A DNA stretch of 64,000 nucleotides from Euglena gracilis (taxonomy: Eukaryota). Location of the stretch: positions 11,650,716 through 11,714,715 of the forward strand of contig CP154954.1 in the NCBI GenBank assembly GCA_039621445.1, given 5' to 3'. The notes below the pieces were generated by a model. It was given only the letters and a program-made list of their open reading frames with translations. It searched no databases and was not told the origin of the DNA. Positions within the stretch are counted from its first letter, which is position 1, and every line of letters starts with the position of its first letter. The translations under genes were made by a program, and so were the position numbers. Shown one piece after another: positions 1-64,000 of this stretch.

Positions 1-1181
1 GCGTCTCAGATGGCCTGGCCACAAATTGACTTTGTTTTCACTCTGTCCTGTACTGACACACGTGGTGTAAAAAAAAAGCCTGCTCAAGGTTTCTGGTTGG
101 GGTTTGGGTGTGGCAGGCACGGGGTTAGCGCAAGATTGGTTAAAGATTTTGGCCACTGAACCAAGATTTTGTACCAATTTTTGGCCAAAATAGGGCCCAA
201 TATTGAACAAAATGGATAAGCAAATGGAAGACCATAACACATTCAAACACATCCAAACAAATCCAAACCCTGAACATACTTATTAAAATGGCACAAATCA
301 ATAAAAAATAGATGATATTGAAATGGTCCACAACTCCTTCCTCTTGTCAGAGATTTGATTACTCCACCCAAAAACCACAACAGGAGAATTCGGCTTGATT
401 TCAGTGGGGCTCTGGTGGGAGATGTGCTGCTCATTGTGGGCGTGGGTCCCTGCAGGGCAGGCGCTACACTGCATGGTGAAGGTGTCGGTCTCATGGGCTG
501 GGCCACCAGCATGGCTGATTGGGGGAGCGGATATTTGCCAATTGCTGCCACATCGCTACGGTGGGGACAACCCCACTACCCAAAATATGTCCCATCGTGA
601 TTTGGTCGAATGCAAATGACGACATACACGGACAACGTACATGGATCATGACAACCACAACGAAAAAATATTGTTTTATATATACAAACAGACACACACA
701 CACACACACACACACACCGTCAGACACACACAAGCGCACACACTCTCATGCGTGATGTCACACACACACACACACACACACGCACGCGCGCATGCAACAC
801 CCCACAAACCCACCCATCCACCCACATGCACACACACAAACGCAAACACACCCACGCGCGCGCACACCGACCCACCCATCCACACACATACATACATACA
901 CATACAAACATACCCACGTGTACATAAAAAACACACAAACACACACAGACACAGACACAGACATAGCACATATTCACAACATACACCCACCCACCAAAAT
1001 ATTGCTGAAAGAAACAAAAGTTACCACTGTGCAAAAAGAATCGACTTTTTGACCCAAATGCTCTCGCCAATCTGTTATAATGGTGTATTGGTGAGGAGGG
1101 TGTGGATAGGTGCACGTGAAGGAACACGGGACAAATGTGTTAATGGAATGCACCAGTGACAGGTTGCAGTCCTGAAAGGGC

Positions 1182-1769
1182 TCAGCCCAGCCAAGGCGCC
1201 ACGTAGCCAACTGCCCTGGAAGGCAGGCCTCCCCAGGCAGCTTGGCCAAGCCGGGGTCCAGGCTGGAACGCCACGTTGGCGTTGTCATCAACGCGCCACA
1301 AGGAACAAGCAGAAGTGGGGAATGTCGGCAATGCGGACGTATGAACCCCCTGCATATGTGTGTATGTGTGTGTATATATACACACACATATATATACATA
1401 TATATACATACATACATGTGTGTGTATATTATATATATATATATATATACACGTCAGCCATACTCTAAATGGACTTCCCGGGGGGGTCCATTTAGAGTGT
1501 CCAGGGGGTCAAAATAGTTTATAGTTTTTTTGCGTTAATGATGGAATAGGGTTAGGTGCGCGACTTAGGGTTAGGGTTAGGCCTAACTTATAGACGGGTG
1601 TTAGGTGTACAAGTTAGGCCTAACCCTAAGCCTAAATCGTACATATATACACACACACATATATACACATACATATAATACATGAGATACACATATATAC
1701 ATATAATGTGATATGTATAGAGGTCTATATGTATATATGTAGATATGTATATATGTATGTAGGTATATG

Positions 1770-1801
<32 letters not shown>

Positions 1802-1843
1802 GATATATATATATAGAATATATCTCTATAATATATATATATA

Positions 1844-1899
<56 letters not shown>

Positions 1900-4800
1900 G
1901 ACATACAAACCCCCTGCCCGGTGTCTCCTGATCAGGGCGTTGCTGAAGGAAGGACCCCCCCCTGTGTGCACTGTGAATGTTTTTTTTGTGCCTTTTATTC
2001 CTTCTTCTGGCGTGGCACTGTGTTGCGCCTCCGGCCCTTTTTGTCGGTGTAGGGGCGGCGGCCAGAGCCTGGCAGGACTTACCTTGTTTACGACGCCGGC
2101 CACCAAGCGCCAGCCAGGCACATACTCCACTTTAGTTAGGGGGGGGGTCTCCATGACGACGCACTGGTTGCGTCCACGACCCCAGCAGGTGGACAACTCA
2201 GTGGACGGGCCCACTCAATTGAGAACAAACTCAAGGGTGGGTGCTCCAGGCCATTACCGTGGGCGGCTGGAAATAAATAAAACTCTGCAGGGGAAGGGGG
2301 GTCCAGGGCTGGAAAAAGGCTGCAGGCTGGCTGGACCCCCCAGGGGGAGTCAAAATTTCTTAAGCAACACCCTGCTCCTGACATGGCTGCATGGGAACGT
2401 TTATTTCCCGCCCCCCAGGAGAGGAAGAGAGGGGGGGGTTCCCACCCCCCTGGTCTGAGAAGAATAGCATTGTCCATGGCGGGAATAATGTTGTTAAAAT
2501 CACATCCCAGCCTGTCTGTGGTCTAGGACGAAATCCAGGGTGGACTGCAGTGTAGTGAGCTGTGCATCGGTCGTGTGGTGGGAACCCTTGCAGTCCTCTG
2601 CGGCGGCATATAGTCACTTATGCTTCGTGCTGCTGCGCAACTGCTGCTGTTAGAAAAGATGTGGATACAGCGGGATGTATGCAGATCAGGCTGCTTTTCA
2701 GTGTGTTATGTGTGTGTATGTTTTGGGGTACGCGCCCATAGGAGGCACATACATATGTGTTGAAAAGTGGGAACAACAACGAACACACAACTCAATAAAC
2801 ATCGCTATTGCGGAACATCCTCTCTTACATGCAAGGCACTAATTCCAGAACTTCGAAAACTGTGGCAGAGATGGTTTGATGAGGTCATAATGCACGGATA
2901 TAAGATTTTTCACACTTATCAAATCCAGAGGAGCAGCAAAGGTTAAAATTGAGGATAAGACTCATCAGAAAGAGATTGTTATGCCGGCTTAAACTGCCAT
3001 CATTGAAACGGCTGACAAATGTTGAGTTTGCTATCAGTGTGCTCACCGAAAAGAAGGCAGTGCAGGCAGAGAGTTCCCAGGCAAGCAGCAGGTGGAGGAA
3101 TTGCATAGGCACTGCGTCTGCGTGCAGACATGGCCGCAAAAGATCCGGTCCAGCGTCGGGATCGGGGCCAGGCGGCTGTTAGTGGTCCACAGCGGGCTGG
3201 TTTTTTTTACCAACCCAGGGGGGTCCGGAGTGTCGTGTCCATGAGTGCCTGCCCAGGCAGGTACTACCCCGGGGGGTGGGGGTCGGCACCACAAGGCAAG
3301 GGGCCAAAGGGACGGCCCCGCTTATGATACATTGGAATATCGAATGGCGGGCCGGTCAATACAACGGTTTATCAGAGCTAGATGATGGCACACTGTCATC
3401 ATCACCATTCAGTGACCTTGTTTCATTTTTTTCACAAAATTCAAAAGGAAACCAGAACATGCAAAAAAAGGGGGGAACAAAAAATGGCCCTGGGTTTCAT
3501 CCCAGACTCGCGGTTTCTGTGGTCGGCATTGGAAGAGCTGTGGGGGAAAAAATGTTGCACAGAGGAGTGCCTGCTAGGCACTTTTGGCCAAGTGCCCTAC
3601 CCCCCCCCGGGGGTCGGATTTGGAGTGCCTTGGAATGCCTGCCCAGGCAGGCAGCCCCCTTCCCCCCAGCGTGGGGTCGGAACCCGACTAAAATACAGCC
3701 TGGTCCACAGCCCCTCCCTCAAAGAAGATCAAATGAATAAAACTAGAATAGTTTGACCCACTGCAGTTGTCACCCAGCCTCTTTTCATGAGAACACATGG
3801 GCTGGTCTCTTGCCGTTTTGAGGTAGGGACCCCCCACCCCCCTTCTCCCACACATCCCTGTGCCCCCCCCACCCATATATATATCCACGGGTGAAATCTG
3901 GATTTTTTTTTGGTGGTTCTCTGGACAGTTTGTTTCTTTGGTTTGAATTTTTTTGGTTCTGTGGACGGCCAAAAGGTCGGATACCAGGCAAGGCTTCTTT
4001 GATGCTGTTTTATGAATTTATGGAACATTTTTTTTTGCTTAAAAGCGACAGAAAGCGGGCATCCCCACCCCCAAGGGAGGGTGACTGAGGGACCCATTTT
4101 TGTGGGGTCAATTTTTGGGATTCCAAAAAAAATTTCGGCGCTTTGCACCCAAAAAAAAGGAGGAAACCCCCCGGGGGGGGAAGGGTCAGGCGGACCCACA
4201 CACCCTACCTCTCCCTCGTCCTCCCGGGGGCTGAACACTGTCCTCCCTAGCCATGGTGGCTGAATGCGCCTCAGGGCTTTGGGCTGGCGGCCGCCTGGGC
4301 TGGGCACGCACGCGGGCCTGGACCGCCGGCGGCACCAGAAAGGAGAAGTCCGCCAGCACCATCGCCCCCCGCTGGCAGGGGGTTCGCAGCCCCGGACCAT
4401 GCGCCCCGACCCGCTGCCGCGTCAACTGTCAGTGATGTGCCTTGGTCAGTGTGTTGCGCAGCCCGCCCCCCAGGGCTAAACAGAAAGGTCTGGTGGGGGC
4501 TCGACCCCCGCACCAGGGGTTTTTCTTAAGACCGGGGGGTCCCTCCCAAGACCGGGGGTCCCGGACCCACGCACTTTTCCCCGAAAAATGGTCAAAAATC
4601 GCGAAAACGCTAAAAATAGCACCATTCTCAAAAAATTTCGTCGCCTTTAGCGCCAAAAAGCACTTCCCACCCCCCTCTGGGGGGACCCCCGGGGGGGTCC
4701 CAGACGAAAAAAAACTCCTATCCTTTGCCATGGTGGTGGCATGATAGTGGCATTGAGGGGGGCAGGTATTCTGCAGGCAAGCGGCTCGGACCGCCTGGAC

Positions 4801-7800
4801 CTTCCCAGCCCATCCAAAGGTCGGCCTTCTGCATCTCATTCTGGAACGTGCCACTCAAGATGGCCTCCGCGGCCCGCACGAAAAGCGTGGGCAGGTCCCG
4901 GAAGCTCGACAGGGAAACAAAATCAACTTGATTTCCCCCACACCGACACTGACCTGACACGCCAGACAGACTTAGCCTGCATTGTCTGCCCACCTGGAAA
5001 ACTGCCTGACTTCGGTCGATTTTCTTTCCTATTTTGTACCGGAAAAATCACGCCAAATTTTGTGAGTCCCAGGGAACCACAGAATTGTTCGTGGAAGAAC
5101 TTCATCCTGCTGATAAATTACAGGTTCCCATGAACTTTTTGGCTCAAAAAAATGGTCTCCAGATGAATAGGTTAGGGGGGGTGGGGCATCCTCTCATTCC
5201 ATTCAGGAATGAGAGCGTGCCAGTGCTTCTTTGACTGGCACGCTCAGTACCAGTGAAACTGGCACTGAGTTTGACTGGCCTTTGACACTTGGACAATTTC
5301 ATCCTTACAATTTTCTGGAAACTAAAATATATTTATCTGGAATTGCGGTGGGGGCCCTTTTTGACCCAGCCCGCACCACATAAGTTCAATGCTGCGACTG
5401 GATTCGTTTAAACTGGCGTTCTGGAAATTAAATGGCTTTTCCTGCGTCCCTTGGATGGTCCCTGCCTGCTGTGGGTGGTGCTGCACAGATGTGGCGGTAT
5501 TCCCCACATATACTATACGTTCTTGTGCGCCGGAGGTCCCTCTCGCCAGGTGGAGTTGTGACTGAACGAACTCATCGATCTTCCCGTGAGCTGAAGTTGT
5601 GCAGGCCAGGAAACAAAACCAACTGTGCCGTGGGCAAAAAAACCTTGGCATTCATGTGCCTGACAGCCACTGGCCAACTGAGGGCACCCCAGTACATCTA
5701 TGGGCTATGTAATGAGCACCCTCCCTTTCCGAACCCCTCGTGGAAGCCATCCAAGAGAGGTCCCTCAATGAGAGAGGTCCCCCTACGCTTTCAAGGACTC
5801 ACTGTAGTGAGCCTCAGCTGGTCGCTCCCTGCTGGCGGCCCGCACCAGCAGCCCCATCTGGATATCCAGATCCCCCTCACCATTCACCCTGGCGGTCAGA
5901 ACGGTTCCCCTTCAATCTCCCAAGCTCTCCAACTGCAGAACATGTTCCCAACTCGCTGCTCACTGCGTGGATCACACTGTTATGCAGCCAGATGTCAATC
6001 TGTTTGCGGCAAAAATTTTGTTCTTTGATGAGAACCAAAATGGCTGCTCCGTTCAGGATCTGTGGTGTGGGAGGGGGCGTCTTACTGAATCTCACCTCAC
6101 CAGCATGCATACATTGGGATGCAGCACAGGCTCCCCTCCTTACAGTTAACAATAACAACACACAAAGAGCGTTCCGAAGAGCATTCTTTTTGGGAATCCA
6201 TAAAGGAAGATCGGCTCAAGCATTTTGATGGAAAACGGTAAAAATCTTTGTGTGATTTTTTTGTTTCTTTTTTAAGAACAAAAATGGAACCCATTGGCCT
6301 GGGGCTCAAGGTGGAGAAACACACCACGAGATCGTCCTCACTCATCGGAGGAAATTCTAAGACCTTACACAGCTGCAAAAGGCAGTTGTGCTCGTTGCAT
6401 TTTTTTAGTTTGCGGAGGCACCCTCGTGTGCCTTGTCTGACCACCCGCAGGATATTGTGATTTAAATCAGGAAACATTTCAAAAACAACAATTTAAAAAC
6501 AATGTTATTATCAAAACCAAAAAAGTGCAAATTAGGATTTAGTCTCCATGGCCACCATATGCCATCAGGGAGTATGGGAACAGCACTTCACACAGAAAAA
6601 AACCCACCTTTTTGTTTTTTGTGTCACAATTGACAGCAGTGAACAAACAGGTAGGGGTGGAGGGGCCCCCACCCACCCCCAACAGGATTCGCTCAGCCGT
6701 GCCGGCTCCGCAGCCTGGCCGGGGTGAAGTCGACCACGATGGAGGTGATGCCGGCAAGGCTTCCGCGGTGTGGTCCCCCTTGGACCGCCCACAACAGGGG
6801 GGTGGGCGAGAGGGTGTACCCACCCGAGAGCCTGGCAACCTGGCTTCGGCCGAATTGACAGTGGGGGGGTTCTCCACAAGAGACTAGGCTCACAACAGCA
6901 CAAGCACGGGCCTGTAGGACAACGTCGTGGGGGGGAAGAAGGAATGGGGGGGGGCAAAGCTCTTGGGTGATGCCTAATGTTGGGGGGGGGGGGGCTGAGA
7001 ACAGCCGCGGGACAGCCTTGGGCCACGGTCTCCCCGACCGTCAGGCGGGCGTCGGAAAAGAGGCCGACGGACATCAGGCCGAGCTGGCTGGCCCACTGCG
7101 TCCCCTCGATCCCGACCGACTGCACCCAGACCACGTCCGCCGTGGACCTGACCCGCCCCGGACCGGCACGAGAAGACAAACGTTGGAACCGGAGTCGGAT
7201 TCCGTGCGAGGGGGTGGGAGGGGACTGAATTCCAAACACTTGAAATGGGGGAATTGGGTTGAAATATTCGGGCCAGAAACGTCCGACCGGGGGGGGGGAG
7301 CATGCAACAAAGCCACACAAAGTATTCAAAACTTCAAAAAAATGGAAAAAATTGAAAAAAAATGAAAAAAATGCTTAAAAAATGAAAAAAAAATTGCAAA
7401 AAGATGCAAAAAAACCTGTGGTGCAAGCCAAGCACATTCAGACACTTGGTGTTTTGGTGGTGTTGCCGGGATTTATCAGATTTGTCAGATTTTGAACACA
7501 GGAGGTGGGGGTCCCAGCCACATGATTTTGGAAGAATTTATCTGAAGCAAATGACGACTTTTGGCCACTTTTGCCACTTTTGGCCACTTTGTACACTTTT
7601 AGCCATTTTTTGCCCGTTGTTGTGCTTCTCTGGTCGTTCTCCAGGCCCCTTTTGGTCACGTTTTGACTGTTTTGGCCACTTTTGCGCACTTTTGCCCACG
7701 TTTAGGCTTTTTAGGCAGATTTTAAACAGGCCATTATTACTGAATATTGACCATAATTTCCCATTTCTGCCAACTTTTATCCTTTTTGGCTGCTTTTGGC

Positions 7801-10800
7801 CAGTTTTCCCACGTTCGCCACTTTTGAGCCATTTTGGCCACTTCTGGCCACGTTTTGCTGCTTTTGGGTGCTATTGGACACCTTGGCCCACTTAACGGCC
7901 ACTTTTGTAAATTGCTTGTTGCTTGTCTCTTTCCCCATTATCTACCACCCAGAACCTTGCCCTCCCCCTCTGCCCCCCAAAAAGTAAACAACAGTTGGCA
8001 AAAGTGGCCAACGGCAGTCAAAGGCCAACAGCAAAATCGGCCAAAAAGTCGGTAAAGTGATCAAAAACAGCAAAAAAGTGCTTAAAAGTGGCCAAAAAGG
8101 GGTTACTTCTAACGCATTGCCTTTGTGGACACACAACACTAACGATTTCTTCCAAAATATTTATTCAATGAAAAAAATACTGGTCCCCCAATAGCATAAA
8201 AATTGCCTGTAACATCACAACTGCAGGCGACAACGTGAACACATGAATCTCTGATGCAGAAAGATAAACTTGTGAAGGAGAAAAAGAAACTGGGGGATTT
8301 CTGAAGCTGGAGGGACCCTACCCCCCCCCCTGGGAGGTCCGACTTTTTCCCTGGCAGGTTGCACAAGTGGTTGGTGTGCACAAATGAGCAAACTGACGAA
8401 ACAGTAGGTTTGCACATTTGCACAAACCAACCACTTGAGCAGTCTCACAAACACACCAATTTGCACATATGACGCAAATGGTTATGCAAATGGTTGGTTT
8501 GCGCAAATGTGCACGCCCACCATCAATTTTTCACAAAGTCAAGGTTCAGGACATCGTTTTAGGCTTAGACACATCTCAGACAGCTGCAAAATAATGCTAG
8601 ACATTTTCGGATCAATTTCACATTTACAGTGGTTGCATTATGAGTGCATTCAACTGGGCCAACCCTGTCATTTTGCAAGTTTGCACCAAGCACCTCCAGC
8701 GACTGTCAAATCCTGACACATCCCGACAAATCCCGACAACAATGCAATCTTTTGGGGGGAATAGATTGTGGACAATAGGATGGACGAAGTTGCCCAAAAG
8801 GAATTTCTTGATTGATTGTTGATGACTTTCTGACATTGACAACCTTGGCTTTGACAAGCTTGGCTTTGAAATCACTATTTGGATGGGATTGTGTTAAAGA
8901 AATGGTGCAATCATTTATAACACCAAGGTGTAATAAACTGCTAACTCCCCCCAAAAATAATATCCCCCCTGGGAATATTATTTGGTCGGCCGAAGTCCAC
9001 CCTCAGGGAGTATTGCTTTGGGGGGGGGGGGGTATTATTTGACAGATTTTTCCGTAATTTTTGTGTGTAAAAATTTGACCGCAATATGCCTTGTATCTAT
9101 GTTGAACACCGTCAATCTCATGGTGGGTGGATTTTTCTTTCAAAAAGGTGCAATTTGGTATTCTCATCTCTGTTTTCAATCCGAACATGGCAGAATGCAT
9201 GCAAAATATGCACACAAAAAAAATGGCTCCAGCTCCCCTGCAGCATTATAATCCTTAGGTGCGAGGTATTTTGCAGAATTTAAATAATACTAAAGGACCA
9301 GTCTGCGGGCCCGGATTGGGGCATTGGAAACCGCCTCTGAAAAATCATTTATTGGCTCCTCAACATCGAAAATGAAGAAAAGCAAGTTTCCTGGGCAAGT
9401 GCCTGAAAAAAAAAAAACGGAAAGGCAAATATGTGGGAAAAAAAAACCACAAAAAATGCGACCCTTCACAAAATTCTCATGATGCAAAAAAATTAGATTT
9501 CAAGATTTTTGATTGTTGTATTCACTCCCCTGCACCGACCCCGTTGCATTCTTTGTTTTAAAGGTCTGCCTGGGTTGAAAAAAGGCCCCAGCCTCCATTC
9601 CAATTGGTGCATCAAAAGAATCAGGTTTATTTGATACCTCTTCAAATACCACACCACACCACAATTCTTTTTTGCACGTGAGCTCCCCCTTCGATCTCCT
9701 TTCTGCCAGGGATCAAGAGGTGGAGGAAGAACTGTTTCAATGGCCGTTCCCAATGTTACCGGGGTCGTTGTACTCCCATCCTTGCCCGATGCCCTCAGAA
9801 AGACAAAAAAATTTGAACTCAACTGTGTCAGGGAGGTAGGCGCAGGAGATGTATGACCGTGTGTGACCGAACTGCCAAAATGCACTTGAAAAGCACACAG
9901 CAGCAACTGAGGGCAAAAGCCACCACCTCTGTTGCATCGACTCGGTCAGACCCACTCGCACCCGAGGGCGTACGACTGGTTCACAATCCACACCTCCATG
10001 AGGGGAAAGCGAAGCGCCCCTGTCCCAAAGACATGGATCTCTGCGGCAGGGTTTGTCTCAGGCCCATGCGGGAACGAGCGGGTGCACGAAGGAGTGGCCT
10101 GGAACTGCATGTCCGCAAGCCAGCACGCCAGACACTCGCCAGGAGTGCATTGCGCGCGTGCCTTTTTGTGTGGCAACCATCTTCTGAATGTAGGTGGTGT
10201 CGGCCCCAAAGCATCAGACACCACCCCAGGTTTCATCTCAATTACATAACTTCGTTCCCCCTCTCTACCCTTCACGACCCCAGATCCCACCCACCTAGAG
10301 TCAAGCTTCTCACTCTTTCCTCCCCTTATTTATCCTTGCCACCTCCTCCTCGTGTTTTTTGTTGAGTATCCTAGCCACCCTCCGGGGGGATACTGGCTAG
10401 TCGACCGACTAGTCAATTGACTGGTTGGTGAAGAAGGGGAGGGGTACTGGCCATGGGAGCAACTGGCTAGTCGGTTGACCAGCCACTCCAATGTATCAAA
10501 AGCGGGGTTCACGGGCTGCTGAAATGCGATGTCGCCCCTCGATTGAAAGCTCTTTTCATGTGCGACGGCTTCAGAATTCAGCCACGACGCATAGATCTCT
10601 TATTCCGGAAGCCTGCGATTCCAGAAAATTAAATGGTTGATCCTAATTTTACTCAGAACTGTTACCTGGAAGCTGCAGGTCGGTCGCTCGGACTGAAAAA
10701 CCACGTCAACAAGGTTATCTCAGTGAACCCAAAATTCTCGGAATCCAAAATTTCAGAATCCAAGTGCTGCACCAAGGGCTTTGTTATTTTGGGACCCTGG

Positions 10801-13800
10801 GACGGTTGAGCAACAAAAGGGATTTGCCCCCTTTAACGTATTGGTAACACAAGGGATTTTGTTATTTTGGGGCACTCGCACTTCGGAGACAACGTGGATG
10901 TTTTTGACAAGTTTGGAAGCTATGAGAATGTGTCCTTGAGGCCAAAGCAAGGCAAATGAGTATTGAGGGGGGGGGGCTTAAAAGCTCGTGACCCCCCCCC
11001 CCGTTTGGTACATTGGAGTGGCTAGCCGGTCGACAGACTGGCCAGTTACCCCCACCGACTAGTCGATCGAGCACTCGATGAACTGGTCGACCGACTAGCC
11101 GATCGACTAACCAGTTCCCCTAACTCTAAGTCGTTGAGCCTCTGTTGAGGGCATTGGCTGATACATGCGCAGAACAACAAATGCGATTCTGAAAGAAGGT
11201 GGGGGCCAACATCGTGCGATGGGTAAACTAATCTTTGTTGTGGGGATGTTTGCCAAAGACTTGGAGGAACACAAATATTTCCCGAGGGAAGGTTCAAAAA
11301 AATGCTTTAAACACAAACAGTTTCACAACAGAAAAAAAAATGAAAAAAATTGTAGAAGGCATGATATTTTTCATTAAAAATGTGTTCAAAAGACACCCAT
11401 TTTGGGGGGTTCCAAGGGGGCCGATTATTTGGGATTTTCCCCAAAAACGGAAATTTTTTTGGATGGGGTTTCAACTTTGCTGTTTTTTTTTTTGCTTTTT
11501 TCATTGCAAATTGGCAGGTGTGCATCACTTTGGGCTTTGGGAGGTTATTACTCTGTGTTTTTACTTCGGGGGAGGGGGTTCAGGTCAAATGCCGCGACAA
11601 GCTTGTCTTGTGGTTCGGGACCCACCGCCGGGAGCGACATTTTCATGCGAGGGGCACCCAAAGGGGCCTGATTGGCAGCGCGGGCACCTTGGCAGAAGCC
11701 GGCCAGGTCCAGCGTGGCGGCGGGCAACGGGAGGCACGCTGGTCACAGGTCCCCGCCCCAACGGTGACCGAAGGAACCCTGGACCCGGAAATCCCGGTCC
11801 GAATCCAGCACCGGGGCCCGGATTTCAGAGGAGCAGGGCTGCTCTGGAGACGCTCAGGGGTTTTTTTTAAGTCGGGGGGGGGGGGTCCCTTCCACCCACC
11901 CACCCCTTAGGGCCCCCCCGGGGGTGGGGGGGTCCCAGGGGACCCACAAAAAAATGGCCGAAAAATCGCGAAAAGTGCTAAAAATAGCACTTTCCGAAAA
12001 ATTTCGGCACCTTCGGCGCCGAAAAGCATATCCCATCCCCCGGGAGGGGGGGCTCGGCCAGACCCACCCACCCTCCCCCCCCCCCCAGGAGTCCACGACT
12101 AAAAAAACCCTGGTGGCTGCGGAAAGCTGGCAACGTTGTTCCATACGAGACTGCGCTGCCTCTTGGGCTACACAGGAAGGGGTGGGCAGACCCCCACCCA
12201 CCATAGCATCCGCTCAAAAACCTAAAAATTGGCGCCCCCGGAAATACGGGAAGGCCTGGTGGGTAGGTGGGCGGACCCCCCCCCACCAGGATGGGGTGGG
12301 GGTGGTCGACCCTCCTCGCCCACCAGCCATAGAGTTGCGGGGATTCCCGTACAGCACTGGCCACCTCGCGCAGTTTTTGACATGGGGAGGTGCTTGATGA
12401 AATGCCCCTCCCCCGCCCCAAATTGGGGAAACTGCCGAGAACCTGCCTTCTTGCAGGGGGGGCATTATGCAACTAAGCCTTTCAAATTATGCAAATCAAA
12501 AAAATGCGAAAAAAATTGCAAAAAAAAATTGCAAAAAAATGCAACTTGCATAAAATCCCTCAGAAAAGGCTGGAATATACCAGAGTTTTGCTGCCCAAAA
12601 TCCGTAAACATGTGACAATGCCGGTGTACCTTCAATGATTCACAAAGAAGACCTCCTGGAAGACAACGGCAAGCACTGAAACTTTGAAAACCAAAATGAA
12701 TGGCACCTGCACGTTCAGTCTAAGAAAATCGTCCCTCCAGGTCACCAGTGAACATCAATCGCACAACGTGGAACGCAACTTGGTATCAACACACCCAGCA
12801 AGACTGAACGAATGTGGCGGCACACCCTTCTGCATTCTATAACACAACATGGTGACCAACTACAAAAAATTTCCAGGCGAAATATTTTAAGCAAAAAAAA
12901 ATACAAAAAATGCAAAACACGCAAATTTCGGAAAACCCTGATTATGCAAAAAAAAATGCAAATTATGTAAGTTGCATATCCCCCCCCTCCTTCTTGGGCC
13001 AACAGCAGTTCAGCTGTCACATTGGAAAACTGTTTGAAGACCCGCCTGGCCAGCTAAGCTCGTGTTGTGCGTTGTCGGAGATGACAAAACAAAAAAAACT
13101 CCCGCTGTATGTCGGATGCTGGTTCTCGAACGATGTCCCCAGGGAAACATGAGACTGTGAACGCCACAACCCAATTCCTCAAATTCATTGTGAATTGTAC
13201 AGTGTTTGAAAATTTCGATCAAAAAAGAAGTTGCACAATCTCGATAAAAAAAAGTGAGGTCCGGGAAAAAAAAGCTTTTCTGGCATAAATGTTTCTTGGC
13301 ATCGCTGGAACATCTTAAAAATTCTTGAGATTTTCAAAACGCCTTAAAAACCCGAAAAAAAAAACACCTTAAATAACCTGAAAAATATGAGAATTTTCGC
13401 CTGAACTGCAACAAGAAAGAAGGAAGTGTGCAAAAATACAGCGCTCTCCCCTCCATCAAATTCTTCAAAACATTCTGAAACGGTGCCCCCAAGCAACGTG
13501 TCAATTGATCAAAAATGCATTCAACCAAAATCCCTTTCTTGCACTCTGGTTGGGATGGACCGGTGGACCCAGCGGGACCCACATGTGGACCAATTCCACG
13601 TCTGGAGCATTCCAGTGGCCACCCCCAGGAAAGGTTCCACACCCACTGGGTCCCACCCTGGAGTGGCAACGTCTGGTTTGGGAAATCCAACCAGACGTTA
13701 ATCCAAATCCAACCCCCCCAAATAATACACCCCGGGGTATTATTTGGGGGGGGGGGTATAGCACCCCAAATTTTTCGAAATTTTTCGAAGTCCCATGGGA

Positions 13801-15991
13801 CCCAAAATAGCACCCAAAAAAACCCTTTTGGGGTCATTCTTTGTACTCTCTCGCGAAATCTAGCATTTTCGGAGGCCAGATGATCCAGAGTCGATTTTTT
13901 TCCCATGATTTGTTGTCAGAGATTGATATTTTTACCTACATTTTCAGACAACACATTGACGGGTCGAACCCCGGGTTGTCGGCCCGAGATTGGGGGGGGA
14001 CTCGGTCGCTGAAGTCGGACCCCGAGGGGGGGGGGGGGGAATTATTTGGGGGGGGTATTATTCGGGGGGGGGGGGGATCATTTGGGGGGAGGGCTGATTA
14101 TATGCATGTTTGCTGGTAGGCAAGACGTTTCACCAGCCTTGGGGCCTGCCCGGCCAGGTAGGTCAACTGATACGTCCGCGGCCAGAGGCTGGCGTAGTTT
14201 GGGGGCCCCGGGCCAAACGCAGCATATGAGAGGAAGGTGGTGTTGGGGTACAGCGGGGCCATTTCCGCTGGCACGCTTTGGCAAGAGGCGGAGAAGTTCA
14301 ATTGACGGAGGGTGAATCAGGTTTCTTTTTTAAGGAAAGTTGCATTTGGGAGGCAGCTGGGAACGGCACTTTCGACCCCCCCGGGGGGTAGGTCCGGTTT
14401 TGGGGAGGGTAGTTCCATAGCACACCCCCAAAGGACCAAAAAGGACATTTTCCAAAGGAAAGTTGGCTGGGTCGGCAGGCATCCCCCCCACGGGGGATGT
14501 GCTTGCTATGGGCAGGCACCACCTCATAGCACCCCCCTCTCCCCGGGGCTAGTAAAAAGAAGCCTGGGGTGGATGCAGCTTTAAAGCGATGGCAACCCGT
14601 ATATGGGTAAATGGGCAACCCGTTTCACCGCAGGTCATCCGTTTTTTGTGGATTGTAAATCATCCCAAAAAGAAGGATGTTTTTTGTTTCAGTTAATTTT
14701 AATGTTCAATCTTTTACTTATACGATCATTTGTGTGTGTTTATGTATGCATATGCCTGTATGCGTGCATGCATGTGTCTGTGCCTGTGTGTGTGTGTGTG
14801 TCTCTCTCTCTGTGTGTGCGTGTGTGTGTGGGTGTGGGTGTGGGTGTGGGTGTGGGTGTGGGTGTGGATGTGGGTGTGGGTGTGGGTGTGGGTGTGGGTG
14901 TGGTGTGTGAAGTTCTGAAGTTCTTGAGCCTTTAGGTGCAATAGGGTTGCAATATCCCAGCCTTGTCGAAATATGCCACTTTGATGTTTTTTTTATAAAA
15001 GACCCCGGGGTGTGAACCCACTGAAACACTGACCCGCCCACTTTCGAGTGCCCCTGGGGGCTTTGGGGGTCGAAAACATTTAGGTTCTCTGTACAGAAGA
15101 TAAAGGAAACAAGGTGGTGGTACTTGGTTTGACCCCTCCCCCCTCTGGGGTTGGGGGCCGGGTCGGCGTCAGAGGTCGATTTGGAGTCGGGCCGAGACAA
15201 AGCACCTTTCCTGGGTTAGCTACCTCAAAAAACCTTTGATTCCATCAGCATCTCAGCATTGGCGGAAGCGTGAGGACAAAGCAGCGCTGAAACACCACGC
15301 TGCCGATGAGGAAATCCACCCCCGCCGCGGCGATGGGGGCGAACTGGGGGTCGCACTCCCCGTTTTCGACTGTGATGTGGACCATCACAACGCCAGGTGT
15401 TGACTGGCAAGGAGTGAGACCAGACACCAGCAGGGGGGGAGGCACAAGACAGCCCGGGACTTCAAGCAGACACCTGCCTGTGGCTTGTGTTGATGTTGCA
15501 AACTGAGTCTCAGAGATCTGCCATTCAAAAACCCCAAAATACTTACCCCAGGTGTTCCACGGGGCTTTAGGAGGAGAGGGTAAAGGTGCTTAGTTATGGG
15601 TATAAAACAACTTAAGACCCCTTAGGGCCACAAACGTCCCCCTGCCATTCACAGGCATATATATGCATATGTATGTATACATACATATGTGTATATACAT
15701 ACATATACATACATACATACTTAAACTCATACATATCCATACATATGCATATTTGCATATACATACACAAAAGCATGTGCATATACATATCCACATCCAT
15801 ATCCATGTACATATCCATATCCATACCCATATACATGTCCATATACATATGCACACACACATCCACATACCTGTACATATACATATCCACATACATATAC
15901 ATATACATGTACATATACATAAACATATGCGTGTACATATACGTATACATATACATATACATGTACATATACATATACATATGCATATACG

Positions 15992-16089
<98 letters not shown>

Positions 16090-17699
16090 GACATAGACAT
16101 ATACGTTACATATACATAAACATGTACATATAGATAGATATACATATGCACATGCATATACGTGTGCGTATGCGGGTACATACACATATGCGGACAACGT
16201 ACCCAGATCCACGAGAATACATTTACACCCCTGTGTCACAATTTCTTTTTAACAAAGAGACCCAGTGCAGGATACTTCTCGGAAAGCTCGTTCTGCAAAT
16301 TGATCCGGGCAATGTTACTCCGAAAAATGAAGCCGAAATCTCACAGGTCTCCTGTCCATACGAAGGCAAACCGGAAGTCCCGCGCGTTGCACGGTAATGC
16401 CAGCTCCGGGTGGCAAGCTGTGTGCGAAGCCCAATACACCAGCAGTACACAAGCAAATAATCCATGTCAAACAGCAACCAATTAAAAATGCACGGTTTCC
16501 TATCATATTCCTATCGTACCTCCAAGCCCAAAGTGCCCCTTGACACTTTCATACTTCAAAATGACAAACCCGGTGGGGACAGCAGATTTATAAAACCTCC
16601 CCAATAGCAACCCTTCGATCCATTATTTGGACACTTCAAGGGTCTGGGGGGCTCATAACTTGGGGGGGAATTATTTGGGCTAAATTTTCGAAATCAAAAG
16701 CTGGGTCAAAAAAAAATGCCTCAACCAGGGCGTTGTTTAAAGACCCCCCAGGGGGTGTTCAGCTCTGGGGCTGGAAAATCTGGGCTGGCCGGAAAAAGGT
16801 GGAGGCCTGGAACTATGCCCAACCTAAGGTCGAACCAACTGCTAAAAAAATCAAAACTGCACAAATGACCCAAAAATTATCAGAAAATCGATTTTTTTTT
16901 GACCATGAATTTGCCCTGGCCAGCCCAAAAATCGACCCATTTTGCCCATTTTTCGGACACCTTTTGCATCACCCAAAAAAAGAAAAAAGACAAAGAATTT
17001 TCCGTCGAACCAGTGGAACTCATTGAGGAAGGGAATGGAAAAAATTGCATGAAATTTTGGAAATTGCAGAAACCACAGGAATCAACCCCCCCCCTGCGGT
17101 GCGGCCAAACTAGCCCAAATCAGGGCTGTCATGGCCATCACTGCAGTGGGGCTCCCAGTCAACACAAAATTCCACCGCATTTCCAACATTTTGCCACAGG
17201 AAAGCATTACTTTCGGGATGTCATGAATTGCGGCGTTCAAAAACAAGAGCCTCCCAAGGCGTCGCTTAAGGACCCCAGGGGGGAGTCCAGGTCAATTGCT
17301 GGAAAATTTGGGCTGGCTAGAAAAAAGCTGCTGACTCCCCTCCACCTCATTGGGGTCCCCCGGCTAGAGTTAGGCCAAACCTGGTCTGACTGGGTCCCAA
17401 AATTGAAACTAAAAAAAATACTCAACAAATACAAATTGTGACCCCAAACCTGCTCTGGCCAGCCCTTCTCCAACCCATTTTCGCACCTCCAAAAGCCAAA
17501 AATCTGCAACCTCGGAGGGGGGGTCCGAGGCTGGATAAACTGGCACCCCCCCGGGGGGGGAAGGGGTGCCAGTCCTGACCACCCCCCCAAGCCAAAAACA
17601 ACCGACTACTTTGCCCAGGGTCCTGGCCCAGACTACGGCAGGGTGCAGCCCGGCTACGAGCACTGCCAGCAGGAGGAAGGGGACCAGACTCCCATGCAT
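1182..17699 (-). CDS. Multi-exon gene for a putative signal-anchored or secreted protein of unknown function (5' exons well supported, 3' exon assignment tentative)
   Basis: Exons 17699-17629, 16437-16358, 15505-15474 and 15403-~15260 join in frame to [96 protein letters not shown] (hydrophobic N-terminus). The joins use two stem-paired introns and one GT-AG intron (15404-15473). Further GC-rich exon-like blocks: 12167-12116/11849-11785 (in frame), ~10190-9950, ~7180-7010, ~5908-5802, ~4910-4770, ~4380-4250, ~3140-3046, ~1310-1182 (stop). That all belong to one gene is an inference. Confidence 0.55.
1452..1638. mobile_element. Truncated TTAGGG-containing MITE in TA microsatellite
   Basis: Shares the core 'gtcaaaatag...ttaatgatggaatagggttaggtgcgcgacttagggttagggttaggcctaacttatagacgggtgtt' with the copies at 21091, 21676 and 58584; flanked by (TA)n. 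Confidence 0.7.
1933..2374. mobile_element. hAT-like MITE (cttaag-type termini)
   Basis: TIR cagggcgttgctgaag / cttaagcaacaccctg (14/16); 8-bp TSD ctcctgat (1925-1932) / ctcctgac (2375-2382). Confidence 0.75.
3193..3702. mobile_element. hAT-like MITE, family B
   Basis: Ends cgggctgg / acagcctg; exact 8-bp TSD gtccacag (3185-3192, 3703-3710); termini shared with 28841-28956. Confidence 0.8.
4514..4720. mobile_element. hAT-like MITE, family A (diverged)
   Basis: caggggtttttcttaagaccgggggg...aaaaaactccta; interior similar to 11855, 29476 and 34322 copies; TSD not retained. Confidence 0.6.
10779..10876. repeat. Diverged orphan copy (~1.3 monomers) of the 77-bp satellite
   Basis: tttgttattttgggaccctgggacggttgagcaacaaaagggattt...aacacaagggattttgttattttgggg aligns with the 38156-41198 monomer. 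Confidence 0.75.
11855..12112. mobile_element. Family A MITE forming the body of putative nonconventional intron 11850-12115
   Basis: caggggttttttttaag...ccacgactaaaaaaaccctg; removing 11850-12115 on the minus strand gives an open junction ...[31 protein letters not shown]. Confidence 0.65.
15506..16357 (-). other. Nonconventional (non GT-AG) intron containing a (TACATA)n microsatellite
   Basis: Begins GGA-CAGGAGACCTG, ends CAGATCTCTG-AGACT; ends are complementary; removal gives in-frame [15 protein letters not shown]. Confidence 0.7.
16438..17628 (-). other. Nonconventional intron with nested repeats
   Basis: Begins GGC-CAGGACCCTGGGCAAA, ends TTTGCTTGTGTACTG-CTGGT; imperfect stem; removal gives in-frame AVV-W-YWASH. 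Confidence 0.65.
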
Positions 17700-20600
17700 T
17701 CCGGGGATCCCCGTGGGCGGGAACGGAACTGTGGAGAGAATGGGGTTTGGGACCGCAGGGAATGAGTGGCGCACGGCGGTTAACGGCGGGGGTCAGCTCT
17801 CTCTCGCCTCTCGCACTCTGATGGTGGCCGTTTGTGGGGCCGTGTTCTCTGCAGCCTGCTGCAATGGGATACACTCGCGCCGACGAGCTCCCTGTTGACA
17901 CGTTTTCCTGGGCAGTTGCGGGCACAGAGATTCACCATCCTTCATAGCTGGTTTGCTATCGCAGCCAACTGCATCCAGCATCAAATGAAACTGCCTTGCT
18001 GGAGGTTAACAGCTCCGACGTTTTGAATCTGAAATTCGGGGTTTTGGGGATAATTTTCAGGTAAAAAAATTCACTGCCATCTGGCGCGTTGCACCGTCAG
18101 CGCCGTAAACTCGATAATTCTTACCTCTGGATTTTCGCTCGGTCGGCCCAGGAGATTAGTATACTCTGGGGGGGGGGGTCTAACCTTGGGGGGGTTAAGC
18201 CCACAAACCGTGGCTGAAGGGGTCTGGGGAAGGATGGATATTGATATTGGGTTTAGGTGGGGTCCCGATAAATTTGGATAGATTGACACCCCGATATCCT
18301 CGATAAAAGTCGATAAAACTGATATGACCACTTTGTGCCCCGATATCCTAATTTTTCTGATTTGGAGAATCCTAAAAACGCCCCAAAAAAACAAACCAGC
18401 AGAACCCCCCCCCAATAAAGCCAACATTTCACAATATTTTTTCGGGACCTGATAAATTCAAGATCGTCAATAAGGCTGATGATATGGGCCGATATCCAAT
18501 ACCCATCCTTGGTCCGGGAGGCGAATAAGACAATCTGCGTCGCGGAGGCTGCAACTTCGAGGCACGAGTGGTGCCAGGCACGGTGGCCGGGGACAGTCAC
18601 GAGGGGAGGGTGGAGGGGGTCGGCAAGGGGTCGGTAATTACATCATGCGGCAGTCGAGGTTGTGACCTCGCGCAGGCCAAGCCCACCTCCCCCGGATGTC
18701 ATAAACCCATCAAACCCGTCAATCCAGACAGCTGACATTTTACCAAAAATAAATAAATAAAAATGACTAAAGACTCCCACACTTAAATTAGAAAAATATG
18801 CTGCATGAAATTTGGAGGAAAAAACCGAAAATAAAACGCCTGCAAAATAAATGCAAAAGACCTTCGTATTTATTCACATTTTTTTCTGGTGGGAAAACTA
18901 AGGTACAGAATGATCCTTTTCTAATGAAATGCACATGGGTAATGAACAGTGCATCAGATCATCGAACTCCGAAGTTATGAAAAGAATGGAATATGTACCA
19001 GGAAAATGCTGTCCACAAATATGAAAAGAATATGCCCAGAAAAATAGTGCAAGATATGTTGCAGAATTTTGAAGTTTTTGTCAATCATTGCCTCATGGAT
19101 AATGGGCTGAACTCCCTGGAGAAATGCGAGATATTCTTCGATCAAGAAGTCGGCCCTCAGGGCTTCTCATGCATTTCTATCAACCTCCGGTCAGACCATT
19201 GGGGGAGGGGGGGTCAGCCAGTGGCTTATCTCCAGGTGTCCCTGCCTCTCCTCCCCCAGGTCTGAAACAGAAGCCCAGACCCCCACGCCAACATGCACCC
19301 TCCCAAAGGTGCGCCCCTTCAAAACCCCTCCCCCCTCCTCCACTCTGGTCCAGTCGGGTGTTTTGGGCCGCCGGTGGCCGATGCCGTCAGGCTGGTCTGG
19401 TGGGGGGGGGCACACTGGGAAAACTTGTTCCAGGTCATTGCAAGGGATGGGGCCCAATTCAGGTCATGGTGACTGGTGTGCCGGATTTGCCGGATTTGCT
19501 GGAATTGCCGAATTTGCCAGATTTTGCTGGATTTTGCCGGATTTGTAGGAGATCAGGAATAATTTAGGCTCCATTGGGCAGAAAAAGAGGCCGGAAAACC
19601 TTTCGAACCAAACTGCCAGCCAAACCTCATCCCTAAATCGGCCCAATCTTCGGTTCGCCAATCCTAATTTTAACCCCTTTCCTAACAATAAGCACGCACC
19701 CTCCCAGAACCCAACAAAAGTCGACCAAAAATCTGGCAAATTCCCGGGGGCCGTGGAACCCCCCAAAAATGGGAAACACGTCGCGACTGCCCCCCCCCAC
19801 CCGGTAAATGACCAACGACCCCTCGGGTGTGGGGGGGGGGGTTGCCGCTCGGCATAAAACCTTCTTGAAACAACAGCACTTTTTCTCGAACGGGAAAACA
19901 CCAGAAAACTTCTTAAGATAAGCCACAATGGCACTCCCACCCTCCTGTTGTCCCACTAACCTGCTCCCCGGAACCGGATCAGACAATAAGGGGGGGGGGG
20001 ACAATAATGGATAATTGGACCAGACAAAAAAAACCTTCCGTCGGCAGGGACCCAGGGACAATAAGGGGGGGAGGAGTGGTAATTGACACAGCTGGGGGAC
20101 CTCACTGTGACAGTTTTCAAGCAAAAATATTTTCTTGAAAAATAGGAGAGGTCACCGCCAGAGGTCTTGTACACAAATGGCTTGTCTGTGGCATAACCGT
20201 TGGCGCGTTGGTGCTGCTGGCCAAAGGTCATCAGCAGGGTTCAATATTTAAGGTGGGGGGGTCAAAACCCCGCCTCCGGTCAAGGAAGGGGTGGGGACAG
20301 TCGGTCTAAGTGACTGTTTTTTGAGAAAAATTTTGCCTCCAAAAATCGTCCAAAAAAGCTATTTTGGCAAAAACTTGCCAAAATGAAAAAAAAAAACTAT
20401 CAGCACAAAAAATGTGAGATTTTTGGAGGCGGTCCCGGGTACCTAATCCAAATCCCCTTCCGGTTCACGGGGAACCCCCCCCCTCTAACCCATCCACCAT
20501 ATTATACCAAACCCTGGTCATCAGCTGAGACACCAGATCCACCACCGTGCCCTTCGCAAATAATTCTGCGCCAGAATGGGCACCGCCAGCATTTTGATAA

Positions 20601-20954
20601 GCATCAATCAAAATTGAGAAACATCTTGGGGTGATGCAGTTTAATAGAGAATTAAAAAACGCACTGGTGACAGAACAGGGGAAAAGATAAAAGGTGCGTG
20701 CATGCATGTGTGTGCATGCATACATACATGCACATGCACAAACATGTGCATATACATACACATACACAGACATATGCACATATACATATACATACATATA
20801 TCCTATATACATATACATATACATATACATGTGCAGAGACATATACATATACATACAGATACATATACAGACATATACATATACAGAGACATATACATAG
20901 ACATATACAGAGACATATACATAGACAGAGACATACAGACATATACATATACAG

Positions 20955-21031
<77 letters not shown>

Positions 21032-21090
21032 CAAACATATACATATACATATACTATACATATACATATACACATACATATACATATACA

Positions 21091-21374
21091 TGGCAGCCAT
21101 AATCTACATGCCCCCCCCGGGGGGGCCATGTAGATTATCCAGGGGGTCAAAATAGTTTTTTTTTTCGTTAATGATGGAATAGGGTTAGGTGCGCGACTTA
21201 GGGTTAGGGTTAGGCCTAACTTATAGACGGGTGTTCCGTACAAGTTAGACCTAACCCTAAGCCTAAGTCGCGCACCTAACCTTATCCCATCATTACCTCA
21301 AAAAAAAGGCCCCCCCCCTGGAAACACTCCATGCCCCCCCGGGGGGGGGGGGGGCATGTAGATTATGGCTGCCA
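21091..21374. mobile_element. TTAGGG-containing palindromic MITE
   Basis: Perfect TIR tggcagccataatctacatgcccccccc / ggggggggcatgtagattatggctgcca; internal ttagggttagggttagg; inserted in (TACATA)n. Confidence 0.85.
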
Positions 21375-21382
21375 TATACATG

Positions 21383-21449
<67 letters not shown>

Positions 21450-21589
21450 GCATGTGCATATGCATATACATATACATGTAAACCCCCAAACATAAAGCCC
21501 CAAATATATATGTATGTATATACACATATACATATACATATACAGATACAGAGACAGAGACAGAGACAGATATACATATACATATACAG

Positions 21590-21661
<72 letters not shown>

Positions 21662-21675
21662 CATATACATATACA

Positions 21676-21954
21676 TGGCAGCCCGAAACTACTGGCCCCC
21701 CCGGGGGGGCCCAGTAGTTAATCCGGGGGGTCAAAATAATTTTTTTGCGTTAATGATGGAATAGGGTTAGGTGCGCGACTTAGGCTTATGGTTAGGCCTA
21801 ACTTGTACACCGAACACCCGTCTATAAATTAGGCCTAACCCTAACCCTAAGTCGCGCACCTAACCCTATTCCATCATTAACGCAAAAAACTATTTTGACC
21901 CCCTGGATAATCTACATGGCCCCCCCCGGGGGGGCCAGTAGTTTCGGGCTGCCA
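21676..21954. mobile_element. TTAGGG-containing palindromic MITE
   Basis: Perfect TIR tggcagcccgaaactactggccccccc / gggggggccagtagtttcgggctgcca; internal cctaaccctaaccctaa; inserted in (TACATA)n. Confidence 0.85.
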
Positions 21955-22009
21955 TATACATATACATATACATCATATACATATACACATACATGTACAT
22001 ATACATATT

Positions 22010-22078
<69 letters not shown>

Positions 22079-22749
22079 CATATACATATACACATACATG
22101 TACATATACATATTCATAAACATATACATATGCATATGCACATAAATATGCATGTAAACTCCCAAATATAAAGCCCCCACCCAGGCTTTACATTTGGACG
22201 GAATTTCAAGACCCTCAGCGGGGGCTTAAAATGGGGGGGGGGGCTTCATATTCGGGGGAGGAAATCAAACTTTTGCGGGTGGCCTCTATGACCTTCAGCA
22301 GCTTTCAATTGTGGCCAAATACCAATTTTATGCCAAATTTTCGTTGTGTACTTCCTATTTTTCGCAGAAATGTGCAATTCTTCTCCAAAACGGAGCATTT
22401 CCGGTGAAAAAAAAGTTGTATCCACCCAAAATTTTCCACTTTTAGTGAAGAACACAAGTGTCTGGCTCCACGTCAGGGGGGAGGGGGAGCTTTATATTTG
22501 GGCGGCAAAACAAAACCCCCTTGGAGGGGGTTTATATTGTTGGGGGGCGGGGGCTTTACATTTGGGGGTTACATACGGCAATATGATCGCAACGGCAACA
22601 AAAGAATGAGGATATTATACGGTCTGATAATTGATGGGCAAAAGGAAAATCCACAGGCAAGGAATGGTCCAAATCAAACTAAATTCATAAAAACATGTCA
22701 TGTGGTGGTATGCTTTTGGGGAACGAAAACGAGTACCGGGAAAAAATGA

Positions 22750-23670
22750 AGGACGGGGCCGCATCCTGCCTGTGGGCCTCCAGGAGGCCCGGGGCGGGGT
22801 ACTTGGTGCGGAGGGCGGAGAGGTTGGCGAGGCAGAAGGGGTGGGTGTTGAACACCTTGGAGCAGGTCCCTGCCATGCCACTGCTGACAGCCGCAGCCAA
22901 AAACCCCCTGCCCGATATGATATATACAAGATATATGTATGTATGTAAATATCCATGTGCACATACATATTTATCATACATATGATATATTCCATTTATG
23001 CATATTCTATCATATATATCTCATATTGTACATATCATATCATATCATATCATATCATATCATATCATATCATATCATATCATATCATATCATATCATAT
23101 CATATCATATCATATCATATCATATCACACCATATCATATCACATCGTATCATATCATATGGTATCATATCATATCATGTCACATCATATCATATATATA
23201 ATATGTACAGAAAACACAAAAAGACAGAATTTTAGCCCCGGGGGAGACCAAAATCCTCAAGGAGGCCACACTCTCAAGGGAAAATTCGGTCCAAAATGCA
23301 AAAATTCTCAAGGTGGGTGAGTATCTCAGCAGAATTCTAAAATTGCCCCCCAAAAGACATAAAAAAAGCAAAAATAAACCCCCCGCAAACTTTGCCAAAT
23401 TTTTTTAAAAAAATAGGAAAGAAACAGGGAGGATGCGCTCCCCCCTGGGCACCCTAAAGGCTTGGTGGCTCATGCAATGAAGCACGGTCTCCACCTCCAC
23501 CTGGAGATCCTGAGGCCTGCAAAAACAAAAGTCAAGGTAGGAAAGCACAAAAGCAGAACTGTCACAACCCAAAAGGAAAACCCCCAAAGGCATCATTTTC
23601 ACAAAACCAGGCGGCCTTATAGAGGAGATAGAGGAGATAAACAGCACCCTTCAGAGTCACGCATACGCAA

Positions 23671-23701
<31 letters not shown>

Positions 23702-25722
23702 CACCACACAAGTACACATGTGCACACGTACAAGCACCTTCGGTCAACCACCCCTTTGGGCCCCGCATCGCCCTGCATCGCCCTGCATCGCCCTAACCCC
23801 CCCCAATTAGAAGCCCCCCGGGGCTACTATTCGGTCACTCTGCGGAAAACCCGAGGGGGGGGGGGCTTCTAATTGGGTACCCTTTGTTTAAAGGAAAAAC
23901 TTCGGCCGGCGGTCGATCCGGGGATCGAACGGGGTCCAAGTTTAAAAAATTGCAAGACACATTTATTCTAGTTTTTGGGTGGATAGGCCCCAAATAACAC
24001 CCCCCCCCCCAAATAGAAGCCCCCCCCCCTCAGGTTTCCCGCCAAAAATCCAAATAACAGCCCCCCCCCCCCGGCGAAGCCGGGGGGAAATTTGACGAAA
24101 AAATTTCCGAAAAATGGTGAAAAACTCGAAAATTTTCCACGAAAAAAGGTCGACATTGGGAACAAAAGTGATATCTAGTATCCTTGAAACATTGCCTATA
24201 ACCGAAGACCAAAGTTCCTAGCCCGAACCTCAGGCAACCCCCAGGCAACCTTACAGTCAACCACCAGGCAACCATCAGGCACATCCACACAAAATCCTCG
24301 TTGCTCACACTTTGCATCGGCCACACTACAAAAGAGCATGCAGCACACAGGGAATACCTCCCAGTTTCATGTCTTGGGAAGTCCTCCATTTTTCCAGCTG
24401 TTTGTCTGAGGCCACCAGATATTCTTCAACCATTTTTCCTGAGTCCGTTTTTTTTTTGCACATCCTTTCCCACAGCAGCTCAGGAGGTAATTTCCTTGAT
24501 GGACCCTCAAATGCACCGCGTCTGGGCTTGGCAGCTGTCCTGCCGTTCCCATGGTGGAGGCAGGAAGAGTAACGGCACAGAGTCAGTCACGGTGAGGTGA
24601 AGGTTAGTGTCAGGGTCAAGGTGACAGCACTGTCAATGACAGTGTCACTGGGCCTCTGCCCTCTCGAGCTTGTCCAAACACCCCTGGCACACTGCCACGC
24701 GGGTGGGGGGCAGGGCATCCATCGGCTGCAGCCGTTTGCTGTACACAAAGCGGCATGCGACTCGTGTAGGAATCAGGCACACAAATACAGCAGGGGCACT
24801 GGAAGGGTACTGCAAACACAACCACCTCACCCTCCAGCACCCGCAGCTCCTCCAGCCGGTCCCACCGCTGCCTCTCCAGCAGCAGCAACCACTGCCGGTC
24901 GTGCTTCTCCCGACCACGCAGCTTCCTCCACTGAAGGAGAGGACGCTGGTCAGCAAAGGCTTTTGGGGGTCACACTCACCGGGGGTCCCGCTTCTTGGCC
25001 TCCAGCCAAACTTCCTCGACATCCAACTCGCGACTTTGTGTATTAAATTCGCGGCTCGTTGGATGCCAATCCTTCCAAAGGCGCAGTATGCGCACCCCTA
25101 CAAGCATCCTCGGATTCACATGCCCTAAAAACATCCACGGATGCACATGATCATGCACATGCCTACAACCGCCACTACAGTCGCCCGTTTATCCCACAAC
25201 TTAAGATTCCCCCCATAACCTCCCTCTCCCACGGGAGCATCCACTCCAGGGAGTCACTCAGGGAAGGCCAGACGAGCCAGGGAGGAACATCGTCGACTCA
25301 GGTACGAAGCAAGCACCAATGTGGAGGCTGTACGCAGGTATGCAGCAGGGGCACGATACCTTCGGCTCCAGGGGAGTCACACACCTCCCGGAGGGGGACA
25401 GAGAGGTCCAGCACGGCAGCAGAGGCAGAGGCACGGGCAGACATAAAGGGCAGGCTGGAGTGGTCTGCGGGGGAGGGAGGGACGAGACAACAGAGGTGTA
25501 CCCAGCAGTATGGGCCCAAATATGGACCCCACTTCAGCCATCCAAAATCCCCGCATCCAAAAAATCCAAAAAAAATCCCCGCATCGCCCTGCATCGCCCT
25601 GCATCGCCCTGCATCGGAACCCCACCTTTGGCCTCCAAAATTCCCGCATCGCCCTGCATCGCCCTGCATCGCCCTGCATCGCCCTGCATCGCCGAAGGTG
25701 CTTGCACACGTACACACACACG

Positions 25723-25789
<67 letters not shown>

Positions 25790-26255
25790 GCATAGACACA
25801 ATTCATGCGCGCATACAGGCTCATGCATACGCAAACACGCACACACCCAAACACGCCCGCACGCACATGCACACACACACACATAGACAGACACACAACA
25901 GAACACAGCTTTGCCAGACTGCTTTTGACTGATATTGAAAGGAGGGGTGAGCCTTGGTGAGGACGTTTACAAGAGGTAGGAGGGCAATGAGTCAGGCAGG
26001 AGGGAAATGGGTCAGTTCTGCCAGAGTGCCTCGATGGCGTGCCCAGGTGCGTTTGGCACGCGCTTTACCCCATTCCGGTGGTGATTTGCCTCATTTAAAA
26101 ATGAACCCGACTCAAACTCACAAACGAACATGAACGACGCACACAAAGCACACCAACGTCAACAAAACACATTGCAGACAACACCTACACCCACACACAC
26201 ACCCACACCCACACCCACACATACACATACACCCACACCCACCCACCCACCCACC

Positions 26256-26342
<87 letters not shown>

Positions 26343-29300
26343 CTCTCCACCAAATCGTAGCATGTGATGACAGGGACAATGGTGATGCCCTGGGCCTTCG
26401 CCTGGCGGGCAACGGCGGCGGCGAGGCGGTAGGCGAACGCGGCGCCGAAGGCGTGGACGTACACCACGGCGTCCACCTTCAGAGGCACTTGCGGCACCAC
26501 GTACGCGTCGTACCTGGGGGAGGGAGGCAAACCCATTGCGGCACGCCGGCCGCGAACGGAACAGCTGCGGCACGGTGCGAGACGAGTGCGACGTGCTATC
26601 CGCGCGTTTCCGCAACTGACGAATGCCGGTCTGGATGTCCAGCGTCTTGTCGTTTGCGTGTCTTTAACAATTCACACCACACACCATTTGGGATTGTTCA
26701 TACTGTGATTGGGCTTGAACTTCCCCCTCCCAACAAATCATCGGTGGCACGCTTCTGTTCATCGGTCACATTTTGTTTTCCAGGCTGAGGATGGCGTGAA
26801 CAACTTGGCCACCGCCCCTTTTTTGTTTAATGAGTTATTCCTGTGTCAGGATGTTTGAAGGCAAATCCTTGTTATAAGTGGCACACATCATTGTGTGCAA
26901 TTTTGATGACTGTTGTGGGGAAACAAAACTTTTTTGGGTGGCCTCCAAATGCGTTCGCTACCTTATTCGAATTTGTTTGTGTACCATCCAAATTTCCCGA
27001 AATTGTCATTTTTCCCAACATGAAACACTTCTGCGAAAAATTGTATCATCCATCCAAAAAAAAAACACCAACATGTTTTGCCCTCCTCCCGCGGGGCTAA
27101 TAATGGGGGGGGTGGCTTGTTGTTTGGGGACAAAACCAGGAAATTGGGCGGCTAAATACTTATGTATCTACTATATATGTATGTATATATATATATATAT
27201 ATATCTATATCTATATCTATATCTATATCTATATCTATATCTATATGTATACTATGTATACTATGTATACTATATATGTATGTATATATACTTCCATGAA
27301 ATCAACTGTAAATTTGACCATTTATCACAGCCAGTGTGTCTTCGTCTTGCAATTACACATAAAATATCTACCGTGCCAGACTGTCATAGTTGAAATGCAC
27401 CAGCCAAATCATGGTTGAAATGCAGCAACTGGCCAGGCTCGGCAACGCCGAATGCACAGCCCGGCCAAACAGCAGCATGGCCGGCATCGGCCAGGCCCTT
27501 GGTGTCGAACAGGTTGAGCGGGGCGGCGCCCTCCTGGCAGAGCAGGTCGCACAGCGCGTACCGGACCGTCTTGGAGGCGTCCCCGGCGCCCTGGAGAAGG
27601 AAGTCCACGAGGCACCTGGCCGAGATTTGCCACGTCGAAGCGCCGAAACAGAGCGACGTGGGGTGTTGCCTGCCCCACACCCGGAGAACCCGGAGAAACC
27701 ATCACCTGAGAAGTCAGCCAGTGGCAACAAGCCGGGGTGCCAAAAAACTCCCGCAGAGCCCTGGTGGAGACCAGTTTTGTGACCCGGGGGGTGAGCACCT
27801 ATCCACCAAGCCCGGGAGCACAGAGAGGCCAGCCCGCCAAAAAAAATGGGGTCATCTGGAGGCGTTTCCCAAAAAAATGTTCGGTGATTTGTGTGAAACC
27901 CATACCTCGGGCCCCGGGGGGTCTAGCCCCAGATGCCCCTCCACCAATTGGCACCACCAAGAAAAGCCCCAAATAGCCCCGCTACGGAAAACCTCTTTCC
28001 AACCACATCTTACACTACCGACTAGTGTCAATTGTTTTCATTTGTCACCTGGACCCCCTGTCACGTTGGAAAGTCCAAACCAGGATTCTTTTTGACCCCC
28101 CCCCGGGAAGACCCGGGGGGGGGGACTGAGTTGGGGCACACAGTGTTGTATATTGTTTGGGAGGGCTTGATTCCTGGAAATAATCCCATACTGTTCAAAA
28201 TTTTCAAATTCTGCTCGCGAATTTTGGCCTATGCCGTAATGGACAGGAGTCATCATTTGTCTCAAAAAAGGCAGCACACGAGTATAATTGAACTGTTCAA
28301 TAATGGTTCAGATCTTTTTAAACTATGTACTCTGATCAGATTGCACTGTTGACTGAACAACACAGCTGTGGCTTGCGTGCACGCATGCGTGCATGCGTGC
28401 GCGCAGGTGTGTCTCAAGGCTGGACAAGGAGGGGCGCCACCTCGTCACATAATCGGGCAGAGCTGCCAGTGAGAGTCTGGTAAATACTATTGATGAGGCT
28501 GGACTTGCCATTGCCTTGCCGGCCGAACAGCACACAATTCACCTGCGGGGATGGTTGCCTTGGAGTGGTTTTGAACAGCTTGGCTGGGAAATTTCGACAG
28601 CAGTTGTTGTGGCTCCCTTGCCAGTACGGACAGTTCACTCAAATAAAAGGCCAATTGAAACAGAAAAAAAACAGGGAACAAAATGAGCACCCGTTCAGAA
28701 CGAAAGAGAGGGGTGGGGAAGCCACAAAGAGTCGCACAGCGCTGTGCACCTGTCTGGTGGAGCTTTTGGGGAAGGCCTGTTTCAAGCGATCGAGGCTGCG
28801 CTGCAGTCGATCCTTGTCCAGCTGGTGGGAGGGTCCCGGCCAGGCTGTTTTTTTACCAACCTCGGGGGGGGGGTCCGGAGTGCCTGTGAGTGCCTGCCCA
28901 GGCAGGCACCCCCCCCCCCCCGAGGTGGGGTCGGCACCTGACTAAACTACAGCCTGGCCCCGGCTCGGCTGGGCCGGCCATGCAACTCGGCCGGGCCCCC
29001 CCTGCAAAGGGAGGTCCGGACTGCCCCTCCCAGGCGTCTGGTCACCAACCCCAAGGTGGAGGGGTGGGGTGGGGTGGGGTGCCTGCTCATAACAGGCCCC
29101 CCTAACATAACAGGCCCCTCTAACATAACAGGCCCCTCTAACATAACACTAAGGCTTCTTTTCTGTTTATGGCCGGGGCTAACTTCTCTGGCGGCCCAGC
29201 TTGCTGTGTGGTGAGTGGCCAGGCCCCCCCTACCCCCCCCCGGGCAGGCACCCCCCCCCCCCCGGGGGGTTCAAAAGCCGGCCGATTCAGCCCATTGATC

Positions 29301-32300
29301 CTTGCCCATGGCCATTGCCGGCACTCAAGGGGATGCTACACATATCCACCTACCGCAAAACCCGACCCCATGTGTCTTCCGACCCCTCCCCCTGTTGGCC
29401 CATACCCCCCCTGGGGAAGGGAGGTGCGAACTTCCTGGCCCCAGCACAGTTTCAGAGAGCCCCGAGGGCTTCTGCCAGGAGTTTTTTAAGACCGGGGTGG
29501 AGCGGGTTCCGACCCCCCCCCACCCCCCACCCCCCCCCGGTGGGGGCCCCCCAGGGGGGCCAGGGACACTGAATTTTCCCCGAAAATGGCCAAAAAATCG
29601 CATAAATGCTAAAAATAGCACTGTTTTCAAAAAATTTCGGCGCCTTTGGTGCCGAAAAGTATAACCCACTCCCCCCTGGGGGGAATCCCCCCGGGGGGGG
29701 GGGGGGGGGGCTCGGCCGGACCCATCCACCCTCCCCCCTCTCCCCCCCAGGGGTCCACGACTAAAAAAAAACACCTGGCTTCTGCATGCCTGCAACAGCA
29801 GCATTTATCCAATTTTGAGATGGGGTCCTGTGGTCCTCACCAGTTGGTGAATCCCGGCCGTGCCAACGTCGATGCCTCGCTCAGGGGGGTCCCGCCCCGA
29901 CCTCCCGGGTGGCCACGCGCTCCGCGGGCGGCGCGGGGGCGGCCGCCCCGACCCGTGGGTACTCCACGGTGGTGTTCAGGTCTGTCGGCAGCGTACAGTC
30001 CAGGCCTGCAACAATACCGAAACACACTCAACACACAACACAACACAATACAACACAACACAACACAACACAACACAAACACGCAACACGCAACACACAC
30101 AACATATATTTTTGTTGGGGTGGCATACCTTTGTGTGTACACATGGTTACGTGTTATGTGTCCATGCACACACACACAACACATGAAAAAATACACAAAC
30201 ACACATATATTGGAGGGGGCATGCAATCGGGGCCACATCGAATGCAAAGAACGGGCACACTGTCAGTCAGAGTAAGCTCCTCGCCCGTGTGGCCCTCGCG
30301 CAAATCGACGGCGACCTGCCGGTAGGGGCGGCGGGGCGGTGGGGGGCTGACGTGCACCGGCACAAAGGTGGTCCGCTGCAGCGTGGCGCATGGCAGCGCT
30401 GCCAGAGGCAGGCCACCGGCACAGACAGCGCGAGGTCAGGAGTCCCATGCACGTGAAACTTGGAAACAAAAAACATCGACTGCTCTTTTTTCCAGCATGC
30501 CGAAAAGGGAGGGCAGGCAATGCAAAAAAAAACAACTTTGTGGACTGGGAGTAAAAAGTTAAAAATCAGGTGAGCTGTGTGAAGTACGCCATTCACCACC
30601 TCAGGATGAAGCCCAAAAGCCTGGTTCAAATTTTGATTAGATCTTCACAGCCGAAAGGAGACGAGAACACTCACTGGCGTCACTGGGCTTTATTCTAGCA
30701 CACTATTTCACAATAACCCACTCAAAATTCCACAAAACGGGATGAGGAGCCTGTAAATGTGCGTCCAGCATTCAGAGCACAAGTTCACTTGGCATGTATT
30801 CACTTCTATTCACTTGCTGCCCAGGGGGTTTTCCATCTGGTGACCCAGGGAGGCGGCACCTGGACTCATCCACCCTAAAACATTCAAAAAACATTATTGC
30901 CCCGATCACCAGCAAGCTGGACCAGGGGAGTGGGAATCCGACAACCCAAACGCACCCACTCACGCTCAAAACCCCGCCCACACAGAGACTGGGTCCGTGG
31001 CTTGGCGACCATGTGGAAGCATCTGTGGGCCGAGGGTCTGCCCTGCGCGTGGTCAGCGTCGCGCTGTCGATGGTGGACGGCAGGTCGGTGAGGGTGGCCG
31101 CGTCCGCGGTCTTCCGCGCCGGGACCTCGGCCGCCGGGGGATGGCGAGGAGGGGAGAATGGCACGCCCGGGGGCAGGCTGCCCGGCACCGTTTCGCACTG
31201 GGGAACGTCGAGCTGACCTGAGGAGGGCGGCGAGGGGCAAATGCAGGAGTTTTGACTGTCCCCGGGTGACTGCTTGTTTGCTGTGTGGTATTTCTGGTAA
31301 AAGAGCATGAGAGCTCCAATGCTCCCAGTAAGTATTCCTTAACAAAATGTTGACTTTCCGTGAACTGCAGAATGCGCAAACTGCCTTTCTACTGTGTCTT
31401 GTCCCAATAATAGTCTTTGACCCAAACTGCCTTTATAGGTAGTTTCTCACGCCACTTGCAAAGAGAACAGGAGGAACATGTGGCACAGATGATATTGAAC
31501 TCGAAAAGTATGCCATCCTCTCATCCATGATACCAAGTGCTTCTCAGAACGCTCCTTGTCAGGGTTTGACAAAAACATTGTGGGGAAGGGTCTGGACTCC
31601 CTAATGCAGGGGTGGTCAGCCACATATAAAGCAATTTTTCGCCCAGGTGCACAACTTTTCAGTTTGAAAGAAATTGCCAAGAAATCAGTCAAAAAAACCA
31701 ACCTTGGGGCACAGAAAACTATCCACAAGAAGCAATGGAAGAAACTTCAAAATTGTGATGGAGCACAGGAAAGAGTGGTCTAGGGTCTGGCGGAGCCCCA
31801 ACCTGAACCCCAATCAGACACCTTACTCATGGAACCCTTGACCATACCGTTGCATAGCGACCTCCCAGGGGGAGGGGGGGTCACTTTCCACTCTGAAAAA
31901 ACCAGTCAATCCTTTTCCCAAAAACCAGTCAGTCACTTTACCCCCCCCCCCCGGGGGGATCGGCCATTCTTGAATGATGAGGAGGAGGCAATGAGCATTT
32001 GCCAAAAAGTCTCAAAAAATCCAAAAAAAATCCGGCGCCTTCAGCGCCAGGCCAGTCACTTTTTCTTTTTCGAGCCTACCCCACCCCCCCGGGGGGGGGG
32101 GGGTTCTTGGCCAGAAAACCAGTCAGTCACTCTGAAAAAAACCAGTCAGTCACCCCCCTTAGTTGCACGAAGGCTTCTTGTCTGTTTATGGCCGGCGCTA
32201 ACTTGGCTTCTGGCCCAGTTTGCTGTGTGGTGAGTGGCCAGGGACCCCTTACACCAGCACTCTTTTGTTGCTCCGCCTGGCCGGGTGAGTAACTCTGGTG

Positions 32301-32527
32301 TAATTCCAGCGCTGTAGGGGCATACACTCACCTTGTGTGGTTGGTGTGGTTCCCAGTCACCCCCCAGGGGGGTGGGGTGGGGTGGGACAGGTGTTAAGCA
32401 ATTGTATGCCCTTGACCCAGGACCCTGGCCCAACCACACCGATGGACTGCAGGACGGAGCCGTCGTCGTACCGGGTGGAGCACGAGGAGCTGGAGCTGAT
32501 GGAGAAGAGGTCCTCGTCCTCCTCCAT
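22750..32527 (-). CDS. IFI44-like P-loop GTPase domain protein with low-complexity N-terminus, multi-exon
   Basis: Exons 32527-32440, 31217-31049, from 30431, 28835-28750, 28542-28441 ([24 protein letters not shown] = Walker A/G1), from 27590 ([11 protein letters not shown]...NLFDTKGL = G2/G3), 26513-26343 (VDAVVYV...[12 protein letters not shown]4-like). GT-AG phases are compatible across the GTPase core. Family assigned by motif recognition, not by search. 3' end and possible upstream exons at ~34613-34800 are uncertain. Confidence 0.7.
25581..25693. repeat. 10-bp tandem repeat (gcatcgccct)n
   Basis: Two clusters here and a third at 23765-23794. Confidence 0.85.
28841..28956. mobile_element. 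116-bp family B MITE inside an exon = putative nonconventional intron 28836-28959
   Basis: TIR caggctgt/acagcctg; TSD gtcccggc/gccccggc (7/8); removal yields [36 protein letters not shown], in frame with the P-loop exon. Confidence 0.8.
29476..29777. mobile_element. Young family A MITE = putative nonconventional intron 29471-29780
   Basis: caggagttttttaag...aaaaaaaacacctg; exact 8-bp TSD gcttctgc (29468-29475, 29778-29785); lies 9 nt downstream (minus strand) of a TTGCAG acceptor. Confidence 0.8.
30432..31048 (-). other. Nonconventional intron retaining an 8-bp TSD
   Basis: Minus strand ACCAC|GCG-CAG...CTG-ACCTC|GCG; flanks cgcgaggt (30429-30436) / cgcgtggt (31046-31053) match 7/8; frame stays open on removal. 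Confidence 0.7.
31843..32408. mobile_element. hAT-like MITE, family D (CAT...ATG ends), inside a GT-AG intron
   Basis: cataccgttgcata / taagcaattgtatg; exact 8-bp TSD cccttgac (31835-31842, 32409-32416). Confidence 0.8.
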
Positions 32528-34321
32528 CGCGCCGAGGGCCCGGGGCTCCAGGGGCCTGCACAGCGAAGGACCGAGGGGGCGGAGCTTGGGCTGAATGAGA
32601 GGGCCCAGTGGGGATTCTCTCCCCCTGCAAACACACAAGCACACACAAGCACACACACGCACACACGCACACACACACACACCCACACACACACACACAC
32701 ACAGGCGCACACGCACGCACATGAACGCCCATACACACACACACACACACACCATGCTTGTGCTTGCCAACTGGGGGGAGGGGGGTGGGTGCTATAGGGT
32801 GCCTGCCCCTAGCAGGCACACCCCCCCCCCGGGGGGATAGGGGTCCGGGGGGGGGACCCAGAAAATTTTCATTGAAAATGGCCTTTTCCGGACCCCCGGC
32901 GCCAGGGTCGGAGGGGGGTGCCTGCTAGGGGCAGGCACCCCCCAAAACCCTACCCCCCGGGGTATCGGGGATCGGATCGGGTGCTATGGGATGCTTGCCT
33001 AGCACCCCCCCCGTGGGGTAGGCACCCGACTAAGCCCCGATATAGTTCTCAAAAAAAAATCATTTTTTTCACCACGCGAAAACTGTGGAATGATGTCACA
33101 CAAAAATAAGTGGAACGGAGGGTAGTCGCTCAGCCCCTCTAGTTGGTCTCCCTCACGAATGGGGACCTCATTTGGAGGGGCGGGGGCAGGTCGGCAGGGG
33201 GTGCGATTCTATTTGGTCCCCACCTGTGTAGTTTTTTTGTTGATTTCCTCCCCATCGAAAAGGGAGGTACGCTTGTCGTAGACCCCGCGCTTGTGGCGGT
33301 CCCGTTCTTCCAACTTTTCCCCTTCAAATTTCCACTTGCTGAGAAAGTGTCAAATTTTGAGAAGAATTTGTTAGATGACAGGTCATCGAGTACAGAGATA
33401 GATGCTGAGGCGGAAGTCCACTACCTAGCCCTTGAAAATGAGGTCCCTCATCTTTTTCGCTTTCAAAATCCGTTCTCGGTGAGAAAAAGTCGAAATTTCG
33501 ATAAAAATACAGAGAAAGGTGACAGGTTCTATGGTGATAGGTCGGTGAGGATTTTGCTGGAGGTATTTGTACCATTTTGGCCACCAAATTTGTGGAACCA
33601 ATCTTATCTCTCTTCCCCATCCACAACGATAGCAGCTGTCTTCGTCTCTTAGTCAACTCATTTGTCGGTTGCAGAAATTGGCGACTTCCGGAAAAGAAAA
33701 AAACAGCAGGGGAAATCCCATCTATCCAAACAGGTACCTTTTCAGTGTGCACACTTAATGGGGCTCGGGAAGTCCTCCAGCAATGCTTTTTGAGGTGTCC
33801 GTGGAAAGTACAGCGTAGAGGCAGTCCTCTGCGGACATCTCTTTGAGACCATGGGGTTGCTGGGCTGGAGCTAGAGATTTGGGCTGGTTTGGCTCCCCAG
33901 GGGGGACGGGGAGGGTGGCGGCTGCTGGATGCTGGGCCAAAGGTAGGCTGGACTTCGGAATCCCACGTTGCACAAATGCCAAAAAAAAAAACCTCTTTCA
34001 AACACACAAACAACCATCTCAAAAAAAAGAACGCGCCAACACCAAGACCCCCAAACCACCATTTTTTGAAAAAATTCTCAGCCGCACTTTGCAGAGGGAG
34101 GGCTGGCCACTTGGGCTAACTTATGGGTCGTGGGTCCGACCCCCCACCTCCTGGGTGGATGACCCTCCCACCAGGCTTTCCCGTGCAGCCCAGGTGTTTC
34201 CCCCTGGGGGGGGGGGGACAACTGATGACAGTACCGAATTCAACCCGACCCAAGCAGAGACCCCCCAAGGGGGGGTGGCATTGATAATGGCAGGATTCCC
34301 GCACAGCCCTGGGGCCGCAAT

Positions 34322-34609
34322 CAGGGGCATTTTTAAGATGGTGGGGGTCCCCCCCCCACCCACCCCCTGGGGGGGGACCCAGGGGGGGTCCCAGGGGACC
34401 CACTCCATTTCCCCCGAAAATGGCCAAAAATCGCGAAAATGCCAAAAATAGCACCTTTTTCAAAAAAAATTTGGCGCCTTCGGCCTCGAAAGTATCCCAC
34501 CCCCCCTGGGGGGACCCCCCAGGCAGCCGGGGGGGGGGGGGGCTCGGCCGGACCCACCCACACTACCCCCCCCCTCCCCCCTGGGGTCCACGCCTAGGGG
34601 GAACCCCTG
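34322..34609. mobile_element. Family A MITE abutting a GC-rich exon-like block
   Basis: caggggc...acccctg; TSD gccgcaat/gccgcaac (7/8). Confidence 0.75.
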
Positions 34610-35106
34610 GCCGCAACAGAGAGGTCTGGCCTCCTGGGGGACCGGCGCCGCGGCGGGCGGCTCGCCGGGCGGTGGGGGGGGGTGGGGGGGCTGGGCCCCA
34701 GCGTTGGCGGCCGGCGCGGGACTGGGGGCCGCCCTGCAGTCGGCGGGGAAGAGGGCGGGCGGCATACGCGCAGGGCGGAAAACAGACGTCCGTGAAAGAG
34801 GGCAGAAGTCGACGGCCGGTTTGATCCAGCAGCCCCGTGCAATTGCCCCCCCCCTTCTGCACACAGGCGGGCAAGTATTACGAAGCCCATGGCCAACCCC
34901 AAAGGTGCACCACAGGATTACTACTATGTTAGAAGCGCCGAAATTTATTTGGACCCCCCCGAAACGCCAAAACTGCCCATTTTTGGCCATTTTTAGGGTT
35001 TTTAGACCAAAATCAGCCAAAAACACATTAAAACCTCATTTCCACCTCCGCGCACAGCACCGGAAGAAAATTTGTTCCAGTCGGGAGGACCCCCAACGCC
35101 CCCCCT

Positions 35107-35142
<36 letters not shown>

Positions 35143-35218
35143 CGCCAGTCCATTTTTTCCAGTGTCCAGCAAAATGGCTAGCTCATGGACCCCCGGGGTC
35201 CTTAAGCAATAGCCTGGT

Positions 35219-35356
<138 letters not shown>

Positions 35357-38155
35357 CCACCGGGACCCCAGCGGCGCCCAGCCTCCACGCGGCGGGAGGG
35401 GGACAACGTGCCGAAGGCACGGCCAACCGGGCAAAATTTCTGGGAGGAGGTGGACACCCCCACCTGAGCTTTTGCCCCCCCCACCAAACTCCTGATTTTC
35501 CCCCCCACTTTACCCTCCCTGGCTTCTGGCGAAGGACAGCCTGTTGGCTGGCACAGACTTATTGGCTGCATCCAACACCCCCATTTGACAAGGAACGTGG
35601 TCACTCCACCCTCCACGAGCCCAAACATCTGGAGGCAGCAGTCGTCACCTACGGCTGTGGGCCGCAGGGCAACACAGGCCACAAGGCAGAAGGCCTTCCA
35701 CCCCAACCCCTGACAGAGGCCACTGGCTCGAGAGCCAATGCCGGAGTGAAGACAACTCCACATGTGTTGGGTGTTGAACCCAGTGTTGGCACCCAAAGCA
35801 ACAGCGTATGCTGCACAAGTTGCTGGTGCGGACAGGATCGCCCTGTTCCCGGACCGGCACGCGCCGTGCCGGAATTTGTAAGGGTTGGTACCCAACCCTC
35901 AATAATAAGTAGAACCTGGGGGGTTTTTGACTTCCCTTTGATCTTCACGTCTGGCACGCATCTGACCAGAACGCCGACCTCACGAGGTACCCCCCCCCCT
36001 GGCCTCCCCCCAATCTCATACTAGCAATCCCCTCTGGCCCCCGCACCAAATGCGAGCGCCCTCCCCTGGAGGGATATCCCAGCAAGCCCATGTCCAAGCA
36101 GAGAGCCACCGGTACTAATCATCACAGGCCTACCCCGCCCCTCCCCGGTGTCCACTACTGGGTGAACCAGATCAGGTCGAGGGGCCTCCTCCTGAATTGT
36201 TGTGAAAAATAAGAGCGACACTCTCATAACCACCCTCAGCCTTAGCAATATTTTTTCACAACCCTCTGCCCCCCCCAATATCTAAGGGGGTGTGCTAGCC
36301 ACATAACCCCGCCTCCAACCCCTGTCAGACCTCCTGCTGCGGTGGACATGGTAGCCACCCTGACCCCTCACGGGGACCCCGTCCTGCACTTCTGCAAGTA
36401 CCCAAAACATCATGTCCCCCAGACGCAGCAGCTCCGCCTGGACCATCATCTCACAGGCGGAGGTGGCCAAACCCCATCTGGGCCGATTGATTGCAAGGTG
36501 ACCTATTGAACATTCCGGCCACAGGCGATTAACCGATCAAAATATTATCCCATGTTCCTCTCAGATTTTATTATTTATCGATTATACCGAATCAACAGGC
36601 CCATAAAGGATCATTTCAGCGGATGGGGTCTTGTTGTTTCTAAAATTTGACACCATTTTCACGTTTCAGCAACGTGTACATCAACCTCAGCTACTCTAAG
36701 AGACTCCGGCAGTTAGAAGATTATTCTGCATGTTTCTGACTGGCTAAAAATCCTTTCCTGATGATACCTCGAATTGGGTGGAACCTAGGTCATTGTAGCC
36801 AATGGTGTGGTGAGACAAAATAGCCATCTGGTGACCCATGCTCTCTGTGACTCATGATGTGTTTTCCCATTAATTATAATTTGAGTGCCCCGATTAACGT
36901 ATCGTGGGGTATGCCGGGCACATACTCCGTCTCCAGCACCTGCTCCCATTCTGGCTGTGGTGGACATGGTCGCCACCCTGACCCCTCACGGGGTCCCAGC
37001 CTTGCTCTTCTGCATGGATCCCGGACATCTAGATCCAGCAAACCCCACCAAACCCTTCCCATACAGGTGGCGGTACCCAATCCCCACCTGGTCCCGAATC
37101 ACCTGCTGATCGAGTTTAGTAGGGTGCATGAAGTGTGAGCCACACACCCACCCACCCACACACACACGCACACACACACACACACACACACACTTAATTT
37201 CTCTTAATGCACGAAAAGTTGTGGCACCACAACCACTGTGCCAACGGTAGGTTGGCAGTGTGCTATGTTGGCAGGGCTCTATTAATCACACCCGTGTCCC
37301 CAATCCCCTAGTCAGCAAGACATCCCAGGCTGCAAGGACAGCGACCTGGGGGGCTGGCAACACCCACAGAAAAGACGGGGGGACCTCTGAGCACCGAGTG
37401 ACCTTGGGCGACCACAACAAACCATGGGATGGTTGGAGAAGTCAAATTGCATCTGCCCGCCCAACCAGGGTCACCCCAACCCAGTAACACCGGGAAGCCA
37501 AACAAGTTGGGCAAGCGCGTCTTGTGGAGGAGAAAGAGGGGTGGTGTGGTATTTGAGCAGTTCTGTGTTCTAGTGGTAAAGGAGGAGGGAAAGTGTATTT
37601 CACTGGCTAAAATCGCGAGAGAGGGAGAGAGAGTGAGTGAGAGAGAAAGATACACCTTCCCAACAACCAACTCGACCACCAACCACCCGACAGGAAGGCC
37701 CAAGGGCGACAGAAGCGTCAGGAGCAAAGGCCGATGGGTCTTCTGAGATCAGCCCCAACTCCACCGGTCGGGGCGAACCGCACCGGGCAACCACGACCGC
37801 CACGCGGCCCAACAACCAGCTCCCCACCCTTCCCAATTTTCCATGTGAGAAAGAGAGAGAGAGAGAGCGTGAAGCTGGATGGTCATGTACGCAACCCCAG
37901 ACAGACCTGCGACACCCCAGTTACCCTAAAGGAACCATGTTTAGGGCAATGTTATATTAACTGTTAGGTGGTTTACACACCACCATGCTGAATAGGGTGT
38001 GCTACCCCCTCAGTCCTCCCCCCCGGTCAGCCTGCAGTGTGGGTGAGCTCCCAGGTGCGCAGCCCCTCGGATCATCAATACGCACTGCACCCAAAAATGC
38101 CCTCCCCAGGGAAACAACCCGCCTCCTTCCCTGAGACATCCTGACCTTATGGTTG

Positions 38156-41100
38156 CAGCAAAACGAATTCGCTTCCGAAACGGTTCGGCAGCACAGGGGA
38201 TTTTGTTATTTTGGGGCCCTGGGACAGTTGAGCAGCAAAAGGAATTCGCTTCCAAAACGGTTCGGCAGCACAGAGGATTTTGTTATTTTGGGGCCCTGGA
38301 ACAGTTGAGCAGCAAAAGGAATTCGCTTCCGAAACGGTTCGGCAACACAGGGGATGTTGTTATTTTGGGGCCCTGGGACAGTTGAGCAGCAAAACGAATT
38401 CGCTTCCAAAACGGTTCGGCAACACAGGGGATTTTGTTATTTTGGGGCCCTGGGACAGTTGTGCAGCAAAAGGAATTCGCTTCCAAAACGGTTCGGCAGC
38501 ACAGGGGATTTTGTTATTTTGGGGCCCTGGGACAGTTGTGCAGCAAAAGGAATTCGCTTCCAAAACGGTTCGGCAGCACAGGGGATTTTGTTATTTTGGG
38601 GCCCTGGGACAGTTGAGCAGCAAAAGGAATTCGCTTCCAAAACGGTTCGGCAACACAGGGGATTTTGTTATTTTGGGGCCCTGGGACAGTTGAGCAGCAA
38701 AAGGAATTCGCTTCCAAAACGATTCGGCAGCACAGGGGATTTTGTTAATTTGGGGCCCTGCGCAGTTGAGCAGCAAAACGAATTCGCTTCCAAAATGGTT
38801 CGGCAACACAGGGGATTTTGTTATTTTGGGGCCCTGGGACAGTTGAGCAGCAAAAGGAATTCGCTTCCAAAACGATTCGGCAGCACCGGGGATTTTGTTA
38901 TTTTGGGGCCCTGGAACAGTTGAGCAGCAAAAGGAATTCGCTTCCAAAACGGTTCGGCAACACAGGGGATTTTGTTATTTTGGGCCCTGGGACAGTTGTG
39001 CAGCAAAAGGAATTCGCTTCCAAAACGGTTCGGCAACACAGGGGATTTGGTTTTTTTTGGGCCCTGGGACAGTTGTGCAGCAAAAAGAATTCGGTTCCAA
39101 AACGGTTCGGCAGCACAGGGGATTTTGTTATTTTGGGGCCCTGGGACAGTTGAGCAGCAAAACAAATTCGCTTCCAAAACGGTTCGGCAACACAGGGGAT
39201 TTTGTTATTTTGGGGCCCTGGGACAGTTGAGCAGCAAAAGGAATTCGCTTCCAAAACGGTTCGGCAGCACAGGGTATTTTGTTATTTTGGGGCCCTGGAA
39301 CAGTTGAGCAGCAAAAGGAATTCGCTTCCAAAACGGTTCGGCAACACAGGGGATGTTGTTATTTTGGGGCCCTGGGACAGTTGAGCAGCAAAAGGAATTC
39401 GCTTCCAAAACGGTTCGGCAACACAGGGGATTTTGTTATTTTGGGGCCCTGGGACAGTTGAGCAGCAAAACGAATTCGCTTCCAAAACGGTTCGGCAACA
39501 CAGGGGATTTTGTTATTTTGGGGCCCTGGGACAGTTGTGCAGCAAAAGGAATTCGCTTCCAAAACGGTTCGGCAGCACAGGGGATTTTGTTATTTTGGGG
39601 CCCTGGGACAGTTGAGCAGCAAAAGGAATTCGCTTCCAAAACGGTTCGGCAGCACAGAGGATTTTGTTATTTTGGGGCCCTGGGACAGTTGAGCAGCAAA
39701 AGGAATTCGCTTCCAAAACGGTTCGGCAACACAGGGGATTTTGTTATTTTGGGGCCCTGGGACAGTTGAGCAGCAAAACGAATTCGCTTCCAAAACGGTT
39801 CGGCAACACAGGGGATTTTGTTATTTTGGGGCCCTGGGACAGTTGTGCAGCAAAAGGAATTCGCTTCCAAAACGGTTCGGCAGCACAGGGGATTTTGTTA
39901 TTTTGGGGCCCTGGGACAGTTGAGCAGCAAAAGGAATTCGCTTCCAAAACGGTTCGGCAGCACAGAGGATTTTGTTATTTTGGGGCCCTGGAACAGTTGA
40001 GCAGCAAAAGGAATTCGCTTCCAAAACGGTTCGGCAACACAGGGGATTTTGTTATTTTGGGGCCCTGGGACAGTTGAGCAGCAAAACGAATTCGCTTCCA
40101 AAACGGTTCGGCAACACAGGGGATTTTGTTATTTTGGGGCCCTGGGACAGTTGTGCAGCAAAAGGAATTCGCTTCCAAAACGGTTCGGCAGCACAGGGGA
40201 TTTTGTTATTTTGGGGCCCTGGGACAGTTGTGCAGCAAAAGGAATTCGCTTCCAAAACGGTTCGGCAGCACAGGGGATTTTGTTATTTTGGGGCCCTGGG
40301 ACAGTTGAGCAGCAAAAGGAATTCGCTTCCAAAATGGTTCGGCAACACAGGGGATTTTGTTATTTTGGGGCCCTGGGACAGTTGAGCAGCAAAAGGAATT
40401 CGCTTCCAAAACGATTCGGCAGCACAGGGGATTTTGTTAATTTGGGGCCCTGCGCAGTTGAGCAGCAAAACGAATTCGCTTCCAAAATGGTTCGGCAACA
40501 CAGGGGATTTTGTTATTTTGGGGCCCTGGGACAGTTGAGCGGCAAAAGGAATTCGCTTCCAAAACGATTCGGCAGCACCGGGGATTTTGTTATTTTGGGG
40601 CCCTGGAACAGTTGAGCAGCAAAACGAATTCGCTTCCAAAACGGTTCGGCAACACAGGGGATTTTGTTATTTTGGGCCCTGGGACAGTTGTGCAGCAAAA
40701 GGAATTCGCTTCCAAAACGGTTCGGCAACACAGGGGATTTGGTTTTTTTTGGGCCCTGGGACAGTTGTGCAGCAAAAAGAATTCGCTTCCAAAACGGTTC
40801 GGCAGCACAGGGGATTTTGTTATTTTGGGGCCCTGGGACAGTTGAGCAGCAAAACAAATTCGCTTCCAAAACGGTTCGGCAACACAGGGGATTTTGTTAT
40901 TTTGGGGCCCTGGGACAGTTGAGCAGCAAAAGGAATTCGCTTCCAAAACGGTTCGGCAACACAGGGGATTTTGTTATTTTGGGGCCCTGGGACAGTTGAG
41001 CAGCAAAAGGAATTCGCTTCCAAAACGGTTCGGCAGCACAGGGTATTTTGTTATTTTGGGGCCCTGGAACAGTTGAGCAGCAAAAGGAATTCGCTTCCAA

Positions 41101-41198
41101 AACGGTTCGGCAACACAGGGGATGTTGTTATTTTGGGGCCCTGGAACAGTTGAGCAGCAAAAGGAATTCGCTTCCGAAACGGTTCGGCAACACAGACA
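38156..41198. repeat. 77-bp tandem satellite, ~39.5 copies, with higher-order structure
   Basis: Monomer cagcaaaaggaattcgcttccaaaacggttcggca(a/g)cacaggggattttgttattttggggccctgggacagttg(a/t)g; ORF track repeats with a 77-nt period. Confidence 0.97.
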
Positions 41199-41215
41199 CT
41201 TATGGTTGACATTTA

Positions 41216-41500
41216 GGCTCCCATTCTGCGGTAACCTGGCTGCTTTCCCGTGACACCCTGACTTCGAATCTGCAGCATCCCGGCTCCTTCCCGCGACATC
41301 CCGGCTCCTTTCCGCAACACCCTGGCTCCTTTCCGCGTCATCCTTGCTCCTACTTCACGACACCTTGGCTCCAACCCGCAACACCCTGGCTCCCTCCCTC
41401 GACATCCTGGCTCCCCGTCAGTGGCATGACGGCCTCTGCTCTGCAACATCCCGGCACCCACCCCGCGACACCCTGGCTCCCACCCCGCGACACCTTCATC
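41216..41500. repeat. Degenerate 21-bp minisatellite (ggctccttcccgcgacatccc)
   Basis: Roughly a dozen degenerate units; a related unit precedes the satellite at ~38120-38142. Confidence 0.8.
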
Positions 41501-42439
41501 CCACAACGCCCCCATCATCAGCATCACATGGCCGCTTCACAAAATGTCGAACAATCCCAGTTCTGGGGCGTCTATTTTTACACCAATTTGCCAAAATTTG
41601 CCAAATATAGCAAATCTTGGCAATTACTCGCCTTTTTTTGGGCTTCCTCCAAATATGTGCTGGGAAATTACTTTCAACTTAGAAATTTTTGCATGTTTCT
41701 GTTTTGATTATTTGCTTTCCTTTTTTTGGAATTTTTACCCAAGGAATTCCAATATTTCCAGAATCAGCATGACCCCCAAAAAACACGCTTTTGGATCATT
41801 TGGTTTTTTTTAAAAAAAATAGTAGTTAACGGCTCAGAATTTACACCTAAATTCCTTAAATGACCAAGATATGTGTGATTTCTCCAATTCCCCTTCAGCA
41901 GAAGTGGATTAATACCTGAAACCGCATTTTCCGCAATTTCCGCAATTTCCGCATTTTTTCCAAAGGCCTCCGACACAAACCCCCCCCCCCTTGCACTGGC
42001 ACGGGGAGTTCAAAGCTGGTTGAATTGTCTGGTCTGAGCTGTGGCTGCCAGCCCGCAATTGGTTATGGAGGACACACCCTGGACTTGGACCAAAGGTTTT
42101 TCGCCTATTTTGCGCATGGTCTGCCGAAATTCTCCACATCCAAACTTGACCTTTCCTGTCCCCGCGACACCCCCTCGCTCTCAGGCCCTGGTTCATTGCA
42201 TTTTCTCAAAGTGTTCGGCCCTGAGGCTCAGCTATAGTGTGCTATAGTGCTATAGTGTCCATTGGCGGGTTGTTGATCTTGAAGGGTACAGCAGTCCTCT
42301 TGCCCTTTTCAGAACGAGAAAAATCATTTGTGATTAGTTCCATTCTCCTCTCTTCTGGATTGAGAGCTTCTTTAGAGTAATGTGATGGTTTAAACCTCAG
42401 GGTTGCCTGGGGTTGCTGGCATCTGCTCCACCCTAACAG

Positions 42440-48780
<6,341 letters not shown>

Positions 48781-48802
48781 CCCCCAGGCCATAGGCAGGC
48801 CA

Positions 48803-48996
<194 letters not shown>

Positions 48997-49057
48997 CGCG
49001 CACGTGCAAGAGAATCAAATTAGACCTGTGGGTCAAATCGATACGCTTGTCGACCAC

Positions 49058-52000
49058 CTGTAAGTCGGCTGGCGGTTGGACCTTGCCGCTGGGGCCGCGT
49101 ACAAGCTCCCCATTCCCCAATTCTCCAGCCGAAACGAAAAGGGGACTTGGGCGGAGCTTTTCGCCGACACAGTTGGGTATGGGTACGGGGAGGAGGCGGC
49201 ACGGGCAGGGGGTGGGGGCGTCGGATGGGAGGACGGCCTTGCCGGGGAGGAGCCAGTGACTGGGGTGGAGGTTGGGAATCCGGAGGCCCGGGTGTCCTGC
49301 GCCACAGTCAGGGGTGGGGGGGGGGCGAACCATCCCCAACTAGGTGTTGGCGATCACCATTTAGGGCATAAACATTCATTTGGAGCATAAACCATACACA
49401 TGATTAGATATAAATATACAAATAAATGATATAAATACACAAAATTTCAACTTCAGAAAAGATTTCCGCATCGCCAATTGATAAGGCTCATCCTTCTTTT
49501 GCCTTTTTTATTATTACTATTTTAGATTCATGGGTTTGGCACATGATCCCCCCCCAAAAAACAGGCCCCAGGTCTTATTTTTGGGTCTGTTGCTGGAAAC
49601 CTCCAACGGGGGGGGGGATGTTAGTTTGGGGGGATCTGACTTTCGGATGTTTTCTTGACCGATCTGGACCCGAAAAAAAATAACTTTTCAGGTCTCCAAG
49701 AACACTGAAATTTTCCCTTCGGCGCTTCCCTCAGCGGTGTAAATTGGTATAAATTGACATTTTCCTTTTTTTGGGTACTTCAAAAATCTGGAAAATGTTG
49801 AAACTTCATCTTGTTTTGTGTATGACATTGGGTTTTTGTTATTTTAAGGGAAAATTTTCACCATCCTTGCCCTTCCCAATGTCGGGAGGGGGGTCTTATT
49901 TTTGGAGGGGGGCTTACAACATGCATACAACAACGTTGCTCCGTCAATTTGCTTGTTGGCATCGTCCAGCCTTACATCCGGAGGGATTTCTTGGATTGAG
50001 AGATTCAAAAATTTGCCGATACACGCCGATACACTTTTGTTTTGCCGATACACACGATACACAGATATTATTTGATATTATTTGCCGATACACACCAAGG
50101 AGAGGTCTGCTATTGAACCCAAGGGGATCAAAAAAAATTGCCTCAACACCGATCAAAACCCCACACGTATCGAGTAGAGAATTGGGCAGCAACGACGGGC
50201 GGTGCACACCATGCAGTTGCGAGGGCGGACGGGATTGAATGGGCCACTGGTGTAGGGCACAGGGGGCTGTTCGGGGTTCTGAAAAGAGAACGAGCGATCG
50301 AGCGAACAATTTTTGGGCTATTTAAGAACCCTATTCCTGCTTCCCGGTGTTGATCAATCCTCGAGTTTGCCGACTTCTACGCTCCCTAACATATGCACGG
50401 TGTGACGTACGCAAACAGAATATCATGCCATTCAGTTTTGCAATGCCTTGCACCCGACAAACTTTTGGGTCGGCCCATCGCAAACGAACACATGCGGATG
50501 AGCGCGAGAACCCAACCAGTCCCAGCACTCTGAGAGGGACCGGGGGGCCACACACCGGGGCATCGCTGAGGAGCGACGGGGCATCACTGCCGGAGGGGGA
50601 GGAGCTGCGGGGCGCCGCGTGGGGCGGAGGAGGGGACCCCCAACCGGCTCCTCCAGCCGCACACGTTGTCAGACAGAAAATGTGGGTGTTGGTACTGAGG
50701 TTTTGTGTTGATTTGATTTCTTCACTTTTGGGGAATAGGTCCACGACTTTTTATGCCATGCCGACCACAAAACAAAATCAGAAAAAAAAACACGTAAATT
50801 CCAGGAGAGCCAGGGGCAAAAATGACAATTTACTCGGATTTGTCGAGTCGTGCTTCCTCTCGCTCAAAATTCTTGTAACGCAAAATCAAAATATCCGACA
50901 TGTGTGAATATGCGCACACCGACCAAAAAGTAGTGCTTAAGTGCGAGTTTGGCCGCCTGCACACCACAATACCCACAGACCTTGAAATCTAGCCCACCGC
51001 CGTCCAGGACGTCAACAACCCAAGATTCCACCAGTTTGGGATAGGGCAGCAACGTGGCAGGCGGCAGGGGCCGGGGCAGGCGGCGAGCCGCTGCCACTGG
51101 GGCACGGGGCCGAACGGCTCCGGCTCGGGGTCGGGCTCGTCCCCCGCCGCCACCCCCGCCACGCACCTGTGATCACCCAGAACCCGAGGTCCGGTCACCC
51201 ACCCCAGTCACGCCCCAGTCACGCCCCAGTCACACCCCAGTCACGCTCCAGTCACGCCCCAGTCACGCTCCAGTCACGCCCCAGTCACGCTCCAGTCACG
51301 CCCCAGTCACGCCCCAGTCACGCTCCAGTCATTTCACAGCTTGACCCACACCACAACACGCACCTAACGCCCATAGTCATCCCAGGATGGGGGGAGCTCG
51401 GTGGAACCCACTTTTGAGGTCAATAAGGGGTCCAAAAAAAGTATTTTGGCGCTTTGTGCTGAAAATTGAGAATAACCCCGCCTCCGGCAGATAACCCACT
51501 CAGCCCGACCACCCCCCTGGAGTGGGGCTTGACCCACCCACCCACCCAAAATAAAAAAAAATATCTGTCCCGAAACCCAGTCAGGGCCATACCATTGCTT
51601 AGTGACCCCTGGGGGGGGGGGTCACTTTCCAATCTAAAAAAACCAGTCAACTTTTTTCCCCAAAAAACCAGTCAGTCACTTTACCCCCCCCCACGGGGGG
51701 ATCGGCCACTCTTCAGGAGGCAATGAAATATTGTCAAAAAGTCTCAAAAAATTCAAAAAAATTCCGGCGCCCTCGGCGCCAGGCCGGCCACTTTCTCTTT
51801 TTTCGGGCCTACCCCACCCCCCCCACCCCCCCGGGGGTGGGGGGCTCTTGGCCAAAAAACCAGTCAGTCACCGTGAAAAAAAACACGTCAGTCACCACCC
51901 CGTGTTAAGCAATGGTATGGTCAGGGCCCAGTCACACCCAGTCACACGCCCAGTCACGCCCAGTCACACGCCCAGTCACGCCCAATCACACGCCCAGTCG

Positions 52001-52292
52001 CACCCAGTCACACTTCAGCCACAGCACAATAATCCCACAGGCGCTTGACCCACACCAGCCCCGGCATGGGGCGGGCCGGGCGGTGGAGGGCCTCCACCGG
52101 ATTGAACATCCGCCGGCCCTGGGGTGTGGCGGGGGGGGGGCTGTATGGGAAGACCTGGTCGGGGGAGACAGACATCCCCGGACTCCTGTGGGGGAGCCGG
52201 CTTCCGTCAAGCTGGCAGGCACAGCCGCAACGAAATTTGTCAGAGTCCAAGACGCTGGGACCAAGTCAATCTGGGCGAAGACTCCCCCGAGG
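49058..52292 (-). CDS. Possible minus-strand exon cluster, unknown product
   Basis: Coding-like blocks ~52290-52190 (LGGVFAQIDLVPASWTLTNFVAAVPASL, after cctacag), ~51050-50920 (LLPYPKLVESWVVDVLDGGGLDFKVCGYCGVQAAKLALKHYFL), ~49300-49058 (strand and frame ambiguous). Confidence 0.35.
51204..51331. repeat. 11-bp tandem repeat (cacgccccagt)n
   Basis: Directly visible; related units at 51928-52012. Confidence 0.85.
51588..51919. mobile_element. hAT-like MITE, family D
   Basis: Perfect 14-bp TIR cataccattgctta/taagcaatggtatg; exact 8-bp TSD gtcagggc (51580-51587, 51920-51927); a further copy ends at 63538. Confidence 0.88.
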
Positions 52293-53286
52293 CTGTAGGT
52301 ATGTTTCCAGGCTGGTGCCCCCCCCTCCCAACCACTGTCAAAGAACCGGCCGAAAAAGATGGGTGTGAACCAAGGGATGGTGCTTGGACGGGGGGGGGTG
52401 GGGGGAACCTCTGGAAAAAAAAATACACCACTCTGCGCCGAAGAAAGAGATAGCCACTCAATTTTGGGGGTATTGTGCAACTTGTGCAAGGCATTAGGAT
52501 TCAAAAAAAAACCAATCAATCTTACGAAATTACCCGCCCCCCCCCCGGGCAATTGTCGCGTGACAAATCGGGCAGCACGGAGGGGGGTGACAATTTCCCG
52601 GGGTGACAATTTGGCCGGCACAGCCAGGGGTGACAATTGTCCGGGGGCGTCAATTGCCCGGGGGCGTTAATTGCCCGGGGGGGGGGGGGGGGCGGGTAAG
52701 GTTGGTCAATTCAAAAGACCATGAGACGTCGTAATATTCAAGGTTTTTTGTTAGAAAAGATGACCTCTCAAGAGATGGGTGAGAACAGAGGATGGCCCTT
52801 AGACAAGGCTGGTGCCTTGAGAAGGGGGCAGGTAAGTAGAGGACCAGAGGCCAACTTCCCGGGATGGGAGAGGGAGATGGGAGCCTAGTTGAGATAATCA
52901 ACTTCCTTTCCTCTGAAGCCCACCGGCCCCTGGAGCATCCTTGTGTCCTCTGATCAAAAATGGAAAGAAAATGCAACAAGGCTCCTCAAAATATCCAATG
53001 CAAAAAAATGCAAAAAAATGTAAAAAAAATGCAAAAAAGCAAAAAAAAAAGGGCAGAAAGGGCAAAAAATGCAAAAAATAATGCAAAAAGAATGAAAAAA
53101 ACGTATAAAAAAAAGCAAGTGTCATATAATTTCCTTTAGGAGCTGTACACTTTTCTGTTGGAGAAGACTTACAAAAATATCACATTCCCCTGAGTGCGAC
53201 ATCAAAGGAAAATGTGTTTTCATCCAGTTGCATCCACTTATACTTCATTATGCTGTTAATGTGAAATTGGTCCAAAAAAAAGTGAG

Positions 53287-53748
53287 CAGGGGATTTCTTA
53301 AGGACCCCCAGGGGGGTAGGGGGGGGAGGGGAGGGTAGGGGGGGGGGAGGGGGGGGGGTCCGGGGCTGGAGGGGGACTGGGCTGGGCTGGGTCGGTGAAA
53401 AACAAAATCTTCTAAAAAATTTGTCAATTTCGACATTTTGGTGGATGGAGCTAGATCAAGGCTGGGGGGCTGTGATGGAGCAAGCTGTGGTGAGGGGGGA
53501 AAAAATGCACGGATAGGTGACCTGGGCAGTCCAGTTGGCTGGCCAGCCTGCGACCGGCTGGCTCTGCCTTCGGCCGGCTGGCCCGGCCTCCGGCCGGGCT
53601 GGACCCGACTTTACTTCACTCGACCCCCCCCCCCGGGGGGGGCTCCCAGCCTGAATTTGGGCCGCTGGCTGGATTTGAGCTGCTGGCTGGCTGGACCCCC
53701 CCCCGGGGGGGGGAGGGTAGGGTACCCTCCGGCTTAAGAAATCCTCTG
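53287..53748. mobile_element. hAT-like MITE, family C
   Basis: TIR caggggatttcttaag / cttaagaaatcctctg (15/16); TSD aaagtgag/aatgtgag (7/8). Confidence 0.85.
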
Positions 53749-54000
53749 AATGTGAGGTGTGCAATTTCCAGTTGTCTGAACGTGGGGAAACTTGCCTGTA
53801 CAAATGCCCCCAAAAAAAGGAAAGGCAGGATATGCAAAAAAATTGAAAAAAATATGCGCGTTTGCGAAAATTTTCATAATGCAAAAAGAATGCAAACAAT
53901 GCAACTTGGATATCCCCCCCTGTGGCAAGGCACGCAAAGACATACGGCAGAAAGTTGTTGCGGTGAGAGGCGGCACGAGAGCACGCGGCAAACAGTGCGG

Positions 54001-56168
54001 TCACAGCGGCCCCAGGGCCTCCTCCCGGACGCTGCGGACCCGCCGCCAGTACGGCGTGTCCAGCGTCAGGAACCGCCGCAGCGTGGCCGGGGGCACGGCG
54101 TGGGACCGGGTCGGGGGGCCCGGCCCCCGCTGCGCGGCGACGGCCCGCACCTCGAAGCCCCGCCAGTGCCGGCCGCGGAAGGTGGCGTCGGGGACGCGGC
54201 CTGGGGGCACTGGTGGGCGGGAGGCTGATCCGTTGCGGGGCCTCCCCCGGAAGAAAGCAGGTTCCGGCCTGGGGGGTCATTCCTGGGGCTGGGCCAAATG
54301 GGCGCCGGCCCAAATTGATGGGCCGGCAATGCAGGTGACAACAAGGGGGGGGAAGCACCCGCCCCACCCTCAAAAAAAACACAATCCAAAATACAGTTTA
54401 TTCGGGAACCATTTTTTGCACCGTTTTTTTAATCCTTTTTGTGGATTTTTTTTTCAATCTTTTGGATTAGGGGTTGATAGTTTGATATTTTGAGACTGCA
54501 ATCTATTCAAAATTACCTGAACGGTAGAGCATTCACTCTTTTTTCGGACGTCATTTGCTTAGGACGTTATTTTTTTTATCTTTTCCAGACTTTATTCCTC
54601 CACTTACCAATTCTGTTTCCCCGTTTCCCCAGTTTTCAGTGCTTTGATGACACCTGTGAAATCGACATCCTTGGTCAGGTGCAACATATCCCAAGGTACG
54701 TGGCAATGCCCACAGTTTACAATCGCGGATAAAGGGCTCGTTCATCACACCAAGGTCTCTGTCAAGCAGCGCTTGCCGTTTGTTGACCTCCAGTGGAAAG
54801 ACGGTTCAAAACTTGAAACCGGCAATGTTCTCATGGCGAGCAGGCTGAATTTGATCAACCCCCTGGAAGGGGTGCCCTAAGGGGGGGATGCCTGCTGGTT
54901 GTAGGCCAAAAAGTAAGTCCCACCCAAATCATATACCCCCCCCCCGAAATGATATGAATAATATAATAATATGAGTCCGGACAAAAAAGGCGGGAAAAAT
55001 GAAGGGGAAAATGAAGGAAAATTTAGACTTTGAAAAAAACAACAATGGGGATTCACGGAAAATGGTGGTAATTTTCCCACTTGCTTCAAAAATTTTCGGC
55101 AGAAAAAGCAGCTCAGAATTCCAAAAAAAAAAATGATGTCGAAATGTTTTTCTGGGTTTTTTCTTTTTGTGGTTTTCCAATAAAAAATTCAACCCCTAAA
55201 ATAAACCATATGTCACATCCCTGTCCTTCTGTGTGTGAAAGTCAACCACCAGTGAACGTGGTTCCTCCAAAAGGGCTAAAAAAATTACGGGGAAAAATGA
55301 TGGGAAAAACTGAGTGGTTTTCCATCATTTTTGTTTTCCGTCATTTTGTCGAGACTGTGCCCCCAATACCGCCCCCTGGCCCGGGACTTCGGCTGCCCAA
55401 AAATAATATACCCCCCTGCCACACCCAAGAAAGGAAATCCAGCATGGCATAAGCTTGAATTTCTTTCCAAAAAAAACAGCATATTTTGGTTAAAAAATAT
55501 CTGGTACCAAAAGGGCAGTAAAATAAAATGAAAAATGCGCAAAAGTCAGAAATTACGTAAAAATGTGCTTTTTGGATGGTCTTTTGGAGTTTGAAAAATT
55601 GGGTTGTGCCTGCGGTGCCGAAGTGCCTTGGTCAAGTGCCCAGGCACTTTGGCCATGTGCCCCCCTGGGGGGTCGGATCTAGGTGCCTTGGAGTGCCTGC
55701 CCAGGTAGCCACCCCCCCCCCCCCGGGGTGGAGTCGGCACCGCTGGATATTATCGCGTAAAATTCAGCCTGATAGTGGTCAGCAAGCCTCGCGAACGATG
55801 AAACAAACATCGAACAAACAACTGAACCCTTTTTGAAGAATCAGACCGGAAATGAAATCTTAGACATAAAAGCCATCTCGGCCTATTGAGGGGGGGTACG
55901 CACAAGGTTGACACTCAATGGCGCTTATTGCAAACGCAGCCTGGTCCCACTGCTGGGGGTACTTCCCGACAAACCAGTTGCCACTGGCGACGCGCGGGAA
56001 GCCGAAGACCTCTTTCGGGTGGAAAATGGCGGCGAGGTACGATGCGTACAGCTGGGAGGCCCACCAGCTGAAGTGGTCCATCCCATCGTAGTACGGCGCA
56101 GCCGGGCTGGGCAAAGGCTTGGGTGTGGGGGTCGTCCAAACATATGTGGCTCAATGAGCGCGTAAATG

Positions 56169-56249
<81 letters not shown>

Positions 56250-59200
56250 GTGTGTGTGTGTGTGTGCGTCTGTCTGTCTGTGGTTGTGTGTGTGTTTGTG
56301 TGTGTGCGTGTGTCTTGGGAGTAAATGCGAATTTGAGGAACCCGCAAATACAGGGTAAGACATCAGCATGGGTGGTTGGCACCACACACCACCAACCACC
56401 ACCAGCCACCCAGCCACCAACCCATCCCACCCACGCGCCCGCGCACACACGTGCGCGCACGTATGGACACACGCTTGCACCCCCACACCACACACCACAC
56501 ACGCGCGCGCACACACAACCCCTGAGAAATGCCCAGCACGAACAATACTAGGGAGTTGAAAAAGACGTCGTGATGGAATGCGTTCGCATAGGCGTGGAAG
56601 GCGGTGATTTGGAGCACCTCCGACTCATTGTGTGGGGGAAGGAATGGGTTTGGAGCATGGCACCAGCCTGGAGGTTCTGACACTGCAAAATCCTCCCATC
56701 CCTGTCAAGAACCAATGGGACAGACGGGAAGGTTATGTGGGTTCTCGAAAAAAATTACAACAAATAATACAACAAGGAAAAAAGAAAGCACATACTTATG
56801 CATATTCGGTTCTGACAATTAGGAAAACTGTCAAATTTGAATGCAGGGGACAACAGACTTTCATTTAGTGCGCCGTGGCGAAGTCTGCCGTGGCACAAAA
56901 AAAATTTCCGCAGCGCACGCGACGCACAAACAAATTTTTGCCACGGCACACCCGCGGTGCACCTGAAACGCTGCCGCGGCGCACCAACAACGCACCCGCG
57001 GCGCACCAGCGACGTTCCTGCAGCGCACCAATGACGTTCTCGCCGCACATTGTATGCACGCGGTGCTGCCGCGGCGCACGCGGCACACAAAAGAAATCTT
57101 CCGCGGCGCACGCGGTCACAAAATTTCCGGTGCCGCGGCGCACACGGCGCAGAAGAAAAAATTTTCCGCGGCGCACTGAATGAAAGTCTGGGCAACAACC
57201 TTTCTGAAAAAGTGAAAATGTTATATTAAACAGTGTATAACAACAATGACTTGAAATCCTTCCCAGCAGCCTAAGAAAAAAAAAACACCACCAAACAAAA
57301 CAACAAATAACTGGAAACCCACCACAAACCTAAAATGGACCAATAATTGCATGCACCTTGAAATTTGTGTGAAAAAATGGTTCATTGCACGAATATCAAG
57401 GAATGCCACAGGCAGAGAATTTCTTAAGGACCCCCCGGGGGATCCAGCCTCGGCTGGCAAAAAGGCTGCTGGCTGGAAACGAGCTGCTTGGCTGGACCCC
57501 CCCAGAGTGATTGGGGGGAGGGGCGGGTCTGGGGCTGGAGGGGGCTGGGCTGGGCTGGGCTGGGCTGGACCGATGAAAAACAAAATTTTCTAAAAGATTT
57601 TTGCCTACTCAATGCTAGAACCAGGACTGGAGGAACAGCCTACTTACTGCCACACATTCTTATGCACATGTGATGAGGAAAAAAAATGCAGGGATAGGTG
57701 TGCTGGTAGCCTAGTTGGCTGGCCCGGCCTGCGGCCGGCTGGCCCGGCCTCCGGCCGGGCTGGACCCGACTTTACTTCACTCGACCCCCCCCGGGGGGGG
57801 GGCTCCCAGCCCGAATTCGGGCTGCTGGCTGGATTTGAGCTGCTGGCTGGCTGGACCCCCCCGGAGGGGGGGGGGGTGCCCTCCGGCTTAAGAAATTCCC
57901 TGCCACAGGAATGCCACAGGAATGTCACAAGAATGTCACAGGAAGGTCACACGTGACCTACCCGACCCTCCCAGCAGCGGCCATGGTGGTACTTGGGCTG
58001 CGGCTCCTGGAACCCCAATGGCGGGCCGATAGCAGGCATGTGCCTGAAGGTGCTAAAAGGCGCTTCAAAATGTTCAATGCAAGAAGAAACACCCCTGAGG
58101 CGGCAAGGCGCAAGGCGTCGTCGGGGGTGTGGGGCGTTGAAAACAGAAAAGAACGCGTCAAATGTGAAATTGAGGGGAAATATCCCTGCATCGCACCAGT
58201 CAGCCAGCACTTGGCTACAAAAGAATGTTTGAGAAATGATGTGGAGTTGAGGCAAAGGACACAGGAAAGCATAGGCCTTTTTATTCAAATTTACATATTC
58301 AAAATTATGTTTATGTTTTTGTTTACATTGACATTTTATATGTACATTTATGTTTTTATGCATATTTTATGTGTATTTGTATTTATATTTTCTTTATATT
58401 CTATATTTATATTTATATTTATATTTATATTTATATTTATATTCATATTTATATTTATATTTATTTGTATATTTATTTTTATATTTATATTTATATTTAT
58501 ATTTACATTTACATTTATATATTATATTTATATTTATACTCATATTTATATTTATATTTGTATTTGTATTATATATTAATATACGGCAGGTCCAAACTAT
58601 ATGCCCCCCGGGGTCCATATAATTGGATCAGGGGGGTCGGGGAAAATTTTTGGATTATTGGTGGAATGGGTTTTCGTTTAGGAGTCAGGTGTAATTTAAG
58701 GCCGAACTTATAGACTAGTGTTAGGTGTACAAGTTAGGCCTAAAGTTAGGACAAAATCCTAACTTTATCCCTATTCCATCAATAACGCAAAAAAAAATTG
58801 GACCCTCCTGATCCAACTACATGCCCCCCCCCCCTCCGGAGGGCCATGTAGTTGGGACCTGCCATTTATATATGTATTCAATTCAATTCAATTTTTCATT
58901 CAAATATTCAAATTTATATTTATTCGAATTTTATATTTTTGTTGCTTTTAAATGTGAGTGTGTGACAACCACAGCACATGCCTGGGTGCCAGTGCAGCAA
59001 CAGTCGCTCGAAATCAGAGGTTCCAGAAATGGAAACATCGTCGTCGATGAAAACAACAGAGCCGCCCCACCATAAAGAAAGCTGATCTGTGAGCAAGTTG
59101 TGGATGCCAACTTGGTCTCCAACCAACAGTCATGATTCCTAAAACACTTAGATGAAAGTGCAGCAAACCCTCCTTGTGTCACACAGCAAAGATTCCGGGC

Positions 59201-60063
59201 AGCGATACATTCATTTGTTTTCGGGGAGGGGGGATTCATTAATTTCCTTTCCCACGTTCGATGAGAGGACATATTTTGGCGGAATCCGGTGGTTCTGAGA
59301 ACTTCAATCAGGAAGCGGGACGGCTGCGGTAATACTCGTACCGCCGCGGCAGCTTCACCGCCATCTGCCACAGGACGTTGCGCCCTGACGTCCACGTTGT
59401 GTTCGGCCGCACGGTGGCGGGCGTGCAACGCCGGTAAAACGGCACCACGATGTGTGGCGCAAGCTTTCTGACAGGCAAGGAAGTGGGAGGTTGGAAAGGA
59501 CTGGTATTGACATTTGTGCCCAAAAAGAGGTTGGCAGATGGAAACTTTGGAGTGGGAGAATGGATGCCCTGATGCCTATCATGCAAAATTGTCAGCAGCA
59601 GGAGGTCGTGGAAAGGGGTTACGCTCTGTTTTTGCCTGAGGCAACTTCAACCTTGGTTGAAAGCAGGTGGGGATATTCAGGAACCTCAAAAAAAGTTGTG
59701 TAGCAATGTAGCTTCATCGTGGGATAACCAGAATGAGCTTTTCTTTAAACTGATGCCAAAACCCTTGTAGGGGGGGGGGGTCAAGCCGGGACTCATCTCA
59801 TCCCCCATCCCCAATTGGCAAATCACTGGTTAATAATTCTCACGCCAGTCACGCCGGTGCACGCAGAAGGAGACCGGGCTGCCCCACGTGAGGCAGAGCG
59901 CGTCTCCGTTGTCGGAGTACCGCAACTGCTCCGCGAAGGTCCGGCCCTGGACAAGGTAGAGGAAGCGTGGGGGCTCGTCGTCCTTTGGCGGGTTGGCAGC
60001 AGAGGACGGTGGCCCCCCAACCACGGGTGGTCGGCCAGCGGCCGCCACCAAAGTTACCCACCC
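54001..60063 (-). CDS. DxD-motif (GT-A fold-like) putative glycosyltransferase, multi-exon
   Basis: Exons 60063-~59860, ~59413-59329, 59054-58988, 58027-57962, 56667-56544 and 56097-~55930 splice to FLYLVQGR...DALCLTWGS...RPNTTWTSGRNVLW...YEYYVFIDDDV...FERLLLHWRPAIGVP...ANAFHHDVFFNSLVLPYYDGMDHFSWWASQLY. Probable last exon ~54210-54001 ending in TGA; start codon not located. Confidence 0.7.
56098..56543 (-). other. Nonconventional intron (GT start, no AG end)
   Basis: GTT-CGTGCTGGGCA ... TGCCCAGCCCG-GCTGC: 10 of 11 pairs in the +4/-6 register; restores NSLV-L-PYY. Confidence 0.75.
56854..57190. mobile_element. hAT-like MITE with subterminal ccgcggcgca repeats
   Basis: 25-bp TIR cagactttcatttagtgcgccgtgg / ccgcggcgcactgaatgaaagtctg (23/25); TSD ggggacaa/ggcaacaa (6/8). 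Confidence 0.8.
57413..57902. mobile_element. hAT-like MITE, family C
   Basis: TIR cagagaatttcttaag / cttaagaaattccctg; flanking direct repeat ccacagg (7 bp visible); right arm nearly identical to the 53287 copy. Confidence 0.85.
58028..58987 (-). other. Nonconventional intron
   Basis: ACC-CAGGCATGTGC ... GCACATGCCTG-CTATC: perfect 11-bp stem (58033-58043 vs 58974-58984); removal gives LLHW-R-PAIGVP. Confidence 0.85.
58584..58864. mobile_element. Diverged member of the TTAGGG-type MITE family in an AT microsatellite
   Basis: cggcaggtccaaactatatg...catgtagttgggacctgcca; core tagtgttaggtgtacaagttaggcctaa...ccctattccatc shared with the other copies. Confidence 0.75.
59055..59328 (-). other. 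Nonconventional intron lacking CAG/CTG at the usual positions
   Basis: CGC-AGCCGTCCC ... GGGGCGGCT-CTGTT: 9-bp stem in the +4/-6 register; restores YEYY-VFIDDD. Confidence 0.75.
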
Positions 60064-61189
60064 CTGGAGCACTGGGGGGGGGGGGGGCACTTTTGGGGGC
60101 CGCTTTTCGGGTCCGAAAAAAAAAACGGGACTTTCACGAACACCGTTTTTTTTTGCGCAAATGCACAAAGGAACAGGCCAACTGCGTGTTGAGTGTGAGT
60201 TTGGCTGCTTGAGTTTGACGTGGTGCACGCGTCACACCAAAACGCGTACAGCAGGGGCAGACGAAGAAATCCCCTCCTCCGGAGCGTCACCAACCTTTAA
60301 AAGCTGTTGGTCGGGCAATTGGTCTTTCAAAAAAAGGGAAGCCTAAAGACAGATAGGAATTCGGAGCTGTTCAAGAACGTCACGGAGTTGTGCACTTAAA
60401 AGCGTCACGGAGTCATGCAGTTGTGCACTTAAAAAACGAAAAGGGCATACCCGATGCATCCTGACACACTTCTTTACACTTTTTTGGTTAACTCGCTCCT
60501 TTGCAGACGCTTCTTTTCCATGCTCAATCTTCTCTAAGAAGCCCCCACTGTGAAGGCCTCAGGGTGCACTCGCGTAATTGACCATTCAAGTGGTTATAGC
60601 GGACTGCCGCCTCCGGCAGCGGGAAGTGCGCTTCTATTTGGACTCCACCTGGGCGATTTTGTTGATTTCCTTGAGAAATCCCTTCAATTGGGGGGTGCGC
60701 TTGTATCAGGCCGCCGCCTTTGGTGGCTGGGGGACCTTGTGCTTGTCGCGGCCCCGCGCTTTTGTGGGGGATTATTCCTATTGCTGTGTGGTATGGTGCC
60801 GGGCATCCTTTCCACAAACATTTCTGTCTGCCCCGAGTGGTCCTAGGCGCACCCGTGCTTCTATTGGGGGGGGGGGGGGCAGGAGAGATAATATCACAAT
60901 TACACCACATGTTCCGGCTCCGAGCAGGCTGGCACAGGAGGCTTTAAAGTGGATCCTTTTGCAAATGTGCAAAGCAACATCGCTTTTCCTCCCATGCGGG
61001 TACAACGGGGTCTCAACGTAATTGGGGTGATGCGGCCAAGGTCAACTGGTGGAAGCCCTCCGGTGCTCGATTTTTCTTTTTTTTCAGAATTCCCTGACTG
61101 TCTGATTTAATTGCAAAACACACTCCCTCCACCTCCGGAAAGTGTGACGGGTGAGCTTCTGGCAGTGACCAAACAAGGGCCCGACCCGC

Positions 61190-62700
61190 CTCCCCTCGCA
61201 GGCCGCCCCCTGGCCCCAGTTGTTGCACTTGCGTTCGCTCTGGCCCCCAACGATGGCCAGGGGCATTGAGGGGCGGTACTGCCGGACGAAGCCCGGGGCC
61301 AGGGCGGGGGCTTTGAGGGTGGGCGAAAGGAAATCCAAATGAACACCAGGCCACGCCGCCAGGCTTTTGCTTAAGGACCCCGGGGGGGGGGGGGTACTGG
61401 CCTGCCAATCGGCTAGACACTGGAAAAAATGGACCAGCTAGCCCCCCCCCCCCCCGGGGGGGGGGGGTGGGTCCGGGGGTCCCCCCCCATCTGGAAAAAA
61501 ATTTTCCTCCGGCGCTGCGCGCCGAGGTGGAAATGAGGTTTTCAATAGGTTTTTGGCTGATTTTGTTCCAGAAATTCCCAAAATGGCCAAAAACGGGCTT
61601 TTTTGGCCATTTTTGGGGGTCCCAAAAAATTTCCGTGACGCCGCGGCCGAGATTGGAGATATGACACAGGTTTGATCCCTGGGCTGCAGATTGGTGTCTT
61701 TTCCCACAGCACAAAAAGCAAATTTTTGAGGTCAGGAGCCTGACAGGAATGGTTGTAATTCCGTTGCACTTCAGATAATTCAATATTCAACAAAAAAAAG
61801 TGTGACAACCTCAAAAAGAAAGACAGGTCCCTTAGAGGACAGGTTAGAGAATGCGACGAGGGGCAGAGGGGGCAGAGGAGGACAATTTCCTGGGAGGTTG
61901 GATTTTTCGATGGCCGAACAGCAAGACTGTCACCAACAGCACAGCAAGATCCATTCCCAATGTCGTGCTGCGTCGCATTCGTGGTGCGTTGCACCTCCCT
62001 GCGCACCATCGTGTCCTCGAATGCCACAATGACGGCCGCGTTGAGGAGCAGGTTGAAGGAGATGATGGTCACAGGAGGGCGAGACCACCAACACACCAAA
62101 GCTCCATTTGCCTTCGTCTTTCCCACCATCAGAATACTCCACAACGTTGCATTGCCGGGATGGAAGACAGCGTTGCTAATGGCAGCCCCCTCCGGCTGGT
62201 TGACCAATTTGAGGTTTTGCGGGCAACACTGGGCTACATGATGGAATTGAGGGGAAAAGCAAAAATCCAACTTTTGAAGGCTAAACGAGCACGAAGGCAA
62301 TCAAACGGAGTTGCAGTGTTTGGTGGTGGATGGTTTTTTCTCTTTGAAGATTCATTGGATCGGCACCCAACCGCACACCCCTGGGGGTGGAGGGACTCAA
62401 TATTGGTGGTGGGGGTCATTTTGGACCCAAATGATACGACACACAACAAAACTTTGGCACTTCGTTGCGAAGGTGGGAGGGGAGCCCAAAAATGTCTGGA
62501 AATACTCACATCCCCGAATGGGGATTGGTCGGTATGCTTGGAAAGAGCCCGAGAGCCTGCGTTGAACCACCCTCGGGGCCTCCCCTGGCACAATGCCCAG
62601 GTCCAGAGCTTTGCTGCGGAACGTCACCAAGTTCAGGGACCGGTAGAGCAGGTTGAAGCAGGCGGTGAGGTGGCCCCATGCCGCTGTTTGCCCAATGGGG
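61190..62700 (-). CDS. Minus-strand exon cluster, possibly a membrane protein; unknown
   Basis: GC3-rich blocks ~62690-62570 (WGHLTACFNLLYRSLNLVTFRSKALDLGIV), ~62065-61995 (IISFNLLLNAAVIVAFEDTMVRRE|GT), ~61330-61190; junctions unresolved. Confidence 0.4.
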
Positions 62701-64000
62701 AGATGGTGCTTGGACAAGGGGTCCGGATGACTTTTAAAATTTGCGTGCAAATTCTGGATTTGAGTGCTAATCCAGGTATTTGTGTGCAAATCTAGAAATT
62801 TGCACGCGCTTATGCACAAATTTACGCGCGAAATATGCACAAACTTACTCGTTTTTGAGGATGCACACACAACAAATATCACAAAGTCGCAAAATTTTCT
62901 GCAGCATTTAGCTCGTCGAGATTTAGTGACTTCAAAATTTGTACTTGCTTTATCAGGCAAGAGAAAATGCTTCCTGGAAGATGACCTTAAAAAGATGGGT
63001 GCCTAGACAAGGTTGGTGATTAATCAGAAAGGGGGATGTTGCAGGTGATTCAAAAAATACACATTTCTCCTATTTTAGCTTCCACTTTTGCACTTCCAGG
63101 CAACCCGGACGGGAGTTGTGGGCACCTCCCTGACAACCCAAGCAGCGCCATGGGTATGCGACCCCATTGTAGTCGATGCGGCTCTCGGGGGGGTTTGGCC
63201 ACTCCGTGGAGAGGAACACGAGGGCGGGCATTCGCAGAAGGGGGGAGGGGGGTCACTTTCCACTCTGAAAAAACCAGTCAGTCACTTTTTCCGAAAAACC
63301 CAGTCAGTCACTTTACCCCCCCCCCCCGGGGGGGATCGGCCACTCTTCAGGAGGTAATGAAATTTTCCCAAAAAATGTCAAAAAATCCAAAAAAAATTTC
63401 CGGCGCCTTCGGCGCCAGGCCAGCCACTTTTCCATTTTCGGGCCTACCCCACCCCGGGGGGGGGGGGGGTTCTTGGCCAGAAAACCAGTCAGTCACCCCC
63501 CCGGGGGTGGGGTAGGACAGGTGATAAGCAATGGTATGGGGAGGACACACACAAAGACGGCAGAGCAGCCCCAAATGCACACCCACCAGGAAAATGCCAC
63601 CTGACAGGCGGGCCAGAACCGCAGGCCTTGCAGTTTCTCTTGCATGGCCCCCACAGGGCAGTCCAAAAGATTATCACCCCTGGCAGCTACGCGTTGTCAG
63701 GGAAAGTGGTCTCTGACAAATTCCAAGCACAGGAGTAAAGGAGCTTATGAGCTTGGGGGGGGGGGGGTAGATTGCCGTGCTGGATTCCCCCTCCTTGTTT
63801 GGCTCGGGTTGAATCGACAACGGGGGCCAACTGTGGGGGGACACACATGGTACAGGGTCAAGCCAGGACACCCACCCGTCGTGTCCAACAAACGCTTAGG
63901 TGACAAAATTTGTGGTCTGAACAAGGGGTATACATTGTGAGTGGGTGAGGGTGGAGGTAAGGAGTGGGGAGGATAAACACTGAGACATGAGGTTCTAATT

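What the first reader, a model, noticed from the sequence alone, without database searches (positions are those of the whole stretch)
28833..31053. Transposons becoming introns: 8-bp TSD = 3 nt + 5 nt of the nonconventional splice geometry
Seen: three CAG...CTG-bounded inserts in this stretch of the GTPase gene are flanked by 8-bp direct repeats: 29476-29777 (8/8), 28841-28956 (7/8) and 30437-31045 (7/8). A fourth (34322-34609, 7/8) abuts an exon-like block. Established: hAT transposons make 8-bp TSDs and often start CAG/TAG, and euglenid nonconventional introns carry CAG at +4..+6 and CTG at -8..-6. Inference: cutting 3 nt before and 5 nt after the TIRs removes element + exactly 8 nt, so any such MITE, in either orientation, would be excised from RNA without a scar. 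The window shows an age series: recognisable MITE with perfect TSD, then TSD mismatched in the intronic part, then MITE body without TSD (11850-12115), then terminal stem only (15506-16357, 58028-58987). A transposon origin for these introns has been suggested before; the notable point here is that several families with different sequences appear to feed one splicing route, which could act as a transposon-tolerance system.
Basis: partly seen in the sequence, partly recalled or inferred. Interest (0 to 1): 0.92.

Follow-up and report, generated by a model that had tools for sequence, protein, structure and literature searches.

The report
Transposon copies spliced as Euglena introns

Summary
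A 7/8 match alone is chance level: 68 of 64,984 CAG..CTG pairs show it. It only means something together with good inverted ends (6 of 143 pairs against a control mean of 0.36).

A transcript-derived Euglena protein (EG_transcript_5013) maps to the minus strand, 52109 to 18638. That gives 21 placeable introns, 10 GT-AG and 11 nonconventional. The predictions fared as follows:
- **B:** correct. Intron 13 is 28836-28959, the 116-nt element plus 8 nt.
- **A:** wrong. It lies inside nonconventional intron 12.
- **D:** wrong. It lies inside nonconventional intron 7.
- **C:** half right. The real intron 10 is 30398-31048, and the predicted 3' junction would shift the frame.
20230-20519 is a 282-nt CAGG..CCTG element plus a perfect 8-bp duplication.

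So the 3 + 5 = 8 idea holds for both elements that touch exons. The MITE origin, the "TSD-like" repeats, the N3/N5 code and the tolerance idea are already published. I did not find the explicit equation with an 8-bp TSD.

No RNA reads could be laid. The hAT assignment is plausible but unproven.

The parts
18638..52109 (-). G-domain/P-loop protein gene (EG_transcript_5013): at least 23 exon blocks and 21 placeable introns (10 GT-AG, 11 nonconventional)
   Evidence: The spliced ORF built from the window matches P0001 at 501 of 510 residues (aa 1-510) and 157 of 157 plus the stop (aa 524-680). Pfam gives only weak P-loop hits. The homologue P0005 is named 'G domain-containing protein' by UniRef.
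28836..28959 (-). Intron 13: nonconventional, 124 nt, made of MITE B (28841-28956, 116 nt) plus 8 nt. Flanking repeats are at 28833-28840 and 28957-28964 (7/8).
   Evidence: 11 placements, all 124 nt, none GT-AG. One has CAG at +4..6 and CTG at -8..-6. The downstream exon starts with G. The RNA folds as a hairpin closed by the element ends, z -4.03. Family copies lie at 3193-3702 and 55664-55741.
20230..20519 (-). Intron 21: nonconventional, 290 nt, made of a CAGGGTT..AACCCTG element (20235-20516, 282 nt) plus a perfect 8-bp duplication (20227-20234 and 20517-20524).
   Evidence: Hairpin fold, z -3.04. Homologues show no indel at this site. No second copy in the window.
29476..29777 (.). MITE A (family 1) with a perfect 8-bp duplication GCTTCTGC. 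Nested inside intron 12; not an intron by itself in this transcript.
28987..29897 (-). Intron 12: nonconventional, 911 nt, N3-CGG..CCG-N5 ends. Contains A and other repeat pieces.
30398..31048 (-). Intron 10 (the true 'C'): nonconventional, 651 nt, N3-CAG..CTG-N5. The 5' end is as predicted; the 3' end is 34 nt beyond the prediction. Flanks match 4/8.
33827..34631 (-). Intron 7: nonconventional, 805 nt, N3-CAG..CCG-N5, flanks 5/8. MITE D (34322-34609, family 1, duplication 7/8) sits just inside its 5' stem arm.
58028..58987 (-). Ends are ACC-CAGGCATGTGC..GCACATGCCTG-CTATC; flanks 4/8.
   Evidence: Mapped with an orthologous transcript protein, P0002, so the placement is good to about 1 nt.
3193..3702 (.). 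510-bp element with family-2 (B-like) ends, CGG..CTG termini and a perfect 8-bp duplication GTCCACAG. B looks like a short derivative of it.
1933..2374 (.). MITE-like element, CAGGG..CCCTG ends, duplication 7/8
14318..14566 (.). MITE-like element, CAGG..CCTG ends, duplication 7/8
53287..53748 (.). MITE-like element, CAGGGGATTTCTTAAG ends, duplication 7/8. A second copy lies at 57513-57902 inside an intron of gene 2.
11855..12112 (.). Family-1 copy E with no flanking duplication. Context unknown.

Best explanation
The window is Euglena gracilis-type nuclear DNA. It is littered with short non-autonomous DNA transposons whose ends read CAGG(N2)TTTTTT...CCTG and which duplicate 8 bp of target on insertion.

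Two copies landed directly in coding exons of a G-domain gene: B (intron 13) and the intron-21 element. In the pre-mRNA their inverted ends pair. The nonconventional splicing machinery, whose published rule is to cut 3 nt before the CAG and 5 nt after the CTG with a purine starting the next exon, then removes the element plus 8 nt. That is exactly one copy of the duplication, so the mRNA returns to the pre-insertion sequence.

Other copies (A, D and further families) landed inside introns that already existed and are carried out with them.

Shown here: the element structure, the 8-bp duplications, membership in multi-copy families, and a transcript product lacking element + 8 nt. Inferred: that this allele is spliced rather than the transcript coming from an empty allele; that the duplications come from a transposase; and that the superfamily is hAT.
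For: 1. Transcript evidence. P0001 (eukprot EG_transcript_5013) maps colinearly to the window. With the chosen junctions the window gives an open frame identical at 501 of 510 and 157 of 157 residues plus the stop.
2. Intron 13 is 124 nt (116 + 8) and intron 21 is 290 nt (282 + 8). None of the 11 placements of either intron is GT-AG. Each has one placement with CAG at +4..6, CTG at -8..-6 and G as the first exon base.
3. Both fold as hairpins closed by the element ends, with z -4.03 and -3.04.
4. Homologues P0003-P0005 show no indel at the intron-21 site (SQLM..GQQHQR).
5. Eight elements in 64 kb carry 8-bp flank repeats: three at 8/8 and five at 7/8. They are enriched at offset 0, with 6 of 143 pairs against a control mean of 0.36 and a maximum of 3.
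6. There are multi-copy families with unrelated flanks.
7. Of 18 termini, 18 have C, 17 A, 18 G and 17 G at positions 1-4.
8. The duplications show T at position 2 in 4 of 8 and A at position 7 in 6 of 8, P about 0.0014. This is the nTnnnnAn target consensus reported for the hAT element Hermes (passages of PMC2803484).
9. The published code is N3-CDG..CH'G-N5-6|R, and artificial 50-bp introns built to it are spliced (passages of PMC12501133).
10. A newly gained E. agilis gapC intron has eight-nucleotide direct repeats (passage of PMC4770533).
Against: - No RNA or DNA reads could be laid. The junctions rest on one transcript-derived protein.
- That protein differs from the window at 9 of 510 residues, so it comes from another allele, strain or copy. 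An allele with empty sites would give the same mRNA.
- Junction positions inside the duplication cannot be resolved (11 placements each).
- Only 2 of the 11 nonconventional introns of this gene show a duplication. Four (introns 1, 2, 5 and 22) do not fit N3-CNG..CNG-N5.
- The other nine geometry-fitting introns give only a weak relic signal: 28 of 72 flank positions match against a control mean of 20.1, and 1 of 24 controls reaches 28.
- With a lax end filter there is no flank enrichment.
- No transposase domain was found in the 20 ORFs scanned.
- The intron-21 element has no second copy in the window.
Confidence: 0.75

Rival explanations
1. Empty-allele reading. The transcript behind P0001 comes from an allele or gene copy that never received B and the intron-21 element. 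In the window's allele the elements are not spliced out and the gene is broken.
For: P0001 differs from the window's exons at 9 of 510 residues. Scarless splicing and an empty site give the same mRNA. No reads could be laid.
Against: Both elements meet every published requirement for nonconventional splicing: N3-CAG, a paired stem, CTG-N5 and a purine (passages of PMC12501133). The window's other exon blocks are intact. B's duplication already carries one mismatch, so the insertion is not brand new, yet the frame around it is preserved.
Confidence: 0.1
2. The 8-nt repeats are not transposase target duplications. They are by-products of intron gain through double-strand-break repair, as proposed for the E. 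agilis gapC intron, or of some other non-transposon insertion route.
For: A passage of PMC4770533 reads an 8-nt repeat at a new nonconventional intron this way. No transposase was seen in the window.
Against: The same element bodies recur at unrelated sites, each with its own 8-bp repeat, including sites inside introns (A, D, 3193-3702). The repeat length is 8 in all eight elements. The ends are shared. The target words show the T2/A7 bias of hAT elements.
Confidence: 0.1
3. The elements are real 8-bp-duplicating DNA transposons but belong to a superfamily other than hAT, such as Merlin or P.
For: Two Merlin families with 8-bp duplications are reported in E. gracilis (passages of PMC8101967). 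Two gene-2 introns end in CATG..CATG. No hAT transposase was seen.
Against: All Merlin families start with GG (passage of PMC8101967), whereas 18 of 18 termini here start with C and 17 of 18 read CAGG. The T2/A7 target bias fits hAT.
Confidence: 0.25
4. One reading: each of A, B, C and D is itself cut out at -3/+5 from its CAG..CTG ends.
For: The B junction is confirmed. A and D have the right ends and flanks and could in principle be removed first as nested introns, which a mature-mRNA product cannot show.
Against: The sequences flanking A and D are not exons. The whole of 28987-29897 and of 33827-34631 is absent from the product. C's predicted acceptor would shift the frame, and the real one lies 34 nt away, where the terminal stem is much longer.
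Confidence: 0.05

Closest known systems
Euglenid nonconventional introns (code 5'-N3-CDG..CH'G-N5-6|R; PMC12501133, PMC3935182, PMC4770533)
   Same: Non-GT-AG borders, CAG at +4..6 and CTG at -8..-6, a terminal stem, a purine starting the next exon, and CGG..CCG variants (intron 12). They are mixed with GT-AG introns in one gene.
   Different: Here two such introns can be recognised as transposon copies with intact 8-bp duplications, and one of them (B) belongs to a family with other copies in the window. The passages and sections I read call the origin unclear. They set 'slidable' introns aside, which is the class where such duplications would lie.
hAT-superfamily MITEs (Ac/Ds, hobo, Hermes relatives)
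   Same: 8-bp target duplication, short inverted ends beginning CAG, target words biased to T at position 2 and A at position 7, short non-coding multi-copy elements.
   Different: No autonomous partner or transposase was seen. Position 5 of the terminus is G in only 10 of 18 ends (the YARNG motif is recalled, not taken from a call). Excision here is at the RNA level by a host pathway.
Introners of Micromonas, Aureococcus, dinoflagellates and others (reviewed in PMC11282704)
   Same: DNA transposons that become introns on insertion, with the target duplication forming part of the splice geometry so that removal leaves no scar.
   Different: Introners are removed by the spliceosome at GT-AG-type sites. 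Here no placement gives GT-AG, and the cut positions are measured from a stem.
[quoted passage not shown]
   Same: [quoted passage not shown]
   Different: SOS splicing gives many isoforms with a low in-frame share (passages). The Euglena route uses a fixed 3/5 ruler that equals the duplication length. The factors in Euglena are unknown, and that paper does not mention Euglena (0 occurrences).

Membership tests
Euglenid nonconventional introns | Borders are not GT/GC-AG | tested here: met
   Introns 13 and 21: none of the 11 placements of either is GY-AG.
Euglenid nonconventional introns | CAG (CDG) at +4..+6 and CTG (CH'G) at -8..-6, meaning 3-nt and 5-nt spacers | tested here: met
   Met in one placement for each of introns 10, 13, 20 and 21. 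Introns 7 and 12 carry CAG/CCG and CGG/CCG. Inside the duplications the exact cut cannot be resolved.
Euglenid nonconventional introns | [quoted passage not shown] | tested here: met
   Two-strand folds of the ends. Whole-intron folds with z -4.03 and -3.04.
Euglenid nonconventional introns | Purine as the first base of the downstream exon | tested here: met
   11 of 11 geometry-fitting introns of the two genes.
Euglenid nonconventional introns | Absent from mature mRNA | tested here: met
   Shown through a transcript-derived protein only. No reads were laid, and the transcript may come from another allele.
Euglenid nonconventional introns | Removed without the spliceosome and released as a circle | not testable with these tools
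   Needs RNA experiments.
hAT-type MITEs | 8-bp target site duplication | tested here: met
   Three elements at 8/8 and five at 7/8. Enriched only at offset 0.
hAT-type MITEs | Terminal inverted repeats with a shared terminal motif | tested here: met
   CAGG at 17 of 18 termini, followed by a T-rich run. Family alignment.
hAT-type MITEs | Target consensus nTnnnnAn | tested here: inconclusive
   T2 in 4 of 8 and A7 in 6 of 8, P about 0.0014 from only eight sites. Consensus taken from passages of PMC2803484.
hAT-type MITEs | Multiple copies at unrelated sites | tested here: met
   Family 1 has four to five copies, family 2 has three, and the 53287 family has two. The intron-21 element has a single copy in this window.
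hAT-type MITEs | Autonomous partner encoding a hAT transposase with matching ends | tested here: not met
   No transposase domain in the 20 ORFs scanned. The whole genome is not held, so this says little.
hAT-type MITEs | Presence/absence polymorphism with empty sites | not testable with these tools
Metagenome scans found nothing.
Introners (spliceosomal transposon-introns) | GT-AG-type splice sites supplied by the element and its duplication | tested here: not met
   No GY-AG placement for introns 13 and 21.
Merlin transposons | Inverted ends starting with GG | tested here: not met
   18 of 18 termini start with C. Rule taken from a passage of PMC8101967.

The most novel reading that the evidence does not exclude
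Most euglenid nonconventional introns descend from one superfamily of CAGG-ended DNA transposons that duplicate 8 bp. The 3-nt/5-nt ruler of the nonconventional splicing machinery is tuned to that duplication length, so any such insertion into an exon, in either orientation, is erased from the mRNA without a scar. This would be a precise RNA-level transposon-excision system. It would be the counterpart of animal SOS splicing, and it would explain why about 70% of nonconventional introns are 'slidable'.
Probability: 0.4. Interest if true: 0.8.

Novelty: new member of a known kind. Interest (0 to 1): 0.6.

Why it matters
[quoted passage not shown] This window gives concrete cases. These are transposon copies with intact 8-bp footprints, one of them (B) from a multi-copy family, sitting exactly where nonconventional introns are removed.

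It also suggests why the published spacers are 3 and 5 nt: together they equal the footprint. That turns a long-standing hypothesis into a simple genome-wide test, namely measuring direct-repeat length at the stems, including the 'slidable' introns that were set aside. It also links Euglena to the newly described animal system that cuts transposons out of mRNA.

Tried and rejected
- **The look-up of sequencing runs.** No RNA holder listed. Four RNA raw-read runs of the same species label and six small 'RNA?' runs (share 0.10-0.19) were offered but never laid.
- **Whole genome.** Not held.
- **Earlier findings.** None.
- **Six-frame Pfam scan by reference.** I scanned 20 single ORFs instead and found no domain above cutoff and no transposase.
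- **Metagenome scans.** Nothing for relatives of the gene or for the family-1 core motif.
- **The ORF beside F.** It gave only two weak hits in the representative library (E 7.5e-05 and 5.9e-04). F (15506-16357) therefore stays untested. On the minus strand it has N3-CAG..CTG-N5, but a pyrimidine follows it (read).
- **Gene 2.** It could only be mapped with an orthologue at roughly 70-95% identity per exon. Several of its junctions (introns 2, 5, 6, 8) could not be fitted to the code, and I left them out of the relic count.
- **Relic count.** It used 9 introns, leaving out introns 13 and 21 and all introns that do not fit the geometry.
- **Exon for aa 511-523 of P0001.** Not found in the window.
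- **Rejected: C as a transposon with a duplication.**
- **Rejected: Merlin.** Its ends start with GG.
- **Supplements and figures.** These are closed or not held. Fig. 1B and the SI of PMC12501133 (sliding-distance distribution) may already show or refute an 8-nt peak.

Full report
**What the window is.** No genome is held for it. One candidate exon (30154-30435, minus strand) retrieved a single protein, P0001, 680 aa, named eukprot EG_transcript_5013. By its name this is a transcript-derived Euglena gracilis protein; that reading of the name is mine. P0001 maps colinearly to the minus strand from 52109 to 18638 in at least 23 exon blocks. With the junctions chosen, the window gives an open frame identical to P0001 at 501 of 510 residues (aa 1-510) and at 157 of 157 residues plus the stop (aa 524-680). 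A 13-residue exon (aa 511-523) was not found in the window. Pfam gives only sub-threshold P-loop hits. Homologues include one that UniRef names 'G domain-containing protein'. 'GTPase gene' is therefore a fair label, but I did not test it further.

**The observation.** Chance has to be judged with care.
- Without any demand on the ends, 68 of 64,984 CAG..CTG pairs 40-3000 nt apart have flanks at 7/8 or better. Six shifted controls gave 45 to 802.
- With inverted ends matching at 10/12 or better, 6 of 143 pairs have such flanks, against a mean of 0.36 and a maximum of 3 in 80 shifted controls.
- With a lax 7/10 filter nothing stands out (8 against a mean of 4.44).

A, B and D have real inverted ends and belong to families:
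- A, D, E (true bounds 11855-12112) and a partial copy at 4514-4725 align from CAGG to CCTG.
- B matches both ends of a 510-bp element at 3193-3702, which has a perfect GTCCACAG duplication, and a piece at 55664-55741.
- C is unique in the window.

**The junctions.** I enumerated every donor/acceptor placement that reproduces P0001. This places 21 introns. Ten can be GT-AG (introns 3, 4, 6, 8, 9, 11, 14, 15, 17, 18) and eleven cannot (introns 1, 2, 5, 7, 10, 12, 13, 19, 20, 21, 22).
- **B is intron 13.** A nine-residue exon (CMAGPAEPG) ends at its upstream side and the next exon starts at its downstream side. All 11 placements remove 124 nt (116 + 8).
- **A is not an intron of its own.** The whole of 28987-29897 (911 nt) is missing from the product. 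That larger intron has CGG..CCG ends in the same 3/5 geometry.
- **D is not an intron of its own either.** Intron 7 is 33827-34631 (805 nt) and D's end lies 22 nt inside it. D sits just inside the 5' arm of intron 7's own terminal stem.
- **C is half right.** The donor is as predicted (31048), but the intron runs to 30398, 34 nt past the predicted acceptor. It uses another CTG, where the terminal stem is far longer. The predicted junction would shift the frame.

Intron 21 (20230-20519, 290 nt) is a 282-nt element with CAGGGTT..AACCCTG ends and a perfect 8-bp duplication. Homologues of the protein have no indel at that point, so the removal is exact at the protein level. Both this intron and intron 13 fold as long hairpins closed by the element ends (z -3.04 and -4.03).

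**A second gene.** A second gene lies on the minus strand (63225 to 54004). I mapped it with an orthologous transcript protein, P0002. None of the listed placements of its 11 introns is GT-AG.

**How it fits what is known.**
- The passages I read of PMC12501133 define the nonconventional code by knock-in as N3-CDG..CH'G-N5-6 followed by a purine. They list CGG-CCG variants, state that the origin is unclear, and suspect MITE-like sources and a role in mitigating insertions. They also say that 'slidable' introns with direct repeats were excluded when the motif was derived.
- In this window, all 11 introns that fit the geometry are followed by a purine.
- PMC3935182 proposed the MITE origin.
- PMC11282704 calls the CAG/CTG 'TIR' and the junction repeats 'TSD-like'.
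- PMC4770533 reports eight-nucleotide repeats at a newly gained E. agilis intron but reads them as break repair.

Across seven searches and the passages read, I did not find the explicit statement that 3 + 5 equals an 8-bp target duplication. I also found no named MITE family shown to be a nonconventional intron. Figures and supplements could not be seen.

**Which transposon.** Eight elements in the window carry 8-bp duplications (three at 8/8, five at 7/8), and 17 of 18 termini read CAGG followed by a T-run. The duplicated words have T at position 2 in 4 of 8 and A at position 7 in 6 of 8 (P about 0.0014). That is the nTnnnnAn consensus given for the hAT element Hermes (PMC2803484). Merlin elements with 8-bp duplications exist in E. 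gracilis, but all start with GG (PMC8101967). No transposase domain was found in the 20 ORFs scanned. hAT is the best guess, at about even odds.

**Age series and relics.** For the nine geometry-fitting introns without an obvious duplication, 28 of 72 flank positions match, against a mean of 20.1 in 24 shifted controls, one of which reaches 28. This is suggestive only. E, F and the proposed order of decay remain inference. F could not be tested.

**Main weakness.** No reads could be laid. The transcript comes from a slightly different allele or copy, so an empty-site allele cannot be excluded. I rate that at about 0.1, because both elements meet every requirement of a code that has been shown to suffice for splicing.

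**Closest analogues.** Introners share the scarless use of the duplication but are spliceosomal. Animal SOS splicing shares the stem-triggered, spliceosome-independent removal but is imprecise (PMC12779559).

**Verdict.** The central 3 + 5 = 8 idea is supported by both exon-touching elements. It is a known kind of intron, with new and informative members.

Noticed in passing
window 26728-27483 (minus strand): The 13-residue exon for aa 511-523 of P0001 is conserved in homologues but is not found between its neighbouring exons or anywhere else in the window. The interval holds a microsatellite. The exon may be missing from this assembly or allele, or split into very small pieces.
   Followed up: partly
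window 34734-49025: Intron 6 is a 14.3-kb GT-AG intron. It holds a strongly strand-skewed tandem array of about 3.6 kb at roughly 44.7-48.4 kb (GC skew -0.62 at 46-48 kb; repetitive pseudo-ORFs). It also holds two near-identical segments at 38309-38920 and 40001-40612.
   Followed up: no
window 54004-63225 (minus strand): This is the C-terminal part (aa 385-754 of the orthologue) of a second gene with no Pfam domain. None of the listed placements of its 11 mapped introns is GT-AG.
   Followed up: partly
window 31842-32158, 51587-51900, 63242-63497: A further repeat family has different ends (about CCATACCATTGC..GCAATGGTATGG) and CCAGTCAGTCAC motifs. Two of its three copies lie inside introns (GT-AG intron 9 and nonconventional intron 1). 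The third lies upstream of the first mapped exon of gene 2, in an unknown context. None forms an intron by itself.
   Followed up: partly
window 62672-63155 and 56651-57990 (minus strand): Two introns of the second gene end in CATGGC..GCCATG-type inverted repeats instead of CAG..CTG. One of them has the 3/5 spacing. This may be a second kind of terminus accepted by the same route.
   Followed up: no
window 3193-3702: This 510-bp element has B-like ends and a perfect 8-bp duplication, but its terminus reads CGG rather than CAG. CGG-CTG is one of the end pairs reported in PMC12501133. The 116-bp B looks like an internal-deletion derivative of such an element.
   Followed up: partly
window 34610-34631 (minus strand): MITE D inserted immediately inside the 5' arm of intron 7's terminal stem and left the arm intact. 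Other nonconventional introns also carry nested MITE copies: A in intron 12, a B-like piece in gene-2 intron 10, and a copy of the 53287 family in gene-2 intron 8.
   Followed up: partly

Follow-up and report, generated by a model that had tools for sequence, protein, structure and literature searches.

Three segments of a putative glycosyltransferase gene, at 59328-59055, 58987-58028 and 56543-56098 on the minus strand, are real introns: they are present in the DNA and precisely missing from steady-state RNA. All three had been proposed in a sequence-only reading of the window, the whole 64,000-nt stretch of DNA analyzed here. They are, with little room for doubt, ordinary nonconventional nuclear introns of a Euglena-like euglenid, probably cut at sites set by a helix whose first pair joins position +4 of the intron to position -6 from its 3' end.

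RNA joints at the predicted introns

Public RNA data were mapped onto the window, and the 15 best-supported of 271 joints were tabulated. X1 and X2 are transcript-like contig sets whose RNA nature is our guess, and X21 consists of raw RNA-seq reads on record as RNA. Since X21 is unstranded, the strand of the RNA was inferred from the open reading frame. X20 is a DNA-like run, possibly the assembly source of the window itself and hence maybe not an independent check. Short direct repeats at a junction allow alternative RNA-compatible placements of its borders, here called slides; 1-5 placements per intron were tested. Such repeats, of 1-4 nt, were found at the junctions of 8 of the 11 introns described below, and the other three have a slide of 0 nt.

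The predicted introns were recovered as RNA joints at their exact coordinates, the last within a 1-nt slide. Given as flanking exon bases on the plus strand, the joints are 59054>59329 (274 nt skipped, slide of 0 nt), 58027>58988 (960 nt, 1-nt slide) and 56096>56543 (446 nt, 1-nt slide). Each was carried by one X1 contig (depth 132) and one X2 contig (depth 21.1), and X21 contributed 5+4, 10+7 and 9+16 reads, respectively (9, 17 and 25). None of the three joints was present in X20 contigs, which bridged the exon-intron borders at a depth of about 35-51. Overall, nine joints of the gene among the 15 best-supported of 271 were each found in X1, X2 and X21 and in no X20 contig, and the joints are common to three runs from three studies. 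Exon-bearing bins had an X21 depth of about 3-7, against 0 to 0.08 in bins that lie inside introns and are free of repeats (56204-56504, 58311-58611 and 60117-60417). As predicted, GT-AG, GC-AG and AT-AC borders were absent from all three introns at every RNA-compatible slide.

Borders and paired ends of eleven introns

Eleven introns, all on the minus strand, were placed in the window and compared with the published Euglena code, N3-CDG ... CH'G-N5-6|R, as given in PMC12501133. At the upstream end, intron 1 (62669..63152, 484 nt, joint 62668>63153, 3-nt slide) forms 9 of 10 pairs at slide -3, where it reads N3-CAT ... ATG-N5|A, and intron 2 (62070..62588, 519 nt, joint 62069>62589, 4-nt slide) has GT-AG at no slide and an in-register helix of 4 pairs. 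The full published signature was found in intron 3 (61294..62003, 710 nt, joint 61293>62004) as N3-CAG ... CTG-N5|G at slide -1, and in intron 4 (59995..61215, 1221 nt, joint 59994>61216, GG..CC borders, slide of 0 nt) as N3-CAG ... CTG-N5|A with a 10-pair helix. Intron 5 (59406..59852, 447 nt, joint 59405>59853, 4-nt slide) is bordered by GT..GC at slide 0 and has a weak in-register helix of 3 pairs (GTG/CAC). The RNA joint, which gives 59852-59406, led us to reject a by-eye model in which a GT-AG intron spanned about 59839-59467 and an exon continued through 59469-59406.

The first predicted intron is intron 6 (59055..59328, 274 nt, CG..TT borders, slide of 0 nt). Its helix runs from +4 to -6 with AGC/GCT triplets and 12 pairs, including 3 G.U, leaving 3-nt and 5-nt spacers, and the downstream exon begins with G. 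Intron 7, the second predicted (58028..58987, 960 nt, AC..TC borders, 1-nt slide), bears the full signature N3-CAG ... CTG-N5|G and 12 pairs, 11 of them Watson-Crick; an (ATAAAT)n tract lies within it, and an inverted-repeat element is nested there as well. Intron 8 (56651..57986, 1336 nt, joint 56650>57987, 3-nt slide) has a 5-bp helix at slide -1, where it reads N3-ATG ... CAT-N5|A. Nested within it are two inverted-repeat elements, both present at high copy number in X20. Intron 9, the third predicted (56098..56543, 446 nt), is bordered by GT..GC at 56543-56098 or TT..CG at 56542-56097. Its helix has 10 of 11 pairs (CGT/CCG, with a U.C mismatch at +6/-8) and is followed by an N5 spacer and an exon beginning with G; (GA)n and (CA)n tracts lie within the intron. 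Intron 10 (54754..55942, 1189 nt, 4-nt slide) was placed from a loose end at 55943 (X1 and 9 X21 reads) with a single match in the window, at 54724-54753, and reads CTG ... CAG-N5|T at slide 0, the alternative at slide -4 being CAG ... TTG-N5|G. Finally, a predicted intron 11 (54196..54718, 523 nt, AA..GC borders, slide of 0 nt), delimited by homology to protein P0001 and not by RNA, shows the full signature N3-CTG ... CAG-N5|G.

Across all 1-5 RNA-compatible slides of each, none of the 11 introns has GT-AG, GC-AG or AT-AC borders. A helix with its first pair at +4/-6 leaves unpaired spacers of 3 nt at the donor and 5 nt at the acceptor, and this N3 plus N5 spacing was available at some RNA-compatible slide in all 11 introns; RNAfold structures of introns 6 and 7 left the same 3 and 5 nt unpaired. 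In 11/11, the downstream exon opens with a purine when the best in-register slide is taken. The end pairing claimed for the three predicted introns (9, 11 and 10/11 bp) was likewise borne out, with 9 pairs including one G.U, 11 Watson-Crick pairs, and 10 of 11, respectively.

The end pairing of the three predicted introns exceeds chance. Counted strictly from +4/-6 or -7, helix lengths in introns 1 to 11 are 4, 4, 5, 10, 3, 12, 12, 5, 2, 5 and 3. With one mismatch allowed, at least 9 pairs were formed in 7/11 introns; the same held for 1/110 mismatched 5'/3' partners and, among 20,000 random site pairs, for 2.6%. Hairpins built from the ends of introns 6, 7 and 9 (20+U7+20 nt) have energies of -21.9, -22.6 and -17.3 kcal/mol, which were reached by 0.30%, 0.23% and 1.7%, respectively, of 3000 random site pairs from the window. 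Terminal hairpin energy averaged -17.3 with the two ends of each intron kept together, -12.4 with mismatched partners and -7.2 at random sites. At the weak end of the range, the 3 in-register pairs of intron 5 were reached by 41% of random sites, and intron 9 forms only 2 strict pairs before its mismatch.

CDG/CH'G triplets are present in 4/11 introns (3, 4, 7 and 11) and in one of the three predicted ones (7). Six of the 11 (1, 2, 5, 6, 8 and 9) fall outside the published code; intron 10 fits it only with a pyrimidine exon start, and counting it brings the number outside to 7/11. The complementary triplets found in register outside the code are AGC/GCT, ATG/CAT, CAT/ATG, GTG/CAC and GGG/CTC, together with the mismatched CGT/CCG.

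These features are consistent with a scheme in which the two intron ends would pair in the pre-mRNA, from +4 with -6 inward, leaving 3 donor-side and 5 acceptor-side nucleotides unpaired, and this pairing would bring both cut sites together. Cutting at fixed distances from the helix would be followed by ligation of the exons, the downstream one beginning with a purine. The knock-in genetics described in PMC12501133 suggest that the machinery recognizes the helix, and the intron may be released as a circle, judging from PMC11282704, where Guminska 2021 is cited for other genes. Among the 15 best-supported of 271 joints there is no back-joint. The literature suggests that the enzyme is probably not the standard spliceosome. 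The sequence-only reading had called the excision machinery uncharacterized, and it is still termed unknown in the accounts of PMC12501133 and PMC11282704.

Removal by the spliceosome or a variant of it, acting at non-canonical sites that the helix merely juxtaposes and with no separate machinery, seems unlikely to us. PMC11170887 does state that splicing could be spliceosome-dependent or independent and that experimental verification is needed, hybrid introns are put at 0.8% in PMC12501133, and one slide gives introns 5 and 9 a GT start. However, a 3' border of AG (or AC) is possible in 0/11 introns, spliceosomal signals include neither a helix at set distances of 3 nt and 5 nt nor a purine exon start (11/11), and excised full-length circles, not lariats, are reported in PMC11282704.

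Within the preferred reading of nonconventional introns with helix-set cut sites, the machinery might even be a structural ruler that counts off 3 and 5 nt from the base of any helix stable enough, a tentative idea that we hold to be doubtful on balance. Of the predicted introns 2/3, and of all 11 introns 6-7, are precisely removed without CAG/CTG-type triplets, a point that also weighs against the preferred reading; in the knock-in assay of PMC12501133, single-base changes in CDG/CH'G triplets abolished splicing. If the ruler were true, CAG/CTG would be merely the commonest solution, perhaps needed only for short helices, and the ruler could explain part of the 38.8% of Euglena nonconventional introns that PMC12501133 places outside the published code.

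The sequence-only reading had also proposed a probable canonical intron at 57961-56668, coexisting in this gene with the nonconventional ones. This intron is missing among the 15 best-supported of 271 joints. The joint found there, 56650>57987, corresponds to intron 8 (57986-56651): it skips 1336 nt with a 3-nt slide, is used by X1, X2 and 9+8 X21 reads and by no X20 contig, and has GT-AG at no slide. A minor alternative to intron 8, giving an isoform with 14 extra residues, is very improbable. GT and AG do exist at the ends of 57961-56668, the frame would be kept (the product is 42 nt longer), and the joints seen are only the 15 best-supported of 271. Yet the joints listed include ones with a single X21 read but not 56667>57962, the joint carried by both transcript contigs and by 17 X21 reads is 56650>57987, and the two closest homologues, P0001 and P0002, have no insertion at this site and lack the 14 residues. 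All 11 introns of the gene in the window are nonconventional, and the dual intron system is thus not shown in this gene.

The encoded protein and the origin of the joints

The part of the gene within the window (54001..63219, minus strand) is the 3' half, including the stop codon, of a putative two-domain glycosyltransferase gene. Its exons lie at 63219-63153, 62668-62589, 62069-62004, 61293-61216, 59994-59853, 59405-59329, 59054-58988, 58027-57987, 56650-56543, 56096-55943, 54753-54719 and 54195-54001. Nothing in the window matches the loose end upstream, at 63219, which places the next exon past base 64000 and the 5' half outside. The spliced frame is open for 369 codons, with stops in the other two frames. 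Against residues 386-754 of P0001, 309/369 residues of the spliced protein are identical (84%), with no gap at any junction; the sole gap is one residue within the last exon. The GGOE01 prefix of P0001 is used for Euglena longa transcripts (bioRxiv 10.1101/573709). The intron type had been offered as the best clue to the organism, and a euglenid host agrees with this 84% identity to a Euglena longa transcript protein.

Reading through the three predicted joins recovers YEYYVFIDDD, HWRPAIGVP and LVLPYYDG, the motifs expected from the sequence. We aligned the product with 30 homologues picked from 150 listed matches, adding P0001 and P0002 by their C-terminal parts. The window protein shows neither gap nor insertion at these joins, each of which is embedded in a motif of the family (Y-x-Y-Y-I-F-x-D-D-D, P-A-x-x-x-P and L-P-Y-x-x-x-F-D), and the D-D-D motif is conserved among homologues. 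The product is putatively a type-II-membrane-like, two-domain glycosyltransferase. A structure model has pLDDT >90 from about residue 490, and Foldseek matched the GT-A enzymes MGAT2, LH3, K4CP, A197 and GalNAc-T (E 7e-5 to 2e-3); these matches, from a table that carries no query ranges, probably belong to the C-terminal domain. ESM Atlas gave DUF5672 and DUF707 as leads only. Pfam returned no family for six single-exon translations. Searches of Pfam with P0001 and of Pfam/NCBIfam with the homologues gave no family above threshold and sub-threshold noise only, a profile search (A1) of PDB sequences had no match at E up to 1, and Rfam had none in the window at gathering thresholds.

This coding evidence also bears on whether the joints could be reverse-transcription artefacts, produced by template switching across a hairpin or between short direct repeats. 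Stable terminal stems do exist, and 8/11 junctions have direct repeats of 1-4 nt. Template switching can nevertheless be set aside almost entirely: in intron bins free of repeats, RNA reads contain practically none of the unspliced form, the same joints recur in three runs, one from each of three studies, three introns lack such direct repeats altogether, and the joined frame is open and collinear both with distant homologues and with a transcript protein that is its ortholog in another species. Polymorphic MITE-like mobile DNA insertions, missing from the expressed allele, are equally hard to credit, in spite of ends resembling terminal inverted repeats, slides resembling target-site duplications and the transposon origin of nonconventional introns proposed in PMC11282704, since the joints occur in no X20 contig, X20 bridges the borders, and an evolutionary transposon origin is itself compatible with the nonconventional-intron explanation.

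Relation to known intron classes

The introns share many features with the Euglena nonconventional introns described in PMC12501133, PMC11170887 and PMC3935182: non-GT-AG borders, an inward-extending helix at +4..+6/-8..-6, 3-nt and 5-nt spacers, an acceptor exon beginning with a purine, borders made slidable by direct repeats, lengths from a few hundred to over 1000 nt, and a euglenid host. Terminal pairing of E. gracilis nonconventional introns is itself described in PMC11170887. What sets the present introns apart from the published code is that exact CDG/CH'G triplets occur in only four, whereas the rest keep the register and belong with the 38.8% of nonconventional introns outside that code. 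The sequence-only reading had regarded the dual intron system as characteristic of euglenids; the introns are indeed of the euglenid nonconventional type, but this type is not exclusive to euglenids, as diplonemids have it too (PMC6221363). Diplonemid nonconventional introns, as described in PMC6221363 and PMC12621601, are of the same general kind, with non-canonical borders and paired ends, but the present host is a relative of Euglena by protein identity.

Several other classes resemble these introns in part. Like the intermediate introns of euglenids (PMC4770533, PMC6221363), introns 5 and 9 begin, at one slide each, with GT and have a terminal helix; unlike them, they have no AG or other conventional 3' border at any slide. 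They are therefore not GT-AG/GC-AG introns with an added stem. Bulge-helix-bulge introns of archaeal and eukaryotic tRNAs work on a similar principle: RNA structure, not a border sequence, determines where they are cut, and they can yield a circle. Membership in this class was rejected, as the helix between exon flanks averages 3.5 pairs compared with 3.56 (sd 1.32) at random, and PMC6221363 describes the conformation of nonconventional introns as unlike that of tRNA or self-splicing introns. Transposon-derived introns (introners, MITE-like; PMC11282704) are alike in having terminal inverted repeats and border repeats that resemble target-site duplications. For introners, removal is by the spliceosome, with GT-AG sites; in the present gene, in contrast to introners, the intron ends are single-copy in X20 (depth about 40) and only the nested elements are high-copy.

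The three introns are a correct but ordinary finding, because the nonconventional class makes up 57-72% of Euglena introns: 57% of 28,337 in E. gracilis as reported in PMC11170887, and 71.8% in E. agilis as reported in PMC12501133. They are the majority class in Euglena and already have genome-wide catalogues, and a genetic dissection of their sequence code dates from 2025. In the present case, three junctions predicted from the DNA letters proved base-exact against RNA, while an attractive GT...AG pair was the wrong call. The visible part of the gene uses nonconventional introns only; at the 57% share given in PMC11170887 and assuming independence, the chance of 11/11 is 0.57^11, about 0.002. 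Efficiently spliced natural introns that keep triplets other than CAG/CTG in register offer substrates for structure-versus-sequence tests of how cut sites are defined.

RNA joints at introns lacking GT-AG borders

Read on the minus strand, the region has the look of a fragmented eukaryotic gene, with gaps holding G/C-homopolymer palindromes and microsatellites. The sequence-only reading had proposed three introns without a GT-AG pair here (59328-59055, 58987-58028 and 56543-56098). We sought public sequencing runs for window positions 55800-60100 and mapped four of them on 55000-64000: X1 and X2, contig sets of transcript-like character drawn from two studies, whose RNA label is a guess; X21, raw reads recorded as RNA-seq, unstranded and sampled at about 5% of the run; and X20, which is DNA-like given its even depth of ~40-50 over the 82% of the words that it contains, and is possibly the assembly's own sample.

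The RNA joints coincided exactly with the three proposed introns: 59054>59329 (skipping 274 nt), 58027>58988 (960 nt) and 56096>56543 (446 nt, with a 1-nt slide, i.e. an RNA-compatible shift of the border). Each was carried by one X1 contig (depth 132) and one X2 contig (depth 21.1), and by 9, 17 and 25 X21 reads, respectively. None was present in X20, whose contigs span the exon-intron borders instead. X21 depth was 0 to 0.08 in repeat-free intron bins versus ~3-7 in exon-bearing bins, and intron removal is therefore near-complete in steady-state RNA. GT-AG, GC-AG and AT-AC were found at no RNA-compatible position of any border, and our stem counts agree with those reported for the paired ends. 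Base for base, the core of the observation holds, and the introns were assigned to the right class. Spliceosomal removal is a less likely but viable rival, one that bears on the enzyme and not on the identity of the introns; reverse-transcription artefact and DNA polymorphism are very unlikely. Separately, X1 includes low-depth contigs (2.8-7.1 versus 132 for the spliced transcript) that are fully intronic (55000-55381, 59484-59635, 60515-60673 and 62166-62482); their source may be pre-mRNA, RNA of excised introns or carried-over DNA.

A probable canonical intron had also been placed at 57961-56668, and there the RNA disagreed. The joint was 56650>57987, corresponding to an intron at 57986-56651 with a 3-nt slide, supported in both contig sets and by 17 X21 reads and offering GT-AG at none of its slides. 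A transcript using 57961-56668 would gain 42 nt without losing the frame, and an unbroken frame was therefore unable to reveal the mis-prediction. Neither of the two closest homologues carries an insertion there, and the GT-AG joint was absent among the best 15 of 271 joints; minor use of this pair may occur. A GT-AG intron picked by eye at ~59839-59467 was likewise rejected, the RNA-supported intron being 59852-59406 (GT..GC). The last ~64 nt of the latter (59406-59469, minus strand) are protein-like and continue the frame of the downstream exon without a stop, yet are intronic: their use as exon was ruled out by RNA and by the closest homologue, P0001.

Gene model and encoded putative glycosyltransferase

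The gene model comprises 12 exons, from 63219 to a stop codon at 54003-54001, and 11 introns, numbered 5' to 3'. Nine of these rest on mapped joints, the tenth on a loose end at 55943, a 30-letter sequence with one match in the window, at 54724-54753, and the eleventh (54718-54196) on homology. The upstream loose end at 63219 matched nowhere in the window, placing the gene's 5' half past base 64000. Joined computationally, the exons give a frame that is open over 369 codons, with stops in both other frames, and that contains YEYYVFIDDD, HWRPAIGVP and LVLPYYDG, the motifs expected from the initial reading.

A search with one 51-residue exon retrieved a single longer protein, P0001 (754 aa). The spliced product is identical to its residues 386-754 at 309/369 positions (84%), the only gap being one residue within the last exon, at no junction. 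The name of P0001 bears the prefix GGOE01, used for Euglena longa transcripts (bioRxiv 10.1101/573709); the window thus derives from a close relative of E. longa, in support of the euglenid host suggested earlier. In an exhaustive HMMER search, P0001 matched 490 proteins at E<=0.001, 176 at <=1e-10 and 16 at <=1e-30, most of them stand-alone proteins of ~250-300 aa covering query residues ~490-750. We aligned the C-terminal parts of the window protein, P0001 and another close homologue, P0002, with 30 matches hand-picked for coverage among the best 150 of the 490. The window protein is gap- and insertion-free at all three joins, which sit within the best-conserved blocks of the family (consensus Y-x-Y-Y-I-F-x-D-D-D, P-A-x-x-x-P and L-P-Y-x-x-x-F-D-x-x-S-W-W). 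A 2-residue deletion directly before the last block occurs in 5 of 32 rows and is absent in the window protein.

Pfam, NCBIfam and PDB sequence searches of the protein gave no match. An AlphaFold2 model of P0001, built from an alignment of 138 sequences (A1), reached a mean pLDDT of 71.3, exceeding 90 from about residue 490 on. Its best PDB structure matches were the protein O-fucosyltransferases POFUT2 and POFUT1 (E 1.6e-9 and weaker, ~400 aligned columns), followed by the GT-A enzymes MGAT2, LH3 glycosyltransferase domain, K4CP, STIV A197 and GalNAc-T2 (E 7e-5 to 2e-3). ESM Atlas leads for residues 486-754 were DUF5672- and DUF707-like clusters. The matches come without query ranges; aligned lengths and pLDDT suggest a POFUT-like N-terminal half and a GT-A-like C-terminal D-D-D domain. 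The part of the gene inside the window covers the entire second domain but only the end of the first.

Repeats within and around the introns

Introns 7 (58987-58028) and 8 contain elements bounded by inverted repeats at 58571-58877, 57400-57915 and 56854-57190 (complementarity 42 nt at 76%, 29 nt at 79% and 25 nt at 92%). Summed X20 depth in bins with these elements was ~14,000 to 318,000 versus ~40 for unique sequence, hence they are very high-copy; they are nested MITE-like repeats inflating these introns. By eye, a ~200-nt segment of intron 8 (57700-57900) recurs 3' of the stop codon (53560-53740, minus strand), including 'cttaagccggaggg', G/C homopolymers and 'ccagccagccagcagctcaaatccagcc', and is probably of the same family as the high-copy element. 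Intron 7 also holds an (ATAAAT)n-like tract of ~200 nt at ~58380-58560 (minus-strand reading), and intron 9 (56543-56098) has extended (GA)n and (CA)n tracts; reads at 56162-56318 were left out of the mapping as repeat. On the plus strand of 45876-48450, frames without a stop reach as many as 794 codons and coincide with extreme strand skew (GC -0.62 and AT -0.57 at 46001-48000), most likely reflecting a long low-complexity repeat and not a gene.

Across the 78-nt exon 61216-61293, the end of intron 3 (3') and the start of intron 4 (5') show 77% complementarity over 31 nt (61187-61217, 61295-61325). This cross pairing is no weaker than the terminal helix of intron 3 itself and could compete with correct pairing or promote skipping of the exon; no skipping joint was seen among the best 15 of 271.

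Intron ends and the published splicing code

Knock-in genetics have defined a nonconventional intron signature, 5'-N3CDG-/-CH'GN5-6|R (PMC12501133). We found it in full in 4 of the 11 introns: 3 (61294-62003), 4 (59995-61215), 7 and the predicted 11; intron 10 (54754-55942) has it complete save for a pyrimidine as exon start. Intron 6 (59328-59055) departs from the code in its triplets, AGC/GCT, but keeps the register (first pair joining +4 to -6); intron 9 has CGT/CCG and a U.C mismatch at +6/-8. The remaining in-register triplets are CAT/ATG (intron 1), GGG/CTC (2), GTG/CAC (5) and ATG/CAT (8). When each intron is taken at its best in-register slide, all 11 have N3/N5 spacing and are followed by an exon beginning with a purine.

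For comparison, the 5' end of one intron was paired with the 3' end of another (n = 110). Strict in-register helices of at least 9 pairs occurred in 3/11 introns versus 0/110 swapped partners and 0.7% of 20,000 random site pairs; tolerating a single mismatch gave 7/11, 1/110 and 2.6%. Helices of at least 3 strict pairs were found in 10/11 introns but also in 57/110 swapped and 41% of random pairs, and the short helices of introns 5 and 11 are therefore individually non-significant. Swapped partners folded better than random sites (-12.4 versus -7.2 kcal/mol), as would follow from complementary motifs common to all ends.

These features fit the literature model, in which the intron ends would pair, with cut sites 3 nt and 5 nt beyond the foot of the helix, and exon ligation would follow; the intron is described as freed as a circle, once conventional introns are gone (PMC11282704). 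The bulge-helix-bulge analogy, requiring an exon-flank helix, was rejected, none being found above chance.

Nonconventional introns are reported to make up 16,151 of 28,337 in E. gracilis, with pairing ends (PMC11170887), and 71.8% in E. agilis, 61.2% of these with the signature (PMC12501133). As this class is the organism's commonest and already well described, the finding is an ordinary one. In the visible part of the gene (54001-63219) all 11 introns are nonconventional and none conventional, with a chance, independence assumed, of ~0.002 at the 57% genome-wide share of E. gracilis (PMC11170887) and ~0.026 at that of E. agilis; intron types may cluster by gene. Most of the gene's introns lack the CAG/CTG-type triplets of the published code and are spliced all the same, keeping its geometry.

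Follow-up and report, generated by a model that had tools for sequence, protein, structure and literature searches.

In the window, a stretch of 64,000 nucleotides of Euglena gracilis DNA, the matches of two protein-coding genes to the proteins P0001 and P0002 place the intron under study, here called the focal intron, in a euglenid nuclear gene. The host gene (Table 1) shares 86% identity over the queried exon with P0001, which belongs to another species. A Pfam search gave no family for the two exons flanking the focal intron or for P0001, and the only indication of function is a weak lead towards a glycosyltransferase-like product. The second gene shares 22 exact-word blocks with the eukprot entry 'EG_transcript_5013' (P0002), the best HSPs reaching 100% identity, and carries nine GT-AG introns beside nonconventional ones. 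The search of the whole window against Rfam returned 0 matches.

Table 1. Coordinates of the focal intron, its parts, the adjoining exons, the host gene, and a further intron of that gene
Feature	Position	Strand	Description	Evidence
Host gene, part within the window	54004..63219	(-)	12 or more exons; orthologous to P0001 (754 aa); 10/10 RNA-defined introns nonconventional	
Upstream exon, ending ...YEYY	59329..59405	(-)	Own 5' boundary slides by up to 4 nt	RNA joints, X6 record 11 contig piece, tblastn to P0001
Nonconventional (focal) intron	59055..59328	(-)	274 nt, coding-strand ends CG..TT, no GT-AG	RNA joint and sequence
5' spacer, cut to helix	59326..59328	(-)	3 nt, +1..+3	+3/-5 is C:C, unpaired; agrees with the fixed 3-nt spacer of PMC12501133
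5' helix arm	59314..59325	(-)	Intron +4..+15, begins AGC	12 unbroken pairs along the +4/-6 diagonal
3' helix arm	59060..59071	(-)	Intron -17..-6, finishes GCT	Pairing on the +4/-6 diagonal, folds
3' spacer, helix to cut	59055..59059	(-)	5 nt, -5..-1	Agrees with the 5-6-nt spacer of PMC12501133
Downstream exon, starting VFIDDD	58988..59054	(-)	First base G (purine); 3' boundary slides by 1 nt	RNA joints, tblastn to P0001
Second cited nonconventional intron	56098..56543	(-)	CGT/CCG with one mismatch, begins GT; 56097-56542 equally mRNA-compatible	RNA joint 56096>56543, slide 1

The expression data consist of one raw RNA run (X21) and three contig runs presumed to be RNA (X2, X4, and X6). The joint 59054>59329 is found in nine raw RNA-seq reads of X21, with eight start places, and X2, X4, and X6 each contribute a contig that carries it; it is identical across these four runs, which come from four studies. 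The joints reported by this read placement, which was not geared to circular products, include no back-joint for the focal intron. In reads and contigs alike it skips exactly 274 nt with a slide of 0 ("both = 0"), which leaves a single possible placement and bears out to the nucleotide the junction 59329/59054 of the original prediction. The spliced form makes up the main contigs of the three contig runs, at depths (32.6, 104.2, and 21.1) equal to those of the neighboring CAG/CTG junctions of the same contig. The reading frame is preserved over the joint, and P0001 is continuous at this point (YEYYVFLDDD). It is extremely improbable that the joint is an artefact of reverse-transcriptase template switching over the hairpin, or that it stems from a genomic allele free of the insert. 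Template switching can be promoted by hairpins, but it usually needs a direct repeat, which this junction lacks. An insert-free allele, weighed here against the RNA and contig runs, would, like the artefact, have to account for the same joint in four runs of four studies, for the kept frame and the uninterrupted protein of another species, and for ten introns of the host gene that act alike.

At its borders, CG..TT, the focal intron lacks a GT or GC start, an AG end, and a pyrimidine tract ahead of the 3' cut, which does not fit introns of the U2 or U12 type (GT/GC-AG or AT-AC borders, pyrimidine tract/branch site). The G at 59054, on the other side of the cut, is the purine with which the downstream exon begins at euglenid nonconventional introns. 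For the non-canonical introns of some tunicates, end pairing combined with spliceosomal removal has reportedly been proposed. A similar route here, in which a spliceosome, ordinary or variant, removes the intron and the pairing of the ends merely juxtaposes non-canonical sites, is very unlikely. Euglena does possess a full spliceosome set, with GT-AG introns in neighboring genes, and according to PMC11170887 independence from the spliceosome still needs experimental verification; however, besides the lack of border and tract signals, nonconventional introns leave after the conventional ones and as full-length circles (PMC11282704, PMC6221363), and the strict 3-nt distance to the helix given in PMC12501133 suits a structure-measuring enzyme better.

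From +4/-6 inwards, the ends of the focal intron form 12 uninterrupted pairs, nine of them Watson-Crick and three G-U. The first three are A-U, G-C, and C-G, corresponding to the AGC/GCT at +4..+6/-8..-6 that had been named before and that is verified here from the sequence with its RNA-fixed ends, and nine more pairs follow. Runs of at least 10 pairs at +4/-6 occur with a frequency of 0.00085 in random pseudo-introns of the window, and both the MFE and the centroid fold contain the helix; the folding energy of the whole intron is ordinary (z = -0.31), so that only the terminal helix is informative. With its three G-U pairs, this helix was not listed by an exact-seed repeat search. Literal triplets do occur, CAG at +3..+5 and CTG at -5..-3. 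Cuts set 3 nt ahead of this CAG and 5 nt past this CTG would enlarge the excised piece by 4 nt and break the frame, the latter as had been predicted, and the RNA shows otherwise. Since the usual first three pairs are C-G, A-U, and G-C, the focal intron suggests that the position of the long helix, rather than a literal CAG/CTG, sets the cuts.

The same register recurs in 16 further introns of the window. Along the +4/-6 diagonal of the 17 nonconventional introns of the two genes, the paired fraction is 0.35-0.47 at +1..+3, approximately chance, and then 1.00, 1.00, 0.88, and 0.94 at +4..+7, with +4 and +5 paired in 17/17, figures that are partly circular in that 14 of the 17 placements were picked as the best diagonal fit among those compatible with the mRNA or the protein. 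The seven nonconventional introns of the second gene were placed by protein alignment rather than by reads. The unbiased cases, namely the RNA-defined and non-slidable introns 59055-59328 and 59995-61215 and the intron 22771..20567 with its single protein-compatible junction, all fit +4/-6. In contrast, the nine GT-AG introns of the neighboring gene show values of 0.22-0.56 at +4..+7, with neither a jump nor a +4/-6 helix. When registers were ranked by pair counts over 10 diagonal positions, the exact-run helix listing having been dropped as too noisy, (4,6) came first among 80, with 87 of 100 pairs in the ten RNA-defined introns. After all 17 local nonconventional introns, the downstream exon opens with a purine. 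Exon-exon pairing beyond the cuts, which would correspond to the outer helix of a bulge-helix-bulge, reaches only the chance level in these introns.

The claim of a stem that invariably runs from +4 to -6 is thus upheld in the 17 introns, the three unbiased cases included. One of the three examples on which it was built is wrong. The intron 56098-56543, cited as CGT/CCG, is supported by its RNA joint as one of two compatible placements; a T:C mismatch falls at +6/-8, and 9/10 positions of the diagonal are paired. The region 29877-29910, cited as a CGG/CTG intron, is none: P0002, a near-identical protein derived from a transcript, reads across it, with the residues ...ATREVG inside, and continues into the exon 28984-28955. 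The actual intron in this region lies at about 29897..28987, has CGG/CCG, and keeps the same +4/-6 register.

The focal intron is therefore quite probably a euglenid nonconventional intron of a nuclear protein-coding gene, whose ends pair, whose cuts fall at fixed distances from the helix, and whose exons are joined by putative non-spliceosomal machinery. After transcription, the imperfect terminal inverted repeats would anneal and so place the two junctions side by side. The machinery, a putative endonuclease and ligase reading the position of the helix, would then cut on the 5' side 3 nt ahead of the first base pair, and on the 3' side 5 nt beyond it, before a purine, and the exons would be joined precisely.

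Most of this is already contained in the literature. In PMC3935182 (Milanowski et al. 2014), the pairing of +4,+5 with -7,-6 is described, and a structure-recognizing endonuclease acting with a ligase, as in tRNA splicing, is proposed. A 2016 study (PMC4770533) concluded that at +4..+6/-8..-6 complementarity and not sequence is what counts, excision yields circles with full-length ends (PMC11282704, PMC12621601), and RNase III together with a ligase has also been proposed (PMC12621601). According to PMC12501133 (Nomura et al. 2025), nonconventional introns account for 71.8% of the introns of E. agilis. Spacer and stem mutants, which the original prediction had asked for, were already made there: the 5' spacer is strictly 3 nt, 5-6 nt are tolerated in the 3' spacer, and a stem past the motif is required, which amounts to ruler-like behavior. 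Both the register rule and the notion of an enzyme that reads structure are thus a rediscovery, and the general claim adds nothing to the literature of 2014-2025.

What is read besides the helix is where the original prediction went too far. Its view that register and not CAG/CTG sequence is the signal agrees with a register that holds with AGC/GCT, but it is overstated. According to PMC12501133, single substitutions in CAG or CTG abolish splicing, and among complementary swaps of the middle position only CTG-CAG is functional; its main text reports no compensatory changes at +4/-6 and +6/-8. The same paper defines a splicing code, N3-CDG/CH'G-N5-6 before R, found in 61.2% of the nonconventional introns of E. 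agilis and absent from 38.8%, with CGG/CCG, CGG/CTG, and CTG/CAG among the accepted variants. Sequence therefore counts besides pairing, which speaks against a pure reading of the helix, as does the C found at +4 in 13 of the 17 introns of the window. The focal intron has the spacers of 3 and 5 nt, the G after the cut, and nine further pairs, and lacks the C-D-G/C-H-G motif, which sets it with the 38.8%.

Recognition might accordingly rest mainly on this sequence code, with the focal intron as a tolerated and poorly spliced exception or as dependent on further cryptic signals, for example the shifted CAG and CTG. Such a reading is unlikely, even with the mutant data and the prevalence of C at +4 on its side. 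Poor splicing would be consistent with an X4 contig of 151 nt and depth 2.6 that falls within the focal intron (59117-59267) and indicates that the sample holds some intron RNA, unspliced or excised, or else DNA, but it is contradicted by main contigs that carry the spliced form at the depth of neighboring junctions. The cuts do not lie where the shifted triplets predict, and the code, besides being absent from more than a third of the E. agilis introns, is strictly matched by only 3/10 introns of the host gene.

The addition made here is small: a natural, non-slidable intron at odds with the published CDG/CH'G motif. In the search for the enzyme behind most Euglena introns, clean natural test cases are useful, and the focal intron is one of them, being unambiguously placed, RNA-verified in four runs, and faithful to the published spacing. 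Its departure from CDG/CH'G at two positions out of three in either triplet argues that a motif requirement derived from one tested backbone is not absolute.

Compared with other euglenid nonconventional introns (Milanowski et al. 2014, 2016; Gao et al. 2024 BMC Genomics; Nomura et al. 2025), the focal intron shares the lack of GT-AG ends, the helix from +4/-6, the spacers of 3 and 5 nt, the purine of the downstream exon, and the presence of GT-AG introns in the same genome. It differs in its AGC/GCT instead of CAG/CTG, CGG/CCG, CGG/CTG, or CTG/CAG, in a first base C where a purine is usual (51/55, PMC4770533), and in junctions without a direct repeat, hence its unambiguous placement. The tRNA-type bulge-helix-bulge introns of archaea and eukaryotes, processed by an endonuclease and a ligase, also have structure-defined cuts at fixed helix distances and excised forms that can be circular, and have been proposed as a model for nonconventional introns (PMC12621601, PMC3935182). 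However, they have two 3-nt bulges around a 4-bp helix, whereas the focal helix is flanked by 3 nt and 5 nt with outer exon pairing at chance. Judging from the pairing profile, the cuts would be staggered by 2 nt on the +4/-6 diagonal and leave a 3' overhang, as with RNase III, although RNase III normally cuts within a duplex and the 3 nt beside these cuts are not paired above chance. Terminal inverted repeats are shared with MITEs and introner-like introns, but introners are removed by the spliceosome.

Other nonconventional introns of the window have 8-nt direct repeats across their junctions, and free-standing CAG...CTG elements with 8-bp flanking repeats also exist there. CAG-type ends combined with an 8-bp duplication are the signature of the hAT superfamily; a literature search returned no paper that links nonconventional introns to hAT elements. 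The spacers of 3 and 5 nt add up to 8, the length in base pairs of the target-site duplication of the local CAG...CTG MITEs. Within the 64 kb of the window, the focal intron does not behave as a MITE copy: BLAST returned 0 non-self hits, and no 8-bp flanking direct repeat was found, with only 1/8 flank positions matching. The palindrome at 58813-58855 likewise has no second copy in the window.

It is conceivable, if rather doubtful, that the spacing reflects a precise excision at the RNA level, in which the element and exactly one copy of its 8-bp duplication would be removed. The two distances would then not be arbitrary, their sum equalling the duplication length of the CAG...CTG and also of the CAT...ATG inverted-repeat elements of the window. 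The element would be found by the start of its helix whatever the bases, and the cuts would be offset by 2 nt with an RNase III-type 3' overhang. The focal intron, with its AGC/GCT and decayed flanks, could then be an old insertion, still spliced as only the start of the helix is read.

The expectation that CAT...ATG MITEs can be spliced receives indirect support from the RNA-confirmed intron 62672-63155, which in this placement, one of four compatible ones, has CAT/ATG at +4..+6/-8..-6. A scan of the window for CAT...ATG is dominated by microsatellites of the CATATA type, among which one clean element stands out.

Joints were mapped on 53900-64000 with the raw RNA-seq run X21 and the contig runs X2, X4 and X6, presumed to be RNA (four studies). 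The focal nonconventional intron had been predicted to join 59329 to 59054, and this junction proved exact: the joint 59054>59329 omits precisely 274 nt, no letters fit either side, leaving it no slide, and it is supported by 9 raw reads (8 start places) and by the main contigs of X2, X4 and X6. Across the joint the frame runs from ...YEYY to VFIDDD..., where the orthologous protein P0001 has YEYYVFLDDD. On the coding strand, the intron begins with CGC AGC and ends with GCT CTGTT, and it contains a literal CAG (+3..+5) and a literal CTG (-5..-3). If these trimers set the cuts, the excised piece would measure 278 nt and the reading frame would be lost, as had been claimed.

The surrounding DNA is eukaryotic and repeat-rich. 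The host gene was recognized by P0001 (754 aa, transcript-derived, from eukprot), matched with 86% identity when a 56-aa exon translation was used as query. A Pfam search returned no family for P0001, and its neighbors in the protein atlas are exclusively glycosyltransferase-like, all of them sub-threshold. Past 63219 (63219-63220), all four runs continue into one common unlike sequence, which places the next upstream exon beyond the examined stretch or the window. Two exonic positions are mixed in X21 (C>T at 62037 in 8 of 16 reads, G>A at 63190 in 8 of 13), with the window base carried by all three contig runs, most likely reflecting allelic or strain variation.

In the focal intron, positions +4..+15 pair with -6..-17 (nine Watson-Crick and three G-U pairs), while +3/-5 is a C:C mismatch, and this terminal helix is predicted in the MFE as well as in the centroid fold. 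When 20,000 pseudo-introns were drawn at random from the window, at least 10 consecutive pairs in this (+4,-6) register, with spacers of 3 nt (5') and 5 nt (3'), occurred with a frequency of 0.00085. The register is real and well beyond chance. Contrary to the published pattern of C-G, an A/G/U pair and G-C, the focal intron has A-U, G-C and C-G, adding one clean natural case in which the spacing is kept.

The same register extends to other introns. None of the ten RNA joints of the host gene can be placed as GT-AG and, when pairs are counted over ten diagonal positions with the best mRNA-compatible placement per intron, (+4,-6) comes first among 80 registers, pairing at 87 of 100 positions; for random pseudo-introns the mean lies between 3.7 and 5.4 of 10 and varies with how many placements are allowed. 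A second gene shares 22 exact-word blocks with P0002 ('EG_transcript_5013', 680 aa), another transcript-derived protein. Every junction reproducing P0002 exactly was enumerated, which resolved 16 of 21 exon pairs (the 5 with gaps or mismatches were left out) into nine GT-AG and seven nonconventional introns. In the 17 nonconventional introns of both genes, pairing is 0.47, 0.47 and 0.35 at +1..+3, rises to 1.00, 1.00, 0.88 and 0.94 at +4..+7, versus 0.22-0.56 in the nine GT-AG introns, and regains the baseline near +16; pairing of exon bases beyond the cuts is no better than chance. All 17 downstream exons begin with a purine. The claim that the stem always runs from +4 to -6 is supported for all 17, including three unbiased introns, although slidable placements were picked to fit this diagonal, which makes the profile partly circular.

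Two further examples had been offered for this register. The first, 56098-56543, is indeed an intron, with one T:C mismatch at +6/-8. The second, a supposed 34-nt intron at 29877-29910, is exon plus intron start, since P0002 (...ATREVG) reads through it and continues in a micro-exon; the true nonconventional intron there, on the minus strand, holds CGG/CCG in the canonical register.

At +4..+6/-8..-6, six of the 17 introns carry CAG/CTG, and the others, one each, CAG/TTG, CGG/CCG, CGT/CCG, CGT/ATG, CCG/CGG, CAA/GTG, AGC/GCT (the focal intron), ATG/CAT, CAT/ATG, GTG/CAC and AGG/CCT. This spread, together with a C at +4 in 13 of 17, indicates a sequence that is biased, yet not fixed. Three spliced nonconventional introns have common CCATGGC-GCTGC-like ends and give CAT/ATG, ATG/CAT and CGT/ATG, meaning that CAT/ATG-type ends are spliced in nature.

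In published work, conservation is highest for the pairing of +4,+5 with -7,-6, the introns are proposed to derive from MITEs, and an endonuclease and ligase acting without the spliceosome, in a tRNA-splicing-like way, are called 'tempting' (PMC3935182); RNase III with a ligase, or a tRNA-type pathway, has also been proposed (PMC12621601). At +4..+6/-8..-6, complementarity and not the sequence itself was concluded to matter, while CAG/CTG was reported in 33/55 introns, raising the question of whether it is a signal or the fingerprint of the source element (PMC4770533). In E. gracilis, the consensus reads CCAGG over +3..+7 and CCTG over -9..-6 (PMC11170887), and TIRs, TSD-like repeats and full-length circles are described (PMC11282704). 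Splicing is lost when a single base of CAG or CTG is changed; it further demands a 5' spacer of 3 nt, a 3' spacer of 5 or 6 nt and a stem beyond the motif, with a purine preferred after the 3' cut; synthetic introns following these spacer, motif and stem rules do splice, and 61.2% of E. agilis nonconventional introns conform to the code N3-CDG/CH'G-N5-6|R (PMC12501133). The original interpretation restates published conclusions, and its 'not CAG/CTG sequence' part exceeds the published genetics.

The last 5 exon and first 3 intron bases were also compared with the last 5 intron and first 3 next-exon bases. In nonconventional introns these 8-mers match on average at 3.65 of 8 positions, versus 2.06-2.59 at 12 displaced offsets, reaching 8/8 in one intron and 7/8 in another. 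Among 123 free-standing CAG...CTG inverted-repeat candidates of the window, 6 have a flank match of at least 7/8, versus 0-2 with displaced flanks. A CAT...ATG element, probably the 'family D' MITE of the original prediction, pairs at 12/12 terminal positions and is flanked by an 8-bp repeat without mismatch. These repeats suggest that the spacers, 3 + 5, equal the duplication length, a statement not found in the accessible parts of published work on these introns; as a lead, excision at the 3-nt and 5-nt points would remove the element and exactly one duplication copy. A literature search for a link of these introns to hAT elements found none.

Coordinates of genes, introns and repeat elements (window positions)
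Feature	Position	Strand	Details
Host gene	63225-54004	minus	at least 12 exons (tblastn)
Focal intron	59055-59328	minus	RNA, slide 0; unbiased
Intron	59995-61215		RNA, slide 0; unbiased
Intron	56098-56543		slide 1
Second gene	52109-20160	minus	
Second-gene intron	22771..20567		single protein-compatible junction; unbiased
Second-gene intron	about 29897..28987		911 nt
Micro-exon	28984-28955	minus	10 residues, 30 nt
CCATGGC-GCTGC-like intron	62672-63155	minus	
CCATGGC-GCTGC-like intron	56652-57987	minus	
CCATGGC-GCTGC-like intron	22869-23489	minus	
CAG...CTG element	1933-2374		8-bp direct repeat, 7 or 8 of 8
CAG...CTG element	14318-14566		same
CAG...CTG element	28841-28956		same; also a spliced second-gene intron
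CAG...CTG element	29476-29777		same
CAG...CTG element	34380-34508		same
CAG...CTG element	53287-53748		same
CAT...ATG element	51588-51919		332 bp; nested in second-gene intron
Second-gene GT-AG intron	34734-49025	minus	14.3 kb
Intronic repeat	57607-57943		
Intronic repeat	61314-61650		
Intronic repeat	62999-63672		

The 14.3-kb intron contains a strongly skewed low-complexity block (44-48 kb) and long inverted repeats (44670-46305). On the three intronic repeats, contigs of the RNA runs reach summed depths of hundreds to thousands, versus about 20-100 on exons, which points to dispersed repeats very abundant in transcripts. Skips of 31 and 33 nt within intronic repeats (57649-57681 and 61381-61415; single contigs, two runs each) may reflect differences between repeat copies, not splicing.
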